From: an uncultured Chthonomonadales bacterium
GTDB lineage: Bacteria > Armatimonadota > Chthonomonadetes > Chthonomonadales > CAJBBX01
Reading direction: 5' to 3'
DNA length: 64,000 bases
Assembly: GCA_938005745.1 (NCBI GenBank)
Contig: CALLMM010000018.1
Location: forward strand, 1,454 to 65,453
A program made the position numbers and the translations under genes. Of the stretch, positions 1 through 64,000 are shown in pieces (within the stretch, counting starts at the first letter, position 1; each line of letters starts with the position of its first letter). The notes beneath the pieces are model-generated. The model ran no database searches and was not told where the DNA came from. It saw only the letters and a list, made by a program, of their open reading frames with translations.

Positions 1-678
1 CTGTATAACAGTGAAGGCGCGGAGATCGGTAGCCTGTCGCTCCCGGAGTCGGTTTTCGGGGTGGAAGTCAACGTGCCCCTGATGCATCAGGCGGTGCAGA
101 CGGAAGAGGCGAACCAGCGGCAGGGGACCGCCGATACGAAGACGCGCAGCGAGGTGCGCGGCGGCGGCAAGAAGCCGTGGCGGCAGAAGGGAACGGGACG
201 CGCCCGTCAGGGCAGCATCCGCGCCCCGCACTGGCGGCATGGCGGCGTCGTCTTCGGACCGCATCCCCGCTCCTACGCCAAAGCGCTCCCCAAGAAGATG
301 CGCCAGGGCGCGCTGCGAAGCGCTCTCTCCGCCAAAGTTGCCAGCGGACAGGTGATCGGTCTGGATGCGCTGAAGCTGGAGAAGATCAAGACCCGGGAGG
401 TCGCCGCCATCCTCAAACGGCTGCCCCTGACCCGCGAAGTGAAAGCCAAGCACTACGAGGCGGATGATCAGCTGGTGGAGGGAACGAAGAAGAAGCCTTA
501 TAACGTGCTTCTGATCGTACCGGAGTACGACAGAACGCTGCTGCTGTCGTGCCGGAACATTCCCTATGTGACGCTGCGCTACGCGCCCAACTTCTCGGTG
601 CGCGATGTGCTGTCGGCAGGACGGGTCGTGCTGGCGCAGGAGGCGGTATCCAGGATTGAGGAGGTGCTGGCGAAATGA
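1..678 (+). CDS. rplD: 50S ribosomal protein uL4 (5' end cut by window edge, only a few codons missing)
   Basis: Frame 1 is open from base 1. uL4 signature [20 protein letters not shown] overlap with the following rplW. By eye, a ~20-aa insertion ([25 protein letters not shown]) relative to E. coli L4. Confidence 0.95.
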
Positions 679-965
679 AAGACCCGTTTCTGATTATCGA
701 GCGCCCGCTGCTGACGGAAAAGAGCATGGACCTGACGGCGCTCAACAAATACTCGTTCCGCGTTGCCAGAGACGCCAACAAGGTCGAGATCGCGCAGGCG
801 ATCGCGCAGATCTATAACGTCCGGGTCGCTAAGGTCAACACGATGATCGTCAAGGGCAAGAAGCGCCGCGTGGGACGCTTTCCGGAGGGGCGCACCAGCC
901 CCTGGAAGAAAGCCATCGTGACGCTGGCTCCCGGCGACAAGATCACTCTCTTCGAGGGTATCTAG
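675..965 (+). CDS. rplW: 50S ribosomal protein uL23
   Basis: 96 aa; ...[19 protein letters not shown]...V.VNTM motif pattern; position between rplD and rplB. Confidence 0.95.
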
Positions 966-1015
966 ATTTCCGGGTTCCGCCCGGGCGGAACCCGCATCCA
1001 GATTGGAGACACGCT

Positions 1016-1849
1016 ATGCCATTACGACAGTATAAGCCGACGACTTCGAGCCGCCGCTTCCGCTCTGTCTCTACCTTTGAAGAGATTACGGCAACCCGTC
1101 CGGAGAAGTCGCTGCTGGAGCCGCTGAAGAAGACCGGCGGACGCAACGCCCAGGGAAAGATAACGGCGCGATTCCGGGGCGGCGGCAACAAGCGGATGTA
1201 CCGCATCATAGATTTCAAGCGGGATAAGACCGATGTGGCGGGAACCGTCGCCACCATCGAGTACGATCCGAACCGCACCTGCCGCATCGCCCTCGTCCGG
1301 TATGAGGACGGCGACAAGCGCTACATCCTCGCCCCGGTGGGACTGAAGGTCGGGGATCGGGTGATCGCCAGCAGTTCGGCGGACATCAAGCCGGGCAACT
1401 GCCTGCCGCTGCGCGCCATTCCGGTGGGAACGGTGATCCACAATGTGGAGATGACGCTCGGCAAGGGCGGGCAGCTCGTCCGCTCGGCGGGAGCCAGCGC
1501 GCAGCTCATGGCGAAAGAGGGCAAGTACGCGCAGGTTCGCCTGCCCTCCGGCGAGGTGCGCCGCGTGCTGATCGAGTGCAAAGCCACCATCGGACAGGTC
1601 GGCAATGTGGATCATGAGAACGAGTCCTGGGGCAAGGCGGGGCGCACCCGCTGGACCGGCAAACGCCCGCATGTGCGCGGCGTGGTGATGTCCCCGCGGG
1701 ACCATCCGCACGGCGGCGCCGAAGCAAAAGCGCCGGTCGGTCAGCGACGCGGACCGCGCACGCCGTGGGGCAAGCCGGCGCTGGGCTACAAGACCCGCCG
1801 CAACAAGGCTACGACCAAGTTCATCGTTCGCAGAAGGGACAAGAAGTAG
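1016..1849 (+). CDS. rplB: 50S ribosomal protein uL2
   Basis: 277 aa; [15 protein letters not shown] and [13 protein letters not shown] motifs typical of uL2; S10-operon order. Confidence 0.97.
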
Positions 1850-1913
1850 GCTGCCGGGAGCGCGCCGCCTGCGCGGCAGGCGGCAGTCCTCCGGCGCTAC
1901 GGGGAGATAGAGG

Positions 1914-2201
1914 ATGGGTCGTTCGGTTAAAAAGGGACCTTATGCCGATCCGAAGCTGATTGCGAAGGTGGAGCAGATGAATGAGAAGGGAGAGAAGAGG
2001 GCGATCAAGACCTGGTCGCGCCGTTCCACCATCTTTCCCCTGTTCATCGGGCATACCTTCATGGTGCACGACGGCAGAAAGCATATTCCGGTGTTCGTGA
2101 CGGAGAATATGGTGGGACACAAGCTGGGCGAATTCGCCCCCACCCGCCTGTTTCGCGGACACGCCGGGCAGCAGGTCGAACGTCGAACACAGATCAGGTA
2201 G
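1914..2201 (+). CDS. rpsS: 30S ribosomal protein uS19
   Basis: 95 aa; [10 protein letters not shown]...[37 protein letters not shown]. Confidence 0.97.
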
Positions 2202-2261
2202 CGGGTAGAGGAGAGCAAGCGCGCCTTGCGCTCCCCCAGCCCTGCTGTCTCGGAGAGAGTC

Positions 2262-2957
2262 ATGGGAAAAGAGAAGACACCGCGAAGCTACAAGGATAAC
2301 CAGGCGATAGCGAAGGCGCTGAATGTTCGCGTTCCCCCGCGCAAGGCGCGTCTGGTCATGGACGCGATCCGGGGAAAGTATGTTTCGGACGCCCTCGCTA
2401 TCTTGAAATTCGTTCCCAACTTTGCGGCGCGCGCCATCGAGAAGGTGATCGAATCGGCCGCCGCCAACGCGGAGAACAGCCGCCCGCTCGATGAGCGGAC
2501 CGGCAGACCGATGGCGCCGCTGATTCGCGAAAACCTGAAGGTCGTTCGCTGTTTTGTGGATGAGGGACCGCGCATGAAGCGCATTCGCCCGCGCGCCCAG
2601 GGGCGGGTCTTCCGAATCCTCAAGCGGATGTGCCATATCACGGTGGTGGTGGAGGATGTCGCGCCCAAGCCGCGCCCGACCCGTCGGGCGACCTCCGGGC
2701 GCCGCGCCCAACCGGAAGCCGGAGCGCGTCAGGCGCGCGCCGCCGTTGCCGGAGCCGCCGCTGCCGTCGCCGCGGAGCAGACGAAAGCCGAAACCGCCGA
2801 GGAGACGACCCTGACCGAAGCGCAGGCGCAGGCGGCTGCCGCCGACCTGACGGCGAAGCTGGAGCAGGAGGAGGCCGTGGAAGCGGCGGAGACCGCCGAG
2901 CCGGAGACGACGGAGGAGACCGCCGCCTCGGACGACCAACCCGCAGCCGAGAAGTAG
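2262..2957 (+). CDS. rplV: 50S ribosomal protein uL22 with ~95-aa Ala/Glu/Thr-rich C-terminal extension
   Basis: Core [11 protein letters not shown]...AILKF.P...A..I.KV..SA.ANAE... is uL22. ATG at 2262 follows GGAGAGAG and is preferred over the track's TTG at 2226. The tail starts after ...[10 protein letters not shown]. Confidence 0.9.
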
Positions 2958-2971
2958 AGAGGGAGAGAGAC

Positions 2972-3757
2972 TTGGGACAGAAAATCAATCCAATCGGATT
3001 TCGGATCGGCGTCATTCGCGACTGGGAGAGCAAATGGTACCTGGATAAAGGGTACGCGGAGGCTCTGCACGAGGACTACCGGATCCGCCAGTGGGTCAAA
3101 AAGCATCACGGCAACGCGGCGATCTCGCGCGTCGAGATCGAGCGTCCCGGCGGTCAGGTCAAGGTGACGATCCATACAGCGAAGCCGGGCATCATCATCG
3201 GGCGCGGCGGCAAGGGCGTGGACGAGGTGCGGGACCACCTGAAGAAGCTGACGAACCGCTCTGTGCATGTCAACATCCAGGAGATTCGCCATCCGGACAT
3301 AGACGCGCAGCTGGTCGCCGAATCGATCGCGCAGCAGATCGAAAAGCGCATCGCCTACAAACGCGCCATGCGACAGGCGGTGATGCGCGCGATGAAGCTG
3401 GGCGTGCGCGGCATTCGCGTAACGTGCGCCGGTCGTCTGGCAGGCGCGGAGATGGCGCGTCGCGAAGGCACGCGCGAGGGCAAGATTCCGCTGCAGACCC
3501 TGCGCGCCGACATAGACTACGGCTTCGCGGAGGCGGCGACCACCTACGGCAACATCGGGATCAAGGTGTGGATCTATAAGGGCGACGTTCTGCCCGGGCA
3601 GACCCGACCGACCGAGTCGGAGATTGTGCCCCGCCGGGAGGCGATGCGCGCCGAGCGTTCTGATCGCGGCGGACGCGGCGGACGCGGCGGCGGTGATCGC
3701 GGCGGTCGCGGTCGCGGCGGTCGCGGCGGCAGCGGCGGCGGCAGCAAAGGAGAGTAA
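2972..3757 (+). CDS. rpsC: 30S ribosomal protein uS3 with RGG-rich C-terminal tail
   Basis: Canonical N-terminus (L)[22 protein letters not shown] begins at TTG 2972, in frame with the 2630 track ORF; upstream of that the frame overlaps rplV. KH-domain [10 protein letters not shown]. Tail reads [33 protein letters not shown]. Confidence 0.9.
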
Positions 3758-3762
3758 TCGCC

Positions 3763-4260
3763 ATGTTGATGCCAAAGAGAGTCAAGTACCGCAAGCAGCA
3801 CCGGGGACATCGGCGCGGCAAGGCGCAAGCCGGCAACACGTTCAACTTCGGCGAGTACGCTCTGCAGGCGCTGGAGTCGTGCTGGCTGACCTCGAACCAG
3901 ATTGAGGCGGCGCGTATTGCGATGACCCGCCACATCCGCCGCGGCGGAAAGATATGGATCCGCGTCTTCCCGGATAAGCCCTTCACCAAGAAGCCCGCCG
4001 AGACCCGGATGGGGTCGGGCAAAGGCGCGCCGGAAGGGTGGGTCGCGGTGGTCAGACCCGGACGGATTCTGTTTGAGATGTCGGGTGTCAATGAGGACCT
4101 GGCGCGGGAGGCGATGCGCCGCGCCGCGCACAAGCTGCCGATTGACGTGAAGTTCATAACGCGCAAGCAGATGGAAGCAGAGGCGCAGAGCGCTGCGGAG
4201 AACGAGCAGGAGGAGAGTCATGCCGGAGGAGAAACGGAAGCAGACACTGGAGCGGCTTAG
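3763..4260 (+). CDS. rplP: 50S ribosomal protein uL16 with acidic C-terminal tail
   Basis: [15 protein letters not shown]... is the canonical uL16 N-terminus. At 165 aa it is ~25 aa longer than usual, and its 3' end overlaps rpmC by 41 nt. Confidence 0.95.
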
Positions 4261-4471
4261 AGGGCTGAGCGACGCGGAGCTGGCGACAGAGCTGAAGAAT
4301 CTCCGCGCGCGGCTCTATAACCTGCGGCGAGATCATGTCTCGCGGCAGCTGGAGAATACCGCAGCCATTCCGCATACGAAAAGAGAGATCGCGCGGGTGC
4401 TGACCCTCATCTCAGAGCGGTCGAAGGCAGCGGCGGCGGCAAAAGCGGCGGCGGAGAAGAGAGAGGAGTAA
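4220..4471 (+). CDS. rpmC: 50S ribosomal protein uL29
   Basis: 83 aa; L..LS..EL..EL.NLR..L.NLR pattern; AGGAGG precedes ATG 4220. Confidence 0.9.
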
Positions 4472-4474
4472 CGG

Positions 4475-4750
4475 ATGGCGGAGACGAACGCAGCCCCGCC
4501 GAGGGGCCGCCGAAAGACCCGGATCGGACGGGTGGTCAGCGATAAGATGGAGATGACGGTCGTGGTGGCGGTGGAGACGATGTTCCGACATCCGCTCTAC
4601 GGCAAGACGATGCGTCGCACCAAGAAGTTCAAGGCGCACGACGCCAACAACGAATGCGGTATCGGCGATACCGTGGAGATCATGGAGACGCGCCCGCTCT
4701 CCAAAGAGAAGCGGTGGCGCGTGGTCCAGATTATAGAAAAAGCGAAATAG
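4475..4750 (+). CDS. rpsQ: 30S ribosomal protein uS17
   Basis: 91 aa; [15 protein letters not shown]....HP.YGK......K..AHD..N....GD.V.I.E.RPLSK.KRW. Confidence 0.95.
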
Positions 4751-4840
4751 AGTACACACGACGGAGTTCGGGAGGCGCGCCGCGGGCGTCTCGTCCCCTT
4801 GCCTTCTCAACCCGTCTGACGATATTCCGGAGAGATAGCC

Positions 4841-5209
4841 ATGATTCGACCCTATACCCGCCTGCGCGTCGCAGACAACAGCGGCGCGCGCGAAATCCTG
4901 TGTGTGCGGGTGATGAAAGGCTCCAACGCCAAGGACGCGCGCGTGGGCGATGTGATCGTGGGCGTCGTCAAGTCGGCGACCCCCGGTCAGCAGGTCAAGA
5001 AGAGCGACGTGGTGAAGGCGGTGATCGTGCGCACCAAGCAGCCGATCCGCCGCGCGGACGGCTCGGCGCTTCGCTTCGATGACAACGCCTGCGTGGTGAT
5101 CACCAACGCCCTGGAGCCGCGCGGAACCCGCGTGTTCGGTCCGGTGGCGCGCGAACTGCGCGACCGCAACTTTATGAGAATTATCTCGCTGGCGCCGGAG
5201 GTGCTGTGA
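4841..5209 (+). CDS. rplN: 50S ribosomal protein uL14
   Basis: 122 aa; MI...[13 protein letters not shown]....; first gene of the spc operon after a 90-nt spacer. Confidence 0.97.
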
Positions 5210-5628
5210 TGGCAGAGAAGCGAAAACCGGCGGAGTACCCGGTAAAACTACGCATCCGCAAGGGCGACACGGTCATGGTCATCTCCGGCAAGGACGGTCC
5301 GCAGGGAGATCAGCCGGGGAAGCAGGGGAAAGTCCTGCGCGCCTTCCCGCAGATCAACAAGGTTCTGGTTGAGGGCGTGAATATCATCATCAAGCACCAG
5401 AAGGCGCGTCAGACCGGTCGTCCGGGACGCGGGGGCGTGCGGCAGATGCAGGAGGGAGGGCGCATCTCCAAGCCCGCCCCGATCCATGCCTCCAAAGTCA
5501 TGCTGGTCTGCCCCAACTGCAACAAGCCGACGCGCGTGGGCTACGCCTTCCGTGAAGGAGAGGAGAAGCTCTCCGCGCGCAAGTACCGCGTCTGCAAGCG
5601 GCGCGACTGCGGAAAACCGATTGACTAG
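5209..5628 (+). CDS. rplX: 50S ribosomal protein uL24 with CxxC...Cx4C C-terminal motif
   Basis: KOW motif [17 protein letters not shown] 5209 overlaps the rplN TGA by 1 nt; GTG 5206 is the alternative start. Four Cys occur in ...[16 protein letters not shown]...[14 protein letters not shown]. Confidence 0.9.
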
Positions 5629-5702
5629 CCGGTGAGCCGCGCGCCCCGGGAAGCCGGAACCGGAGTCCTGCGGAGCGCGCAAACCGTGACGGGAGAGAGA
5701 GC

Positions 5703-6254
5703 ATGGCTCGACTGAAGGAAGTGTATAAGACGAAGATCGTGCCCGGTCTGCAGAAGCAGTTCGAATACGGCAACATCATGCAGGTTCCCAGACTGGAGAA
5801 GATCGTGCTGAACATGGGCGTGGGGCAAGCCGGACAGACGGGCGGCGACTCCAAGCTGCTGGACAACGCGATGCGCGATATGGCGATCGTGGCGGGGCAG
5901 AAGCCCGCGGTCAGCCGCGCCAAGAAGTCGGTCTCGAACTTCAAGATTCGCGCCGGCGCGCGGATCGGGTGCAAGGTGACCCTGCGGGGCGACCGGATGT
6001 ACGAGTTTCTGGATCGCCTGATCTCCATCGCACTGCCCCGTGTGCGAGACTTTCAGGGCATCAACCCCAACTCGTTCGACGGACGCGGCAACTTCGCGAT
6101 GGGCGTGAAGGAGCAGCTGATCTTCCCGGAGATTGACTACGATAAGATTGACAAGGTGCGCGGCATGGACATCATCATCTGCACCACCGCCAGGACGGAT
6201 GAAGAGGCGCGCGCACTGCTCAAAGCGTTCGGGATGCCGTTCAGAGAGAAGTAG
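5703..6254 (+). CDS. rplE: 50S ribosomal protein uL5
   Basis: 183 aa; MARLKE.Y...I.P.L...F.Y.N.MQVPR.EKIV.NMGVG. Confidence 0.97.
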
Positions 6255-6344
6255 GGCGTGCGCGCGCGGCGGAGAGGCGGCAGGGGGAGACGTTTCTGAA
6301 CAGAGCCTCTCGCCAATCAATCACCTTTTCAAGGACGGGGAGCG

Positions 6345-8420
6345 ATGAAAAAGTATGGCGTGGATGCCATCCGCAATATCGGGCTTTTCGGGCATCAGGG
6401 GTCTGGAAAGACCTCGCTGGCTGAGGCGATGCTGTTTGTTTCCGGAGGGATTGACCGACAGGGACGCACGGACGACGGAACCGCGACCACCGACTTCGAC
6501 CCGGAGGAGATCCGGCGTAAGATAAGCATCAACATCGGGCTGGCTCCCTTGGAGTGGCACGACTGCAAGATCAACGTGCTGGATGTTCCGGGCTACCTGG
6601 ATTTTCAGGGTGAGGTGCGCAGCGCGCTGCGGGTGGTGGATGCGGCAGTGCTGGTAACCCCGGCGCAGTCCGATCTGGAGGTGGGCTTCGAGATCGCCTG
6701 GGAGCAGGCGTCCCTGCTCAACCGCCCCCGCGCCGTCTTCATCAACCGGATGGACCGCGAAAACGCCGACTTCTTCCGGGTGGTGGAGCGGCTGCGCGCC
6801 CTCTACGGAAATGCCATCGCCCCCGTTCAGATACCGATCGGGCAGGCGGAGAGCTTCACGGGCATCGTGGACCTGATCCACATGAAAGGCTACACCGGCG
6901 TCGGGCGCGATTTTACCGAGGTTCCGATCCCGGACGACCTGCAAGAGGTGGTGCAGAAGTACCGCGAGATGCTGGTGGAGTCGGCGGCGGAAGGCGACGA
7001 CTCCCTGATCGAAAAGTACTTTGAGGAGGGAACCCTCAGCGACGAAGAGGTGATTCACGGGCTGCACGAGGGGATTGACGCAGCCAAAGTGGTTCCGGTA
7101 CTGTGCGGCTCCGCGACCCGCAATATGGGCGCGGCGGCGCTGCTGAACCTGATCGTGGAGGCGTTCCCCAACCCGACAGAGGCGCACCCCGCGCACGGAC
7201 AGACGCCCGACGGAAAAGAGGCGACCCGCAAAGCGTCGGAGTCGGAGCCGTTCAGCGCGCTGGTCTTCAAGACCCTTGCCGACCCGTTCGTGGGACAGCT
7301 GACCTACTTCCGGGTCTTCTCCGGCTCGGTGAAGTCCGATTCGCGCATCTGGAACGCCAGTTCCGGCAGCGAGGAGCGGGTCGGTCAACTCTACATCGTC
7401 AAAGGCAAGACGCAGGAGGCGGCGAGCGAGATCGGAACGGGAGACATCGGGGCGGTCGCTAAACTGACGCATACGCGCACCGGCGACACGCTGTGCGACC
7501 CGGCGAAGCCGATCATCCTCGATCCCATACAGTTTCCGAAACCGATCTATGAGATCGCCATCGTCCCCAAAACGAAGGTGGACGAGGATAAGCTGGGACC
7601 GGCGCTGCAGCGGGTGGCGGGCGAAGACCCCAGCTTCTCCTTCCGCCGCGACCCGGAGACGGGGCAGACCGTCATGAGCGGGATGGGCGAGACGCACCTG
7701 AACATCGTGGTCGAGAAGCTCAAGAAGTTCGGCGCGAACGTGGAGATCGTGCCGCTGCGCGTTCCGTATCGCGAGACGATCCAGAGCAAGGCGGAGGGAC
7801 AGGGCAAACACAAGAAGCAGACCGGAGGGCGCGGACAGTACGGCGACTGCCATATCCGACTGGAGCCGCTGCCCCGCGGAGGCGGCTTCGAGTTCGTGGA
7901 CGCCATTGTGGGCGGCGCGATCCCGCGCCAGTATATTCCGGCGGTCGAAAAGGGCGTAGTGGAGGCGATGTCCACCGGCATCCTGTCCGGGCATCCGGTG
8001 GTGGATGTGCGCTGCACCTGCTACGACGGCTCCTATCACGATGTGGACTCTTCGGAAGCCGCTTTCAAGATGGCGGGCATCCTGGCGTTCAACTCCGTCG
8101 CCATGAAGGCGTCGCCCGTCATTCTGGAGCCGGTGATGAACGTCTCGGTGGTGGTTCCGGAAGAGATGATGGGCGATGTGATGAGCGACCTGTCCGGCAA
8201 ACGGGGGCGCATCGCGGGAACCGAATCGCTGGGGCATGGACGGGTTCGGATCCGGGCGCTGGTCCCGCAGGGCGAGATGCTGCGCTACGCCATTGATCTG
8301 CGCTCCATCTCGCGCGGGCGCGGCACCTTCGAGGTCGAGCCGTCGCACTACGAAGAGGTTCCGCCGCATATCGCGCAGCAGATTATCGCCGAGTACCAGA
8401 AGAGCCGGGAAGAGCACTAG
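6345..8420 (+). CDS. EF-G-like translational GTPase paralogue (divergent G domain: GHQGSGKT / RRKISI / DVPGY / NRMD)
   Basis: 691 aa with full EF-G-length architecture: G domain, then ...FKT..DPFVGQLTYFRV.SG.. (domain II), ...GETHL.I....L... (domain III/IV), ...KKQTGGRGQYG.. (domain IV) and ...M.D.....RG.I.G... (domain V). It lies inside the spc operon between rplE and rpsZ. Confidence 0.9.
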   Translation: MKKYGVDAIRNIGLFGHQGSGKTSLAEAMLFVSGGIDRQGRTDDGTATTDFDPEEIRRKISINIGLAPLEWHDCKINVLDVPGYLDFQGEVRSALRVVDAAVLVTPAQSDLEVGFEIAWEQASLLNRPRAVFINRMDRENADFFRVVERLRALYGNAIAPVQIPIGQAESFTGIVDLIHMKGYTGVGRDFTEVPIPDDLQEVVQKYREMLVESAAEGDDSLIEKYFEEGTLSDEEVIHGLHEGIDAAKVVPVLCGSATRNMGAAALLNLIVEAFPNPTEAHPAHGQTPDGKEATRKASESEPFSALVFKTLADPFVGQLTYFRVFSGSVKSDSRIWNASSGSEERVGQLYIVKGKTQEAASEIGTGDIGAVAKLTHTRTGDTLCDPAKPIILDPIQFPKPIYEIAIVPKTKVDEDKLGPALQRVAGEDPSFSFRRDPETGQTVMSGMGETHLNIVVEKLKKFGANVEIVPLRVPYRETIQSKAEGQGKHKKQTGGRGQYGDCHIRLEPLPRGGGFEFVDAIVGGAIPRQYIPAVEKGVVEAMSTGILSGHPVVDVRCTCYDGSYHDVDSSEAAFKMAGILAFNSVAMKASPVILEPVMNVSVVVPEEMMGDVMSDLSGKRGRIAGTESLGHGRVRIRALVPQGEMLRYAIDLRSISRGRGTFEVEPSHYEEVPPHIAQQIIAEYQKSREEH

Positions 8421-8547
8421 CGCGCCGGACCTAGAGCGAGACAGGACGCGCCGATAGAACATCACAACGGTCCTCCTCTGAAGCGGGAGGACAGATCCAG
8501 CGTTACCAGCCACGCGCATACCGTGGCTCCGACGGGAGGAAAAACCA

Positions 8548-8733
8548 TTGGCAAAGCAGTGCCTGATTGAGAAGGCAAAACGAAAACCGAAGTTCGCCGT
8601 GCGCGCCTATACGCGCTGCAACGTCTGCGGGCGGGCGCGCGGCGTCTTCCGCAAGTTCGGTCTGTGTCGAATCTGCTTCCGCGAGATGGCGCACCGGGGG
8701 CTGATCCCCGGCGTCACCAAGTCGAGCTGGTAG
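8548..8733 (+). CDS. rpsZ: 30S ribosomal protein uS14, short zinc-binding type Z
   Basis: 61 aa; [46 protein letters not shown] with CxxC...CxxC; TTG start after GGGAGG. Confidence 0.95.
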
Positions 8734-8745
8734 GAGGAGAGGAAG

Positions 8746-9147
<402 letters not shown>

Positions 9148-9169
9148 TCGAGGCACAAGGAGCTTAGCT

Positions 9170-9754
9170 ATGTCACGTATTGGCAAACGCCCCATCCCGC
9201 TGCCGAAAGGCGTGGAGATCAAGGTCGGGACAGGGGAGATCACGGTCAAGGGTCCGAAGGGAACCCTGACCAAGCCGATCCACCCCGATATGATCGTGGA
9301 GCAGACGGACGGAAACCTGGAGATCAAGCGCCCCTCCGACAGCAAGGAGCATCGCTCGCTGCACGGCTTGACCCGCACCCTCATCGCCAACATGGTGGAG
9401 GGAGTGACCAACGGCTATGCGCGGACGCTGGATGTCTACGGCGTCGGCTACCGCACCGCGATGAACGGCAAGAACCTGGCGTTGTCCGTCGGCTTCTCAC
9501 ACGGCATCGAACTGGCTCCCCCGCCGGGTATCGAGTTTGAGGCGGGAACCGATCAGCAGTCCCGTACTCCCTACCTGGTCGTCAAAGGGATTGACAAGCA
9601 GCTGGTCGGGCAGATCGCCGCGCAGATCCGCCGTCTGCGTAAGCCGGAGCCGTATAAAGGCAAGGGTATCCGCTATCGGGGCGAGCAGATCCGCCGCAAA
9701 GCCGGCAAAGCCGGGAAAGCGGGCGGCAAGGGCGGAAAAGGCGGCAAGAAGTAG
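9170..9754 (+). CDS. rplF: 50S ribosomal protein uL6 with Lys/Gly-rich C-terminal tail
   Basis: MSRIGK.PI.LP.GV......... is the canonical uL6 start; tail reads KAGKAGKAGGKGGKGGKK. Confidence 0.95.
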   Translation: MSRIGKRPIPLPKGVEIKVGTGEITVKGPKGTLTKPIHPDMIVEQTDGNLEIKRPSDSKEHRSLHGLTRTLIANMVEGVTNGYARTLDVYGVGYRTAMNGKNLALSVGFSHGIELAPPPGIEFEAGTDQQSRTPYLVVKGIDKQLVGQIAAQIRRLRKPEPYKGKGIRYRGEQIRRKAGKAGKAGGKGGKGGKK

Positions 9755-9786
9755 CGCCGCCGGGACAGTACGCCGGCTCGTGCGCC

Positions 9787-9815
9787 TTGCAATTGCCCTC
9801 TGCCACAGGTATACT
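9787..9815 (+). promoter_or_regulatory. Candidate sigma70-type internal promoter in the rplF-rplR spacer
   Basis: TTGCAA (9787-9792), exactly 17 nt, then TATACT (9810-9815). Followed by an 8-bp-stem hairpin GCCGGCAG/CTGCCGGC (9845-9869) and a GAGGGG RBS before ATG 9883. Confidence 0.35.
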
Positions 9816-9882
9816 ATACATTCGCGCCTCCTGAAGGCGGACGTGCCGGCAGGTCGGAAATCTGCCGGCGAGGGGTTGACAT

Positions 9883-10242
9883 ATGGATAAGAAGCATGCA
9901 CTGCGCCTGAAGCGGCATCGCCGCGTGCGCGCAAAGGTTTTCGGGACGGCGGAGAGACCCCGCCTGAACGTGTTCCGTAGCCTGAAACATATCTACGTTC
10001 AGTTGATAGACGATGACGCCGGGCATACGTTGGCGTCGGCTTCGACGGTGGAGGAGAGCTTCCGCACGACGGGAGCGACCGGCGGCAACGTCGCGGCAGC
10101 CAGAGCGGTCGGAGCGAAGATTGCTGAGCGCGCAAAGGAGAAGGGAATCACGCGGGTTGTGTTCGACCGGGGCGGATTTCGCTATCACGGGCGCGTCAAG
10201 AACCTTGCCGACGCCGCGCGCGAGGGCGGGCTGGAGTTTTAA
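9883..10242 (+). CDS. rplR: 50S ribosomal protein uL18
   Basis: 119 aa; R.RR..R.R.K..GT..RPRL.VFRS.KHIY.Q.IDD..G.TL..AS. Confidence 0.95.
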
Positions 10243-10298
10243 GATACGGGCAGACCGTTCCGCCATCGGTCCGGTCGTCCCCGATCAAGGAGAGATTC

Positions 10299-10835
10299 AT
10301 GCCGAAAATTAACGCGGATACGCTGAACCTCGAAGAGCGGGTGGTCCGCACCAATAAGGTGCAGAAGACCCATAAGGGCGGACGCACCATGAGCTGGAAC
10401 GCGCTCGTGGTGGTGGGCGACCGGAAGGGGTACGTGGGCGCGGGCATAGGCAAGGCGCGTGCGATCCCCGACGCCATTCGCAAAGGGGTGGAGGCTGCTA
10501 AGAAGAACATGATCGAGGTTCCGATTGTGGGCACGACGATCCCGCATGAGATCCTCGCCTCGCACGGCGCGGCGGAGGTGCTGCTCAAGCCCGCCTCTCC
10601 CGGTACGGGAATCGTCGCTGGCAGCTCCGTGCGCACGATTCTTGAGCTGGCGGGGATCAGCGATGTGCTGGGCAAGTCGCTGGGATCGGCGAATGCGATC
10701 AACATCGCGTGGGCGACCATGACGGCGCTGAAGCGGCTGAAGCGCGCCGAGACGGTCGCCAGCCTGCGCGGCAAAGAGGTCGGGGAACTCGTTCCCTGGC
10801 TGGTGAAGATTGAGGCGGCGGAAGGAGCGAACTAG
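10299..10835 (+). CDS. rpsE: 30S ribosomal protein uS5
   Basis: 178 aa; ...V.R..KV.K.GR...F.ALVVVGD..G.VG.G.GKA..VP.AI.K. Confidence 0.95.
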
Positions 10836-10837
10836 AG

Positions 10838-11035
10838 ATGGGATCGCTGAAGATCACCCTGACCCGCAGCCCCATCGGGTTCAATGAGAAGCAGAAGCGC
10901 ACCGCCGCCGCGCTGGGGCTGACCCGTCTGCATAAGACGGTGCTGCGCCCGGATAACGAACAGGTGCGGGGAATGGTGCGCGCCATTGAGCATCTGGTCA
11001 AGGTGGAGAGGGTCGAGGCGGAGGCGCAGGCTTAG
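10838..11035 (+). CDS. rpmD: 50S ribosomal protein uL30
   Basis: 65 aa; LKITL.RS.IG....Q..T..ALGL......V......RGM......LV.VE. Confidence 0.9.
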   Translation: MGSLKITLTRSPIGFNEKQKRTAAALGLTRLHKTVLRPDNEQVRGMVRAIEHLVKVERVEAEAQA

Positions 11036-11137
11036 CCACGCTTCGCCGCGACGGCTCTGCGGGCTGTCAGACGCGGTTATAATGAGTGAGCGCGGGCGTT
11101 GAGCCGGCGCATTGCGAGAGGATAAGAGGCATACTCC

Positions 11138-11590
11138 ATGCAGATTCATGATCTAAAACCGGCTCCCGGTTCCAATAAACGGCGCAAGATCCTCGGGCGC
11201 GGACCGGGTTCGGGACACGGAAAGACCAGCGGGCGCGGGCATAAGGGAAACAAGGCGCGCGGGCAGATCAACCCCAACTTTGAGGGCGGACAGACCCCGC
11301 TGCATCGCCGCCTGCCGCAGCTTCGCGGCTTCAAGCCGGTCAATAAGAAGTTCTACGCGATCGTCAACGTCGGCGCGCTGCAGAGTTTCGAGGACGGAAC
11401 GGAGGTAACCGCCGCGCTGCTTGCGGAGCGGGGGCTGTTGCGCAGCGCCGAAGAGGAGTTGAAGATCCTGGGCGACGGTGTCCTGACAAAGAAGCTGTCG
11501 GTGGTCGCCCATAAGTTCAGCAAAAGCGCCCTGGAGAAGATTCAGTCGGTCGGCGGAACCGCCCGAACGATTGAGACGGCGCGGAGGTAG
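11138..11590 (+). CDS. rplO: 50S ribosomal protein uL15
   Basis: 150 aa; L..L.P..GS.K.RKR.GRG.GSG.GKT.GRG.KG...R. Confidence 0.95.
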
Positions 11591-11596
11591 CTGAAG

Positions 11597-12925
11597 ATGC
11601 TGGAGTCGCTGGCGAAGGCGTTTCAAATCCCGGAGTTGAAGCGTCGCATCTTTTTTAACCTGGCAATGTTCGCCGTGTTTGTGCTCGGCGTGCATATTCC
11701 GGTGCCGGGGGTGGATCATGACAAACTGGCTGCCATCTTCCAGCAGGGAGGCTTTCTGAACCTGGTAGATGTCTTCTCTGGCGGCGCCCTGCGCAAGATG
11801 ACGCTCTTCGCCATGGGGATCACTCCCTATATTAACGCCTCCATCATCATGCAGATGCTGACCCTCGCGGTTCCGAAACTGGAGCAGTTGAGCAAAGAGG
11901 GCGAAGCCGGACGCAAGCAGATCGCGCGAATCACGCGGCGCCTGACCATCGCGCTGGCGACGTTCCAGGCGATCGGCTTCTCGTTCACCTTTCGCGAGGC
12001 GGCAGCCGGAGCTTCGACCTTCTCGCAGACCGTGGCGATCGCCCAGATGGTGATCATGATGGTCGCGGGAACGATGTTCCTGCTGTGGATGGGCGAGCAG
12101 ATCACGGAGCGGGGGATCGGCAACGGCGTCTCGGTGATCATCTTTGCGGGAATTATGGCAAGCTTCCCGTTCCAGGTTGGACAGGTGGCGCTGCAGGTGC
12201 GCGAAGGACTGGTGAGCGCGTTCGGGATCGTTATGTTCCTCGCGCTGTTCGTGGGAACTATCTACCTGATCGTGATGATCACGCAGGCGGAGCGGCGGAT
12301 ACCGATCCAGCATGTGAAAAAACAGGTGGGGATGCGGCAGACCGGAGGCAGCAACTTCCTGCCGATCAAGGTGAACACGGCGGGCGTTATCCCGATCATC
12401 TTCGCTATCTCGATGCTGCTGTTCCCCTCGCAGATCCTGGCGGCGATCCCCGGCAACGACGGATTTATCGCCGATCTGAAACGCTGGGCGAACTATCTGA
12501 CGCCGAGCACGCAGCACTGGTGGTCGCTGCTGATCTACGGACTGATGATCGTCGGGTTCACCTACTTCTATACGGCGGTGGTGATGAACGTCAACGATAT
12601 GGCGGACAATCTGAAGAAGTACGGCAACTTCATTCCGGGCATCCGCCCGGGACGCCCGACGTTTGAGTACCTGGATCGCGTGGTCTCTCGCGTGACGCTG
12701 GCGGGAGCGGTCTTCCTGGCAGGCGTGGCGCTGATACAGTATGTCGCGCCGGGCTTGACCGGGGTCTCGCTCTCCTCGTTCGCTCTGATCGGAGGCACGT
12801 CGCTGCTGATTGTCGTGGGAGTCGCCATCGAGGTGATGCAGGCGATCGAGGCGCAGTTGATCATGCGCAACTACGAGGGCTTTATCAAGCAGTCGTCCAA
12901 GTCGCCCGCCGGATTCTATGCCTGA
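11597..12925 (+). CDS. secY: Preprotein translocase subunit SecY
   Basis: 442 aa, polytopic; ...GI.PYI.ASII.Q.L....P.LE.L.KEGE.GR.KI...TR......A..Q.; conserved position after rplO. Confidence 0.97.
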   Translation: MLESLAKAFQIPELKRRIFFNLAMFAVFVLGVHIPVPGVDHDKLAAIFQQGGFLNLVDVFSGGALRKMTLFAMGITPYINASIIMQMLTLAVPKLEQLSKEGEAGRKQIARITRRLTIALATFQAIGFSFTFREAAAGASTFSQTVAIAQMVIMMVAGTMFLLWMGEQITERGIGNGVSVIIFAGIMASFPFQVGQVALQVREGLVSAFGIVMFLALFVGTIYLIVMITQAERRIPIQHVKKQVGMRQTGGSNFLPIKVNTAGVIPIIFAISMLLFPSQILAAIPGNDGFIADLKRWANYLTPSTQHWWSLLIYGLMIVGFTYFYTAVVMNVNDMADNLKKYGNFIPGIRPGRPTFEYLDRVVSRVTLAGAVFLAGVALIQYVAPGLTGVSLSSFALIGGTSLLIVVGVAIEVMQAIEAQLIMRNYEGFIKQSSKSPAGFYA

Positions 12926-12955
12926 CAGGCATCGCCTGCCTGACAGGCATCGCCT
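12920..12955. repeat. Perfect 18-nt tandem duplication (GCCTGACAGGCATCGCCT x2) spanning the secY stop codon
   Basis: 12920-12937 and 12938-12955 are identical. Each unit contains the 11-bp palindrome GCCTGACAGGC. Confidence 0.9.
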
Positions 12956-12970
12956 CAGAAAGGGGCGCGC

Positions 12971-13624
12971 ATGATACTCGTACTGTTCGGTCCTCCCGGC
13001 GCGGGGAAAGGGACGCAGGGGGCGCGCATCGTTCAGCAGTACGGCATTCCAAAGATCTCGACGGGCGAGATATTCCGCGATCTGGCAGCCGCCCATTCGG
13101 AACTGGGGCTGAAGGCGAAGGCGTACTGGTCACAGGGCAAGCTGGTTCCCGATGAGATCGTCGTCGGGCTGGTGCGGGAGAGGGTCGCGGATCCAGACTG
13201 CCGGAGAGGCTTTATTCTGGACGGCTTTCCCCGCACGGTCTCGCAGGCGGATACGCTGCAGGCGATGCTGGAGGAGACCGGGAAGCGTCTGAACGGAGTT
13301 CTGAACCTGCGGGTGGAGGAGCCGGAACTGATCCGGCGTCTCTCCGGCAGGCGCACCTGCTCCAACTGCGGCGCGACCTACCACACGACGGCGATGCCGT
13401 CACGGGTGGATGATATCTGCGATCACTGCGGCAATCGGCTGATCCAGCGCGCCGACGATACGCCGGAGTCGATTCACCGGCGGCTGGTGGAGTATGAAGA
13501 GAAGACCGCTCCGCTGATCCACTACTACGAGGAGCGGGGCGTGCTGTATCATATAGACGCCAACGAGGGACCGGACGCGGTCTATGTGAAGGTGCAGGCC
13601 GTCCTGCGGAAGATTGCATGTTAA
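12971..13624 (+). CDS. adk: Adenylate kinase (zinc-lid type)
   Basis: P-loop GPPGAGKGTQ; lid CSNCGATYH...CDHCG carries four Cys. Confidence 0.97.
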   Translation: MILVLFGPPGAGKGTQGARIVQQYGIPKISTGEIFRDLAAAHSELGLKAKAYWSQGKLVPDEIVVGLVRERVADPDCRRGFILDGFPRTVSQADTLQAMLEETGKRLNGVLNLRVEEPELIRRLSGRRTCSNCGATYHTTAMPSRVDDICDHCGNRLIQRADDTPESIHRRLVEYEEKTAPLIHYYEERGVLYHIDANEGPDAVYVKVQAVLRKIAC

Positions 13625-13655
13625 CGCAGCGAGAGAGGAAGAAAGCGCGTAGACG

Positions 13656-14423
13656 ATGGTCATTCTGAAGACCGCCAGTGAAATCGAGAAGATGCGGGCT
13701 GCCGGGCGCGTGGTCTATCAGGCGCTGCAGGCGATGAAAAACGCCATTGTGCCGGGGCAGACCACCACCTATGATCTGGAGAAAGCCGCCATCGAGGTTC
13801 TGAACGCGCACGGAGCTACCTCTCCGTTTCTGGGATATGCGCCGCATAACCACCCGCCCTTCCCCGCGTGGACCTGCATCTCGGTGAATGAAGAGGTGGT
13901 GCACGGAATACCGGGACGGCGCGTGCTGCAGGAGGGCGACATCGTCAGCTGCGATGTGGGGGTGCAGCTGAACGGCTACTACGCCGACAGCGCGTGGACC
14001 TTTCCGGTCGGACAGATATCGGAGGAGGCGCAGCGTCTTCTGAAGGTTACCCGGGAGGCGCTCTATAAGGGGATCGCCCAGGCAAAAGCCGGCAACCGCG
14101 TCGGGGACATCGGGCACGCCATCGAGCGGCATGTTTCGCAGCACGGCTATTCGATCGTGCGGGACCTGGTGGGGCACGGCGTCGGGCGGTCTCTGCACGA
14201 GGATCCGCAGATACCTAACTATGGCAGACCCGGTACCGGCACCGTGCTGGAGCCGGGCATGACCATCGCCATCGAGCCGATGGTAAACATAGGCAGGCGC
14301 GACATTCAGGCGCTTGCCGACGAGTGGACCATTGTGACCAGCGACCGCACGCTGTCCGCTCATTTCGAGCATACGGTCGCCATCACCAGAAACGGCGCGT
14401 TAATCATTACGCAGGGAGATTGA
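13656..14423 (+). CDS. map: Type I methionine aminopeptidase
   Basis: 255 aa; ...HGIP....L..GDIV..D.G....GY..D...T..VG... and ...GHG.G...HE.P..... Confidence 0.95.
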   Translation: MVILKTASEIEKMRAAGRVVYQALQAMKNAIVPGQTTTYDLEKAAIEVLNAHGATSPFLGYAPHNHPPFPAWTCISVNEEVVHGIPGRRVLQEGDIVSCDVGVQLNGYYADSAWTFPVGQISEEAQRLLKVTREALYKGIAQAKAGNRVGDIGHAIERHVSQHGYSIVRDLVGHGVGRSLHEDPQIPNYGRPGTGTVLEPGMTIAIEPMVNIGRRDIQALADEWTIVTSDRTLSAHFEHTVAITRNGALIITQGD

Positions 14424-14771
14424 ATGCCACCGAAAAAGACCACCCGCGGCGGCAGCGGCGGCAGTCACCGCCCGAAAGGCGGTGGCGGCGGCGGACGGGG
14501 TTCGCGCCCTCAAGGGGGCGGCGGACGCGGTCACAGCCATCCGCCGGAAGAGGATATCAAAGAGAAGGGTATCGAAGTTGAAGGCGTTGTGACCGAGAAC
14601 CTGCCCAACGCCATGTTTCGCGTGAAGCTTCAGACCGATCATGAGGTGCTGGCTCATGTCTCCGGCAAGATACGGATGAACTTCATCAAAATCCTGCCCG
14701 GTGACCGCGTTCTGGTGGAGCTGTCTCCGTATGACCTGACGCGGGGCCGCATCCTGTATCGCTATAAGTAG
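14424..14771 (+). CDS. infA: Translation initiation factor IF-1 with ~45-aa Gly/Arg-rich N-terminal extension
   Basis: S1-like core [69 protein letters not shown] 14424 directly abuts the map TGA. There is no in-frame ATG/GTG/TTG between 14424 and the conserved core. Confidence 0.9.
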
Positions 14772-14878
14772 AGGGCGTCGGCGGCAGCGGATGCGCAGAA
14801 CAACGGACCGCAGAGCGGTATCGCTGTGTGGAGACGTCTTTTTGCGCGTTCTGATGCCCGCCCGCAAGTGAGGAACGA

Positions 14879-14992
14879 ATGAAAGTACGAGCCTCTGTTA
14901 AAAAGATATGCGACAAGTGCAAGATTATCCGGCGCGAAGGCGTCTTGCGCGTTATCTGCAAAAATCCAAAGCACAAGCAGAGACAGGGATAG
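14879..14992 (+). CDS. rpmJ: 50S ribosomal protein bL36 (zinc-ribbon form)
   Basis: Absent from the ORF track (too short). Hand translation: [37 protein letters not shown], 37 aa. Confidence 0.9.
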
Positions 14993-14997
14993 AGGGG

Positions 14998-15039
14998 GTC
15001 GGGAGGAGCGGAGCGCGCGTCGCTCCGTGCGCCTCCGAC
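14998..15039 (+). promoter_or_regulatory. Compound GC-rich hairpin in the rpmJ-rpsM spacer (possible autoregulatory leader structure)
   Basis: Inner stem GGAGCG/CGCTCC (15010-15026). Outer stem GTCGG(G)AGG/CCTCCGAC. Lies 20 nt upstream of the rpsM TTG start. Confidence 0.3.
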
Positions 15040-15058
15040 TCACACGGGAGGAAGAGCC

Positions 15059-15436
15059 TTGGCACGTATTGCAGGAGTAGACCTGCCGCGCGATAAGCGC
15101 ATCGAATACGCGCTGCCCTACATCTACGGGATCGGTCTGTCTGCCGCCAAGAAGATTGTGCAGCAGGCGAACATCAACCCCGATACGCGGGTGCGCGACC
15201 TGACCGAGGCGGAGACGAGCCGCCTGCGAGAGATCATTGAGCGCGACTACCGGGTCGAGGGAGACCTGCGACGCGAGGTGTCGCTCAATATCCGCCGTCT
15301 GGTGGAGATCGGCTGCTATCGAGGGCTGCGCCATCGGCGTGGCTTGCCGGTGCGCGGACAGCGCACCAAGACCAATGCGCGCATCCGCAAGGGACCCAAG
15401 CGCACCGTCGCCGGCAAGAAGAAGGCGAAGAAGTAG
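15059..15436 (+). CDS. rpsM: 30S ribosomal protein uS13
   Basis: (M)[22 protein letters not shown]; TTG start. Confidence 0.95.
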
Positions 15437-15536
15437 GCACGCGGCGACTTTCCGGTCGCCCTTCGGCGACCGGAGAGGCGAAGCGATGCGCCCCTCCGGG
15501 GGCACGGTCTGACCTGCAGGAGCAAGGAACAACGGT

Positions 15537-15938
15537 ATGGCAAATAAGCGAACGACGACCACCGCGCGCAACAAGCCGAAAGAGAAGAAGAATATTGCGC
15601 AGGGCGTGGTTCATATTCAGTGCACGTTTAACAACACGATTGTCACCATCACGGATGTGAAGGGGGCGGCGATCTCCTGGTCGAGCGCGGGAGCCATCGG
15701 CTTCAAAGGCACGAAGAAGGGAACGCCGTTTGCCGCACAACTGGCGTCGGAGAATGCGGCGCGCAAGGCGCGCGAGCATGGTCTGCAGCGGGTGGATGTC
15801 TTCGTCAAAGGACCGGGAGCCGGTCGGGAGACGGCGATTCGCGCGCTTCAGGCGGTGGGACTGGAGGTTACGCTGATCAAAGACGTAACCCCGATCCCGC
15901 ATAACGGCTGCCGACCGCCGAAACGACGGCGTGTGTAG
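15537..15938 (+). CDS. rpsK: 30S ribosomal protein uS11
   Basis: 133 aa; [15 protein letters not shown]....WSSAG..GFKG.KK.TPFAAQ. Confidence 0.97.
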
Positions 15939-16074
15939 GCGCACAGCCGCCCGTATGCGCCGGTGCAATGCGCGGGAGGAGGAAGCGTCCTCTGCAGACG
16001 TGTAAACTCCCAGGAGCGCGTATCCGCGCTCTCACGAATGGTAAGCATACCACAAGGAGCATTAGAGACCGCTT

Positions 16075-16710
16075 ATGGCAACGAATTCAGACCCCCGCTG
16101 TCGGCAGTGCCGCCGGGAGGGCGTCAAGCTCTTCCTCAAGGGAGAGAAGTGTATCCGGCACTGCACTCTGGATAAAGAGAAACGCAAAAAGCCGCCGGGA
16201 ATGCACGGCAGCACCGTGGTTCAGAAGAAGCTGACGGAGTACGGCGTTCAGCTTCGCGAGAAGCAGAAGCTGCGCCGCATCTACCGAGTGCTGGAGACGC
16301 AGTTTCGCAACTATCTGGCGGAGGCGGAGCGCCGCCGCGGCGTTACCGGCGAGAACCTGTTGCAGCTGCTGGAGCTGCGGCTGGATAACGTGGTCTATCG
16401 TCTGGGGCTTGCCGGCTCGCGCGCCCAGGCGCGCCAGATGGTCAGCCATCGCTTTTTCACGGTGAACGGTCGTCGCGTCAACATCCCTTCCTATCAGGTG
16501 CGGGCGGGCGATACGATCGGCATTCATGAGTCCAAGTCGCAGACCGGGATTGTTAAAGAGGCGCGAGAGAAGTGGCATACCCGGCCCCTGCCGGACTGGC
16601 TGGAGTTCAACGGAACCGACATGGTCGGCAAAGTGCTCGCCGTGCCCTCGCGCGATCAGATTGATACTGATATTCAGGAGCAGCTGATCGTCGAGTTCTA
16701 TTCGCGCTAA
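16075..16710 (+). CDS. rpsD: 30S ribosomal protein uS4
   Basis: 211 aa; C+ N-terminus (CRQCRREGVKLFLKGEKC) and S4 domain RLDNVVYRLG.A.SR.QARQ.V.H. Confidence 0.95.
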   Translation: MATNSDPRCRQCRREGVKLFLKGEKCIRHCTLDKEKRKKPPGMHGSTVVQKKLTEYGVQLREKQKLRRIYRVLETQFRNYLAEAERRRGVTGENLLQLLELRLDNVVYRLGLAGSRAQARQMVSHRFFTVNGRRVNIPSYQVRAGDTIGIHESKSQTGIVKEAREKWHTRPLPDWLEFNGTDMVGKVLAVPSRDQIDTDIQEQLIVEFYSR

Positions 16711-16791
16711 TCGTCGGGCGCAGTGCGTGGGGCGCGGACAGGCGCTGTCCGCGGCTCACCTTTCCGTGCGCGCCCTGAAAAGAGGTTTGCT

Positions 16792-17802
16792 ATGGAACTG
16801 ACATTGCCACGCATAGAGACGCTGGAAGAGTCGGGGACGTATGGCAAGTACATCGTCGAACCGCTCGAGCGCGGCTATGGCGTCACACTGGGGAACTCCC
16901 TGCGGCGCGTCATGCTCTCCTCCATCGAGGGAGCGGCGATCACCTACGTCAAGATTGACAAGGTGCTGCATGAGTTCTCCACCATCCCCGGTCTCAAAGA
17001 GGATACCACCGAACTGCTGCTGAACCTCAAAGACCTGTACGTGAAGGTCGAGCGCAACGGCAACGGCAAGTTCGAGCCGAAGACCATCCGCATCGCTCGA
17101 CGGGGCGAGGGACGCATCACCGGGGCGGATGTGGAGTGCCCTGAAGGGGTGGAGGTGGTGAACCCGGAGGTCTACATCGCCACGATCTCCGACGAAGACG
17201 CCACCCTCAATATGGAGATGACCGTTGAGATCGGCAAAGGGTATGTGCTGCCGGATAAGCAGGAGCGCAAAGCCAGCCAGCCGATCGGCGTCATCCCGGT
17301 CGGCGCGGCGTTTACGCCGGTGCGGAAAGTCAACTACATCGTCGAGGCGACCCGCGTCGGCTTCAAGACCGACTATGAGCGGCTGGTGCTCGAAGTGACG
17401 ACCAACGGAACGGTCGGTCCCAGCGAGGCGATCAGTCAGGCGTCGGCGGTGCTGGTGCGCTACTTCCAGCACTTTATGGAGTTCGCCGGACCGAGCGCGC
17501 TGATCGCGCATACCGAGCGCGCTCTGCCGGACAACGCCGGCGGTCCGCAGGCTCCGGATGCCCGCATCGAAGAGCTGGACTTTTCGGTGCGAACCTATAA
17601 CTGCCTGAAGAAAGCCAACATTCTCACCATCGGCGAACTGGTGCAGACCACCGAGGCTGATCTGATGCAGATTCGCAACTTTGGAAAGAAGTCTCTCCTG
17701 GAGGTGCGCGAAAAGCTCGCGCAGTGGGGTCTCTCGCTCAAGGGAGGCAGCACAGTCTCGACCGATGACGAAGACGGCTCTGAAAACGACATCGAAGAGT
17801 AG
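16792..17802 (+). CDS. rpoA: DNA-directed RNA polymerase subunit alpha
   Basis: Starts MELTLPRIETLEE..TYGKY.VEPLERGYG.TLGN.LRR.LLSS. C-terminal domain ...LDFSVRTYNCLKKANI.TIGELV. ATG 16792 is preferred over the upstream track start 16723. Confidence 0.95.
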   Translation: MELTLPRIETLEESGTYGKYIVEPLERGYGVTLGNSLRRVMLSSIEGAAITYVKIDKVLHEFSTIPGLKEDTTELLLNLKDLYVKVERNGNGKFEPKTIRIARRGEGRITGADVECPEGVEVVNPEVYIATISDEDATLNMEMTVEIGKGYVLPDKQERKASQPIGVIPVGAAFTPVRKVNYIVEATRVGFKTDYERLVLEVTTNGTVGPSEAISQASAVLVRYFQHFMEFAGPSALIAHTERALPDNAGGPQAPDARIEELDFSVRTYNCLKKANILTIGELVQTTEADLMQIRNFGKKSLLEVREKLAQWGLSLKGGSTVSTDDEDGSENDIEE

Positions 17803-17843
17803 ACCGGGAGAGGATGACGCGATATTAGAGAAAGGAAACGACG

Positions 17844-18338
17844 ATGCGACACCGCGTGGGAGGGCGCAAGTTCAGTCTGCCGAGTGATCAGCGGCGCGCA
17901 CTGCTCAGAGGGCTGGTGCGCGCGCTGTTCGCCAGCGAAAGCGGGCGGATCATCACCACGGAGACGCGCGCCAAAGAGGTGAAACCCATCGCCGAGAAGC
18001 TGATCACGATCGCCAAGCGTAACGATATTCAGGCTCGCCGCCGCGTGCGCGAGTATGTGGACTCCAACGTGTCGGCATTCGGCATCAATGCGGAGAACGG
18101 CAAACTGGCGCGCAATCCGGACTATGTGGTGCACGATCTGTTCGAGAAGATCGCGCCCCGCTACCGCAACCGCTCCGGAGGCTATCTGCGGATCGTGCGG
18201 ATCGGCACGCGCCGGGGCGACGGCGCGCCGATGGTGGTTCTGCAGCTGGTAGAGGGCGAAGAGGTCGAGACGCCGCAGGTGGAGACCCCGGCGGAGGTTA
18301 CTCCGAAGCGGCGCGGACTGTTCGGACGCCGCAAGTAG
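17844..18338 (+). CDS. rplQ: 50S ribosomal protein bL17
   Basis: MRHRVGGRKF......R.ALLR.L...L......I.TT..RAKE. Confidence 0.95.
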   Translation: MRHRVGGRKFSLPSDQRRALLRGLVRALFASESGRIITTETRAKEVKPIAEKLITIAKRNDIQARRRVREYVDSNVSAFGINAENGKLARNPDYVVHDLFEKIAPRYRNRSGGYLRIVRIGTRRGDGAPMVVLQLVEGEEVETPQVETPAEVTPKRRGLFGRRK

Positions 18339-18345
18339 CGCGCCT

Positions 18346-18370
18346 GCCGGGGCGCAAGATGCGCCCCGGC
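18346..18370 (+). terminator. GC-rich hairpin after rplQ (terminator or attenuator at the end of the alpha operon)
   Basis: GCCGGGGCGC-aagat-GCGCCCCGGC, a 10-bp perfect stem, followed by GGGGTTTG. Confidence 0.45.
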
Positions 18371-18383
18371 GGGGTTTGACTGG

Positions 18384-19205
18384 ATGATGCGCCGCTTCAA
18401 GGTCACCATCGAGTACGACGGCACCGATTTCGCCGGATTTCAGTATCAGGCGGGAGAGCGCAGCGTGCAGGCGGAGCTGGAGCGCGCGCTGGAGCGGTTG
18501 ACCGGTCAGAGGGCGCGGGTGCACGGAGCGGGACGCACAGATGCGGGAGTCCATGCGCTGGGGCAGGTGATCAGTTTCGAGGCGGGGACGCGCATCCCGC
18601 TCGAAAAACTGCCCTCCGCAATGAACAGCGCACTGCCGCCGGATGTGCGCGCGGTGCGGGCGGAGGAGGCGACGGCGCGATTTCATGCGCGATTCAGCGC
18701 GCTCTCGCGCGCCTATGTCTATGTGATCCTGCATCGCGCCCAGCCGTCCGCCCTGTTCGGGCGTTACACATGCCACTATCCGCATCCGCTCGACCTGCAG
18801 GCGATGCAGACCGGAGCGGAACTGCTGGTCGGAAAGCGGGACTTTGCCGCCTGGGCGAACGAGTCGCGGGAGGTGCACAGCACGGTGCGGGAGGTCTATC
18901 GCTGCACGGTGCGCCGGCGCGGTCCGTTCGTGCTGATCTATGTAGAGGCGAACGCCTTTCTGCGGGGGATGGTGCGCAATATCGCGGGAACGCTGCTGCA
19001 GGTCGGCAGCGGCAAGCGCGCCCCGGAGGAGATGGCGGAGATTACCCGGTCCCTTCAGCGGACGCAAGCCGGTCCGTCCGCGCCCGCAAAGGGGCTGTGT
19101 CTGGTAAGAGTGCGTTATGAAGAGGAGCCGCGTCAGGCGGCTCACGAGCAGAGAGAAGAGCTAGCCTCGACCCGTCCGGAGACGGCGGGTCTCGAGACGG
19201 AGTGA
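18384..19205 (+). CDS. truA: tRNA pseudouridine(38-40) synthase TruA
   Basis: ...IEYDGT.F.GFQ.Q.....VQ..LE.AL......... and catalytic GAGRTDAGVHALGQV. Confidence 0.92.
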   Translation: MMRRFKVTIEYDGTDFAGFQYQAGERSVQAELERALERLTGQRARVHGAGRTDAGVHALGQVISFEAGTRIPLEKLPSAMNSALPPDVRAVRAEEATARFHARFSALSRAYVYVILHRAQPSALFGRYTCHYPHPLDLQAMQTGAELLVGKRDFAAWANESREVHSTVREVYRCTVRRRGPFVLIYVEANAFLRGMVRNIAGTLLQVGSGKRAPEEMAEITRSLQRTQAGPSAPAKGLCLVRVRYEEEPRQAAHEQREELASTRPETAGLETE

Positions 19206-19220
19206 GAGCAAGGAGTCATC

Positions 19221-19670
19221 ATGAAGACCTATTCGGCAAAACCTGAGGAGGTAAAACTCCAGCGCCGATGGCTGTTGATAGATGCGGCGGGTAAGCCGAT
19301 GGGGCGTCTGGCAACCGATATTGCCAGGATCCTGCGCGGCAAGCACCGCCCGATCTATACGCCCCATGTGGATACCGGCGAGTTTGTGATCGTGATCAAC
19401 GCCGCCCAGGTCGTGCTGACCGGGCGCAAAGCCAGCGAACCGATCTACCGCCACTCCGGGTGGCCCGGCGCGCTCAAGAGCGTGACGCGGGGCGCCGAGC
19501 TGTCCCGCAAGCCGCAGGAGGCGCTGCGCCGGGTCGTGCGGGGCATGCTGCCGCACAACCGCCTGGGCGACGCCATGATTAAGAAGCTGAAAGTCTACGC
19601 CGGTCCCGATCATCCTCACGCGGCGCAGAAGCCGGAGGTCTATTCGGTGCTGGAAGGAAAAGGAGAGTAG
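19221..19670 (+). CDS. rplM: 50S ribosomal protein uL13
   Basis: 149 aa; W..IDA.G...GRLA..IA..LRGKH.P.YTPH.D.G..V.V.NA. Confidence 0.96.
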   Translation: MKTYSAKPEEVKLQRRWLLIDAAGKPMGRLATDIARILRGKHRPIYTPHVDTGEFVIVINAAQVVLTGRKASEPIYRHSGWPGALKSVTRGAELSRKPQEALRRVVRGMLPHNRLGDAMIKKLKVYAGPDHPHAAQKPEVYSVLEGKGE

Positions 19671-19673
19671 AAC

Positions 19674-20069
19674 GTGCCGCCTGCGATTCGCTACTATGGA
19701 ACTGGCAAGCGGAAAGACGCGGTCGCCCGCGTCTGGATCGTGCCCGGCTCCGGCAACGTAACCATCAACGACCGCGCCGCGGATAAGTATCTGGGACGCC
19801 TGACGCTGCTGCGTCTGATCCAGCAGCCGTTCGACATTACCGAGACGAATGGACGCTTCGATGTGATCGCCCGGTGCAAGGGCGGCGGCATCAGCGGACA
19901 GGCAGGAGCGGTTCGTCACGGGATCAGCAAGGCGCTGGTGGAAGCCGATCCGGAACTGCGCCCGACCCTGCGCCGCCTGGGCTACCTGACGCGCGACCCG
20001 CGCGTAAAAGAGCGCAAGAAGTTCGGTCGCAAGCGCGCCCGGCGCGGGTTCCAGTTCAGCAAGCGCTAA
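19674..20069 (+). CDS. rpsI: 30S ribosomal protein uS9
   Basis: [13 protein letters not shown]...PG.G...IN; ends ...RKKFG.K.ARR..QFSKR; GTG start 3 nt after the rplM stop. Confidence 0.95.
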
Positions 20070-20101
20070 GCCTGTTGCTCACAATCTGGAAATCGCTTTT
20101 T

Positions 20102-20129
20102 GCGGGCAGGCGCGAACGCGCCTGCCCGC
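20102..20129 (+). terminator. Hairpin downstream of rpsI
   Basis: GCGGGCAGGCGC-gaac-GCGCCTGCCCGC, a 12-bp perfect stem. No clear downstream U-tract (TCTGTT only). Confidence 0.4.
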
Positions 20130-20158
20130 TCTGTTCGGAGAGGGAAAGGATTCTGGTG

Positions 20159-21340
20159 ATGCAGTATCGCCGTTTTGGACGCACAGAGCTTTCGATGCCG
20201 GTCTTCTCCTGCGGCGGGATGCGCTATCAGCATAAGTGGCAGGACGTCCCTGCGGAGGAGATCCCGGCGGATAATCAGGCGAACCTGGAGGCGACCATCT
20301 ATCGCGCGCTGGAACTGGGGATCAACCATATCGAGACGGCGCGCGGCTATGGATCGAGTGAGCGGCAGCTGGGTTGGGTCCTGCCGAAACTGCCGCGCGA
20401 GAAGCTGATCGTGCAGACCAAAGTCGCCCCCTTTCCCGATCCCGCCCAGTTTCTGCAGACCTTCCAGACCTCGATGGAGCGGCTTCAACTGGAGTATGTG
20501 GACCTGCTGGCGTTTCACGGCGTCAACACCCGCGAACTGCTGGAGATGACGCTGCGAAAAGGCGGCTGCCTGGAGGTCGCCCGGCAGCTGCAGCGCGAAG
20601 GGCGCGTCCGCTTTGTGGGCTTCTCCACCCATGCGCCCTGCCGCGTGATCGTGGATGCCATTGAGAGCGGCGAGTTCGACTATGTGAACCTGCACTGGTA
20701 CTTTGTCAACGACCTGAACCGGGCGGCGGTGGAAGCCGCGCACAGGCAGGATATGGGCGTCTTCATCATCTCCCCCAGCGACAAAGGAGGCAGGCTCTAC
20801 GAGCCTCCCGCCAAGCTGGTCGCGCTGTGCCAGCCGCTGACCCCGATGCAGTTCAACGATCTCTACTGCCTGGCAAACCCGCAGGTGCATACCCTCAGTC
20901 TGGGAGCGGCGCGCCCCTCCGACTTCGACGAGCATATCGCGGCGCTGGAGTACTATGACCGGATCGCGGAGGTCGTGCCGCCCATCGAGGCGCGTCTGCG
21001 GGCGGAGATGGACCGCGCGCTGGGCGAGGAGTGGACGCGCGGCTGGCATACGGGTCTGCCGGAGTATCTGGAGGTTCCGGGCGAGATCAACCTGCTGGAG
21101 ATTCTGCGGCTGTGGACCTATGCAAAGTCGCTCGATCTGGTGGAGTGGGGGCGGATGCGCTATAACCTGCTCGGCAAGGCGGATCACTGGTTTCCGGGTC
21201 AGAACGCGGCGGAGGCGGATGCTGAGACCCTCGCGCCGGCGCTGGCGAACAGCCCCTTCCGGGAGCGCATCCCGTCCATTCTGCGCGAGGCGCACGCCAT
21301 GCTGTTCGGGGAGGCGCAGCACCGCCTGAGCGAGAGTTAG
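20159..21340 (+). CDS. Aldo/keto reductase family oxidoreductase with extended C-terminal domain
   Basis: [10 protein letters not shown].......GGM...; ...[19 protein letters not shown] 20159 avoids overlap with rpsI; the track ORF starts inside rpsI at 19874. Confidence 0.8.
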
Positions 21341-21341
21341 G

Positions 21342-21374
21342 GGCGGGTATCGCGCCTCCCCTCCGATACCCGCC
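21342..21374. terminator. Hairpin between convergent genes (bidirectional terminator candidate)
   Basis: GGCGGGTATCG-11 nt-CGATACCCGCC, an 11-bp perfect stem. Confidence 0.5.
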
Positions 21375-21389
21375 GTCAGAGCGCGGAGC

Positions 21390-24128
21390 CTACCGCATCT
21401 CGATGCGCTGTATCTGAACCCGGGTTCCGGGACGGGAGCAGGGATCGAAGCGCAGCGCGGTAACATTGCCCCGCCAGCGCGGATTGTCGGCGAGGCGAAC
21501 GACATAGTCGCGCCACTGCCCGTCCAGGCGCACGGGAATCTTCACGCTGGCGGCTTCGCTGGTCGCTCCGCCGCGCACGACCCAGAAGAGCTGCGCCACG
21601 TCGTCCGAAGAACGGTTGTCGGGCGGCTGCAAGCGCAGACGGATATGCAGCGTGGAGTAGCGATGCGCGGGCAGGAAGACCTGCGGCGAGGAGAGAGCCG
21701 GATCGTCGCCGGTAGCCTCGGCGGTCAGCGCGCCGTCCTCGATCTTCGCGGGCGTCAGGTTCATCATGCTGTCCCATCCCAGCAAGCCCTCGCGGAAGTC
21801 CCACCGAGCGCGGGAGGGCGCGGGGAAGACCACCTGCGCCGCCGTCCGTCCGACGTCGGCGGGGGTGAGGTCGGTATGGGACGGAGAGGCGTCGGTGAAG
21901 ACGCGGCGGATCGCGTCCAGATAGCCGAACCCGAACTCGCGATGCGGCTCGATGTAGGATCCCTCCCCCCACTCGTTCCACGCCTCGATCAGGATCATCG
22001 GCAGGGTCGTCTGCGGGTTGGCGTCGAGAAACCGCTTCGCATCCTGCAGATGCCGCTGAAACTTCTCCGGCGTTCTTCCGTAGCGCACCAGCGCGGTGTT
22101 GCCGTGCCAGGGGCGCGAGTCCCATCCGCCGCTGATGGGTGGCATCAGCGGCAGCAGCCCCCGATCCACGATCTGCTGCCATTCGCGGCGGTATCCCTCG
22201 ATGAGCGTATCGTAGGGAGCGCGCCGCTCCGTTCCCTCAACGCCCAGCCCCGCCCAGTTGTAGCAGGTTACGGCGTCGTATCCTTCGTCGTAAGCCAGAT
22301 TCACGCCGCTCGCTCCCGGCACGCAGGCGATCAGGTAGAGTCCCTTCAGCCCCTGCGCGCGGCACATCTCGCGCATCTCCTCGAACGACTCGCGCACCGC
22401 CGCGCTGCCCATGTCCTCCCGCAGCCGTTCGGGCGTGAAGATGATCATCACCGGCTTGCCGTCTATCTGCAGGTGCTCCGGCTGACGGAAGTAGTTTTCG
22501 ATCCAGTGCTGCGTCACGTTCCGAAGGTCCTCGCGGGAGGAGGTGTTTGGCGGGTTATGGTTCGCCCAGAGCAGACAGAACTGCAGATACTTCCGGTAGC
22601 GGCTGCGCAGATAGGCTTGCAGACCGTGCTCAAGCTGCCGCGACCCCTGCGACCAGTACCAGTCGTAGGCGAAGAAGGTGATGCCGTGCTCCACCGCCCA
22701 CTTGATCTGCCAGTCAATGATCTCCGTATCCCCCTCCCGATACCATCCCAGCGCCGGACGTCGCTCCGGGTAGTAGGTGATCGGAACCCACTGCCCCGGA
22801 CTTCGCCATCCGGGGAAGTAGTAGACTCCGACCGGATAGCGTCCCCGCACCGGTTTCGGCTCCGGCACATAGGAGGCGTTCGTGCTGGATGCCCGTGGGG
22901 TGATTCGCTCCACGGCGGTCAGCGTCTGCGGGGGAATGTTGGAGCCGGTGATGCGCAGCGACAGGCGGGCGATGGTCGGTTGTGGGAAGAGCACGCGCCA
23001 GACCAGATCGGCCTCCTGCCCGAACTCCAGCGCCGGTTCCGCCGCCCGCTCCGTTTTCAGGAGCCGCGCGCCGGCGGGAAGGCGCAGGGTCGCGCGCAGT
23101 CCGCGTATCGGCGCGCCGCCCGCATTGGTCAGCCGGGCGCGCACGCTCACCGGAACGCCGGCGCGCGGCAGCGCCTCCTCGACGCTGAACCAGAGCGGTC
23201 TTAACTCCGCCCCGCCCTGAGGTCTGTCGGACAGGCGCAGCCACTCCAGACGCACGGTATCGCCGACCGCTTCGCCGGGGCGCAGTCCGATGGCGATGAT
23301 CCTGCCCTGCCAGTCCGGCGCGTTGAGCATGTCCAGGTTATAGGTGTGCGGCTTGCCGTCGGGAATCAGCGGGAAGGAGAGCGTATGCAGTCCGGGCGTG
23401 CGGTCGGTCGCAAAGAGGATCGCCGCGTTTTTCGCGGTGGAGGCGAGGCGCAGCGAGACCAGTGGGGCGCGCAGGGCGTCCGACTCGATCGGAGGGCTGA
23501 GCGCAAAGCCGTCCCCCGCCTGCAGCGTCATCCGCATCGCCCCGGCTTCCGGATGCAGCGCGACGTTGTGCATTCCTGCCCAGCCGTCCGTCTGTCGGCG
23601 AAAGACAAAGGAGGGGGCGCGCAGCCGGTCGCCGCCCGCAGCCTCCACGATCCGGATCGAGGCGATCCGAAATGTGGCGCCGTCGTAGGGATCGAGCCGC
23701 AGACGCACGATCTTTCCCTCTTTCTGCCAGAAAGGAAAGAGGCGGTAGGTGCGAAACTGTCCGTCTCCGCGCACGGTGAAGGGCGTCCGTTTCTCCCCGG
23801 AGAAGCCGCCATACCGCCCTTCGGTCGTCCCGCTCCAGAAGACCTCAAACGGACCGTCGCGGTCCGCCTGCAACCGGATCTCCAGCGCCTGTCTCGCGCT
23901 CGCCGGAACGTTCATGGGCAGCGCAAAGACCAGAATGGGATCGGGACCGCGGCAGGTGAAAGCCAGCGCGCCGTTCTCGATCCGACGCTCGACGACATCC
24001 TGATTGACCTGCCAGTCCTGCAGCGCCCGCTCGCTGTCGAAGCGGTACTCGAACTGCGTCTTCTGCGCGCGAACCTGTGCGGCGGTCAGCAGGATCAGCG
24101 CACAGACCAGCAGACAGGCTCTTTGCAT
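21390..24128 (-). CDS. Secreted multi-domain protein with central GH99-like/WbsX-like (beta/alpha)8 glycoside-hydrolase-like domain
   Basis: Signal peptide MQRACLLVCALILLTAAQVRAQ starts at ATG 24128. Centre reads VGVYYFPGW...IDWQIKWAVEHGITFFAYDWYW...ISGGWDSRPWHG, a WbsX/GH99-like pattern by eye, flanked by beta-rich regions. Confidence 0.6.
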   Translation of the reverse strand: MQRACLLVCALILLTAAQVRAQKTQFEYRFDSERALQDWQVNQDVVERRIENGALAFTCRGPDPILVFALPMNVPASARQALEIRLQADRDGPFEVFWSGTTEGRYGGFSGEKRTPFTVRGDGQFRTYRLFPFWQKEGKIVRLRLDPYDGATFRIASIRIVEAAGGDRLRAPSFVFRRQTDGWAGMHNVALHPEAGAMRMTLQAGDGFALSPPIESDALRAPLVSLRLASTAKNAAILFATDRTPGLHTLSFPLIPDGKPHTYNLDMLNAPDWQGRIIAIGLRPGEAVGDTVRLEWLRLSDRPQGGAELRPLWFSVEEALPRAGVPVSVRARLTNAGGAPIRGLRATLRLPAGARLLKTERAAEPALEFGQEADLVWRVLFPQPTIARLSLRITGSNIPPQTLTAVERITPRASSTNASYVPEPKPVRGRYPVGVYYFPGWRSPGQWVPITYYPERRPALGWYREGDTEIIDWQIKWAVEHGITFFAYDWYWSQGSRQLEHGLQAYLRSRYRKYLQFCLLWANHNPPNTSSREDLRNVTQHWIENYFRQPEHLQIDGKPVMIIFTPERLREDMGSAAVRESFEEMREMCRAQGLKGLYLIACVPGASGVNLAYDEGYDAVTCYNWAGLGVEGTERRAPYDTLIEGYRREWQQIVDRGLLPLMPPISGGWDSRPWHGNTALVRYGRTPEKFQRHLQDAKRFLDANPQTTLPMILIEAWNEWGEGSYIEPHREFGFGYLDAIRRVFTDASPSHTDLTPADVGRTAAQVVFPAPSRARWDFREGLLGWDSMMNLTPAKIEDGALTAEATGDDPALSSPQVFLPAHRYSTLHIRLRLQPPDNRSSDDVAQLFWVVRGGATSEAASVKIPVRLDGQWRDYVVRLADNPRWRGNVTALRFDPCSRPGTRVQIQRIEMR

Positions 24129-24144
24129 CGCGCCCCTTCCTTTC

Positions 24145-25062
24145 CTAAACGGCGTGCGGCTTCTCTCCGGCGGCATCCAGACGCCGTTTTGCCTCCGCAT
24201 AGACCTCCGGAGACAGCGGTCCACGCTGCGCGATGGCGATGTTCTCCTTCAGATGCTCCGGGTTGAGCGTGCCGACGATGGTGGTGCTGATATGGGGATG
24301 CGAGAGCAGGAAGCGCAGGAGGAAAGCGGTGCGCGATTCGCCGGGGTCGCGCAGTTCGTCCAGCTTCGCCGCCTCGAAGGTTTTCCAGCGATCCGCATTT
24401 CCCAGCCCTGCGCCCGGCTCTCCGCGCGCGACGCCGCCCCGGTCAATCACGCCCGCGCCGGACAGCGCTGCCTGCGTGATCACCACTTCATGGGTTCGCT
24501 CCAGCGCGGAGTAGGGAACCTGGTACACATCGAACTGCCCTCGCTCGATAAAGGTGAGGATATGGGGCAGCGTGGAGGAGCAGCCGATCCAGCGCACTTT
24601 GCCCTGCTGCTTCATCTCCTGCAGCACGGTGACCAGATCGCCGCGGTCGCACTGCTCGACGGTCGGGTTATGCAGCTGCATCAGGTCTACATAGTCAGTC
24701 TTCATCCGCTGCAGGCTCTCATGCAGTCCCCGGAAAAGGTTCTCGCGGGTCCACTCGTGAGGCGTGTCATCGGTCTGCTCATCGCGGTAGGTCACCTTGC
24801 AGCCGCACTTGGTCGCCAGATAGAACTCGGAACGCCGGTGCGCGAGAAAGCGCCCGATAAACTCTTCGCTGCGCCCGTAGTCGTTGGCGGTATCAATGAA
24901 GTTGATCCCCGAGTCCAGCACGGCGTTGAGAATGGTCTCCGCCTGCGACTCCGTGACTGGGCGTCCCCCCCAGATGCGGGTTCCGCGTATCTCCATTGCA
25001 CCGTATCCGAGCGCAGTAACCGACAGCCCGGTGCGTCCCAGCGTCCGTCTTTCCAGTGTCAT
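24145..25062 (-). CDS. Aldo/keto reductase
   Basis: 305 aa; LGRTGL.V...G.G.M...; INFIDTA..YG.SEE.IG. Confidence 0.85.
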   Translation of the reverse strand: MTLERRTLGRTGLSVTALGYGAMEIRGTRIWGGRPVTESQAETILNAVLDSGINFIDTANDYGRSEEFIGRFLAHRRSEFYLATKCGCKVTYRDEQTDDTPHEWTRENLFRGLHESLQRMKTDYVDLMQLHNPTVEQCDRGDLVTVLQEMKQQGKVRWIGCSSTLPHILTFIERGQFDVYQVPYSALERTHEVVITQAALSGAGVIDRGGVARGEPGAGLGNADRWKTFEAAKLDELRDPGESRTAFLLRFLLSHPHISTTIVGTLNPEHLKENIAIAQRGPLSPEVYAEAKRRLDAAGEKPHAV

Positions 25063-25094
25063 GTTGCTTCTCCCGATGCGATGATAGTGAGGAT

Positions 25095-25979
25095 CTACAG
25101 GTCTCTTTCGACGATGTAGCGCGCGATGGCGCGCAGCGGCTCCGCCGCCTCCCCGAACCCCTCCAGACTGGCGACCGCGCTGGCGACCTCGGCATGGGCG
25201 CGGCGTCGGGACTCCTCCAGACCGTAGAGCTTGGGGTAGGTCGCTTTATCCTTGCCCTCGTCGCTGCCGACCGGCTTCCCGATCTTCTCCTGATCCCCCA
25301 CGATATCCAGGATGTCATCGGCGATCTGAAACGCCAGCCCGATGCTCCTGCCGTAGCGTTCCAGCGCCTGCTGCTGCGCGGCGTCTGCGCCGCAGAGGAT
25401 CGCGCCCGCCAGCACAGAGGCGGTCAGGAGCGCGCCGGTCTTATGGGCGTGGATATACTGCAGCGTTTCGGCGGAGATGTCTTTGCCCTCCGACTCGATG
25501 TCCACCACCTGCCCTCCCACCATTCCCCAGGTGCCGGCGGCGTTGGCGATGCGCTTGATGACGGCGACCACCCGGTCGGGCGCGACGACGGCGGCGTTAT
25601 CGGCGATCAACTCGAAGGCGAGCGCCTGCAGCGCGTCTCCCGCGAGCATCGCCATCGCCTCGCCGAACACCTTATGGTTGGTCAGGCGCCCGCGGCGATA
25701 GTCATCATCATCCATGCAGGGCAGGTCGTCGTGGATTAACGAGAAGACGTGAATGCACTCCAGCGCGCAGGCGGTCGGCATCACCGTCTCCGGCTTGCCG
25801 CCCACCGCCTCCGCCGACGCCAGCACGAGGATCGGACGCAGGCGTTTGCCGGGAGCCAGGACGCTGTAGCGTATGGCTTCATGCAGGCGCTGCGGAACGG
25901 CGTCGAGCGGCGGCAGATAACGGTCGAGCGCGGCATCCACCTGCTCGCTTCGTTCTTTGAGATATTGATGCAGGTTCAT
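25095..25979 (-). CDS. Polyprenyl diphosphate synthase (FPP/GGPP synthase family)
   Basis: First Asp-rich motif LIHDDLPCMDDDDYRRG and second motif FQIADDILD. Start MNLHQYLKE at 25979 is preferred over the upstream track start 26195. Confidence 0.9.
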   Translation of the reverse strand: MNLHQYLKERSEQVDAALDRYLPPLDAVPQRLHEAIRYSVLAPGKRLRPILVLASAEAVGGKPETVMPTACALECIHVFSLIHDDLPCMDDDDYRRGRLTNHKVFGEAMAMLAGDALQALAFELIADNAAVVAPDRVVAVIKRIANAAGTWGMVGGQVVDIESEGKDISAETLQYIHAHKTGALLTASVLAGAILCGADAAQQQALERYGRSIGLAFQIADDILDIVGDQEKIGKPVGSDEGKDKATYPKLYGLEESRRRAHAEVASAVASLEGFGEAAEPLRAIARYIVERDL

Positions 25980-26148
25980 GGCGATCCCAGACAGAACAGA
26001 GTATACGAACCGGCTGCAGGGTCGGTTCACGGGGCAGGGCGTGCGCGTCTGCCCGAATGCACTGTTCGACGCCGCCCTGACGGGAACCTGCGCGGGATTG
26101 GGAGGCGATTTATCGTCGGATGTTACGTCGCAGCCACGGAAGGGTGTC

Positions 26149-26209
26149 GGGGATCGGGTTTGAGATTGCTTCGGGCGGCTGCGCGCCCGTCGCACGGACA
26201 GGAGGGAGG
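26149..26209. repeat. Dispersed ~60-nt element, copy A (GGGATCGGGTTTGAGATTGCTTCGGGCGGCTGCGCGCCCGTCGCACGGACAGG...)
   Basis: Roughly 70-75% identical by eye to 40671-40730, with an identical 10-nt core TGAGATTGCT. Intergenic, between divergent genes. Confidence 0.6.
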
Positions 26210-26305
26210 TCCTGTGGATAGACCGCGGTAAGATTCCTCTGTTATGTCGGTGAAAAATCCGGTATAGTATGATGGCAGCCTGTCAGAAGATCGAGGTGTT
26301 CCGTC

Positions 26306-27169
26306 GTGAATGCATCCTCAGAGGGAACGAGTGTCAATCCTATTCAGATACTGCTGGTAGAGGATAATCCCGCAGATGTGCGCCTGATCCAGGAGCTGTT
26401 GTCGCGTCCAAGTCGAGTGGAGTTCGCGATTCAGGTAGCGACACGTCTGAGGGTGGCGCACATAAGGCTGCAGCAGGGAGGTTTCGACCTGATTCTGCTC
26501 GACCTCGAGCTGCCGGACAGCAGCGGTCTGCAGACGCTGGAGCACGTGCAGGCTTATGCGCCGGACATCCCCATCGTCGTTTTCACCGACAGAGACGATG
26601 AGGCGCTGAGCATTCAGGCGGTGCACGCGGGCGCTCAAGACTATCTGCTGAAAGGGACGCTGACCGCCAGTCTGCTGTCGCGCTCAATACGCTACGCGAT
26701 CGAACGGCATCACCTCCGGCAGGAGCTTCAGCGCGCACGCATGAAGGAGCAACATGACCGCGAGATCGCCGAGCTGCAGCGTCTGTCTGCACCCGCCTCT
26801 ATCGCCATCACGGCGCAGTACTATGGCAACCTGCCTCTGCGGGAGAGCGCGCCGGGATCATATCATACGTTTGTGGAGCGATATGGGGAGATCCTCGACC
26901 TCGCAATAGAGCAGCGCGCCTATAAGGTGCAGCATCCGCTGACGGATCGTCTGCGGACACTGGCGGAAGACCTGGGATTTCTACGCGCCGGACCGCGCGA
27001 CGCCATCGAGATACACACGGCGGCGCTGCAGCGGCGGCTGGGGAGAGTCACGATGCAGAAGGCGCAGGTCTATGCCGAGGAAGGGCGCCTGCTGGCGCTG
27101 GAGCTGATGGGGCATCTGGTAACCTTCTACCGAAACTACTTCCTCGGAACCCGACGCCGCGAAACCTAG
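26306..27169 (+). CDS. Response regulator: receiver domain plus C-terminal RsbU-N-terminal-like helical domain
   Basis: ILLVEDNPAD, DLILLDLELPDSSG, VVFTD and AQDYLLKG are REC motifs. The C-terminus ...GPRDAIEIHTAALQRRL...LLALELMGHLVTFYRNY resembles the RsbU N-terminal domain by eye. GTG start. Confidence 0.8.
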   Translation: MNASSEGTSVNPIQILLVEDNPADVRLIQELLSRPSRVEFAIQVATRLRVAHIRLQQGGFDLILLDLELPDSSGLQTLEHVQAYAPDIPIVVFTDRDDEALSIQAVHAGAQDYLLKGTLTASLLSRSIRYAIERHHLRQELQRARMKEQHDREIAELQRLSAPASIAITAQYYGNLPLRESAPGSYHTFVERYGEILDLAIEQRAYKVQHPLTDRLRTLAEDLGFLRAGPRDAIEIHTAALQRRLGRVTMQKAQVYAEEGRLLALELMGHLVTFYRNYFLGTRRRET

Positions 27170-27178
27170 AGAACCGTC

Positions 27179-27946
27179 ATGCCTGCCGCACATAGACGCC
27201 CGCACGCCATAGACCGGGTTGTTCAGCGTTCGGAGGAGCTGCGCGGACGGATGCGCGCCGCGACCTCCCGGATCCCCCACGTTCGCCTGACCCCGCGCGA
27301 GGCTCCGCCGGAGACCGCGCCGCCCCCGCCTGCGGCTCCCCGACGACATTCCGGTTACGGCAGACTGACGCGGGGCGCGTTCTGGATGCTGCCGCTGCTT
27401 GCCGGAGCGCTCTACTACCTCAACCTGCCGGAAGAACCCGCAGAGAATTCTCCGCCGGCGCTCAACGTCTCCCACCGCTTCACCGACTGCCGGGCGACCG
27501 CCTCACGCAGCCTGCCCTCCAGCCGGGGGATCTCCTATCAGCCGCATCTGGTTCTGGACGGCAAGCGCAGCACCGGCTGGTCTGTGGAGAACAGCCGGCA
27601 TGGGGTCGGGGAGTGGCTGGAGATCCGCTGGCCCGAAGAGCGTACCGTCACCCGGGTCGGCATCGTGGTCGGCTACGATAAGTATAACACTTCGCGTCCC
27701 GACCATCCGGATATGTGGACGCGCAATCACCGCCTGAAGGCTGCCACGCTCGTCTTTTCGGACGGCTGGAGACAGCGTGCGCGGTTCGCCGATATTCGCG
27801 CCATGCAGTATGTGGAGATCCCCTCGCGCCGCGCCCGCTGGGTGCGTATCCGGGTGGAGGAGGTCTATCTGGACATCTTCGGCGGGATGAACCGCAGCTG
27901 GGACGACCTGACGCTGAGCGAGATAGAGGTCCAGGGGTATCGCTAG
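27179..27946 (+). CDS. Membrane-anchored protein with discoidin / NADase-type glycan-binding-like beta-sandwich domain
   Basis: Pro-rich N-terminus, one TM segment (AFWMLPLLAGALYYL), then ...LVLDGKRSTGWSVE...GEWLEIRW......V.RVGIV.GY...ATLVFSDG... Confidence 0.55.
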   Translation: MPAAHRRPHAIDRVVQRSEELRGRMRAATSRIPHVRLTPREAPPETAPPPPAAPRRHSGYGRLTRGAFWMLPLLAGALYYLNLPEEPAENSPPALNVSHRFTDCRATASRSLPSSRGISYQPHLVLDGKRSTGWSVENSRHGVGEWLEIRWPEERTVTRVGIVVGYDKYNTSRPDHPDMWTRNHRLKAATLVFSDGWRQRARFADIRAMQYVEIPSRRARWVRIRVEEVYLDIFGGMNRSWDDLTLSEIEVQGYR

Positions 27947-28129
27947 CTGCGGCGGCGGACGGCGCGGCAGTTGGAGAGGCGGGGCGGTCGCCGGCGTCTC
28001 CGCAAGGACGGATGGCGCGGCGAGAAGCCCGTCTGCTCGTCGGGACGCCGGCAGGTCCTCGCGGATCCTGTTTCGAAATATACGGATGAATGAGGCAGCC
28101 GAAGCGGTGATGCTACATCTGCAACAGGA

Positions 28130-28342
28130 GTGGACAGTATCTTGATGACTGCTTCAGAGAGAGATTGGTACCTGCGACTGCTACGAGCCAATGCCCCGTA
28201 TGTCCGCTGGCATGCTGCCGAGGCGCTGGGGAAGATCGGGGATGCCCGCGCCGTGCCCGCCCTCATCCAGGCACTCAGGGACGACGATGACCCGGATGTC
28301 CAACAGAGCGCACAGGAGGCTCTGAACACGATCCGGAGATAA
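28130..28342 (+). CDS. Small HEAT-repeat (PBS-lyase type) protein
   Basis: VRWHAAEALGKIGDARAVPALIQALRDDDDPDVQQSAQEALNTI. Start uncertain: GTG 28130, TTG 28142 or ATG 28145. Confidence 0.6.
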   Translation: MDSILMTASERDWYLRLLRANAPYVRWHAAEALGKIGDARAVPALIQALRDDDDPDVQQSAQEALNTIRR

Positions 28343-28474
28343 TCACATTCCGCTTGCTTGAGGAGCTAGGGCGGGACACGGCATATCTATGACGGAACGC
28401 GCGAACCCGGCGGATGCCCCGCTTCCTGCCTGCGCTCCAGCAGAGCGGCGCGCACTTCTTCACGGAGGCGTTGT

Positions 28475-29281
28475 ATGACCGACATTCAGACGGTGATCCA
28501 GCATATCGGGGAAGCCGGCAGGCATCTGGCGGAGATCAACGCCAGCGAAGGCTCCGCCGGAAACATCTCCGCCTACCTGGGCAAAGAGCTGCCTCCTCCC
28601 CCTGCCTTCTCGCAGGAGGAGAGCCTGATCCTGCCGGTAACCGTGCCGGAACTGGCGGGGGGCGCCTTCCTGGTTACCGGCTCCGGCAGGCGGCTGCGGG
28701 AGATCGCCGGCGACCCGGAAGCTAACCTCGGCTATCTGAGGATCGAACCGGGAGGAGCGCGGGCGCGTCTGTACACCTCGCCCCGCCGTCTCTTCTCCCG
28801 CGTGACGGTCGAGTTCAATACGCATCTGGCGGTACACCACGACCAGATCACGCGCCACAACCTCGCGTTTCACGCCATTATCCACGCGCAGCCCTTCCAT
28901 CTGGTCTATCTGAGCCACATCCCCCGCTATCAGGACGCCCTGACCCTCAACCGCCATCTGCTGCGCTGGCAGCCGGAGTGCCTCTACTACCTGCCGGAGG
29001 GGATCGCCTTCGCGCCCTACCTGCTCTCCGGCTCCGCCGAACTGATGACGACCACTGTCGAGGCGCTCCGAACGCATCAGCTGATCCTGTGGGCGAAACA
29101 CGGCGTGCTGGCGCGCTCCGCCGCCTCGGTTAAACGCGCCTGCGACCTGATCGAGTATGCGGAGGTGGGCGCGCGGTATGAGTGCTTCAACCTGAGCAAT
29201 CGCGAGATGGCGGAGGGGCTGACCCTGCACGAGATTCACATGCTCTGCCGGGAGTTCAATATCCAGCAGAAGATCTTCTGA
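28475..29281 (+). CDS. Class II aldolase/adducin family protein, rhamnulose-1-phosphate aldolase-like
   Basis: Collinear by eye with E. coli RhaD: FLVTGSGRRLREIAGDPEANLG ~ [22 protein letters not shown], and QLILWAKHGVLARS ~ SLVLWPFHGVFGSG. Confidence 0.7.
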   Translation: MTDIQTVIQHIGEAGRHLAEINASEGSAGNISAYLGKELPPPPAFSQEESLILPVTVPELAGGAFLVTGSGRRLREIAGDPEANLGYLRIEPGGARARLYTSPRRLFSRVTVEFNTHLAVHHDQITRHNLAFHAIIHAQPFHLVYLSHIPRYQDALTLNRHLLRWQPECLYYLPEGIAFAPYLLSGSAELMTTTVEALRTHQLILWAKHGVLARSAASVKRACDLIEYAEVGARYECFNLSNREMAEGLTLHEIHMLCREFNIQQKIF

Positions 29282-29345
29282 CGCAGCAAAAACGCCGGGG
29301 CGCGATACGCTGCGCCCCGGCAGTGCGTGGAGGCTCCCGCCGACG

Positions 29346-30479
29346 CTACTGCGGATAGACGAAGACCGACAGCGTGCCGTGAGCGAACTCGAACTCGGTC
29401 TTTTTCACATTGCCCATGTCGCCCGTGCGGGTGTACTGCCAGCGCAGCTCTGCGCGCGGGTTGAAGGTGAACGCCTGCGCGCTGTCGCGCACCGAGTTGC
29501 GCAGCGTCGGAGGCGTCCAGATCAGGACATCGTTGGTCTTCTTGTGGGTCGTGAAGCTGTGCGGCATCGAGTACTTCGGCGGCTGAAGCACGTTCCACTC
29601 GTACTTCTCCTCCACGACCTCCCAGAGCGTTTCGCCGCTGGTTCCCTGCACATCCACCGTGAAGCGGAACCGGTAGGGGGACTGCTCGTAGATGGTAGCG
29701 TTGCGGGTCGGCTTCTTGTTCATGATGAAGTCGCGGGTCTTCGTCATCGCCAGAACGCGCACCGTCAGCTTTGAAGCGGACAACTGCATCTCCTGACCGG
29801 GCTTGAGCCACGTGCTTCCGATCAGGAACCACAGATCCTTGCTGTCGTTGCGGATCTTGAGCAGAGGCGTCACTCCCCTCAGCCCCCCGGACTGCCCGGA
29901 AGAGCCTCCGCCCGGTCTGCCCGACCCGTCTCCGGGAGCCAGTCCGCTGCTGGAGCCGAAATCCTGGAGCTTCACCGCCATCTTGCCGAGGCGATCCTGA
30001 AACCACTGATAGCTCTTCGCAAACACCTGCGCGTTGCGCATCGCGCTCATGCCGTTGATCTCAGTCGCCTCCTGCCGCAGTTCGCGCAAGGTCATCATGT
30101 GCGTGATGCAGAGATCGCGCCGGGCTTTCGCCTGTTTGAGCGCCTCCTGATCGCGGGGATCCCACTTCGATACGTCCTTCTCGTCGTGCTGGCGAATGAT
30201 CTGCTGCACCTCCTCATCCGCCGCCCTGTACGCCTCGTTGATCTGCTGGTTGTAGACCTTCAACTGTCCCTGAAAGGCTTCAAAGCGCTTGCGAAACTTC
30301 TCCAGACTGCGAGACTGCTGAAGCTCCTGACGCATCTGCTGGACGTTGTCCGCCAGCTTCTGCCCTGCCTTATTCACCATCTCCATGCCTGCCACATATC
30401 CCGCCTGGGCAAAGAGGGAGCCGGGAAGGCTCAACAGCAGCAGAACGGCGAATAGCCTTACCGCATTATGGATTCGCAT
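29346..30479 (-). CDS. Secreted hypothetical protein (coiled-coil N-terminal half, Gly-rich linker, beta-rich C-terminal domain)
   Basis: Signal peptide MRIHNAVRLFAVLLLLSLPGSLFAQA. The Q/E/K/R-rich helical region is followed by GSSSGLAPGDGSGRPGGGSSGQSGG. No family recognised. Confidence 0.6.
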   Translation of the reverse strand: MRIHNAVRLFAVLLLLSLPGSLFAQAGYVAGMEMVNKAGQKLADNVQQMRQELQQSRSLEKFRKRFEAFQGQLKVYNQQINEAYRAADEEVQQIIRQHDEKDVSKWDPRDQEALKQAKARRDLCITHMMTLRELRQEATEINGMSAMRNAQVFAKSYQWFQDRLGKMAVKLQDFGSSSGLAPGDGSGRPGGGSSGQSGGLRGVTPLLKIRNDSKDLWFLIGSTWLKPGQEMQLSASKLTVRVLAMTKTRDFIMNKKPTRNATIYEQSPYRFRFTVDVQGTSGETLWEVVEEKYEWNVLQPPKYSMPHSFTTHKKTNDVLIWTPPTLRNSVRDSAQAFTFNPRAELRWQYTRTGDMGNVKKTEFEFAHGTLSVFVYPQ

Positions 30480-31046
30480 CCTGTTTCTCCCTGGAGCGTT
30501 CTGCGCTCCTATTGACCGTCATCGCGCAACTAATAAGTCACGCTAAAAATCAATAACTGTCAATAATGCAATTATCGGTTCACTATTCGTGCGGCGTTAG
30601 GACTACTTCCTGCTGCCATTCTCGCAGACACAGCGTAGGAGACACAGAGCTTTGCCGGGAAAGGTGAGACGACGACGCTTCAGGAGGGCGCAGCCGGGCT
30701 GCGCTGCCACACGAGGCGTCTCGTCCGTCAAATACAAGGGGAGTGTTCGCGATGGGGTCTCGCAGTGCTATGGCGGTTCTTATCCGGCAGCGCGCCGCGC
30801 GATCTCTACGATGCGGTAACCGGTCGCTATCTGGCGCGGCGCGTTCGGGGTAGAGGACGCTTTATCAGCGCGGAGGCTTCCGGACGCGCCTTCAATACGC
30901 TGCCGGGCGATCATGCGGCGGTGATTGTGGCGGTTCCGACAGGCAGACGTCTGACGCGGGACGCGCGCGGCAGGAGGATCGGCAGCGTGGTGGTGCAGTA
31001 TCTTCCGCAGAGCCGGAAGTAGCAGAAGCGACGATAGGCGCGGCGG

Positions 31047-33092
31047 CTATCCCGACGTCCGTCGCCAGGCGCGCAGCAGCTCCGCCACACTCCACGCCTG
31101 CGCGATACAACCGTCGGGCGTATGCGGCGGGTCGGCGTCGAAGATCTCGGAGCAGTAGCCGATCCCCGCCTCCTGCAGATGCGCCGGCAGACAACTCAGC
31201 AGCACCCTCGCTCGCTGCGGCTCTCGATAGACCTTCAGATGCGCGTCCACAAAGGCTCCCAGCAGCCACGCCCAGACCGTTCCCTGATGATAGGCGGCGT
31301 CCCGCTCCTGCGGAGAGCCGCGATAGCGCGGGACATAGGCGGGGTCTTCCGGAGAGAGGGTGCGCAGTCCGCAGGGCGTCAGCAGATGCCGCTCCACCGT
31401 CTCCACCACCGCCCTCTGCTGCTCTGCGGTCAGCGGCGAGTGGGGCAGCGAGACGGCGAAGATCTGATTGGGGCGGATGGAGGCGTCGGGTCCCTCCGCG
31501 CCAATCACATCATACAGCCCGTGCCCGTCGGGACGCACGAACGCCTTTCGGAAACTCTTCGCCGTCCGGCTGGCGAGCCGGGCGTAGGACTGCGGGTCCT
31601 CTCCCAATCTCTGCGCCAGCCCTTTCATGATACACAGCGCATGGTACCAGAGCGCGTTGATCTCGACCGGCTTGCCGATGCGCGGAGTGACGACCCGCTC
31701 CCCGATCCGCGCATCCATCCAGGTCAACTGCACGCCCGGGACCCCGGCGTGCAGCAGCCCGTCCGCCGGATCCACGCGAACCCCGTAGCGCGTTCCTCGC
31801 AGGTGCCAGTCCACGCTCTCCTTCAGAACGTCCCACAGTTCGCGCGCCAGTTCCCACCCGCCTTCCGTCTGTCGGACATAGGCGTCGAGGGCGTGGAAGA
31901 ACCAGAGCGCGGCGTCCACCGCATTGTACTCCGGCGTCTCTCCCTGATCGGGGAAGCGGTTGGGCAGCATTCCCTCACTGAAATAGGCGGCGTAGGAGGT
32001 GAGAATATCACGAGCGACATCGTGTCTGCCGGTCGCCAGACACAGCCCCGGAAGCGCGATCATCGTATCGCGCCCCCAGTCCGTGAACCAGTGATACCCG
32101 GCGATCACCGTGCTGCGGCGAAGCCGGGGCGCGTCGTCTTCCGGGCGGCAGACGGCGCGGTTGACGGCGGGGGCGTCCATGAGGAAGGCGTCCGCCGCCA
32201 GCGTCAGGGCGCGGGTGAGATCGTCGGAAGCGTGCGCGCGCAGGATCAGGCTCTCCTGCCGCTCCCGCAGGGCGCGCCAGCTCACCTCCGGAGGCTCGAC
32301 GCACTTTTCGAGGGTCGCGATCAGCGTCAGGCTCGCGCCAGGCGCAAGATCGGCAAGGAAGTGCCCGGGGCAGTAGAGATCCTCCAGATAGTCGAAGCCC
32401 CGCTCCTGCTCGCGCGGATGCTCGACGCGGTAGTGCCAGTATCCGGCAGGCTCCCAGCGCGTTCCCGGCGCAAGCAGGCGCAGCATCGGAGATTCGGTGG
32501 TCGGCTGAAGCCGCGTCTCGCCCTCCAGCACGCAGACCTGCGCGGGGAAATCTTTCCAGAAATGCATCTCGCTGTGGTAGTCCTTCCAGCAGACGAGGGG
32601 CGTCAGGCGCAGGAGCAGGGGCGCGGGCGCCTTCCGCAGCGCATAGCGCAGGCAGACGGTGTTGCGTCCATAGGGCATCCAGATGCGCTTCTCCAGCAGC
32701 GTATCGGGTCGGGGGCGGTAGAGGAAGGCGGGCGCAGGCAGCGCCTGAAACCGCTCCAGCCAGCGATATCCCTGCGGATGGATCGCGCCGGGGTAGCGGT
32801 TTGCGCTCAACTCGAAGGTCTCGCCGTTCAACAGAAGCGTCTCCTCAACCTTCGAGAGCAGACACCTTCTGCCGGTCGGGGGGGTCAGCGCGGCGACGAG
32901 CAGCCCGTGATAGCGGCGCGTATTGGCGCCGGAGAGGCTGCCGGAGGCGTAGCCGCCGATGCCGTTGGTCGCCAGCCACTCCCGCTGCGACGCCTGCTCA
33001 AAGTCCTGAAGGATCTGCCGATCTGTGATATCGCCTGACAACTCCGGTCTCCTTGAACGCCGCCCCCTCGCCTGCCGCTGGCTATTCGGCAT
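31047..33092 (-). CDS. Glycogen-debranching-enzyme family protein (amylo-alpha-1,6-glucosidase, GDE_C type)
   Basis: N-terminus ...REWLATNGIGGYASGSLSGANTRRYHGLLVAAL. C-terminal (alpha/alpha)6 part ...AGYHWFTDWGRDTMIALPGL...YHQGTVWAWLLG. ATG 33092 overlaps the upstream gene's stop by 11 nt. Confidence 0.85.
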   Translation of the reverse strand: MPNSQRQARGRRSRRPELSGDITDRQILQDFEQASQREWLATNGIGGYASGSLSGANTRRYHGLLVAALTPPTGRRCLLSKVEETLLLNGETFELSANRYPGAIHPQGYRWLERFQALPAPAFLYRPRPDTLLEKRIWMPYGRNTVCLRYALRKAPAPLLLRLTPLVCWKDYHSEMHFWKDFPAQVCVLEGETRLQPTTESPMLRLLAPGTRWEPAGYWHYRVEHPREQERGFDYLEDLYCPGHFLADLAPGASLTLIATLEKCVEPPEVSWRALRERQESLILRAHASDDLTRALTLAADAFLMDAPAVNRAVCRPEDDAPRLRRSTVIAGYHWFTDWGRDTMIALPGLCLATGRHDVARDILTSYAAYFSEGMLPNRFPDQGETPEYNAVDAALWFFHALDAYVRQTEGGWELARELWDVLKESVDWHLRGTRYGVRVDPADGLLHAGVPGVQLTWMDARIGERVVTPRIGKPVEINALWYHALCIMKGLAQRLGEDPQSYARLASRTAKSFRKAFVRPDGHGLYDVIGAEGPDASIRPNQIFAVSLPHSPLTAEQQRAVVETVERHLLTPCGLRTLSPEDPAYVPRYRGSPQERDAAYHQGTVWAWLLGAFVDAHLKVYREPQRARVLLSCLPAHLQEAGIGYCSEIFDADPPHTPDGCIAQAWSVAELLRAWRRTSG

Positions 33093-35655
33093 CGCGCACA
33101 CACCGGAAGCCGATCGTGGCGCACCGATCCAGTCCGGGATAGAGCAGCAGCATTTTCGCATGATGATCCAGCGGCTGCGCCCCGCCATGCAGATACCAGA
33201 GGCTGCCGGGGGCGTCATAGGCGCAGCCGCTCCGCAGGATCGCATAGCGGGTATGCCCGTCGCTGCGCTCGCTCTCCGTCCACTGCCAGACGTTGCCCGT
33301 CATGTCGTAACAGCCCCACGGGCTGCGTCCCTGTGGATAGGCGCGCACGGGCGTAGTGCTCCCGCCGGAGCCGTTGCACCGCGCCGCGTCAAACTCGTCC
33401 CCCCAGGGCCAGCGGCGTCCGTCGGTTCCCTGTCCCGCCAGATGCCACTCCGGCTCGGTCGGCAGACGCTTACCCGCCCAGCGCGCATAGGCGCGCGCGT
33501 CGTCGAGGTCCACGTAGACCACCGGATGATCGCGCAGGGCGTCCGGGCAGCGCCGACCGCCCCAGTGTTTCAGGAAGCTGCGCCCCTCTTTCGGGCGGTA
33601 GCCGCTCGCCTGCAGGAACGTCTCATACTCCCCGTTGGTCACCAGGCAGGCGTCTATCCAGAAGGGAGCGACGGTCGCTCGGTAGTCGTGCACAAGGGTC
33701 TCCTGGAACGGGTTGCCGATCAGGAAGTAGTCGAGACGTTCGGGAGGCGTCCCCGGATCGGGGTAGCAGCCGCACTCGCGCCGCTCGTGCCGGATACGCA
33801 TCTGAACCTCGCCCCCCGGCACATAGACCATATTCTCCGGCGGGGCGGAGCGGGGTGCGGGGCGGGTGCGCTCGATCGGTCGCGGGTCGTGCGAGCGGGC
33901 GGAGGGCGTCGGAGCCGGCACGACGGCGGGGCGGTTCAGCAGGGCGCGAATGCGAGGCGGGACCTCCCTGCCCCGCGTCCAGACGATCGCGCCCAGACGA
34001 TCGAGTTCGGCGTAAACGGCTCCGTCCGCCTCCCGGCGCAGTTCGATCCCGCGCCACAGATCGAACAGGCGCGCCTCTTCGGGCAGGTCGGCAGGCGGCA
34101 GGAGTGCGCCGCGCACGGTCGTCCCGGTGCGGTTGACCAGCAGCGTGAGCGTAACGCCGTCGCCCGACCATCGGCTGGCGTAGACCCCCTCCCGCAGGGT
34201 CGGCGTGAACGGCTCCCAGCTTTCGGAGGAGAGCTCTCCGGCAAACGCCCGCAGGATCGCGACCGCGCGGCTCCAGAGCGCGCCCTCCTCCGCCCGCCAC
34301 GGGTTGTAGCTGCCGAAGACGTTCTCCCAGATCAGCATGCCGCTGCCGTTAAAGAACGCCTGTTCGATCTCGTCCATATGGCTGCGGTTCCATCGGTGGA
34401 TCTGGTGCTGCATGTGGCGCGGCTCGATCCACTTCAGGCGCAGCAGAGCGGGCGCAGGATAGGCGGGAAAGCCCTGCGCCCACGATGCGCTGCAGTCGCT
34501 GATCTGCTCCAGCGGGGGCGCGCCCTCCGGCTCGAAGATGACGCCAGAGCGGTGCGCGTCCACCGTCAGGCGCAGATCGGGGGGCGCCGCCGTCATGGTG
34601 TCCAGAAACAAGCCATCCGCCCCCACATCGCGCGCCAGTTTTGCCAGTGCCTCCGCGTCCGAAACCGGCTCCCGGCGTGTGCCGGTATCCCAGGGATTGT
34701 AGTCCAGAAAGACCTTCACCCCCCGCCGATGAAACTGATCGGTCAGCCGCTTCAGTCCGGGCAGTCCGCCGGGCATATCGCGGTAGTAGTCGAACTGGTT
34801 GCGGTCGTCCAGCCCGATGCGCGGGTAGGCGTGCCACAGCACGATCGAGTCCACGTCCCCAAAACGCCGCTTCAGCATCTGCAGCAGGGCGTCCGGCGTA
34901 TACTTTCGGGCGACCGGATCGTAGAGGTTGAGGTCGTAGAGCATGGCGAGGTAGCAGGCGAAGTTGCGCACCGACCACTGCAGGTCGGGGCGCGCATAGA
35001 GCGAACGATCCAGCCCCCGGGATGCGCGGGCTTCCTCCTCGCGCAGACGGCGCGCCGTCTGCATACGCTCCGGCGTCGAGGCGAACTGCGCCGTCAGACC
35101 GCGTATCTCCCAGACGCCCGGCTGCGGGTCGTGCGTCGCATCCTGCCCGAGGATCAGGCTGGCGACGCCCTGCGCCGGATCAAACTGCGGCAGGACGCAC
35201 CCGGTCTGCAGCGGATGCCACTGCCCGTCGGCAGGGATCGCAGCGGTGTGGAAGACGCCGGACCATCCCTTCCATGCCAGAGAGACGGGGTCGAGAAAGT
35301 CCAGCGCAAGGCAGATACGCCGGTTGCCCGACAGCCACCGCGCCTCGCAGGCGAGGGTGACCCGCTCTCCCGGCTGAAGCGCTATCGCGCGCGCCAGCTG
35401 CGGCTGCAGGCGCGTCCAGGCGCGCACGCCTCCAAACGCGACCCGCACGTGCATCGGAGGGGGATTTTCGCGCGACCGCTCCCGCAGCCTCTGCAGCGCG
35501 CTCCGCCATGCCGTCCGCTCTGCAGAAGGCTCCGGAGCCAGAATATGATAGGCGTTCGCCGAAAGACCCGGCGGATCGGTCTCGCGCTGCCACTGCGCGT
35601 CCGCGCCGTCGGGAACCCAGACGAAGCGGGAAAAGGGCAGCGTTACGGTCTCCAC
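33082..35655 (-). CDS. Fusion protein: unknown N-terminal domain + TIM-barrel-like glycoside-hydrolase-like domain + C-terminal FGE-sulfatase-fold (SUMF1/EgtB/PvdO family) domain
   Basis: C-terminus ...YVDLDDARAYARWAGKRLPTEPEWHLA...GNVWQWTE...GFRCVRDAE is the FGE-sulfatase fold. Middle reads ...GVKVFLDYNPWD...GADGLFLDTM. GTG 35655 is preceded by GGAAGGAG at 7-nt spacing; the track ORF extends further upstream and overlaps the next gene. Confidence 0.75.
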   Translation of the reverse strand: METVTLPFSRFVWVPDGADAQWQRETDPPGLSANAYHILAPEPSAERTAWRSALQRLRERSRENPPPMHVRVAFGGVRAWTRLQPQLARAIALQPGERVTLACEARWLSGNRRICLALDFLDPVSLAWKGWSGVFHTAAIPADGQWHPLQTGCVLPQFDPAQGVASLILGQDATHDPQPGVWEIRGLTAQFASTPERMQTARRLREEEARASRGLDRSLYARPDLQWSVRNFACYLAMLYDLNLYDPVARKYTPDALLQMLKRRFGDVDSIVLWHAYPRIGLDDRNQFDYYRDMPGGLPGLKRLTDQFHRRGVKVFLDYNPWDTGTRREPVSDAEALAKLARDVGADGLFLDTMTAAPPDLRLTVDAHRSGVIFEPEGAPPLEQISDCSASWAQGFPAYPAPALLRLKWIEPRHMQHQIHRWNRSHMDEIEQAFFNGSGMLIWENVFGSYNPWRAEEGALWSRAVAILRAFAGELSSESWEPFTPTLREGVYASRWSGDGVTLTLLVNRTGTTVRGALLPPADLPEEARLFDLWRGIELRREADGAVYAELDRLGAIVWTRGREVPPRIRALLNRPAVVPAPTPSARSHDPRPIERTRPAPRSAPPENMVYVPGGEVQMRIRHERRECGCYPDPGTPPERLDYFLIGNPFQETLVHDYRATVAPFWIDACLVTNGEYETFLQASGYRPKEGRSFLKHWGGRRCPDALRDHPVVYVDLDDARAYARWAGKRLPTEPEWHLAGQGTDGRRWPWGDEFDAARCNGSGGSTTPVRAYPQGRSPWGCYDMTGNVWQWTESERSDGHTRYAILRSGCAYDAPGSLWYLHGGAQPLDHHAKMLLLYPGLDRCATIGFRCVRDAE

Positions 35656-35675
35656 AGCATCGCTCCTTCCCTGTC

Positions 35676-37679
35676 TCACTGCCAAAACTGGTAGGTCGGC
35701 ACCTCCCGAATGATCCCGTAGATATTCAGGAAACTGCCCAGCACAAACTGCCCGAGCATCAGCCCGATAAAGAACGGAATGGAACGCTGGAACGCGATCC
35801 GCCCGCCGTAGCGCAGGATAACCACCTTCAGCACCCAGGCGAAAAACAGCGGCAGCCAGACCAGATTGATGGACCAGCTGGAGGTGACGGCATACGCCAG
35901 CGGATGGAAGGGCCACCAGGTAAAACGCACGCGCATCCACTGCAAGAAGAGTGCGGTGATGAAGCCGACGCCGGCGGCGACCCCTGCCGGGAAGCTCCCG
36001 AACTTCGGCGTCTTCAGCCATCCCTCCAGCCGCGTGTAGGCTTCCGGTCCGAAGGTCATGGTGGACTTGGCGCGCGCGCCGTAGTCGTACATCAGGTGCA
36101 GCATCGCCCAGAAGGCGACAAAAGCCGCCAGGATCCCAAAGAGCGCCATCGCCCAGAACCACTTCCGGTAGTCGCTGTAGCTCTGCTCCGCCAGCTTGAA
36201 CGCCTCCAGTTGATGCGGCATCGGGTGGGAGCGGTAGGCGCGGTTGAACCAGAAGAAGATGGAGAAGGCGACCAGCTGCGCCGGCGTGAAGGCGCGCGTG
36301 CCGAGCGTCTCGGTCAGGATCCAGTCGGGACCGGTGAAGTGCAGGTCGTGCACCGGCGTTCCCATCTCGGCGCGCATTCGGGTAATGGCGACCGCCAGCG
36401 CAACATAGATCAGAAAGAAGAGGATCGCCAGCCAGGGCGTCATCCCCATCAGCATGGAGAACCAGATCAGCCCCCCCATACCGACCACGATCCCCAGCAG
36501 CGCCTGCCGATAGCGGATCGGCTCATTGCGGTCGTCTATCTCGGAGCGGCGTCCCAGCGCGCACTGGAAGACCTGCGCCAGGTAGCCCCGGCTCAGCCAC
36601 AGCGACATGATGCAGAAGGCGATATAGGCTCCGAACGCCTGATTGTTGTCGTAGGGGAAGCGCGGGTCCTGATCCCACGCCATCGCGACCGTGACAACCC
36701 GCTGCATCTTCCAGAAGATGTAGAAGAACCAGCAGGAGAAGAGGAAGTCGAGCGGCATCAGCATCCCCAGCCCGATAATGAAGGGATAGAACGAGAGGGG
36801 CGTCCAGCCGATGGCGTTCCAGGGCTTCTGGGTGATCCATAGCTGTGCGTCGTAGAAACTGGAGCCGCGCCCCGGCGTGAAGATGGTCGGGATGCCGGGA
36901 TAGTAGACGTTGAGGCTGTTGACCAGGTCCACAAAGGAGGCGAGGAAGAACCCTATCCAGAAGAGACGGTTGCGGAAGACGCCTCCGGGCTGAAACGACT
37001 GCTCGCTGGAGATCTGCAGAGGAAGCTGGATGATCGGGTAGCTCAGCCGCTCGTTGTCGGTCCACTGGCGGCGCAGGATCGCGTTGATGCAGAGCATCAC
37101 GAACAGCAGCAGCCCCATGAAGCCGCTCCAGACGAGCGCGACCGGCAGCCAGGCGCGGATATAGGCGACCCGATAGAGGGTGTCGTTGCCGATGTAGTAC
37201 CCGGCGATGATGTCTTTGTCCTTGACGAACGCCCAGGTGGGCAGCAACGGATTGAAGAGGGTGTCCCACTGATTGGCGTTGTCCGCATAGCGGGTGGACC
37301 AGGAGAGCATCGGCACCAGGATCTGAAACATGTCGTGCCCGCACAGGCAGGAGCCGACCGCCAGCACGGCATAGACAAACAGCAGCTCGCCCCGTGTCAA
37401 CGCCAGGCGCGGAAATCTGCCGGAGACCCAGCGATTGATCAGCGTCAGCATCAACAGAATGAAGATCAGGTTGAAGAAAAGGGAGATGGTGGTCGGGTGG
37501 GCGGAGTAGCGCACCACCTCCATCTGCACGACCCAGTAGGCGTTGATCGGCAGAAGGATCGCCGCCAGGGCGACAGACCGCCAGGTAACCGCCTTCTGGC
37601 GCGGCGCGGCGGACGGCGCGCCGGCGGTCCTCTCTTCTGGCGGCATAAAGGATGTCGAAGGATGCGGAAATGTAGCCAT
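35676..37679 (-). CDS. Large polytopic integral membrane protein of unknown function (667 aa, more than 12 predicted TM segments by eye)
   Basis: Long runs of hydrophobic segments rich in W/F/Y (e.g. LFFNLIFILLMLTLI, WLPVALVWSGFMGLLLFVML, WLAILFFLIYVALAVAI). No transporter signature recognised. Confidence 0.75.
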   Translation of the reverse strand: MATFPHPSTSFMPPEERTAGAPSAAPRQKAVTWRSVALAAILLPINAYWVVQMEVVRYSAHPTTISLFFNLIFILLMLTLINRWVSGRFPRLALTRGELLFVYAVLAVGSCLCGHDMFQILVPMLSWSTRYADNANQWDTLFNPLLPTWAFVKDKDIIAGYYIGNDTLYRVAYIRAWLPVALVWSGFMGLLLFVMLCINAILRRQWTDNERLSYPIIQLPLQISSEQSFQPGGVFRNRLFWIGFFLASFVDLVNSLNVYYPGIPTIFTPGRGSSFYDAQLWITQKPWNAIGWTPLSFYPFIIGLGMLMPLDFLFSCWFFYIFWKMQRVVTVAMAWDQDPRFPYDNNQAFGAYIAFCIMSLWLSRGYLAQVFQCALGRRSEIDDRNEPIRYRQALLGIVVGMGGLIWFSMLMGMTPWLAILFFLIYVALAVAITRMRAEMGTPVHDLHFTGPDWILTETLGTRAFTPAQLVAFSIFFWFNRAYRSHPMPHQLEAFKLAEQSYSDYRKWFWAMALFGILAAFVAFWAMLHLMYDYGARAKSTMTFGPEAYTRLEGWLKTPKFGSFPAGVAAGVGFITALFLQWMRVRFTWWPFHPLAYAVTSSWSINLVWLPLFFAWVLKVVILRYGGRIAFQRSIPFFIGLMLGQFVLGSFLNIYGIIREVPTYQFWQ

Positions 37680-37955
37680 CGTTGACGGGGTCTTTCCTGG
37701 CGCTGGAGCGAAGATATGCCATGTTTCGCCGTCTGTCGTAGAACTCCTGCTTCCACGCCTCTGCGAAGGGGGTGGTTTTTCTCAGGGAACCCCGCTCCTG
37801 CGCCGATGCGGGGGAGCGGAAAATTCGCGCGGACGCCGGGAAGGAAGGAGACGGAGAGGCAGCGAAGGTATATCCGCTCCCTCCTGCGTTCCGGTTCGGA
37901 AGACGGCAGGCGCAGCTCCGCCCCAGCTGCCGCTTCTGGAAAGGAGGTCGAAACG

Positions 37956-39350
37956 ATGTCGGAACAGATCCTGCGCGCCGCTCCCCGACAGAGCCTGCCG
38001 ACCGCCTTCCATGCTATGACCAAACCCATCGGTCCGATCTGCAATCTCGACTGCCGGTACTGCTTCTATCTGGAGAAGGAGACGATGTACGCGCAGGAGG
38101 GACGGCGCGAACGCCCCTCCTGGCAGATGCCCGATGAGACGCTGGAGAGCTATATCCGTCAGTATATCGAGCAGCAGGACGCGCCGGAGATCAGTTTCGC
38201 CTGGCAGGGCGGCGAGCCGACGCTGCTGGGCGTCCGCTTCTTCCGCCGGGTCGTGCAGCTGCAACAGAAGTACGCCGGAGGCAGGCGCATTCTGAACGCG
38301 CTGCAGACCAATGGAACCCTGCTCAATGACGAGTGGGGCGCGTTCCTGGCGGAGAACGGCTTTCTGATCGGCTTGAGCATAGACGGTCCTCGTGAGCTGC
38401 ACGACGCCTACCGGGTAGATAAGCACGGAAGACCGACCTTTGACGCCGTCATGCAGGGGCTGTCGCTGCTCAAAAAGCACGGCGTTGAGTTCAATACACT
38501 CACCGTCGTCCATCGCCGCAGCGCGCAGCAGCCCCGCCAAGTCTACCGCTTCCTCAAGGAGATCGGCTCCGGCTTCCTGCAGTTCATTCCGCTGGTGGAG
38601 CGCGCCGCGCCGGGACCGCTCTCGTCCGGGAGCGGGCTGATCCAACTGACGCTGGCAGCCCCGCCCAAAGCGACCGAAGCGCGCGCGCCGGTCACGGAGT
38701 GGAGCGTGCGCCCGGAGGACTGGGGAGCCTTTCTGACCACGATCTTTGACGAATGGGTCCGGCGCGATGTGGGGCGGGTCTTTGTGCAGCACTTCGACGT
38801 CGCGCTCGGTATCTGGTCCGGAGCCGGCTCCGCGCTCTGCGTCTTTGCGGAGACCTGCGGCAGAGCGGTCGCCGTCGAGCATAACGGCGATGTCTACGCC
38901 TGCGATCACTACGTCTATCCGGAGTACCGGCTGGGCAATCTGCGCGAGAAGCGGCTGATCGAGATGGTCGCCTCGCCGGAGCAGGTTCGGTTCGGGCGGG
39001 ACAAAGCCGACACACTGCCCGGCTACTGCCGCCGATGTTCGGTTCGGTTCGCCTGCAACGGCGAATGCCCCAAACACCGCTTCCTGCGAACACCGGACGG
39101 CGAGTACGGCTTGAACTACCTCTGCGCGGGCTATAAACGCTTCTTCACGCATATTGATCCCTATATGCGGACGATGGCATCCCTCCTGCAGGCGCGGCGC
39201 GCCCCGGCGGAGATCATGCAGATGATCGCGGAGCAGGAGAGGCGGCAGGCGAACCCGGTCTGCGCGTCCGGGCGCACGGTCGGGCGCAACGACCCTTGCC
39301 CCTGCGGAAGCGGCAGAAAGTACAAACAGTGCTGTCTGGAGAGACGATGA
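37956..39350 (+). CDS. Anaerobic sulfatase-maturating enzyme (radical SAM/SPASM) with C-terminal SEC-C zinc motif
   Basis: CNLDCRYC (CX3CX2C, 38040-38063). SPASM-type Cys clusters (...CVFAETCG...CDHYVYPE...CRRCSVRFACNGECPK). C-terminal CPCGSGRKYKQCC. AAGGAGG RBS before ATG 37956. Confidence 0.88.
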   Translation: MSEQILRAAPRQSLPTAFHAMTKPIGPICNLDCRYCFYLEKETMYAQEGRRERPSWQMPDETLESYIRQYIEQQDAPEISFAWQGGEPTLLGVRFFRRVVQLQQKYAGGRRILNALQTNGTLLNDEWGAFLAENGFLIGLSIDGPRELHDAYRVDKHGRPTFDAVMQGLSLLKKHGVEFNTLTVVHRRSAQQPRQVYRFLKEIGSGFLQFIPLVERAAPGPLSSGSGLIQLTLAAPPKATEARAPVTEWSVRPEDWGAFLTTIFDEWVRRDVGRVFVQHFDVALGIWSGAGSALCVFAETCGRAVAVEHNGDVYACDHYVYPEYRLGNLREKRLIEMVASPEQVRFGRDKADTLPGYCRRCSVRFACNGECPKHRFLRTPDGEYGLNYLCAGYKRFFTHIDPYMRTMASLLQARRAPAEIMQMIAEQERRQANPVCASGRTVGRNDPCPCGSGRKYKQCCLERR

Positions 39351-40684
39351 TGCGACCCAACATTCTCTACCTTCACTCGCACGACACGGGGCGGTATCTT
39401 CAGCCCTACGGCTATGCGGTCGCCACGCCCAACCTGCAGCGGCTGGCGGAGGAGGGCGTTCTGATGCGGCAGGCTTTCTGCGCCGCGCCGACCTGCTCGC
39501 CCTCGCGCGCCGCGCTGCTGACCGGGCAGTGCGCCCACTCCGCCGGGATGCTGGGACTGGCGCATCGGGGCTTCGCGCTCACCGATCCGTCGCAGCACCT
39601 GGCGCGGACGCTGCGCGACGCAGGCTACTTCACCGGGCTGTGCGGCTTGCAGCATGTGATGCCGCCGGAGGAGTCGGCGCAGGCGCAAGCCGGATATGCG
39701 GCGGTGCTGGGGACGCCCCGCAATGCGGAGCAGGCGGCGGCGCAGTTTCTGCAGAGCGCGCCGGAGGAGCCGTTCTTTCTGGATGTCGGCTTTTTTGAGA
39801 CCCATCGGGTCGGCGTCTGGCATCATGAGGACGGTCCCCGCGGCGACCCGCGCTATACGCGCCCGCCCGCGCCGCTGCCGGACACTCCGCAGACCCGGCA
39901 GGATATGGCGGACTTCGCCGCGAGCGCGACGATCCTGGACCGGAAGATCGGGACGGTTCTGCAGGCGCTGGAGCACAGCGGACGGGCGGAGAATACGCTG
40001 GTTCTCTACACCACCGATCACGGCATCGCCTTCCCCGGCATGAAGTGCAATCTGACCGATCATGGCATCGGCGTCGCCTGCATTCTGCGCTGGCGGAAGC
40101 GGTGGGATGGCGGACAGGTCCTCAATTCGCTGGTCTCTCAGATTGACCTCTTCCCGACCCTGTGCGACTACCTGGAGATCGCCCCGCCGCCCTGGCTGCA
40201 GGGGCAGTCGCTGCGCCCTATTCTGGAGGGTCAGGCGGAGGAGGTAAACGAGACGGTCTTTGCGGAGGTAACGTTCCATGCCGCCTACGAGCCGATGCGC
40301 GCCGTGCGCACGCGCCGCTTCAAGTATATCCGCCGCTTCGATCCTCGCTCCGCTCCGGTGCTGCCCAACTGCGACGACTCCGTCAGCAAAGACCTGCTTC
40401 TGGCGCACGGCTGGCGTGAGCGCGCCCCCGACCACGAACAGCTTTTCGACCTGATCTTCGACCCCAACGAGGCGCATAACGCGGCTGCCGATCCCCGCTA
40501 TGCCGCCGCGCTGGCGGAGATGCGGACGCGGCTGGACGACTGGATGCGCCGCACGAACGACCCGCTGCTGCAGGAGCGGCTGCCGATCCCGCCAAAGGCG
40601 CGGGTTAATTCGCCCGACGGTCTCTCTCCGAACGAGCCGACGCAGAGCGCGTCACGCGCTGAGGGGGGCGGGGAGCGGGTGTGA
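39347..40684 (+). CDS. Cys-type sulfatase (no signal peptide)
   Basis: Signature CSPSRAALLTGQ with Cys50 (39494-39496). N-terminus MMRPNILYLHSHD. ATGA overlap with the anSME stop. Confidence 0.9.
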   Translation: MMRPNILYLHSHDTGRYLQPYGYAVATPNLQRLAEEGVLMRQAFCAAPTCSPSRAALLTGQCAHSAGMLGLAHRGFALTDPSQHLARTLRDAGYFTGLCGLQHVMPPEESAQAQAGYAAVLGTPRNAEQAAAQFLQSAPEEPFFLDVGFFETHRVGVWHHEDGPRGDPRYTRPPAPLPDTPQTRQDMADFAASATILDRKIGTVLQALEHSGRAENTLVLYTTDHGIAFPGMKCNLTDHGIGVACILRWRKRWDGGQVLNSLVSQIDLFPTLCDYLEIAPPPWLQGQSLRPILEGQAEEVNETVFAEVTFHAAYEPMRAVRTRRFKYIRRFDPRSAPVLPNCDDSVSKDLLLAHGWRERAPDHEQLFDLIFDPNEAHNAAADPRYAAALAEMRTRLDDWMRRTNDPLLQERLPIPPKARVNSPDGLSPNEPTQSASRAEGGGERV

Positions 40685-40730
40685 GATTGCTCGGATCGGC
40701 TGCGCCTCCCTCGCAATGACAGGGAAGGGA
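40671..40730. repeat. Dispersed ~60-nt element, copy B, overlapping the sulfatase stop codon
   Basis: GGGAGCGGGTGTGAGATTGCTCGGATCGGCTGCGCCTCCCTCGCAATGACAGGGAAGGGA. Contains the inverted ATTGC...GCAAT arms. Related to 26149-26209. Confidence 0.6.
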
Positions 40731-40860
40731 TCACTGCGACCCCTCACAAGGACAGGGAAGGGATCACTGCGACCCCTCACAAGGACAGGGAAGGGATCAC
40801 TGCGACCCCTCACAAGGACAGGGAAGGGATCACTGCGACCCCTCACAAGGACAGGGGGGA
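40718..40860. repeat. Tandem repeat: 33-bp unit GACAGGGAAGGGATCACTGCGACCCCTCACAAG, 4 perfect copies plus a partial fifth
   Basis: Units 40718-40750, 40751-40783, 40784-40816 and 40817-40849 are identical by inspection, then GACAGGGGGGA. No spacers, so not CRISPR-like. Confidence 0.95.
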
Positions 40861-40938
40861 GTCGCCTATCGTCTCCCTTACAGGGACAGGGAGACCGCTT
40901 TCACATCCGTTCATCACTCACAGAAGAGAGAAAACGCC

Positions 40939-41892
40939 ATGATTCGAGAGACTCTGACGCGCGTATCCGCCGAACGCCTGCGCCACGACCTGTTCTATCT
41001 CAGCTGCGATCCCCTGCCCTTCCGCAAGGTGAACTACACCCGACCGGGGCAGAGCGTCAACTCCCTGACGGAAGCCGACGCCTTCCTGCGCCGCCAACTC
41101 GAGGCGGTCGGCTATACGGTTACCGTCTCCACCTACCGCGTTCAGCCCTTCCGCTGCGATGAGACGAAGCCGCTGCATCACTGGTACGCCGCGCCGCATC
41201 CGGACGATCCCTGGTATGACGCCTCGAATCTGGAGGTAACCCGCCCCGGCAGTGAACGCCCCGAAGAGATCATTCAGTTGATCTCCCACAAGGACTCCAT
41301 GAGCTGGATTCACTCGCCCGGAGCGCACGATAACGCCGTCGGAACGGTCGCCAATCTGGAGATCGCGCGGATATTGGCGGAGTGCGACCTGAAACGATCG
41401 GTGCGCATCCTCTTCTGCAACGAGGAGCATACTCCCTGGACAAGCCGGTTCGCCGCGGAGGAGTCGGCGGCGCGAGGAGACCGCATCCTCGCCGTCCTGA
41501 ACGTCGACTCGCTGGACGGCAAGTCGGAGGAGGAGATGGCAGCCGGGAAGATGAGCCACTGCATCGCGTACAGCGTTGAGGAGGGGCTGCCGCTGGCGGA
41601 GTTTATCGCGGCGTGCGCCGACCGCTACGACCTCGGTCTGGAGACGCGGGTCGTGCACAAGCCGCACATCAACGACGACGACGGCATGTTCATCCACGCC
41701 GGCTACCGCGCCACCGTCATGAATATCGGATCCTGGCCCTACGCCGACTCCGAGTATCATCTGCCGGGCGACATCCCGGAGCGCGTGAACATCGAGAACC
41801 TGAAGCGCAGCACGCAGCTTCTGCTGGCGGCGACGCTGGAGATGGCTGACGGCATCGCCTCCTTTCTCCCACTCGAAAGCCCGCATCCCTGA
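40939..41892 (+). CDS. M28 family metallopeptidase
   Basis: ...SHKDSMSWIHSPGAHDNAVGTVANLEIARIL...ILFCNEEH...VLNVDSLDG... (H/D, EE and D metal-ligand pattern). Confidence 0.8.
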   Translation: MIRETLTRVSAERLRHDLFYLSCDPLPFRKVNYTRPGQSVNSLTEADAFLRRQLEAVGYTVTVSTYRVQPFRCDETKPLHHWYAAPHPDDPWYDASNLEVTRPGSERPEEIIQLISHKDSMSWIHSPGAHDNAVGTVANLEIARILAECDLKRSVRILFCNEEHTPWTSRFAAEESAARGDRILAVLNVDSLDGKSEEEMAAGKMSHCIAYSVEEGLPLAEFIAACADRYDLGLETRVVHKPHINDDDGMFIHAGYRATVMNIGSWPYADSEYHLPGDIPERVNIENLKRSTQLLLAATLEMADGIASFLPLESPHP

Positions 41893-41971
41893 GCATCTCT
41901 ATCTCGTCTGACAGCGCGTCTCGGCATACGGCGAGGATTCCGTTTACATAATAGCCCCCTGCTGTCACCTG

Positions 41972-42012
41972 TATATTCGCAATATCGCATATATGAAACT
42001 ATAGGGTATACT
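41972..42012 (+). promoter_or_regulatory. AT-rich imperfect palindrome plus TATACT -10 box upstream of the ArsR-family gene (candidate operator/promoter)
   Basis: TATATTCGCAATATCGCATATA (41972-41993) matches its own reverse complement at 16/22 positions. TATACT at 42007-42012. Confidence 0.35.
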
Positions 42013-42057
42013 GAGAGAGACAAGGCTGAACGTCTGCCGTTCGAAAGGAAGCGCACG

Positions 42058-42417
42058 GTGCAGAATGCTCTCAGAAGATTCAAAGCGGACATTTTTCAGG
42101 CGCTGGCTCATCCGACCCGCGTCGCCATCGTTGAGGTTCTGTGCGAAGGAGAGGTCTCCGCGGGAGGCTTGATCGAGCGACTGGGCGTAGAGCAGGCAAA
42201 CCTCTCTCAGCATCTGGCTGTCCTGCGAGCAAAGCGGATCGTTGTCAACCGCAAAGAGGGCAATCAGGTATTCTACTCTATTCGCAGCCGTCATCTGATT
42301 GCGGTGCTGCAGGCGATGCGTCTTTACTTCGAGGAGCATCTGAACGAAGTGGTGGAGATGCTGACAGAGATACAGCAGGCGTCTATCCCGACCAACCCTG
42401 CCGGGGAGGTCTCATAA
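42058..42417 (+). CDS. ArsR/SmtB family transcriptional regulator
   Basis: ...IFQALAHPTRVAIVEVLCEGEVSAGGLIERLGVEQANLSQHLAVLRAKRIVVNRKEGNQVFYSI (winged HTH). GTG start after AAAGGAAG. Confidence 0.88.
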   Translation: MQNALRRFKADIFQALAHPTRVAIVEVLCEGEVSAGGLIERLGVEQANLSQHLAVLRAKRIVVNRKEGNQVFYSIRSRHLIAVLQAMRLYFEEHLNEVVEMLTEIQQASIPTNPAGEVS

Positions 42418-42479
42418 GAGCGGGCGACAGCCCCGTTCCGCGCCGGCATGGCAGTCTATTCGTCAGCAAGGAGGTAGAG

Positions 42480-42734
42480 ATGGTCCAGTTCGAACGCACG
42501 AAAGAGACGATATGCGGTCTGGGGGTAGTCATCACATCCTGGTTCGACTACGACGCGCAGGTGTGGTGCGCCAGCGCGCCCGGTATGGTGCATATTCTTC
42601 ATCGAGGCGGGGTTTCGGCGCTTTCGGGCAGCACCAGACCGGAAGCTATCAAGCGCCTGCGATCGCTGCTGGAACATCTCCTGAGAAAAGACGAAACGGA
42701 GAAGGCTGTCCAGACTTCCGGGCAGCCTTCATAG
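42480..42734 (+). CDS. Hypothetical small protein (85 aa)
   Basis: Strong RBS AAGGAGG 5 nt before ATG 42480. The weak by-eye resemblance to the HicB/UPF0150-like pattern (W..Y....W.A..PG......G.T..EA...L..LL...L) is not a confident assignment. Confidence 0.5.
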   Translation: MVQFERTKETICGLGVVITSWFDYDAQVWCASAPGMVHILHRGGVSALSGSTRPEAIKRLRSLLEHLLRKDETEKAVQTSGQPS

Positions 42735-43185
42735 AGGCACGGAACACGATCGGCTGTCGAGAGTCGCAGACCTCTTCCTCTCCCGTACGAGTTGGACACC
42801 AGACCACCATCCTGTTGTGCGACAGAATGGTTCACAGGGCAGTAACGATGATCGCCACCATGATCTTTCCCGGAGACCTCTGCGGACGCTCTTTCAAGCA
42901 GAGACGATTACGCCTCTACTGCGTAAAGCGCGCTGTATCCAGACGTCGCCCTGTCCTTATCACATCGGACGGCTTCCCTCTGAACGCCTCGCAGTATCGG
43001 AAACTGCGCCGCGAGGCAGGCGTCTGGATCGAGACCAATCAACCGGAAACGGTATGCGCGCTGCTGGGACTGGGACATCCCGATGACGAGCCGGGCATAC
43101 ACCGGATCGAGTAGACGGTCTGCCTATCCATGAAGAGGGTTTCCCGGATAGTACTCCCCACAGATTAGCTATTGCGGTTATACGG

Positions 43186-44865
43186 ATGAGATTGATCCTT
43201 GCGGAAGAGTGGCTTCCCAATTCCATACGCTGTCTGCGCAACTACTCCCTGCAGAAGTTCCTTTCTGACCTGATCGCCGGCTTTACAGTCGGTCTGGTCG
43301 CACTGCCTCTGGGGATGGCGTTCGCCATCTCCTCCGGCGTCTCGCCGCAGTCGGGCATCTACTGCGCGATTATCACCGGATTTATCATCTCCGCGCTGGG
43401 CGGCTCGCGCTGTCAGATCGGAGGACCAACCGGGGCGTTTGTGGTGGTAGTCGCCGGCATCGTGGCGAAGCACAACATAGACGGCTTGTTCATGTGCACG
43501 ATGATGGCGGGGGTGATGATCGGTCTCCTCGGGATTACCGGGCTGGGAACGGCGGTCAAATACATCCCCCGTTCTGTCATCATCGGCTTCACCAACGGGA
43601 TCGCGGTGCTGATCGCCAGCACGCAGATCAAGGACTTTCTTGGTCTGCGCATCGAGCATGTCCCCGGCGAGTTTCTGGGACGTATGGAGACGCTTGCGCG
43701 GAATCTGGGAACCCTCTCCCTGCCGACGCTGCTCCTGGCGTCCGGCGCGCTGACGCTCATCCTTCTGATGACGCGGTTCGTCCGGCGTGTCCCTAGTTCG
43801 CTGGCGGCGTTGTTTGCCGGCACAGCGGTCGTGATGATCTTCCATCTGCCGGTAGAGACGATCGGCTCGCGCTTTGGCGGCATTCCCTCCGGACTGCCTC
43901 ACTTCTCCATCCCCGCCTTCCGACCGGACCTCATCGCATCACTGATGCTGCCGGCGGTGACGGTAGCGATGCTGGGAGCGATCGAATCGCTGATGTCTGC
44001 AACGGTTGCGGATCGTATGAGCGGCGACAGGCACAACCCCAACGTAGAACTGGTCGCGCAGGGGATCGCGAATGTGATCTCACCGCTCTTCGGAGGGCTG
44101 CCGGCGACCGGAGCCATCGCGCGCACCGCCACCAATATCCGCTCCGGGGCACAGACGCCCGTTGCCGGGATGATCCATTCGCTGACCCTGCTGCTGGTGC
44201 TTCTGTTTGCGGCGCCTATGGCACGCTTCATTCCGCTGGGCGTGCTGGCGGCGATCCTGTTTGTGGTCGCCTACAACATGGGAGAGTGGCATGAGATACC
44301 AGAGCTGTTGAAACTCTCTTGGGCGGATAAAGGCGTCTGGGCGGTGACATTTGCGCTGACGGTGCTGGCGGACCTGACGGTTGCCGTGATGGTCGGGATG
44401 ATCCTGGCGGCGCTGCTCTATATACGCAAGGTAACACAGACAACCACAGTTTCGATGGTGACGGAAGAGTACATCGAAGAGGCGCGGGAGCATATTCTGC
44501 AGGACAAAGAGATACCGGACTACGTGCGGATCTATCGCATTCACGGTCCGTTTCTGTTCGGAGCCACCGACAAGCTGAACGAGATCACCGACCATCTGGA
44601 GGAGCTGCCGCCGATCGTCGTGCTGCGCCTGCGCAACATGACCGCCATAGACGGAACCGGTCTGCAGGCACTGGAGGATCTGGCGGACCAGCTGCACGCC
44701 TCGGGCAGAACGCTTCTGCTGTGCGGCGCGCGGGAACAGCCCGCCCGCTTAATGCGTCAGGCAGAGTTTGAGCAGCATGTCGGCGCCGAGAACATCTGCG
44801 AAAGTATCGAAGCTGTGCTGAACCGCGCCCGTCAGATATGGGAACAGCGAACCTCCGCCGTATGA
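43186..44865 (+). CDS. SulP family anion (sulfate) permease with C-terminal STAS domain
   Basis: ...DLIAGFTVGLVALPLGMAFAISSGVSPQSGIY..I..GFI.SALGGSR.QIGGPTGAF; STAS: IYRIHGPFLFGATDKL...LRLRNMTAIDGTGLQALEDL. Confidence 0.92.
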   Translation: MRLILAEEWLPNSIRCLRNYSLQKFLSDLIAGFTVGLVALPLGMAFAISSGVSPQSGIYCAIITGFIISALGGSRCQIGGPTGAFVVVVAGIVAKHNIDGLFMCTMMAGVMIGLLGITGLGTAVKYIPRSVIIGFTNGIAVLIASTQIKDFLGLRIEHVPGEFLGRMETLARNLGTLSLPTLLLASGALTLILLMTRFVRRVPSSLAALFAGTAVVMIFHLPVETIGSRFGGIPSGLPHFSIPAFRPDLIASLMLPAVTVAMLGAIESLMSATVADRMSGDRHNPNVELVAQGIANVISPLFGGLPATGAIARTATNIRSGAQTPVAGMIHSLTLLLVLLFAAPMARFIPLGVLAAILFVVAYNMGEWHEIPELLKLSWADKGVWAVTFALTVLADLTVAVMVGMILAALLYIRKVTQTTTVSMVTEEYIEEAREHILQDKEIPDYVRIYRIHGPFLFGATDKLNEITDHLEELPPIVVLRLRNMTAIDGTGLQALEDLADQLHASGRTLLLCGAREQPARLMRQAEFEQHVGAENICESIEAVLNRARQIWEQRTSAV

Positions 44866-45023
44866 CGAGCGCCTGCCTCCTCTCTCTACCCGTCCGGGAT
44901 CTCTTTTCACGCGTGCGCGCGATTTCGTCTCTCTATCTGCGGCGAGAGAAGGAACAATCCGCGCTCTCCTCCCGTCAGTAGAAGGGAAACGCCCCGCAAA
45001 ACTTGCTGGAGGAAGTAATAGAT

Positions 45024-45299
45024 ATGACTCAGGTGTCAGAAGACAGCCCGTCCACTCAGAGCCGTTCCGGACGCGGCTGGCACGGAAACCCGGAGGGACA
45101 CGCCGCCGCCGGACGCAAAGGCGGCGCGAAGGTATCCCAGAATCGCGATCATATGGCGGAGATCGGTAAAAAGGGCGGATCCAAAGTCTCCCAGAACCGA
45201 CAGCACATGGCGGAGATCGGTCGCAAGGGCGGTATGAAGGTCTCCCAGAACCGACAGCACATGGCAGCCATCGGCAAAAAGGGCGGCGAGAGCCGCTGA
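45024..45299 (+). CDS. KGG-repeat general stress protein (GsiB/YciG-like)
   Basis: Three 18-aa repeats KGG.KVSQNR.HMAEIG.; GGAGGAAG RBS before ATG 45024. Confidence 0.8.
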   Translation: MTQVSEDSPSTQSRSGRGWHGNPEGHAAAGRKGGAKVSQNRDHMAEIGKKGGSKVSQNRQHMAEIGRKGGMKVSQNRQHMAAIGKKGGESR

Positions 45300-45325
45300 T
45301 ATCCCGGCATCATCCCCTTCTCCAC

Positions 45326-45358
45326 ACAGCGATAGGATCGTCCTGATCCTATCGCTGT
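45326..45358. terminator. Perfect 14-bp-stem hairpin between convergent genes
   Basis: ACAGCGATAGGATC-gtcct-GATCCTATCGCTGT. Confidence 0.55.
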
Positions 45359-45425
45359 AAGGTATGTTGCGGACAGGACGCCGGGAGCGCGGGTCTGCCG
45401 GTCGGTGCTCGCGCCAGACTGTCGG

Positions 45426-46541
45426 CTACCAGTCGGCGACAGAGCCGTCGGACTCGTGAAACCAGCGTCCCACATCGGTTTTGGGTCCCAGGGGACGCTC
45501 CTTCAGGTACTCCTCGTTCACCTCGATCCCCAGTCCGGGTCCGGTCGGCAGGGCGATATAGCCTTCCTGCACCACGAACGGCTCGCGCAGATAGCCCTCG
45601 CCCAGATGCACATACTCCTGGATGAGGAAGTTGGGAATGCTGGCGTCAATCTGCAGCGCGGCGGCGAGGTTGATCGGACCGTAGGGGTTGTGCGGCGCGA
45701 CGGCGGCATAGTAGCAGTCCGCCATCGCCGCGATATGCGTCGCCTCCAGGATTCCGCCGCAGATGCAGGGATCGGGCTGAAGGATGCTGGCGGCTCCTTT
45801 CTCCAGCACCTCGCGAAAGCCCCATTTGGTAAACAGACGCTCGCCCGTCGCCAGCGGCGTCTTGAACTGTCGGGCGACCCGCTCCAGCGCGTCCACATTC
45901 TCCGGCAGCACCGGTTCCTCAATGAAGAACGGATGCGACTCGCGCATCGCCTCCTCCATCCAGATCGCCATCGTCGGCGAGACCCGCCCGTGAAAGTCCA
46001 GCAGGATGTCCACCCCGTTCCCGACCGCCGCACGAACCGCCGCCACCCGCGCCGCCGCCGCCTCCACGATCGCGTAGTGATCCACCAGACGCACACGGTC
46101 AAACGGACAGAACTTCATCGCCGTGAAGCCGGCTTCCACGACTTGCTTTGCGCTGGCGGCAAGCTCCTCCGGCGTCCATCCGCTCGGGCGCGTATAGACG
46201 CGAACCCGCTCCCGCGTCGGACCGCCCAGAAGCTGGTAGATCGGCACGTTCAACCACTTCCCTTTGATATCCCACAGGGCGATCTCCAGCCCGCTGATGG
46301 CGGCGCAGAGCGTCGGTCCGCCGCGCCAGAACGCCCCGCGAAACATGGACTGCCAGTGATGCACGATTTTGCGCGGATCCTGCCCGATCAGCGCGTGTTC
46401 GAAGCTGCGCACCGCCTCCGCGATGACATAGGCTTTATCTCCCAGACACTCGCCCCATCCGACAATCCCCTCATCCGTCTCGATCTTCAGGAAGAGCCAG
46501 CGCGGCTCCACCGGGTAAGGGATGATCTTCGTGATCTTCAT
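45426..46541 (-). CDS. dgoD: D-galactonate dehydratase (enolase superfamily)
   Basis: [31 protein letters not shown]... is nearly collinear by eye with E. coli DgoD ([31 protein letters not shown]...) and ends ...SVADW. Start at 46541. Confidence 0.9.
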   Translation of the reverse strand: [371 protein letters not shown]

Positions 46542-46794
46542 CGTTCGCCCCTCTGCGTAGTTCGGCGCATGCGGACCGCTTCGCCGCATGGTCGTATGGT
46601 CTGAAGATAGATCATCCGCCGCCGTTTGTCAACCGTCCGCGCCGATCTGCGCGAAACGCGCCGCCCCGCTGCACAGTAGTGATACCGGCAGGAGCAGCCC
46701 CTCCTGCGAAATCCCGTTCGGTCCAGCGCTCCTTTTGCAGGATACCGTCCCTGACGGGGCGAAACGGAGTGCAGCCGGTGCGGAGGCGCATGCG

Positions 46795-47775
46795 ATGTCC
46801 CTGAGTAACTGGTTCAGAAGCCTGCTGCTGCAGATCGGCGCAGCGCTGGGAATCGGCGGGCTGAAGATCAGCCTGTCGGTCAACGGCTACGCCCATCCGC
46901 GCGGCGCGCCGGTCAGCGGTGAGGTGATCGTGGAGGGCGGGGCGGTCGCGCAGACGATCCGGCGTCTCAACGTCATATTATGCGAGTTCTCCGCCAATCA
47001 GACCCGCAACCATAACGACGCCATCTACGCCAGCCGGACCATCGCGACCAATGTGGTTGTCAAGCCGGGGGAGGCCCTCTACTTCCGCTGGGTCTTCCGG
47101 GTTCCGGACGAAGCGCGCCTGACCTCGGAGGGGCTGTTCGGCGGAAAGCCCGCAAAAGGCTGCATGGTGCAGACGGATGTCAATATCGCCTGGGCGGTCT
47201 CCACGCCGGCGGCGAAGAGTCCGCTGCAGGTCGAGATGCACCGCGAGATACGCGCCCTCCTGAGCGCGCTGCGGCAGATGGGGTTTCGCGACGCGCAGGA
47301 CCTTCGCTCACTCTTCCAGAACAGCGGCGAAGCCATCCGCGCCTCTTTCTCCGCACCCACTCCCTACTCCGATCGGATGGATGGAGTGCAGGTGGTTCTG
47401 CTGGCAGACTATGAGATGGTCTCCGGGCAGATCATCATAGACTGGCGGGATGAAAATCTCTCCGAGCGGCTGCGCGGCGTCTTCGGCGGCAACCGCACGG
47501 AGATTCAGATCAGCCTCCCCTGCCAGGACCTGCTGACGCCGGACGGACAGCCCGACATTTCGTCTGCGGTAGAGCATCTGCGAAAGACGCTGGCGGAGGC
47601 GGTGAAGCAGCGCGCCAACGAGCGCATGACCCTGCTGCGCCCCGCCTCCGCCCCCGATCAGGATGCGGAGATTCTCCTGCGCCCGGCTGCCTATACGCCC
47701 ACCGCCAACCCGCAGGAGCTGCTGCGCCCCGTCGAGGAGCCGGAGCCGCTGGAGAACCGACCGAAGACGGAGTAG
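46795..47775 (+). CDS. Spo0M-like (arrestin-fold) protein with extended C-terminal region
   Basis: MSLSNWFRSLLLQIGAALGIGGLKISLSVNGYAHPRGAPVSGEVIVEGGAVAQTIRRLNVIL matches the Spo0M N-terminal pattern by eye. GGAGG 8 nt before ATG 46795. Confidence 0.5.
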   Translation: MSLSNWFRSLLLQIGAALGIGGLKISLSVNGYAHPRGAPVSGEVIVEGGAVAQTIRRLNVILCEFSANQTRNHNDAIYASRTIATNVVVKPGEALYFRWVFRVPDEARLTSEGLFGGKPAKGCMVQTDVNIAWAVSTPAAKSPLQVEMHREIRALLSALRQMGFRDAQDLRSLFQNSGEAIRASFSAPTPYSDRMDGVQVVLLADYEMVSGQIIIDWRDENLSERLRGVFGGNRTEIQISLPCQDLLTPDGQPDISSAVEHLRKTLAEAVKQRANERMTLLRPASAPDQDAEILLRPAAYTPTANPQELLRPVEEPEPLENRPKTE

Positions 47776-47809
47776 TCTGCTACGAGGAGAGACAGAGAGG
47801 AGAGCGACG

Positions 47810-48820
47810 ATGACGGCGCACTGTATGACAGCGCATCCCGGTACGGCTTCCGGAGCCGCCTCCGGGCGCAAAAGACGGCGCGGATGGTCTCTGCTGCTGC
47901 TGGCAGGCTTAACCCTGGCGCAGGGAAACGACGCCTGGGATCCCGCGCTTCCCGCTCTGCCAAAGGGAAGTCAGGGCATCGCCGCACGCTATCCCGGCGA
48001 CGCCGGTATCGCACAGGACCCGGCGGTCCTGCTGCACGAGGATTTTGAATCCGACAACTGGCGGGATAGATGGGATAACATCTACCACGACCGCCACATT
48101 CGGATCGCGCAGGAGCCGGAGTACGTGCATGGCGGCAGGCGCGCGCTGGAGTTTACCATTCCGAAGCAGCAGGCGGAGGTCAGCAACGAACTGGTCAAGC
48201 AGTTCCGGCAGGGGCATGACGTCCTCTTCCTGCGCTACTACTCAAAATTCGAGAAGGGCTTCGATCAGGTCGGCTCCAGCCACAACGGCGGCTACCTCGC
48301 CGCCATCGCGCCCGGCGTCCCCTACGCCACCCCCGGCATACGCGCCGACGGGCGCAACAAGTTCGTCGCCAGCTTCGAGAACTGGCGGGGCGAACCCGAA
48401 ATCCCCTCTCCCGGCGATCTGAACGTCTACTGCTACCACCCGGAACAGCGCAGCGAATACGGAGACCACTTCTTCCCGTCCGGCAAGGTGCTTCCCTTCT
48501 CGGCGAAGCCGGGCGACTTCGGTCCGCAGTTTGTCGCGCGCCCCGACACTATTCCGCAGCTGGACCGATGGTACTGCTTCGAGTTCATGCTGAAGGCTAA
48601 CACGCCCGGACGGCGCGACGGACGGATCGCCTGCTGGCTGGACGGCAGGCTGATCGCCGACTTTCCCAACCTGCGCCTGCGCGACGAAAGGTCGCTCAAA
48701 ATCAACTTTGCCGCCGTCTGCCTGCACATCGGCTCCAACACCCTGCGCCAGAACCGCAAGTGGTATGACGATGTGGTGATCGCCACCTCCTACATCGGAC
48801 CGGTCGCCGCGCGAAGATAG
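47810..48820 (+). CDS. Secreted ConA-like jelly-roll protein (polysaccharide-lyase-like), function unknown
   Basis: Signal-like N-terminus ...GRKRRRGWSLLLLAGLTLAQG. ...RWYCFEFMLKANTPGRRDGRIACWLDGRLIADF... is typical of ConA-like lyase/glucanase folds by eye. Confidence 0.5.
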   Translation: MTAHCMTAHPGTASGAASGRKRRRGWSLLLLAGLTLAQGNDAWDPALPALPKGSQGIAARYPGDAGIAQDPAVLLHEDFESDNWRDRWDNIYHDRHIRIAQEPEYVHGGRRALEFTIPKQQAEVSNELVKQFRQGHDVLFLRYYSKFEKGFDQVGSSHNGGYLAAIAPGVPYATPGIRADGRNKFVASFENWRGEPEIPSPGDLNVYCYHPEQRSEYGDHFFPSGKVLPFSAKPGDFGPQFVARPDTIPQLDRWYCFEFMLKANTPGRRDGRIACWLDGRLIADFPNLRLRDERSLKINFAAVCLHIGSNTLRQNRKWYDDVVIATSYIGPVAARR

Positions 48821-48889
48821 GAGGGGTTTCGCGCCGCCCCGCCTCCGAAGGTGAAGACGCCGCCGGATCGTTCGACCGGCAGGCGGGAG

Positions 48890-50011
48890 CTAGCCGCCGT
48901 TCCATTCGCGCACGGCGGCCGCCATCGCATGGATATTCTCCTCCGGCACATCATAGAGCAGGTAGTCGCTGGCGGCGACCATATGTTTTCTGCCCTGCGT
49001 CTCCTCCAGAATGCGAAAGACCCCTTTGCGAACCGTCCCGGCATCGGCTTCGAGCAGCACGTCGAGTCCCAGATTGCCTCGCGTGCAGATCGCCGGATCC
49101 AACTTTGTCATCGCGTCCGCCAGCGAGACCACATTGCCGACCGGCGGCGGGCTTAACGTCTCGAAAAGGTCTATTCCCATCTGGTTATAGAAGCCGAGCG
49201 AGAGAAACGGCTCGATCGGCGAGCAGATATGCGAGTAGACAAGCAGCCCCTTCGCATGCGCCAGTTCGGTTACCTGCTGCGAGAAGGGAACGAGGTAGCT
49301 GCGATAGTACTTCGGCGAGATCATCTCCTTCGCCGGACCGCCGAGAAAGACAAAGTCCGCTCCGGCGGCGGCGACGGCGTCCATCAGGCGGTCATCGAGT
49401 TGAACGATCCGCTCCATCAGGCGAACGGCGCGCTCCGGGCAGTCGTGCACCAGCAGAGCGGTATCTTTCGTGCTGGGCATGCAGAGCAGTTCGTAGGGCT
49501 GCATAGCCCACTGCGCGTCCAGCGCGCCGCTCTCTCCGACCATGGCGTTGACGGCGCGGATATGCGCCTCGACCGGAGCGAGATCGGCTTCCAGCGCGAC
49601 CTCCACATAGTACTCCAGCGCCGACAGGTCGTCTTCGGTCTCGACCGGATGCCTCGTCAGATAGCCGCCCCGCGGGTCGGTCATCATGGTGCGGGTCAGC
49701 GTACCGAAGGGCGTCTGCAGCTCCTCCTGGAGAAATCGCCGCTCTCCCTCCTGCCGCTCCTCCACCGCCCGCCACCGCAGCCGCGAATCGCACTCCCCGA
49801 GATCCACAATGCCGACGTTGATCAGCGGCAGAATATCAAAACGGGCAGCCGCCGACAGGGTATCCTCCAGCGTGGTCTCCCAGACGTTCCGCTTCCCGGC
49901 TAATCGGGTATCGAATCCGGCTCCAGAGCCGATCTGCGGCGAACAGACCGGCGCGCCGCCATGACGAACATAGTGCAAAAAGGCTTCCCGGCGAGTCATC
50001 TTCTTCCTCAT
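48890..50011 (-). CDS. Uroporphyrinogen-decarboxylase (URO-D)-like family protein
   Basis: 373 aa with TIM-barrel-like spacing. Resemblance to URO-D/MtaA-like proteins is by eye only. Coding strand chosen over the R/A-rich antisense ORF. Confidence 0.4.
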   Translation of the reverse strand: MRKKMTRREAFLHYVRHGGAPVCSPQIGSGAGFDTRLAGKRNVWETTLEDTLSAAARFDILPLINVGIVDLGECDSRLRWRAVEERQEGERRFLQEELQTPFGTLTRTMMTDPRGGYLTRHPVETEDDLSALEYYVEVALEADLAPVEAHIRAVNAMVGESGALDAQWAMQPYELLCMPSTKDTALLVHDCPERAVRLMERIVQLDDRLMDAVAAAGADFVFLGGPAKEMISPKYYRSYLVPFSQQVTELAHAKGLLVYSHICSPIEPFLSLGFYNQMGIDLFETLSPPPVGNVVSLADAMTKLDPAICTRGNLGLDVLLEADAGTVRKGVFRILEETQGRKHMVAASDYLLYDVPEENIHAMAAAVREWNGG

Positions 50012-50091
50012 CTCTTCCGCGTTATGACAGGCTCTGTACCTCCTCCCCCTTCGACGACTCGCGCCGGTTAACCTTTTTTCCCCGACAGGAC

Positions 50092-50121
50092 TGCGCCCCG
50101 CCTTTGTGCAAAGGCGGGGCG
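50092..50121 (-). terminator. Hairpin downstream of the S8 protease gene
   Basis: GCGCCCCGCCTT-tgtgca-AAGGCGGGGCGC, a 12-bp stem located 26 nt after the stop on the minus strand. Confidence 0.5.
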
Positions 50122-50146
50122 CGAAGCCGGACGTTCGATATTATGA

Positions 50147-53047
50147 TTACGGCGTAACCCTGAGAGTCTTCGTGAGCGCGGAGCCGTTGACGGATGCCCG
50201 AATGGTCACGTTGACGCTGGAGCGCACCGCGCTCGTGGAGATCAGGAAGGTGGCGGTCGAGGAGCCAGCCGCAACGGTAACCGTCGCCGGCACGCGGGCA
50301 GCGCCGGTGTTGGAACTGCTCAGCGCCACCTCCAGTCCGCCAACCGGAGCCTTGCCGTTCAGTTCGATGAATCCAAAGCCCTGCGATCCTCCCTGTATGG
50401 TCGCCGGATCGAGCGTCAGGGTCTTCAGAACCGCCGGATTTACCGTCAGCGCGCGGAACTTTTCGCTGCCGTTATAGCCGGCGGAGATATTGACGATCGT
50501 CTGTGTGGCGACGCCCGATGTCGTCAGGGAGAAGCTGACCGAGGAGGCATTGCCGGGAACCGTGACCTGCGCCGGAACCTGCGCCACGTTCGTATCCGAA
50601 CTCGCCAGATTCACCACGATTCCGTCGGCGGGCGCAATGGAGGTCAGGGTAACCTTTCCGGTTGCCTCGTTGCCTCCCCGCACCGGGTTCGGGGTGATCG
50701 AGACGCTGCTGACGGAGGGGTTGACGATGACCCGCAGCACGCCCTGCGCCTGTCCTCCGTTAGCGGCGGCGGTGATCGTCACGGAGCGGCTGGAGGTGAC
50801 GGAGGAGGTGTTCACGGGAAAGGTCGCCGACGTCTGTCCGGCGGGAACCGTTACGCCCGGCGGAACCGCCGCCGAGGCGGGACTGCTGCTGCTCAGATTC
50901 ACCGCCGTTCCGCCGGTCGGGGCGGCGGTGCTGAGGGTAACCGTCCCGGTCACGGTCCTCCCGCCGATGACCGGCGTCAGATCGAACGCGACGGAGAGCG
51001 GGAAGGGGGCGATCTGCACGGTGGCGGAGTCGAAACGATTGGGATCGGCGACGCTGGTGGCACGAACGATGGCGGTGGCGTGCGCGCTCAGGCTCGCCGG
51101 GGCGTAGTAGATGCCGTCCGCCCCGATGGTTCCCGGACCGGCGACCACGCTCCAGGTTACGCTGGTATTGGATGCGCCGGTTACGGTGGCGGTGAACGGC
51201 TGTGCGCCGCCCAGCGGAACCGTTGCCAGGCGGGGCGAGACCGACACATTGACCTCCGGTCCGCCGCCGCCTCCGCCGCCGCCTCCGCTGCTGGAGGTGA
51301 GCGCAAAGTCCGTTGCCATCGTGTCGCAGCCGCTCTCCACGACGAGCTGCTTCTGCATGGTGATCCCGAAGAAGGTCGCCGTCACAGTGTAGTTTCCGGG
51401 CGGAAGGTTGGGGAGGCGGTAGGTTCCGTCCGAGAAAGTGGTGGCGGTGTAGGGACGCGCAAACCCCTCGCGCCGCGCCACAATCGCGGCGTTCTGGACG
51501 GCGGTCTCGTTATAGGTTACCTGCCCGGTGATGCCGCCGGGCGGCTGGGAGGTGCGCAGTTCGCCGAAGCGGTTCTGCAGGGTCATGAAGGCGTTGATGC
51601 GACCGTAGCCGATCTGCGGGTTCCAGCGTCCGCTGCCGCTGCCGAGAATATTGTCCGCGCCGCGCTGGATGGCGCGCACCAGGATCTGCGGCGCGCCGGG
51701 GGTCTGCCGGGTGATGTTGCGCGAGCCGGCGTAGAGCGCCGCCAGCCCCGCCACATGCGGCGAAGCCATCGAGGTTCCGTTCAGATAGCCGTAGGTCGTC
51801 TCGACGATCCCTGCATCTACCAGCGCCGCCGGATAGGTCGGGGTGGTAGACCAGATCAGGGTGTAGAGTTCCGGTACCAGCCCGAAATCGCCGCCGTTGA
51901 AGTAGCTGGCGTCGCCGCCCGGCGCGCCGACCCCGATATACATGCCCCGATTGGAGTAGGAGGCGTAGCTCTCATAAGGGGGAACGGTATTCGAGGAGGC
52001 GAAGGTGGTGGCGGCGACCGCCAGCACCTTGTTGCAGGCGGCGGGATAGCGGCGCACATAGTCCACGCCGTCGTTGCCCGCAGCGGCGATCACCAGCGTA
52101 TTGCGCTCCCAGCAGTAGTCCACTGCGTCCTGCAGCGCCTGGGAGTAGCCGCCGTTCAACGCCAGGCTCATATTGATAATCAGCGCGCCGTTATCGGTCG
52201 CCCAGAGCATCGCGTCAATCACGTCGACATCGTCGCCGTCTCCCATCGGGTCGGTAACCTTGATCGGCAGGATCTGCGCGTTAAAGCCCAGACTGGCGAT
52301 CCCGCGCGCGTTGTTGGTCGCGGCGGCGATGATCCCGGCGACATGCGTGCCGTGCCCGTTCTCATCCTGCGGATCGTTGGGCGATTCGTTGTCGCCTCCG
52401 TTGAGCATGTTGCGCGCATTCGTCAGATCGAGCTGTCCGCCGGCAAGCGCGTCCGTGCTCGCGCCCCCCGCGTTAATGAAGTCGGGATGCGTATAGTCAA
52501 TGCCGCTGTCTATCACGGCGACCTTGACGGCGTTTGCCGGTTTGTTGGCGGCAGTGTAGAAGTTGACGGGCCAGACCGACCAGGCGTCGGCGGCGCGAAT
52601 CGTATGCAGAGACCACTGATAGAGCCACTCATTCTCCGAAAAGAGCGCGTGTTCCCGGTCTACGCGCCGGAAATAGGGATCGTTGGGTTCGCTCAGCAGG
52701 ATGATACGCTGACTCGGCTCGACATACTTCACGCCGGGCAGCGTCCGCAACGCCCGCAGCCCCGCCTCCATCTGACGGGGGTCCGCCAGACGATAGACCA
52801 GAATGCCAAGCTGTTTGATCTCCTTACGAAAACGCATCGCCGGAACGTCCGGCTGCTGCGCCAGACGCGCCGCCAGCGCGCGACCATCCGGAACCCTGCC
52901 TTCGCGGAACCGGACGAGGATCGAGTCCGGCGGTTTCAGTCTTGGGACGAGGCGCGGCTGCATCTGCCACTGCGCCATCCCCGGAACCGCCAGAAGACAC
53001 AATACTACCAGAGACCAGATGAAGGAAGAGAGAGAGCGGCGAAACAT
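50147..53047 (-). CDS. Secreted subtilisin-like (S8) serine protease with CarboxypepD_reg-like domain, poly-Gly linker and three ~90-aa C-terminal repeat domains
   Basis: Catalytic triad motifs VAVIDSGIDYTHPDF, NGHGTHVAGIIAA and GTSMASPHVAGLAALY. Signal peptide MFRRSLSSFIWSLVVLCLLAVPGMAQ from ATG 53047 (GAGGAGG upstream). SSSGGGGGGGGGPE linker. Confidence 0.88.
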   Translation of the reverse strand: MFRRSLSSFIWSLVVLCLLAVPGMAQWQMQPRLVPRLKPPDSILVRFREGRVPDGRALAARLAQQPDVPAMRFRKEIKQLGILVYRLADPRQMEAGLRALRTLPGVKYVEPSQRIILLSEPNDPYFRRVDREHALFSENEWLYQWSLHTIRAADAWSVWPVNFYTAANKPANAVKVAVIDSGIDYTHPDFINAGGASTDALAGGQLDLTNARNMLNGGDNESPNDPQDENGHGTHVAGIIAAATNNARGIASLGFNAQILPIKVTDPMGDGDDVDVIDAMLWATDNGALIINMSLALNGGYSQALQDAVDYCWERNTLVIAAAGNDGVDYVRRYPAACNKVLAVAATTFASSNTVPPYESYASYSNRGMYIGVGAPGGDASYFNGGDFGLVPELYTLIWSTTPTYPAALVDAGIVETTYGYLNGTSMASPHVAGLAALYAGSRNITRQTPGAPQILVRAIQRGADNILGSGSGRWNPQIGYGRINAFMTLQNRFGELRTSQPPGGITGQVTYNETAVQNAAIVARREGFARPYTATTFSDGTYRLPNLPPGNYTVTATFFGITMQKQLVVESGCDTMATDFALTSSSGGGGGGGGGPEVNVSVSPRLATVPLGGAQPFTATVTGASNTSVTWSVVAGPGTIGADGIYYAPASLSAHATAIVRATSVADPNRFDSATVQIAPFPLSVAFDLTPVIGGRTVTGTVTLSTAAPTGGTAVNLSSSSPASAAVPPGVTVPAGQTSATFPVNTSSVTSSRSVTITAAANGGQAQGVLRVIVNPSVSSVSITPNPVRGGNEATGKVTLTSIAPADGIVVNLASSDTNVAQVPAQVTVPGNASSVSFSLTTSGVATQTIVNISAGYNGSEKFRALTVNPAVLKTLTLDPATIQGGSQGFGFIELNGKAPVGGLEVALSSSNTGAARVPATVTVAAGSSTATFLISTSAVRSSVNVTIRASVNGSALTKTLRVTP

Positions 53048-53295
53048 GGTTGTAGACCTCCTCAAGAAAGAGACGAAACCGAGAAGATTGGACACACTTC
53101 GCACAGGGTGAATGGTTACGCAGCGCTGCGAGCAGCCGGCAGAATAATCAAAACTGCCAGTCGGGTGTCAATGAGGTAGGGAGTAGCATAGACTATCCCT
53201 GACGATTTGTCAATGATCCGGGAGGAGGATTTCCGACCTTCGAGAGCGAATCAGACCACGTACGAGATCAGGCGAACGCGCCGGCAGGAGGGGCG

Positions 53296-53583
53296 TTGAG
53301 GATGAATATTCAACTGCTTCCCGATCTGCAAGACCAGAACACGGATATCGGTTCGGGAGAGCATATCGTCATTGTATATGATAACGATCATAACACCTTT
53401 GAGGAAGTGATTTCGATTCTGATTCGGGCGACTGGCTGCACCGTCGAAGAGGCGGAGATCGAGACCTGGGAGGTGCACCATCTGGGCAAATCGGTAGTGC
53501 ATCACGCTTCGGCGGAGGAGTGCGAGCGGGTCGCCTCCATTATTCGCACCATCGGCATCCGGGTCGAGGTCCGCCCAGAGTAG
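53296..53583 (+). CDS. clpS: ClpS-like Clp protease adaptor
   Basis: ...IVIVYDNDHNTFEEVISILIRATGCTVEEAEIETWEVHHLGKSVVHHASAEECERV... is ClpS-fold spacing. Start is TTG 53296 or ATG 53302. Confidence 0.7.
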   Translation: MRMNIQLLPDLQDQNTDIGSGEHIVIVYDNDHNTFEEVISILIRATGCTVEEAEIETWEVHHLGKSVVHHASAEECERVASIIRTIGIRVEVRPE

Positions 53584-53623
53584 GCGGTTCACCCCCAACT
53601 TTTGCGCACAGGAGGGCGAGACG

Positions 53624-55078
53624 TTGGAAAAGATTACGCGAAGAAAACTGCTCGAGGATTCGCTGCTGCTGCTGGCAGCCTCTGCGCTTCCCGTCTCGAT
53701 TGCCGGGGCGGAGGAGAGGCGCAAGCCCCGCGCCGTCGGTCCCAACGATAAGATACGGATCGCGGTGATCGGGTTCCGCGGGCGCGGCATGGATCATGTG
53801 CGATCGTATGCCGCCATGAGCGACGTAACGGTAGCGGCGCTGTGTGACCCGGATGAAGGCGCGTGGGGCGCGGCGGTCAAGGCGGTAACCGACCGGGGAC
53901 AGTCAGCTCCCCGAACGGTCAAGGACCTGCGCCGAATCATGGAGGACCCGGAGATTGACGCGGTCTCCATCGCCACCCCCAACCACTGGCATGCGCTGGC
54001 GGCGATCTGGGCGATGCAGGCAGGCAAAGATGTCTACGTGGAGAAGCCGGCGACGCACAACGTCTTCGAGGGACGCCAGTTGATCGAAGCGGCGCGCAAA
54101 TACAGGCGCGTCTGTCAGGTCGGCACGCAGAGCCGCTCCAGCGTCGGGCTGCGGGAGGCGATGGCGTATCTCCACGCCGGCAAACTGGGCAAGATTTCGC
54201 TGGCGCGCGGTCTCTGCTACAAGACCCGAAACTCCATCGGCAAGTCCAACGGTCCGACGCTGGTTCCCGAAAGCGTCGGGGAGGACGGCTACAACCTCTG
54301 GCTCGGACCGGCTCCGATCAAGCCGGTCATGCGGCAGCGGTTCCACTACGACTGGCACTGGTTCTGGGACTACGGCAACGGCGACATCGGCAATCAGGGC
54401 GTGCACGAGATGGACAAGGCGCTCTGGGGTCTCAACAAGCGCGGACTGCCGAAATCCGTCATCGCGCTGGGAGGGCGGTTTGGCTATGAGGACGACGGCG
54501 AGACCCCCAACACGATGGTCAGCGTCTTCGACTACGGCGACTGTCAGTTGATCTTCGAGGTGCGAGGCTTGAAGACCGACGATCTGAAGGGCGCGCGCGT
54601 CGGCAACATCTACTACGGCTCCGAGGGGACGATGGTCGTGCCCAACTACAGCAAGGCGATCGTCTACGACAACGACGGCAAGGTGATACAGGAGTTCAGC
54701 GGCGGCGGAGACCACTATCGCAACTTCCTGGATGTCTGCCGCAGCCGCAAGACCGCCGATCTGAACGCTCCGGTCGAGGCGGGACACTACTCCGCCGCGC
54801 TGTGCCATCTGGCGAATATCTCCTATCGGCTGGGTAAGCCGCAGCCCCTGAATGTGAAGTCGCAGGCGTTCGGGGACAACAAAGAGGCGTATGAGACGGT
54901 GGCGCGGTTCGAGCAGCATCTGGCAGACAACGGAATCTCGCTGTCGGAGGGAACCTATCAACTGGGACGGACGCTGCAGATAGACGCCCGGCGCGAGAAG
55001 ATCGTCAGGGACGAGGAGGCGAACGCCATGCTGACCCGCGAGTACCGCGCGCCGTTCGTCGTTCCCGCCCGCGTCTAA
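53624..55078 (+). CDS. Gfo/Idh/MocA family oxidoreductase with Tat-like signal
   Basis: MEKITRRKLLEDSLLLLAASALP..; Rossmann IRIAVIGFRGRGMDHV; ...EKP.... Confidence 0.85.
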   Translation: MEKITRRKLLEDSLLLLAASALPVSIAGAEERRKPRAVGPNDKIRIAVIGFRGRGMDHVRSYAAMSDVTVAALCDPDEGAWGAAVKAVTDRGQSAPRTVKDLRRIMEDPEIDAVSIATPNHWHALAAIWAMQAGKDVYVEKPATHNVFEGRQLIEAARKYRRVCQVGTQSRSSVGLREAMAYLHAGKLGKISLARGLCYKTRNSIGKSNGPTLVPESVGEDGYNLWLGPAPIKPVMRQRFHYDWHWFWDYGNGDIGNQGVHEMDKALWGLNKRGLPKSVIALGGRFGYEDDGETPNTMVSVFDYGDCQLIFEVRGLKTDDLKGARVGNIYYGSEGTMVVPNYSKAIVYDNDGKVIQEFSGGGDHYRNFLDVCRSRKTADLNAPVEAGHYSAALCHLANISYRLGKPQPLNVKSQAFGDNKEAYETVARFEQHLADNGISLSEGTYQLGRTLQIDARREKIVRDEEANAMLTREYRAPFVVPARV

Positions 55079-55119
55079 GCCGCCGGCAGGCGCATCAGAA
55101 CGAATGACAGGAGAGACCT

Positions 55120-55152
55120 CCGGGGCAGACAGATACGTCTGCCCCGGCTTTT
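55120..55152 (+). terminator. Rho-independent terminator
   Basis: CCGGGGCAGAC-agatac-GTCTGCCCCGG, an 11-bp stem, followed by CTTTTGTG. Confidence 0.75.
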
Positions 55153-55177
55153 GTGAGACGCTGTCAAGGAGGGGACA

Positions 55178-56206
55178 ATGAGCCGGACACATATTCGCGT
55201 GCGGGGCATCTATGGCGGCGTGCCGACGCAGCTTCTCGCACAGGGAAAGACCCTGTCGGAATCGGGGGTCAACGCCATCTGGATCGGCTCCGGCGGGCTG
55301 CGCACCGAAGATATCGCGCTGCTCAAAAGTCAGGGCGCGCAGGTGTTCGCCGAATTCAACACCCTGCACGAGGCGAGCTATCTGGAGAAGCACCCGGATG
55401 CGGCTCCCATCGGGACGGACGGCAGGGTCTGCCCGCCCCCGGACGGCTGGCAGGGCATCTGCCCGACCCATCCCGGCTACCGCCGCTATCGCATGGACGC
55501 CTTCCGCCGCGCGCTGCAGAGCTTCGATATTGACGGCATCTGGCTCGACTATCACCACAGCCACGCAAGCTGGGAGCAGGCGGAGCCGAACCTGCCGGAT
55601 ACCTGCTTCTGCCCGCGCTGTCGGGCGCAGTTTTCGCGGGAGACGGGCATTGGGCTGGCGGGATCGGTGTCCGAGCAGTCCGCCCGTCTGCTCGGAGAGC
55701 TGAGAGACCGCTGGGTAGACTGGCGGTGCGGCGTCTTTACCGACTGGGTGCGGGAGTTTCGCGCCATTCTCAACGCGGAGCGTCCCAGCGCGCTGCTGGG
55801 CACATTCCACTGCCCCTGGAGCGATACGGAACGCGACGGCGCGCTGCGGAACAAACTGGCAATTGACCTGAAGGCGCAGGCTCCCTACCTGGACGTGTTC
55901 AGCATCATGCCCTACCATGCCCGCTTCGGTCACGCCGGCGACCCGGGCTGGATCGCCCGGCAGACCGCCTGGCTGGGCCGGTTTCTCTCGCTCAAAGGCG
56001 ATCCCGGTGAGAAGAAGCGGATCTGGCCCATTGTGCAGCTCTCCGACTGGGGCGAAAACGTGCGCGCCGAAGAGGTCGAGACGATCCTGGACTACGGCAC
56101 GCGGCTGCCCGCCACCGGCATTATGGTCTTTGCCTGGGGATCGCTGCAGGCGCAGCCGGAGAAGGTTGAGGCGATGACGCGCTTCTATCGCGCGATCCGC
56201 GACTGA
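55178..56206 (+). CDS. Hypothetical TIM-barrel glycoside-hydrolase-like protein
   Basis: ...DIDGIWLDYHHSHASWE... and ...DVFSIMPYH... resemble GHL-type hypothetical glycosidases by eye. No signal peptide. Confidence 0.5.
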   Translation: MSRTHIRVRGIYGGVPTQLLAQGKTLSESGVNAIWIGSGGLRTEDIALLKSQGAQVFAEFNTLHEASYLEKHPDAAPIGTDGRVCPPPDGWQGICPTHPGYRRYRMDAFRRALQSFDIDGIWLDYHHSHASWEQAEPNLPDTCFCPRCRAQFSRETGIGLAGSVSEQSARLLGELRDRWVDWRCGVFTDWVREFRAILNAERPSALLGTFHCPWSDTERDGALRNKLAIDLKAQAPYLDVFSIMPYHARFGHAGDPGWIARQTAWLGRFLSLKGDPGEKKRIWPIVQLSDWGENVRAEEVETILDYGTRLPATGIMVFAWGSLQAQPEKVEAMTRFYRAIRD

Positions 56207-56303
56207 CCCGACAGAACCGCTGGATAAGCCGCCTGCGGCGCAGGCAGGTTTCCTCGCCGCGGTCGTCGAAAGCCTACTCATCCCCTGGAAGAAGAGAACA
56301 GCG

Positions 56304-58691
56304 ATGCCTACCCGGTTAGATCCGCTCGAATATCTGGAGCGCAGCGATAAGTGGTATCTTGGCGGCGGACGCGGAGCCTGCTACGCCCCGGTGTTCCCGC
56401 GTTTTCTGGACTCCTTCGGTTTCTGGGACGAGGCGCACTTTGCGGACGTGCGGCTGGAGCGGCTGTTTACCGTTCTGGTTCTGGATGAGGAGGAGCGTCC
56501 GCTGGGGCTTCGGCGCGACCGCGCCCGCTGGGCCCCCGACGCCCTCACCCAGATCCACGTTACCCGCGACGGTCTCCGGCTGCGAGAGGACAAGGTCATC
56601 ACGCCCAACGACACGCTCGCGTCCCGCCTGCTGATCTACAACGAGGGCAAGCGCGGACGCACGCTGCACCTGATCCTCTGGAGCCTGCAGAACCGATCGG
56701 CGTTTGTGCCGGGCGTCGCCGCCGTCAGCGCGGAGCAGACCGTTCGTTCCGGCGACTATCTGGCGTTCGCGCACACCCTCTCCTATGGCGAGACCCCCTA
56801 CGCCGACCGTCCGGCGGAGAACGCCGGCTGGGGCGAACGCGCCGCCCCGCCGGGTGAGGGGGGCATCACCCTGCATTCGCTCCACGTCGCGCTGGGAGCG
56901 GATCACCCGCCGCTCTCCTGGTGCGTCAATCTGGCGGAGCGCACCGATACCGCCCCCTCCTGGCAGACCTCCATCGTCCCGGAGAAGCTGCGCGGAGGAC
57001 GCCTGCCCGATGAGTTCCTGCCCGACGGCGCGCCAGGCGCGACGCCCCCGGGCAGAGGGGAGCGACCGTCTCCTCCGGACGGGCATCTGCATCTGTGTCT
57101 GCACTACCGCCTGGAGATCCCGGTCGGGGAGAGCCGCACCATTCAGTTCGGCGCGGCGGTCCATCAGGATCGCCGCCTCGCGCTTCACCACCTGCAAAAC
57201 GATCTTCAGGCGAATGTCGCCGCGACCAGCCGCGCCAGCTGGCAGGACTACTTCGCCGGCGTCCCCTATTTCGAGTGCAGCGACCCGCATCTGCAGAAGT
57301 ACTACTGGTACCGATGGTACGGGCTGAAGCTGCTGACGGTGAAGATCGGCGCAGAACCGGCGGAGCCGGAGAGCCAGCGAGGACGCTACCCCTATCCCTG
57401 CGTCTTCGAGGGGATCGGCGGTTTTCGCTGCCATATCTCCTACTCGGCGCAGTGCCATATGCTGGAGGCGGGCTGGATGCATGATCCGGCTCTGGCATAT
57501 GGATCGCTGCAGGGAATGCTCGCCGCGCAGGAGCGCAGCGGCTTCATTCCCGGTCACATCTACCTCTGGCGCAGCGAGCGGGGCTTCTATCACGCCAACT
57601 GGGGCGCCAACGCGCTTCAGGTCTACCACATCACCGGCGACCTCTCCTTTGTGGAGCGGGTCTATCCGGGTCTCAGCCGCTACGCCGACTACTTTGAGCG
57701 GGAGCGCGACCGCGAGGACTCGCATCTGTTCGACATCGTAGATCAGGGCGAGACCGGGCAGGAGTATATGTCGCGCTACCTGTTCGTGGACGACTCTGCC
57801 GACGACTGGCGGCGCATTCAGTTAAAGGGCGTGGATGCGACCGTCTACATCTACCAGCTTCACCGCGCGCTGGCGGAGATGAGCCGCGCGCTGGGGCGCG
57901 AAGAGGAGGCGGCGGTCTACGACCGCAAGGCGGACGCCACCCGCGACGCCGTGCGCGAGAAGATGTGGGACCCGGAGCGAAAACTCTTCTTCGACGTGGA
58001 CCCGCGCACCGGAGAGCGATCCCCCTTCAAGGCGGCGGTCGGCTTCTATCCGTTCCTGTGCGACATCGCCGGACCAGAGCATCTGGCGGCGATCACCGAG
58101 CACCTGCTCAACCCGCAGGAGTTCTGGACGCCCTTCCCCGTTCCCGCCTCCAGTCTGGACGATCCCTACTTCAGCGCGGAGGCGCAGTGGAAGGGCAAGC
58201 GGATGTCCTGTCCCTGGAACGGGCGCGTCTGGCCCATGACCAACTCCCATGTCTGCGAGGCGCTGGCGCGCGCCGCACTCACGCTCGATCCCGCCCTCAA
58301 GCCGCAGGCGGCTCTCCTGCTGGAGCGGTTTGTGAAGATGATGTTCTTCGACGGCGACCCGGCGCGCCCCAACTGCTTTGAGCACTACAACCCCCTGACC
58401 GGAACCCCCTCGCTCTATCGGGGCGTGGACGACTATCAGCACTCGTGGGTCGTGGATCTGCTGATGAAGTACCTGATCGGCATTCAGCCCAACCCCTCCG
58501 ACGCCCTGATCCTCGATCCGCTGCCCCTCGCCGCCGACCGGTTTTTCATACAGGATATTCGCTATCGCGGACATCGGGTGGATGTGCGCTGGGATCGCGA
58601 TCAGGGCTACTCTGTCGCGGTAGATGGCGAGGAGCGGGCGCACGCCCCAGAACGCTGCCGGCTAGAGATCCCCCTCTCCCCCAAAGGGTGA
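56304..58691 (+). CDS. (alpha/alpha)6-barrel glycoside hydrolase, GH63/MGH1-like
   Basis: 795 aa; ...FWTPFPVPASSLDDPYF......W.G.....PWNGRVWPMTNSHVCEAL... is typical of MGH1-like/GH63-clan enzymes by eye. Confidence 0.6.
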   Translation: MPTRLDPLEYLERSDKWYLGGGRGACYAPVFPRFLDSFGFWDEAHFADVRLERLFTVLVLDEEERPLGLRRDRARWAPDALTQIHVTRDGLRLREDKVITPNDTLASRLLIYNEGKRGRTLHLILWSLQNRSAFVPGVAAVSAEQTVRSGDYLAFAHTLSYGETPYADRPAENAGWGERAAPPGEGGITLHSLHVALGADHPPLSWCVNLAERTDTAPSWQTSIVPEKLRGGRLPDEFLPDGAPGATPPGRGERPSPPDGHLHLCLHYRLEIPVGESRTIQFGAAVHQDRRLALHHLQNDLQANVAATSRASWQDYFAGVPYFECSDPHLQKYYWYRWYGLKLLTVKIGAEPAEPESQRGRYPYPCVFEGIGGFRCHISYSAQCHMLEAGWMHDPALAYGSLQGMLAAQERSGFIPGHIYLWRSERGFYHANWGANALQVYHITGDLSFVERVYPGLSRYADYFERERDREDSHLFDIVDQGETGQEYMSRYLFVDDSADDWRRIQLKGVDATVYIYQLHRALAEMSRALGREEEAAVYDRKADATRDAVREKMWDPERKLFFDVDPRTGERSPFKAAVGFYPFLCDIAGPEHLAAITEHLLNPQEFWTPFPVPASSLDDPYFSAEAQWKGKRMSCPWNGRVWPMTNSHVCEALARAALTLDPALKPQAALLLERFVKMMFFDGDPARPNCFEHYNPLTGTPSLYRGVDDYQHSWVVDLLMKYLIGIQPNPSDALILDPLPLAADRFFIQDIRYRGHRVDVRWDRDQGYSVAVDGEERAHAPERCRLEIPLSPKG

Positions 58692-58853
58692 CGACAGAGG
58701 CGCAACCGTGAGCAAACGATACGCCTATCCGCTGGCAGCAGTGCTGGCATGGTCGGTTCTGCCCCATCCGTCGAAGCCCGAACAGCGGACGCATTCCAGC
58801 CGCTACGCATTCATTCGCCATGACGAAGAGGAGCGAGATATGACGCGGCGCGC

Positions 58854-58906
58854 GTGGCGCCATAACCGGCGCCTGAAGGCGGCGCGTGTGGCGCCATAAC
58901 CGGCGC
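58854..58906. repeat. Two copies of GTGGCGCCATAACCGGCGC (each able to form a GGCGCC-ataacc-GGCGCC hairpin) between convergent genes
   Basis: Copies at 58854-58872 and 58888-58906, identical over 19 nt. Confidence 0.7.
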
Positions 58907-58921
58907 GCAGAGCCGCCGCCT

Positions 58922-60016
58922 CTACTCCTGATCCTCCTCGTCCTCCTCCAGACAGAGCGGAAGATCCATCCGGCACAGAGCGGCGTCGCGCTCGCGCCCC
59001 ACCTGCTCGTAGAAGGCGATCAGCGTCTCGTAGGCGGCGACATACTGCCGCTCATCCATCGCTAGGGGCAGCGCGTTCAGATACTGCCGCTCCGCCTCCG
59101 CGATATCGCTCTCCCGGCGGTAGTGGTCTCCCAGTTCGATCCGGGCAGCCGCCTCATAGGGGTCCTCCTCAAGCAGAAGATGTCCGAAGGGAGAGCGGCT
59201 CAGCTCCGGGGGGATCAGGTCGCGGACATCCACCAACCGCTCCGCCGCCAGCCCGTAGAGCTGACGCCCCATAAACTCCTCGCTCATCTCAAAGTGATCG
59301 GTTGAGGTGGAGATGTCCAGCAGCCCCCGCACCGCCTGCCACCAGAACGGTATCGCCTGATCGAGACGCTGCTCCGCCGCCTCCATCTCTCCCAGAAAGA
59401 AGAACGGATCGGCGTACCAAGGGGAGATATGCGCGGCGCGGGTGAACAGGTCGCGGGCAGACTCTGCGCTCCCGCGCATCCAGTGGATGCAGCCGCTGCT
59501 GACCAGCGAGAACGGGCTGCGCGGGTCTGCCTCGACAAGCTGCTCGTAGTACTCGCGCTCATTGCGGGGCACCGGCTTCTGAAGGATCTCCTCCTCGATC
59601 CCCAGCCGGCGCGCCTCCTTCTCCGAGAAGACCCAGACATCCTCATCCGCGATATCCTGCTCCTCATAGCGTCCGGCGATAGCGCACCAGCGCAGGAAGC
59701 GGTCAAAGTTGGAAGCCAGCGGAAAATAGCACTCTCCCTCCCCGTCGTAGAACAGAATCGGGCACTCCTGCCCGGACAGTCCCGGCAGCGAGTAGAAACC
59801 GTATATCCCGCTGTCGCCGTCATGCCCGAAGGGCAGAAACTGCGGGATCATCCCGCACCAGCGCGCATCATCGGACTCAACCTCTTCGGGCAGCAGGAAG
59901 GCGCACGGTCCGAAGACGGGGTCCGGCTGCGTCTCATAGACGCGCAGGAACGCTTCGGGCAGCGTCAACTTCCAGCGTCTGCCCCATGCTTGAAGCACAG
60001 CCTCTGCTCTGCTCAC
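58922..60016 (-). CDS. SMI1/KNR4 (SUKH-1)-like domain protein with helical-repeat C-terminal half and acidic tail
   Basis: ...LTLPEAFLRVYET...FLPFGHDGDSGIYGFY...ILFYDGEGE.. is a SUKH pattern. GTG 60016 is preceded by GAGGAG at 6-nt spacing. Only the last 365 codons of the 1005-aa track ORF are taken as coding. Confidence 0.6.
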   Translation of the reverse strand: MSRAEAVLQAWGRRWKLTLPEAFLRVYETQPDPVFGPCAFLLPEEVESDDARWCGMIPQFLPFGHDGDSGIYGFYSLPGLSGQECPILFYDGEGECYFPLASNFDRFLRWCAIAGRYEEQDIADEDVWVFSEKEARRLGIEEEILQKPVPRNEREYYEQLVEADPRSPFSLVSSGCIHWMRGSAESARDLFTRAAHISPWYADPFFFLGEMEAAEQRLDQAIPFWWQAVRGLLDISTSTDHFEMSEEFMGRQLYGLAAERLVDVRDLIPPELSRSPFGHLLLEEDPYEAAARIELGDHYRRESDIAEAERQYLNALPLAMDERQYVAAYETLIAFYEQVGRERDAALCRMDLPLCLEEDEEDQE

Positions 60017-60091
60017 GGGCTTCTCCTCAGGTGAGAGTGGTGTTTTCCATCTGACGCTCCTACATTCGCGCCGCGATTCTACGAGTCCTGT

Positions 60092-60120
60092 TTGACGTTG
60101 CGCCGACTTTCCCGTACAAT
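60092..60120 (+). promoter_or_regulatory. Near-consensus sigma70 promoter placing the TSS at or next to the rqcH ATG (leaderless mRNA candidate)
   Basis: TTGACG (60092-60097), 17 nt, TACAAT (60115-60120). ATG at 60128 is only 7 nt after the -10 box, with no SD sequence. Confidence 0.5.
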
Positions 60121-60127
60121 AGACCCC

Positions 60128-61873
60128 ATGCCGATACGTGTTCCTTTCGATAGTCTGACCCTGCGGGCGGTCAGCGAGGAGCTTCAGCGCACGGTGGTTG
60201 GAGGCGCGGTGCAGCATATCGCGCAGCCCTCCGCCGCCGACCTGATTCTGACGGTACGCCATCACGGAGCGAACCATGCACTGACCCTCTCCTGCGACCC
60301 GGTCTTCGCTCGCGCGCACCTGACCCATGTCCGCCGACCGAACCCGCCGTCGCCGCCCGCCTTCTGCATGCTCTGCCGCAAATATCTCGAAGGGGGCTAT
60401 GTGGCGGCGGTCGCGCAGCGCGGATTTGACCGGATTCTGGACATCACGGTGCAGTTTCCCGACGGCTCCCGCTACCGGCTGATCGCTGAACTGATGGGCA
60501 AGCACAGCAACCTGATCCTGGTGAATGAGGCGGGAACCATCCTGGACGCGGCGCGGCGCGTTACGCGCAGGATCAACCGGGTGCGCGAGATTCTGCCGGG
60601 ACTGCCCTACGTCTCGCCTCCGGTTCCCGCAGATCGCGCCGATCCGTTCACCGCCGCGCCGGCGGAGATCGCCGCACTGACATCTGCGGGCGGCGTGGAG
60701 GAGGAGGCGTTGACCGCCCGGCTGATGGGGTGTTTTCTCGGTCTCTCGCCCTTTCTGGCGACGGAGATCGCGCGGCGCGCCGCGCTCGGATCGCTGCCGG
60801 AGGCGTGGGACGAACTGATCGGCGCGGCGCGCCGCAGAGAGTGGGCGCCGGTGGTGATACGCAATGAGCGCGCGGAGATCATCGGAGCCTATCCGTTTCC
60901 AACCGTACAGGCGCCTGCCGAGGCGCAGAACCCGCGCGAAAGCATGCATCAGGCGCTGGATCACTACTACAGCACCGCGCTTCCCCGCGCCGCGCTGGAC
61001 TCGCTGCGCCACGAGATGGAGACGCATATCGAACGCGCCCTGCGCTCCCGATCGCGGATGCGCGAGACGCTCCTGCACGCTCTGGAGGAGTCGGCGCGCG
61101 CGGAGGAGTACAGACAGATCGGGGAGCTGATCCTGGCGAACCTCCATCGCATCGAACCGGGCGCGGACTCGGCGACGGTAACCGACTACTACGACCCGGC
61201 GACGCCCGAACGCACGCTGGTTCTCGATCCCGACCTGACGCCGCAGGAGAACGCCGAAGCCTTCTTCCGCCGCTATCGCAAGGCGCGAGACGGCAGAGCG
61301 CGCCAGCAGGCGCAGTGGGAGCGCGCGGGGGAGGATCTGCGCGCGCTCTACGCCGCGCAGTCGCGCCTGCGCGAGGCGCGCCACCTGGAGGAGCTTCGCG
61401 CCCTGCGGGAGGAGATGGTTCATGCGGGGCTTCTGCGCGCCGAAGCCGCGCCGTCCGAACCGGCGGAGCCTGCCCGCCGCGTCCCCGATTTTCAGGGCAA
61501 AAAGATACGCACCGTCGTTACGCCGGAGGGATTTACGATCTATGTGGGGGAGAACAGCGAGGCGAACGACTACCTGACCGGGCGCATCGCCTCTCCCAAC
61601 GATCTGTGGCTGCATGTGCGCGCCGCCGCCAGCGCGCATGTGGTGATCCGCACACACAACCGCCCGGAGACGGTGCCGCTCAGCGTGATCCGCCGCGCTG
61701 CGCTCCTCGCCGCCCGCAGTAGCGCGGCGAAACACTCCTCGCTGGTTCCGGTAGACTACACGCTCAAGAAGTATGTTCGCAAACCGCGCGGAGCCGCGCC
61801 GGGAACCGTCCTCTACCAGAACGAAAAGACGATCTACGTCTCCCCGACCGACCCGGAGGAGAACTCCCCGTAG
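60128..61873 (+). CDS. rqcH: NFACT-family ribosome quality control protein (RqcH / FbpA-like)
   Basis: MPIRVPFDSLTLRAV..EL......G..V..I.QP....L.L......... and LIAELMGKHSNLILV (NFACT-N). C-terminal NFACT-R/DUF814 ...DLWLHVRAAASAHVVIR.... Confidence 0.85.
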   Translation: MPIRVPFDSLTLRAVSEELQRTVVGGAVQHIAQPSAADLILTVRHHGANHALTLSCDPVFARAHLTHVRRPNPPSPPAFCMLCRKYLEGGYVAAVAQRGFDRILDITVQFPDGSRYRLIAELMGKHSNLILVNEAGTILDAARRVTRRINRVREILPGLPYVSPPVPADRADPFTAAPAEIAALTSAGGVEEEALTARLMGCFLGLSPFLATEIARRAALGSLPEAWDELIGAARRREWAPVVIRNERAEIIGAYPFPTVQAPAEAQNPRESMHQALDHYYSTALPRAALDSLRHEMETHIERALRSRSRMRETLLHALEESARAEEYRQIGELILANLHRIEPGADSATVTDYYDPATPERTLVLDPDLTPQENAEAFFRRYRKARDGRARQQAQWERAGEDLRALYAAQSRLREARHLEELRALREEMVHAGLLRAEAAPSEPAEPARRVPDFQGKKIRTVVTPEGFTIYVGENSEANDYLTGRIASPNDLWLHVRAAASAHVVIRTHNRPETVPLSVIRRAALLAARSSAAKHSSLVPVDYTLKKYVRKPRGAAPGTVLYQNEKTIYVSPTDPEENSP

Positions 61874-61948
61874 TCCAGTTCCGCTGTAACGCGCCGGATC
61901 CGCGCTCCTCCGGCAGGAATCTCCCGCGCTGCCGGGCAATCAGAGGAT

Positions 61949-62866
61949 ATGAGCGACATCGTCATTGAGACCCGCCGTCTGACCAAACGTTTTCGCAGCC
62001 GATACGCGGTGGATTCGCTCGATCTTCGGGTAGAGCGCGGCACGGTCTTCGGCTTCCTCGGTCCCAACGGCGCGGGCAAAACGACCGCCATTCACATGCT
62101 TCTCGGCAGCGTGCGCCCGACCGCAGGGCTGGGCTGGGTGCTGGGCAGACCGCTCGGAGAGACGGCGGTGCGACGACGGATCGGCTTCCTGCCGGAGAAG
62201 ACGACCTTCTACCCCTTTCTCACTGCGCAGGAGTTCCTGCAGGCGATGGGCGAACTCTCCGGACTGCGGCGCGTGGAGTTGTCGGCGCGAATCCCGGAGA
62301 CCCTGCAGCTGGTTGGACTGGCGGATCGGGCGCGAGACCGGATCGGCTCCTTCTCGCGCGGAATGCAGCAGCGGCTCGGGCTGGCGCAGGCGATCCTGCA
62401 CGCCCCGGAATTGATCATCCTCGACGAACCGACCTCCGCCCTCGACCCGCTGGGTCGCCGCACGGTGCGCGACCTGATCCTTGCGCTGAAGCGCGAGGGC
62501 TGCACCCTGTTCCTCAACTCGCATCTCCTCTCCGAAGTCGAGATGACCTGCGACGAGGTCGCCATCCTCAAAAAGGGGCGCGTGGCGGTCTCCGGACGCC
62601 TGCAGGACCTGCTGCAGGTTCAGCAGACGGTTGAGATCGAGGTGGAGGAGATGACCGAGGCGGCGATGTCGGCACTGCGGCGCCTCTCGCTGAAAGTCAA
62701 GATGTACGGGATGCCGCCGCGGCGTCTCACGGTCTTGCTGCGTTCGGCGGAGGATACGCCGGAGATCGCCCGCGCGCTGGTGGAGAACGGGGCGCGGCTG
62801 CGCGCGCTCATCCCGCAGCGCGAAACGCTGGAGGAGCTGTTCGTGCGCGTGATCGAGTCGGAGTAG
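61949..62866 (+). CDS. ABC transporter ATP-binding protein
   Basis: Walker A GPNGAGKTT, signature FSRGMQQRLGLA, Walker B LIILDEPTSALD. Confidence 0.9.
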   Translation: MSDIVIETRRLTKRFRSRYAVDSLDLRVERGTVFGFLGPNGAGKTTAIHMLLGSVRPTAGLGWVLGRPLGETAVRRRIGFLPEKTTFYPFLTAQEFLQAMGELSGLRRVELSARIPETLQLVGLADRARDRIGSFSRGMQQRLGLAQAILHAPELIILDEPTSALDPLGRRTVRDLILALKREGCTLFLNSHLLSEVEMTCDEVAILKKGRVAVSGRLQDLLQVQQTVEIEVEEMTEAAMSALRRLSLKVKMYGMPPRRLTVLLRSAEDTPEIARALVENGARLRALIPQRETLEELFVRVIESE

Positions 62867-62895
62867 GAGGGCGCAGAGGAGTCGGGGAAGGGTTC

Positions 62896-62924
62896 GGGGG
62901 AGGACGGGTGGGGCGTCCTCCCCC
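62896..62924. terminator. Hairpin between convergent ABC ATPase and flgE
   Basis: GGGGGAGGACG-ggtgggg-CGTCCTCCCCC, an 11-bp perfect stem. Confidence 0.55.
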
Positions 62925-62941
62925 GCGGTGTGTGCGGCGTG

Positions 62942-64000
62942 TTATCGCTTCAGGTTGATGACATCCTGCAGCAAGCCGTCCACAATCGAGATGATGCGCG
63001 TGTTCGCCTGGAAGCCGCGCTCCGTGATGATCAGGTTGGTGAACTCGGTGGAGAGGTCCACATTCGCCATCTCCAGATAGCCGGGCGTGATGGTTCCGCG
63101 CCCGCTCTGTCCCGGCGCGCCGACCTGCGCCTCGCCGGAGTTGGCGGAGGAGCGGAACAGGTTGTTGCCCAACCGCTCTAACCCGCCGGGGTTGGAGAAG
63201 GTGGTCATGGCGATCTGTCCTAGAGCACGGGACTGACCGCTGGAGAAGATCCCGGTGATCACGCCGTCTGGGGAGATCGTAAAGCTCTGGAGCGTGCCGA
63301 CCGGATAGCCGTTTTGGGAGGCGGCGGTCGCGTTGGAATCGCTGGCAAGCTGCGTCATCCGCAGGTTGTTCAGCTTCACTTTGAAGGGGCTGACGGAGCC
63401 GTCGTTGGGGGTCAGAGTGATGGTCTGTTCGCCGCCCTCCACCAGCCGTCCGTTGGTTCCGAAGAAGAGGGGGGAGTTGCCAGAATCGGCGGAGCTTCCG
63501 ATCTGCTTTCCGTTCTCAAAGGCGACCCAGTCCCATTGCGCGGTGGCGCCCAGCGGGGGAGGCGGCGTCCCTCGCAGTGGAACGCGAGAGTACTTGAAGG
63601 AGACCAGATGTCCGACGCCCAGGCTGTCGTAGACCCGGATCGAGGTTCCCCAGTAGGGACTGGAACCGGTCTGCCCGTCAGCCACCCCCGATAGGGATGA
63701 GACGGCGGCGTTATTGGTCAGGCTGGCAAAGTTGAGATTCAGATTGACCGCCGGCGCGCCGTTGGTTCCCGGCACTGCCGGTCCCTGATTCGCGCCGGTT
63801 CCGCCGTTCAGCTGGATGGTGGATCCCAGCGGGTTGCCGGAGGAGTCGGCAAAGGTCCAGCCGGAGCCGGTCTGATAGATGCGGGACTTGCCGGCATTGC
63901 TGTCGTAGACGGTGTTGCTGTCCACTTTCAGCACCACGTTCCAGGCTCTGGTCGCGCCCGTCGGGACGTTGGCGCCTGTCGGGTTATCTTCCGGGTTGGA
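62942..64000 (-). CDS. flgE: Flagellar hook protein FlgE (3' portion; N-terminus beyond window end)
   Basis: C-terminus ...GYLEMANVDLSTEFTNLIITERGFQANTRIISIVDGLLQDVINLKR is the conserved hook/rod C-terminal domain. The frame stays open to base 64000. Confidence 0.88.
   Translation of the reverse strand, partial: SNPEDNPTGANVPTGATRAWNVVLKVDSNTVYDSNAGKSRIYQTGSGWTFADSSGNPLGSTIQLNGGTGANQGPAVPGTNGAPAVNLNLNFASLTNNAAVSSLSGVADGQTGSSPYWGTSIRVYDSLGVGHLVSFKYSRVPLRGTPPPPLGATAQWDWVAFENGKQIGSSADSGNSPLFFGTNGRLVEGGEQTITLTPNDGSVSPFKVKLNNLRMTQLASDSNATAASQNGYPVGTLQSFTISPDGVITGIFSSGQSRALGQIAMTTFSNPGGLERLGNNLFRSSANSGEAQVGAPGQSGRGTITPGYLEMANVDLSTEFTNLIITERGFQANTRIISIVDGLLQDVINLKR

What the first reader, a model, noticed from the sequence alone, without database searches (positions are those of the whole stretch)
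6255..8547. EF-G paralogue with catalytic His->Tyr embedded in the spc ribosomal-protein operon between rplE and rpsZ
Seen in sequence:
- A full-length (691 aa) EF-G-like ORF sits on the same strand between uL5 (ends 6254) and uS14 (starts 8548). Spacers are 90 and 127 nt, and composition matches its neighbours.
- The P-loop is intact (GHQGSGKT) and G4 is NRMD.
- G3 reads DVPGYLDF: the His of the universal DxPGH motif is Tyr (TAC, 6594-6596).
- Switch I reads RRKISI instead of ERGITI.
- The 3' spacer carries two hairpins (stems 8470-8476/8486-8492 and 8508-8514/8522-8528) just before the rpsZ RBS.

Established knowledge: in trGTPases this His positions the hydrolytic water on the sarcin-ricin loop. 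rplE and rpsN/Z are normally adjacent, and canonical fusA sits in the str operon.

Inference: this is a GTP-binding factor with impaired or altered hydrolysis, co-transcribed with core ribosomal proteins. It could act in ribosome assembly, hibernation, rescue or protection rather than as a translocase.
Basis: partly seen in the sequence, partly recalled or inferred. Interest (0 to 1): 0.7.

Follow-up and report, generated by a model that had tools for sequence, protein, structure and literature searches.

The report
EF-G2 paralogue inside ribosomal-protein operon
The gene is a real second copy of translation factor EF-G from the already described EF-G2 (EFG II) family, whose members routinely lack the catalytic histidine; the only apparently undescribed feature is that most Armatimonadota keep it wedged between two ribosomal-protein genes.

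Summary
A 691-aa EF-G-like ORF (6345-8420, +) lies between rplE and rpsZ. It has GHQGSGKT, RRKISI, DVPGYLDF (Tyr84 = TAC 6594-6596) and NRMD.

The protein is an ordinary member of the known EFG II / EF-G2 subfamily. All six diagnostic residues of Margus et al. 2011 are present. Tyr or Phe at the catalytic-His position is family-wide. It occurs in Thermus EF-G-2 (PDB 1WDT), which is reported GTPase-active, and in Mycobacterium EF-G2, which is reported inactive. Tyr alone therefore does not show impaired hydrolysis.

A canonical fusA (AHIDAGKT/ERGITI/DTPGHVDF) lies in the str operon 8.9 kb upstream, in a strain whose paralogue is 99% identical.

The rplE-EFG II-rpsZ arrangement is specific to Armatimonadota:
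- It was found in 21 of 21 loci from most lineages of the phylum, with spacers down to 3-15 nt or overlapping stop/start codons.
- It was absent from 63 EFG II loci of other phyla.
- It was absent from 4 of 4 loci of one Fimbriimonadaceae-type subclade.

The gene is under purifying selection comparable to that on its ribosomal neighbours.

The most likely function is an alternative ribosome-binding translocase with weak or unconventional GTP hydrolysis, made together with ribosomal proteins. This is inferred, not shown. Interest is moderate.

The parts
5703..6254 (+). rplE (uL5), the gene immediately upstream
   Evidence: ORF and translation. Pfam Ribosomal_L5 on the product that is 100% identical across the tblastn match, in L001.
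6148..6175 (+). Sigma-70-like promoter match (TTGACA-16-CATCAT) inside the 3' end of rplE. It is a possible internal promoter but is unverified.
   Evidence: 10 of 12 positions match. Two sites were found in 4.6 kb against 0.6 expected. This is a consensus match only.
6255..6344 (+). 90-nt rplE-EFG II spacer with an SD-like GGGGAG before the ATG
   Evidence: No terminator-like site, no Rfam hit, and folding no better than shuffles (z = +0.11). It is nearly identical in L008 and not conserved in L021 or L030.
6345..8420 (+). EFG II / EF-G2 paralogue, 691 aa. Pfam domains: G domain 6369-7169, domain II 7248-7499, III 7533-7748, IV 7758-8111, V 8121-8381.
   Evidence: NCBIfam NF009381 scores 920 bits against a cutoff of 583.
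6390..6413 (+). P-loop (G1) GHQGSGKT. The first residue is Gly (Ala in canonical EF-G), followed by Ser-Leu (Thr-Thr in canonical EF-G).
   Evidence: The EFG II diagnostic positions 16 and 25 come from PMC3150367.
6513..6530 (+). Switch I / G2 RRKISI in place of ERGITI. Ser replaces the Mg-coordinating Thr.
   Evidence: The relaxed xxxSx consensus of EFG II is described in PMC3150367.
6582..6605 (+). G3 / switch II DVPGYLDF. Tyr84 (TAC 6594-6596) occupies the position of the catalytic His.
   Evidence: Tyr is conserved in 119 of 120 close homologues. Y or F was found in 84 of 84 loci.
6744..6755 (+). G4 NRMD, the guanine-specificity motif, intact
   Evidence: Relatives have NKMD or NRMD.
7818..7844 (+). 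Domain IV loop I, QTGGRGQYG, the tip that reaches the decoding centre in EF-G
   Evidence: Q492, G494, G495, G497 and Q498 are invariant in 37 diverse EFG II sequences. The loop is identical to the canonical EF-G loop.
8028..8051 (+). Domain IV loop II, GSYHDVDS
   Evidence: G562, H565, V567, D568 and S569 are invariant in 37 EFG II sequences.
8421..8547 (+). 127-nt EFG II-rpsZ spacer. It holds hairpin 1 (8470-8492), hairpin 2 (8508-8528) and the SD GGGAGG (8534-8539).
   Evidence: No T-run terminator. Whole-spacer folding z = -0.23. Hairpin 2 and its 3' flank are conserved in window, L008, L021 and L030.
8548..8733 (+). rpsZ (short Zn-type uS14, TTG start), the gene immediately downstream

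Best explanation
The gene is the Armatimonadota orthologue of the EFG II (EF-G2) paralogue family.

Origin and expression:
- It was inserted between rplE and rpsZ early in the phylum and is inherited vertically there.
- It is transcribed with the spc ribosomal-protein genes, so it is made in step with ribosomes.
- The canonical translocase fusA remains in the str operon upstream.

Proposed mechanism (inferred):
- The protein binds GTP. G1 and G4 are intact; G5 was not examined.
- It docks at the ribosomal factor-binding site like EF-G.
- It inserts its fully conserved domain IV tip into the A site. There it promotes or stabilises tRNA-mRNA translocation, with GTP hydrolysis that is slow, dispensable or achieved without the usual histidine.

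It would thus be an alternative, low-GTP-cost translocase or ribosome-bound factor rather than a dead enzyme.

Shown here: family membership, paralogy with fusA, the conserved operon position, and purifying selection. Inferred: co-transcription, GTP binding, A-site engagement and the kind of activity.
For: Identity:
- All five EF-G domains are present. NF009381 scores 920 bits against a cutoff of 583.
- All six type I EFG II diagnostic residues of PMC3150367 are present: G16, L25, S61, T310, G354 and K373 in this protein.
- A neighbour-joining tree separates six canonical EF-G sequences (100/100 bootstraps) from the EFG II sequences. The Armatimonadota sequences form one clade (89/100).

Paralogy:
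- The order rpsL-rpsG-fusA(697 aa, AHIDAGKT/ERGITI/DTPGHVDF/NKMD)-tuf-S10 operon-...-rplE-EFG II-rpsZ is found on one contig of a strain whose EFG II is 99% identical.
- The two factors are 43% identical.

Operon position:
- Present in 17 of 17 GTDB Armatimonadota loci with flanking sequence, at 94% down to 51% identity.
- Also present in P0422, P0411, P0434 and L101.
- Absent from 63 of 63 EFG II loci of Bacillota, Chloroflexota and other phyla.

Co-transcription:
- Same strand, no terminator-like site.
- Relatives have spacers of 3-15 nt or overlapping stop/start codons.

Selection: dN/dS is 0.07-0.19, comparable to uL5 and uS8 (0.06-0.15).

Mechanism:
- Domain IV loops are invariant across 37 diverse EFG II sequences, as are the G1 and G3 core residues.
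- The catalytic-His position varies across the family: Y, F, L, N, D, S and others. Tyr and Phe interchange within Fimbriimonadia, where 19 of 120 sequences have Phe.
- Precedents: Thermus EF-G-2 carries Tyr and is reported to hydrolyse GTP and translocate. Bacteroides EF-G2 is reported to support GTP-independent translation.
Against: - No biochemical, transcriptomic or proteomic data exist for any Armatimonadota EFG II.
- Characterised relatives disagree. Mycobacterium EF-G2 (Tyr98) has minimal ribosome-dependent GTPase, cannot recycle ribosomes, does not complement fusA(ts) and is assigned a stress-regulatory role. H88Y nearly abolishes the GTPase of EF-G1.
- In one Armatimonadota subclade the gene is outside the operon (4 of 4 loci). 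Operon membership is therefore not essential to its function.
- In Chthonomonadaceae the upstream spacer is 229-828 nt, and a promoter-like site lies in the end of rplE in this window. Partly independent expression is possible.
- Codon adaptation barely discriminates in this genome: EFG II 0.713, ribosomal proteins 0.673 +/- 0.05, other genes 0.639 +/- 0.053. It says nothing firm about abundance.
- The trees are neighbour-joining only.
Confidence: 0.55

Rival explanations
1. Non-translocating ribosome-binding regulator of the Mycobacterium EF-G2 type. It binds GTP and the 50S/70S factor site without hydrolysis and parks or protects ribosomes (stress, stationary phase or hibernation-like role). 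The operon position only ensures supply.
For: - It has the same Tyr substitution and relaxed switch I as Msm EF-G2. That protein has minimal ribosome-dependent GTPase and no recycling activity, is assigned a role under stress conditions, and was imaged on stationary-phase 50S subunits.
- H88Y in EF-G1 nearly abolishes GTPase.
Against: - The G domain here is closer to canonical than that of Msm EF-G2. It keeps the P-loop His and N(K/R)xD, whereas Msm EF-G2 has GPSGG and TKLD.
- Domain IV tip loops are invariant, which fits A-site work better than simple parking.
- Co-expression with ribosomal proteins fits growth-linked rather than stress-linked synthesis.
Confidence: 0.25
2. A fully GTPase-competent second translocase, like Thermus EF-G-2, that uses a non-histidine catalytic arrangement. 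Hydrolysis would be altered in mechanism but not impaired, with the two EF-Gs sharing elongation and recycling work.
For: - Thermus EF-G-2 has GHAGSGKT and DAPGYGDF, is 43% identical over the N-terminal G domain, and is reported to have ribosome-dependent and higher intrinsic GTPase plus poly(Phe) activity.
- The acidic G' helix, G1 and G4 are kept.
Against: - The position is freely Y, F, L, N, D or S across the family, so no conserved substitute catalytic side chain sits there.
- Two of the three characterised members are reported to lack GTPase.
Confidence: 0.25
3. Ribosome assembly or quality-control GTPase, encoded in the spc operon because it acts on nascent subunits.
For: The only support is the conserved position among ribosomal-protein genes and purifying selection.
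Against: - No member of the EF-G family considered here is characterised as an assembly factor (own knowledge).
- EFG II in other phyla shows no conserved ribosome-biogenesis neighbours.
- Fimbriimonadaceae-type genomes keep the gene away from ribosomal-protein genes.
Confidence: 0.07
4. Antibiotic ribosomal protection protein (Tet(M)/Tet(O)-like) or other resistance factor.
For: It belongs to the same trGTPase superfamily, and low-scoring matches to tet_protect models exist.
Against: - NF012153 scores 296 bits against a cutoff of 775, and all Tet models fall far below their cutoffs.
- The domain IV loops are of EF-G type.
- Inheritance is phylum-wide and vertical, with native composition.
Confidence: 0.03
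5. It is the housekeeping EF-G of this organism, with no other fusA present.
For: It passes the generic TIGR00484 EF-G cutoff (710 bits against 659) and is annotated 'elongation factor G' in public records.
Against: - A canonical 697-aa fusA with every canonical motif lies between rpsG and tuf on the same contig, in a strain whose EFG II is 99% identical.
- A canonical-type copy is also seen upstream in L020.
- Related Armatimonadota fusA proteins all have DTPGHVDF.
Confidence: 0.01

Closest known systems
EFG II subfamily of bacterial EF-G paralogues (Margus, Remm, Tenson 2011, PMC3150367)
   Same: - All six type I diagnostic residues are present.
- The P-loop starts with G instead of A, and G2 is relaxed to xxxSx.
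- It coexists with an EFG I gene in the str operon.
- It shows the long-branch divergence typical of the subfamily.
   Different: That study described a conserved genome context only for EFG I (the str operon) and none for EFG II. Here the gene has a conserved, phylum-specific position inside the spc operon.
Thermus thermophilus EF-G-2 (PDB 1WDT/2DY1)
   Same: - It has Tyr at the catalytic-His position (DAPGYGDF) and a GHxGSGKT P-loop.
- It is 43% identical over the N-terminal G domain.
- It is reported to be active in GTPase and poly(Phe) assays.
   Different: - G4 is TKLD in Thermus and NRMD here.
- The chain is shorter (665 aa).
- In whole-protein scores, Thermus EF-G-1 (643 bits) ranks above EF-G-2 (500 bits) against this protein.
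- As far as I know the Thermus gene is not in the spc operon (own knowledge, not tested).
Mycobacterium smegmatis EF-G2 (PDB 9K0Z/9K10)
   Same: The catalytic His is replaced by Tyr (Tyr98), switch I is relaxed, and it is a second EF-G beside a canonical one.
   Different: - The Msm P-loop is GPSGG and its G4 is TKLD, so it is much more degenerate. The window protein keeps the P-loop His and NRMD.
- The Msm protein is reported to be GTPase-poor and to have a regulatory role under stress conditions.
Bacteroides thetaiotaomicron EF-G2 (fusA2, BT2167; PDB 7UVP/8DMF; Han et al. 2023, cited in PMC10294740 and PMC12775393)
   Same: It is an alternative EF-G paralogue reported to lack GTPase activity yet sustain (slow) translocation. 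It is the functional model for the mechanism proposed here.
   Different: - It belongs to a different sub-group. NF058620 scores 600 bits against a cutoff of 1000.
- It is a stand-alone gene strongly induced by carbon limitation. The gene here is embedded in a ribosomal-protein operon.
- Its residue at the His position was not checked here.
Canonical EF-G (EFG I, fusA)
   Same: It has the same five-domain architecture and domain IV loops, and is 43% identical to the cognate fusA product. Full-length alignment to Thermus EF-G gives E = 4.6e-192.
   Different: It lacks AHIDAGKT, ERGITI and DTPGH, and it is not in the str operon.

Membership tests
EFG II / EF-G2 subfamily (Margus et al. 2011) | Five-domain EF-G architecture (G with G', II, III, IV, V) | tested here: met
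   Pfam GTP_EFTU, EF-G_D2, EFG_III, EFG_IV and EFG_C are all above their cutoffs.
EFG II / EF-G2 subfamily (Margus et al. 2011) | Six type I diagnostic residues: Gly16, Leu25, Ser61, Thr291, Gly333, Lys/Arg352 (Thermus EF-G-2 numbering) | tested here: met
   The window protein has G16, L25, S61, T310 (FKTLADP), G354 (VKGKTQ) and K373 (AVAKL). This was read from the alignments against Table 1 of PMC3150367.
EFG II / EF-G2 subfamily (Margus et al. 2011) | G2 RGITI relaxed to xxxSx | tested here: met
   The motif is RKISI. The consensus is described.
EFG II / EF-G2 subfamily (Margus et al. 2011) | Coexists with an EFG I gene located in the str operon | tested here: met
   L088 carries rpsL-rpsG-fusA-tuf upstream on the same contig, in a strain whose EFG II is 99% identical. 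The window itself starts in rplD, so this was not seen on the window's own DNA.
EFG II / EF-G2 subfamily (Margus et al. 2011) | Phylogenetic separation from EFG I | tested here: met
   In the neighbour-joining tree the canonical clade has 100/100 bootstraps and the window protein falls among non-His sequences. No maximum-likelihood tree was run.
EFG II / EF-G2 subfamily (Margus et al. 2011) | GTP binding and ribosome binding | not testable with these tools
   The only evidence is motif conservation: G1 and G4 intact, and the acidic G' helix retained.
Canonical EF-G (EFG I, fusA) | AHIDAGKT P-loop, ERGITI switch I, DTPGH with the catalytic His | tested here: not met
   The window protein has GHQGSGKT, RRKISI and DVPGY.
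Canonical EF-G (EFG I, fusA) | Located in the str operon between rpsG and tuf | tested here: not met
   It lies between rplE and rpsZ. The str position is occupied by another gene.
Canonical EF-G (EFG I, fusA) | Passes the TIGR00484 equivalog cutoff | tested here: inconclusive
   It scores 710 bits against a cutoff of 659, so it passes. The model evidently does not separate EFG II from EFG I.
NCBIfam NF009377 'EF-G-like protein EF-G2' (equivalog) | Score at or above 890 bits | tested here: not met
   682 bits.
Bacteroidota EF-G2 (NF058620) | Score at or above 1000 bits | tested here: not met
   600 bits.
spdEFG1 (spirochaete/planctomycete/delta type) | Three-residue 'KDG' insertion in switch I | tested here: not met
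   There is no insertion. Switch I aligns without gaps to canonical EF-G.
Tetracycline ribosomal protection proteins (Tet(M)/(O)/(Q)) | NF012153 score at or above 775 bits | tested here: not met
   296 bits, and the specific Tet models score lower still.
BipA/TypA, LepA/EF4, RF3 | Equivalog cutoffs of 757, 534 and 473 bits | tested here: not met
   147, 107 and 132 bits.

The most novel reading that the evidence does not exclude
In Armatimonadota the histidine-less EF-G2 is not a stress accessory but a constitutive component of the translation machinery, co-regulated with ribosomal proteins since the origin of the phylum. It could be a co-equal or dominant translocase that moves the ribosome with little or no GTP hydrolysis, giving energy-sparing elongation in slow-growing oligotrophs. 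Its operon position would set its stoichiometry to ribosomes.
Probability: 0.12. Interest if true: 0.75.

Novelty: new variant of a known kind. Interest (0 to 1): 0.4.

Why it matters
EFG II is among the most widespread translation-factor paralogues whose function is unsettled. The three characterised members give conflicting answers.

- **A contrast to the studied cases.** In this lineage the gene has been locked into a core ribosomal-protein operon, with 3-15-nt spacers or coupled stop/start codons in several classes. The studied cases are stand-alone and stress-associated. Chthonomonas calidirosea is culturable, which makes the constitutive-versus-stress question directly testable.
- **A candidate marker.** The arrangement is a candidate synapomorphy for Armatimonadota.
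- **Practical cautions.** The protein is annotated simply as 'elongation factor G' and passes the generic TIGR00484 cutoff. It can therefore be mistaken for fusA in marker-gene or single-copy analyses. A missing catalytic His in an EF-G homologue should not be read as novel or as proof of inactivity.

Tried and rejected
- **Rfam.** A permissive scan of window 1-20000 and a gathering-threshold scan of five related loci found no known leader or regulatory RNA in the spacers.
- **Terminators.** The terminator scan found none in either spacer.
- **Spacer folding.** Whole-spacer folding was no better than shuffles, so the first hairpin is probably chance or lineage-specific.
- **Codon adaptation as an expression proxy.** It discriminates too weakly in this genome to use.
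- **Conserved neighbours in other phyla.** Only lineage-specific neighbours were found and nothing was shared across phyla. By my reading of the representative sequences they resemble an ABC-transporter ATPase, ETF, Ndk, an isoaspartate methyltransferase and a cobalamin adenosyltransferase. No domain scan was run.
- **Exact-DNA metagenome search.** A search meant to extend L002 upstream found nothing. The extension was obtained instead by looking up the identical uS19 protein.
- **Fragment protein search.** A search with the fusA C-terminal fragment returned mostly partial proteins. It still showed DTPGHVDF in all 22 relatives that have an N-terminus.
- **PDB profile search and P0193 query.** These were meant to expose the Thermus EF-G-2 and Bacteroides EF-G2 alignments but were dominated by canonical EF-G. 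Thermus EF-G-2 was then retrieved with a recalled N-terminal sequence that matched 1WDT exactly. The G3 motif of Bacteroides EF-G2 was never seen.
- **Han et al. 2023 (PMC9841332).** The paper is not held in the library.
- **Horizontal transfer into the operon.** Rejected because composition is native, synteny spans the phylum and the clade is monophyletic.
- **Pseudogene or relic.** Rejected because dN/dS is 0.07-0.19.
- **Structure prediction.** Not run, because full-length sequence alignment to solved EF-G structures (E about 1e-192) already settles the fold.
Full report
**1. Observation**

The window carries a typical S10-spc-alpha ribosomal-protein cluster on the + strand, from rplD to rplQ. 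Between uL5 (5703-6254) and the short Zn-type uS14 (8548-8733, TTG start) lies a 691-aa ORF at 6345-8420. The spacers on either side are 90 and 127 nt.

The ORF has all five EF-G domains. Its G motifs are GHQGSGKT (G1), RRKISI (switch I), DVPGYLDF (G3) and NRMD (G4). Tyr84 is encoded by TAC at 6594-6596. Base composition and GC3 match the neighbouring genes. Both hairpins described in the 3' spacer exist.

**2. What the protein is**

The best NCBIfam match is NF009381, an 'elongation factor G' subfamily model, at 920 bits against a cutoff of 583. The models for Tet ribosomal protection proteins, BipA, LepA and RF3 all score far below their cutoffs.

Margus et al. 2011 (PMC3150367) split bacterial EF-G into EFG I, spdEFG1/2 and EFG II. 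They list six positions that distinguish EFG II from EFG I. The window protein has the EFG II residue at all six: G16, L25, S61, T310, G354 and K373. This was read from the alignments. It also has the relaxed xxxSx form of the G2 motif, and it lacks the KDG switch-I insertion of spdEFG1.

In a neighbour-joining tree of 230 sequences the six canonical EF-G sequences form a clade with 100/100 bootstrap support. The window protein falls among the sequences that lack His. It is therefore a member of the known EFG II / EF-G2 family.

**3. The His->Tyr change is a family trait**

- 119 of 120 close homologues have D-x-P-G-Y.
- Of 84 genome loci from Armatimonadota, Bacillota (Negativicutes, Clostridia), Chloroflexota and Actinomycetota, 82 have Tyr and 2 have Phe.
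- Among 150 representatives at 50% identity the position is Y (64), F (29), or L, N, D, S, T, A, E and others. His occurs in 8, six of which have the canonical AH[IV]DAGKT P-loop.
- Within Fimbriimonadia, 19 of 120 sequences have Phe. The hydroxyl group is therefore not required.
- The PDB chain of Thermus thermophilus EF-G-2 (1WDT/2DY1) reads GHAGSGKT...DAPGYGDF...TKLD.
- A 2026 preprint states that Mycobacterium smegmatis EF-G2 has Tyr98 in place of His88. It also reports that H88Y nearly abolishes the GTPase of EF-G1.

The literature on the consequence is divided. Thermus EF-G-2 is reported to have ribosome-dependent and elevated intrinsic GTPase activity, plus poly(Phe) activity. Mycobacterium EF-G2 is reported to have minimal GTPase activity, no recycling activity, and a regulatory role under stress conditions. 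Bacteroides EF-G2 is reported to lack GTPase activity, to support GTP-independent translation, and to be induced by carbon limitation. Tyr84 alone therefore does not establish impaired hydrolysis.

**4. A canonical fusA exists**

The window begins in rplD, so the str operon is off its edge. I looked up the window's uS19, which is identical in a contig whose EFG II is 99% identical to the window's. This recovered the following order on one strand of a 23.8-kb contig: rpsL-rpsG-fusA-tuf-rpsJ-rplC-...-rplE-EFG II-rpsZ (L088).

That fusA encodes 697 aa with AHIDAGKT, ERGITI, DTPGHVDF and NKMD. It is 43% identical to EFG II. Related Armatimonadota fusA proteins all show DTPGHVDF.

**5. The operon position**

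A scan of one genome per GTDB species returned 80 loci. All 17 Armatimonadota loci with flanking sequence carry uL14-uL24-uL5-EFG II-uS14-uS8-uL6. These are Chthonomonadales, HRbin16 and several unnamed lineages, at 94% down to 51% identity. None of the 63 loci from other phyla has a ribosomal-protein gene next to EFG II.

In other phyla the neighbours are lineage-specific and share nothing across phyla.

Spacer lengths vary widely across the phylum.
- L014, L015, L019, L020 and L097: 3-15 nt upstream.
- L018 and L019: the EFG II stop overlaps or abuts the rpsZ start.
- Chthonomonadales: 40-255 nt upstream and 56-151 nt downstream.
- L013: 828 nt upstream.

The tight junctions imply co-transcription and, in places, translational coupling. 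The window has no terminator-like site in either spacer. One sigma-70-like match lies inside the 3' end of rplE.

**6. An exception**

A search seeded with the most divergent locus (L065) showed that its relatives are Fimbriimonadales. A tree of these sequences has two subclades.

- In subclade A the gene is in the spc operon in 4 of 4 tested cases: L065, P0422, P0411 and P0434. L101 also has the arrangement, but its EFG II was not placed in that tree.
- In subclade B (Fimbriimonadaceae and 'Armatimonadetes bacterium 55-13') it is a stand-alone gene in 4 of 4 tested cases: P0501, P0493, P0476 and P0131. In three of these an HDOD-domain gene lies nearby.

Ten metagenome contigs point the same way. 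Their uL5 carries an N-terminal Lys-rich extension like that of Fimbriimonadales uL5. In each, neither EFG II, uS14 nor uS8 was detected in the available downstream sequence (about 0.85-3.5 kb).

The simplest reading is that the cluster broke at this junction in one family and EFG II was released. However, I did not establish the taxon of those contigs, and I did not exclude paralogy. The arrangement is therefore ancestral or in the majority within the phylum, but it is not obligatory for function.

**7. Constraint**

Against L008, L021 and L030, dN/dS for EFG II is 0.07, 0.09 and 0.19. The same comparisons give 0.06-0.15 for uL5 and 0.09-0.10 for uS8.

Across 37 diverse EFG II sequences, several elements are invariant: the P-loop GK, the D-x-P-G core, and both domain IV tip loops (Q492/G494/G495/G497/Q498 and G562/H565/V567/D568/S569). 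Switch I and the catalytic position are free to vary.

This pattern shows strict selection on nucleotide binding and on the part that enters the A site, and relaxed selection on the canonical hydrolysis apparatus. It fits a factor that still works at the decoding centre with slow, dispensable or unconventional hydrolysis. That is the mechanism I favour, at roughly even odds. Recent work argues that EF-G binding, rather than hydrolysis, drives the early steps of translocation. This makes such a mechanism plausible.

**8. The spacers**

Neither spacer folds better than shuffled sequence (z = -0.23 and +0.11). There is no Rfam match.

The second hairpin and its flank, GTTACCrGCCrCG...CGTGGCTCCGACrGGAGGA, lie directly 5' of the rpsZ Shine-Dalgarno. 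This element is conserved in four Chthonomonadales species, and 3 of 13 pairs show compensatory changes. It could be a translational operator or a processing site for rpsZ, but four sequences are too few to decide. The first hairpin is found only in the closest strains.

**9. Novelty and score**

The protein family, its lack of the catalytic His and its uncertain function are all published. I found no paper that describes an EF-G paralogue in the spc operon or in Armatimonadota. The library is limited, so this is not proof that none exists.

I rate the finding a new variant of a known kind. It is an ordinary EFG II protein in a conserved, apparently unreported operon context. That context contrasts with the stand-alone, stress-linked loci of the characterised members. 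Interest is 0.4.

**Caveats**
- The trees are neighbour-joining only.
- The GTDB class of most MAGs is unknown.
- The evidence for fusA comes from a near-identical strain, not from the window itself.
- There are no expression or biochemical data for any Armatimonadota EFG II.

Noticed in passing
window 2969-3757 (uS3), 14424-14771 (IF1), 9170-9754 (uL6), 2226-2957 (uL22): Several translation proteins carry low-complexity tails. uS3 has a C-terminal [32 protein letters not shown]1 has an N-terminal extension of about 45 aa rich in Gly/Arg. uL6 has a C-terminal KAGKAGKAGGKGGKGGKK. uL22 has a C-terminal extension of about 110 aa rich in Ala/Glu.
   Followed up: no
window 5206-5628 (uL24): uL24 contains a Cys-rich, Zn-ribbon-like insertion ([34 protein letters not shown]) that is not usual for bacterial uL24.
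   Followed up: no
window 8499-8547; L008 6050-6106; L021 9344-9402; L030 9615-9671: A hairpin and flanking sequence immediately 5' of the rpsZ Shine-Dalgarno are conserved in four Chthonomonadales species. Three of 13 pairs show compensatory changes, and there is no Rfam match. It could be a cis-regulatory element for rpsZ.
   Followed up: partly
L095, L096, L100 (Fimbriimonadaceae-type contigs); L094: In one Armatimonadota subclade EFG II is a stand-alone gene. In three of four loci an HDOD-domain gene lies nearby. In two of those loci, LacI-type and DnaJ genes are also nearby. L094 instead has hrcA and SIS genes upstream and a NUDIX gene downstream.
   Followed up: partly
L102, L103, L106, L108, L109, L113, L122, L123, L126, L151: In these metagenome contigs uL5 has an N-terminal Lys-rich extension of about 15-25 aa, like Fimbriimonadales uL5. 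No EFG II, uS14 or uS8 was detected in the available downstream sequence (about 0.85-3.5 kb). The spc cluster therefore appears broken exactly at the junction where EFG II sits elsewhere. The taxon was not established.
   Followed up: partly
L013 2699-3528: The rplE-EFG II spacer is 828 nt in one Chthonomonadaceae MAG, with no convincing ORF and no Rfam hit. In L009, L010 and L012 it is 229-255 nt.
   Followed up: partly
window 6345-8420: The EFG II protein passes the generic TIGR00484 'EF-G equivalog' cutoff (710 bits against 659) and is named simply 'elongation factor G' in public records. It can therefore be confused with fusA in automated annotation or marker-gene sets.
   Followed up: yes
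window 4220-4260: The called uL16 (3763-4260) and uL29 (4220-4471) ORFs overlap by 41 nt. The same overlap is seen in related contigs.
   Followed up: no
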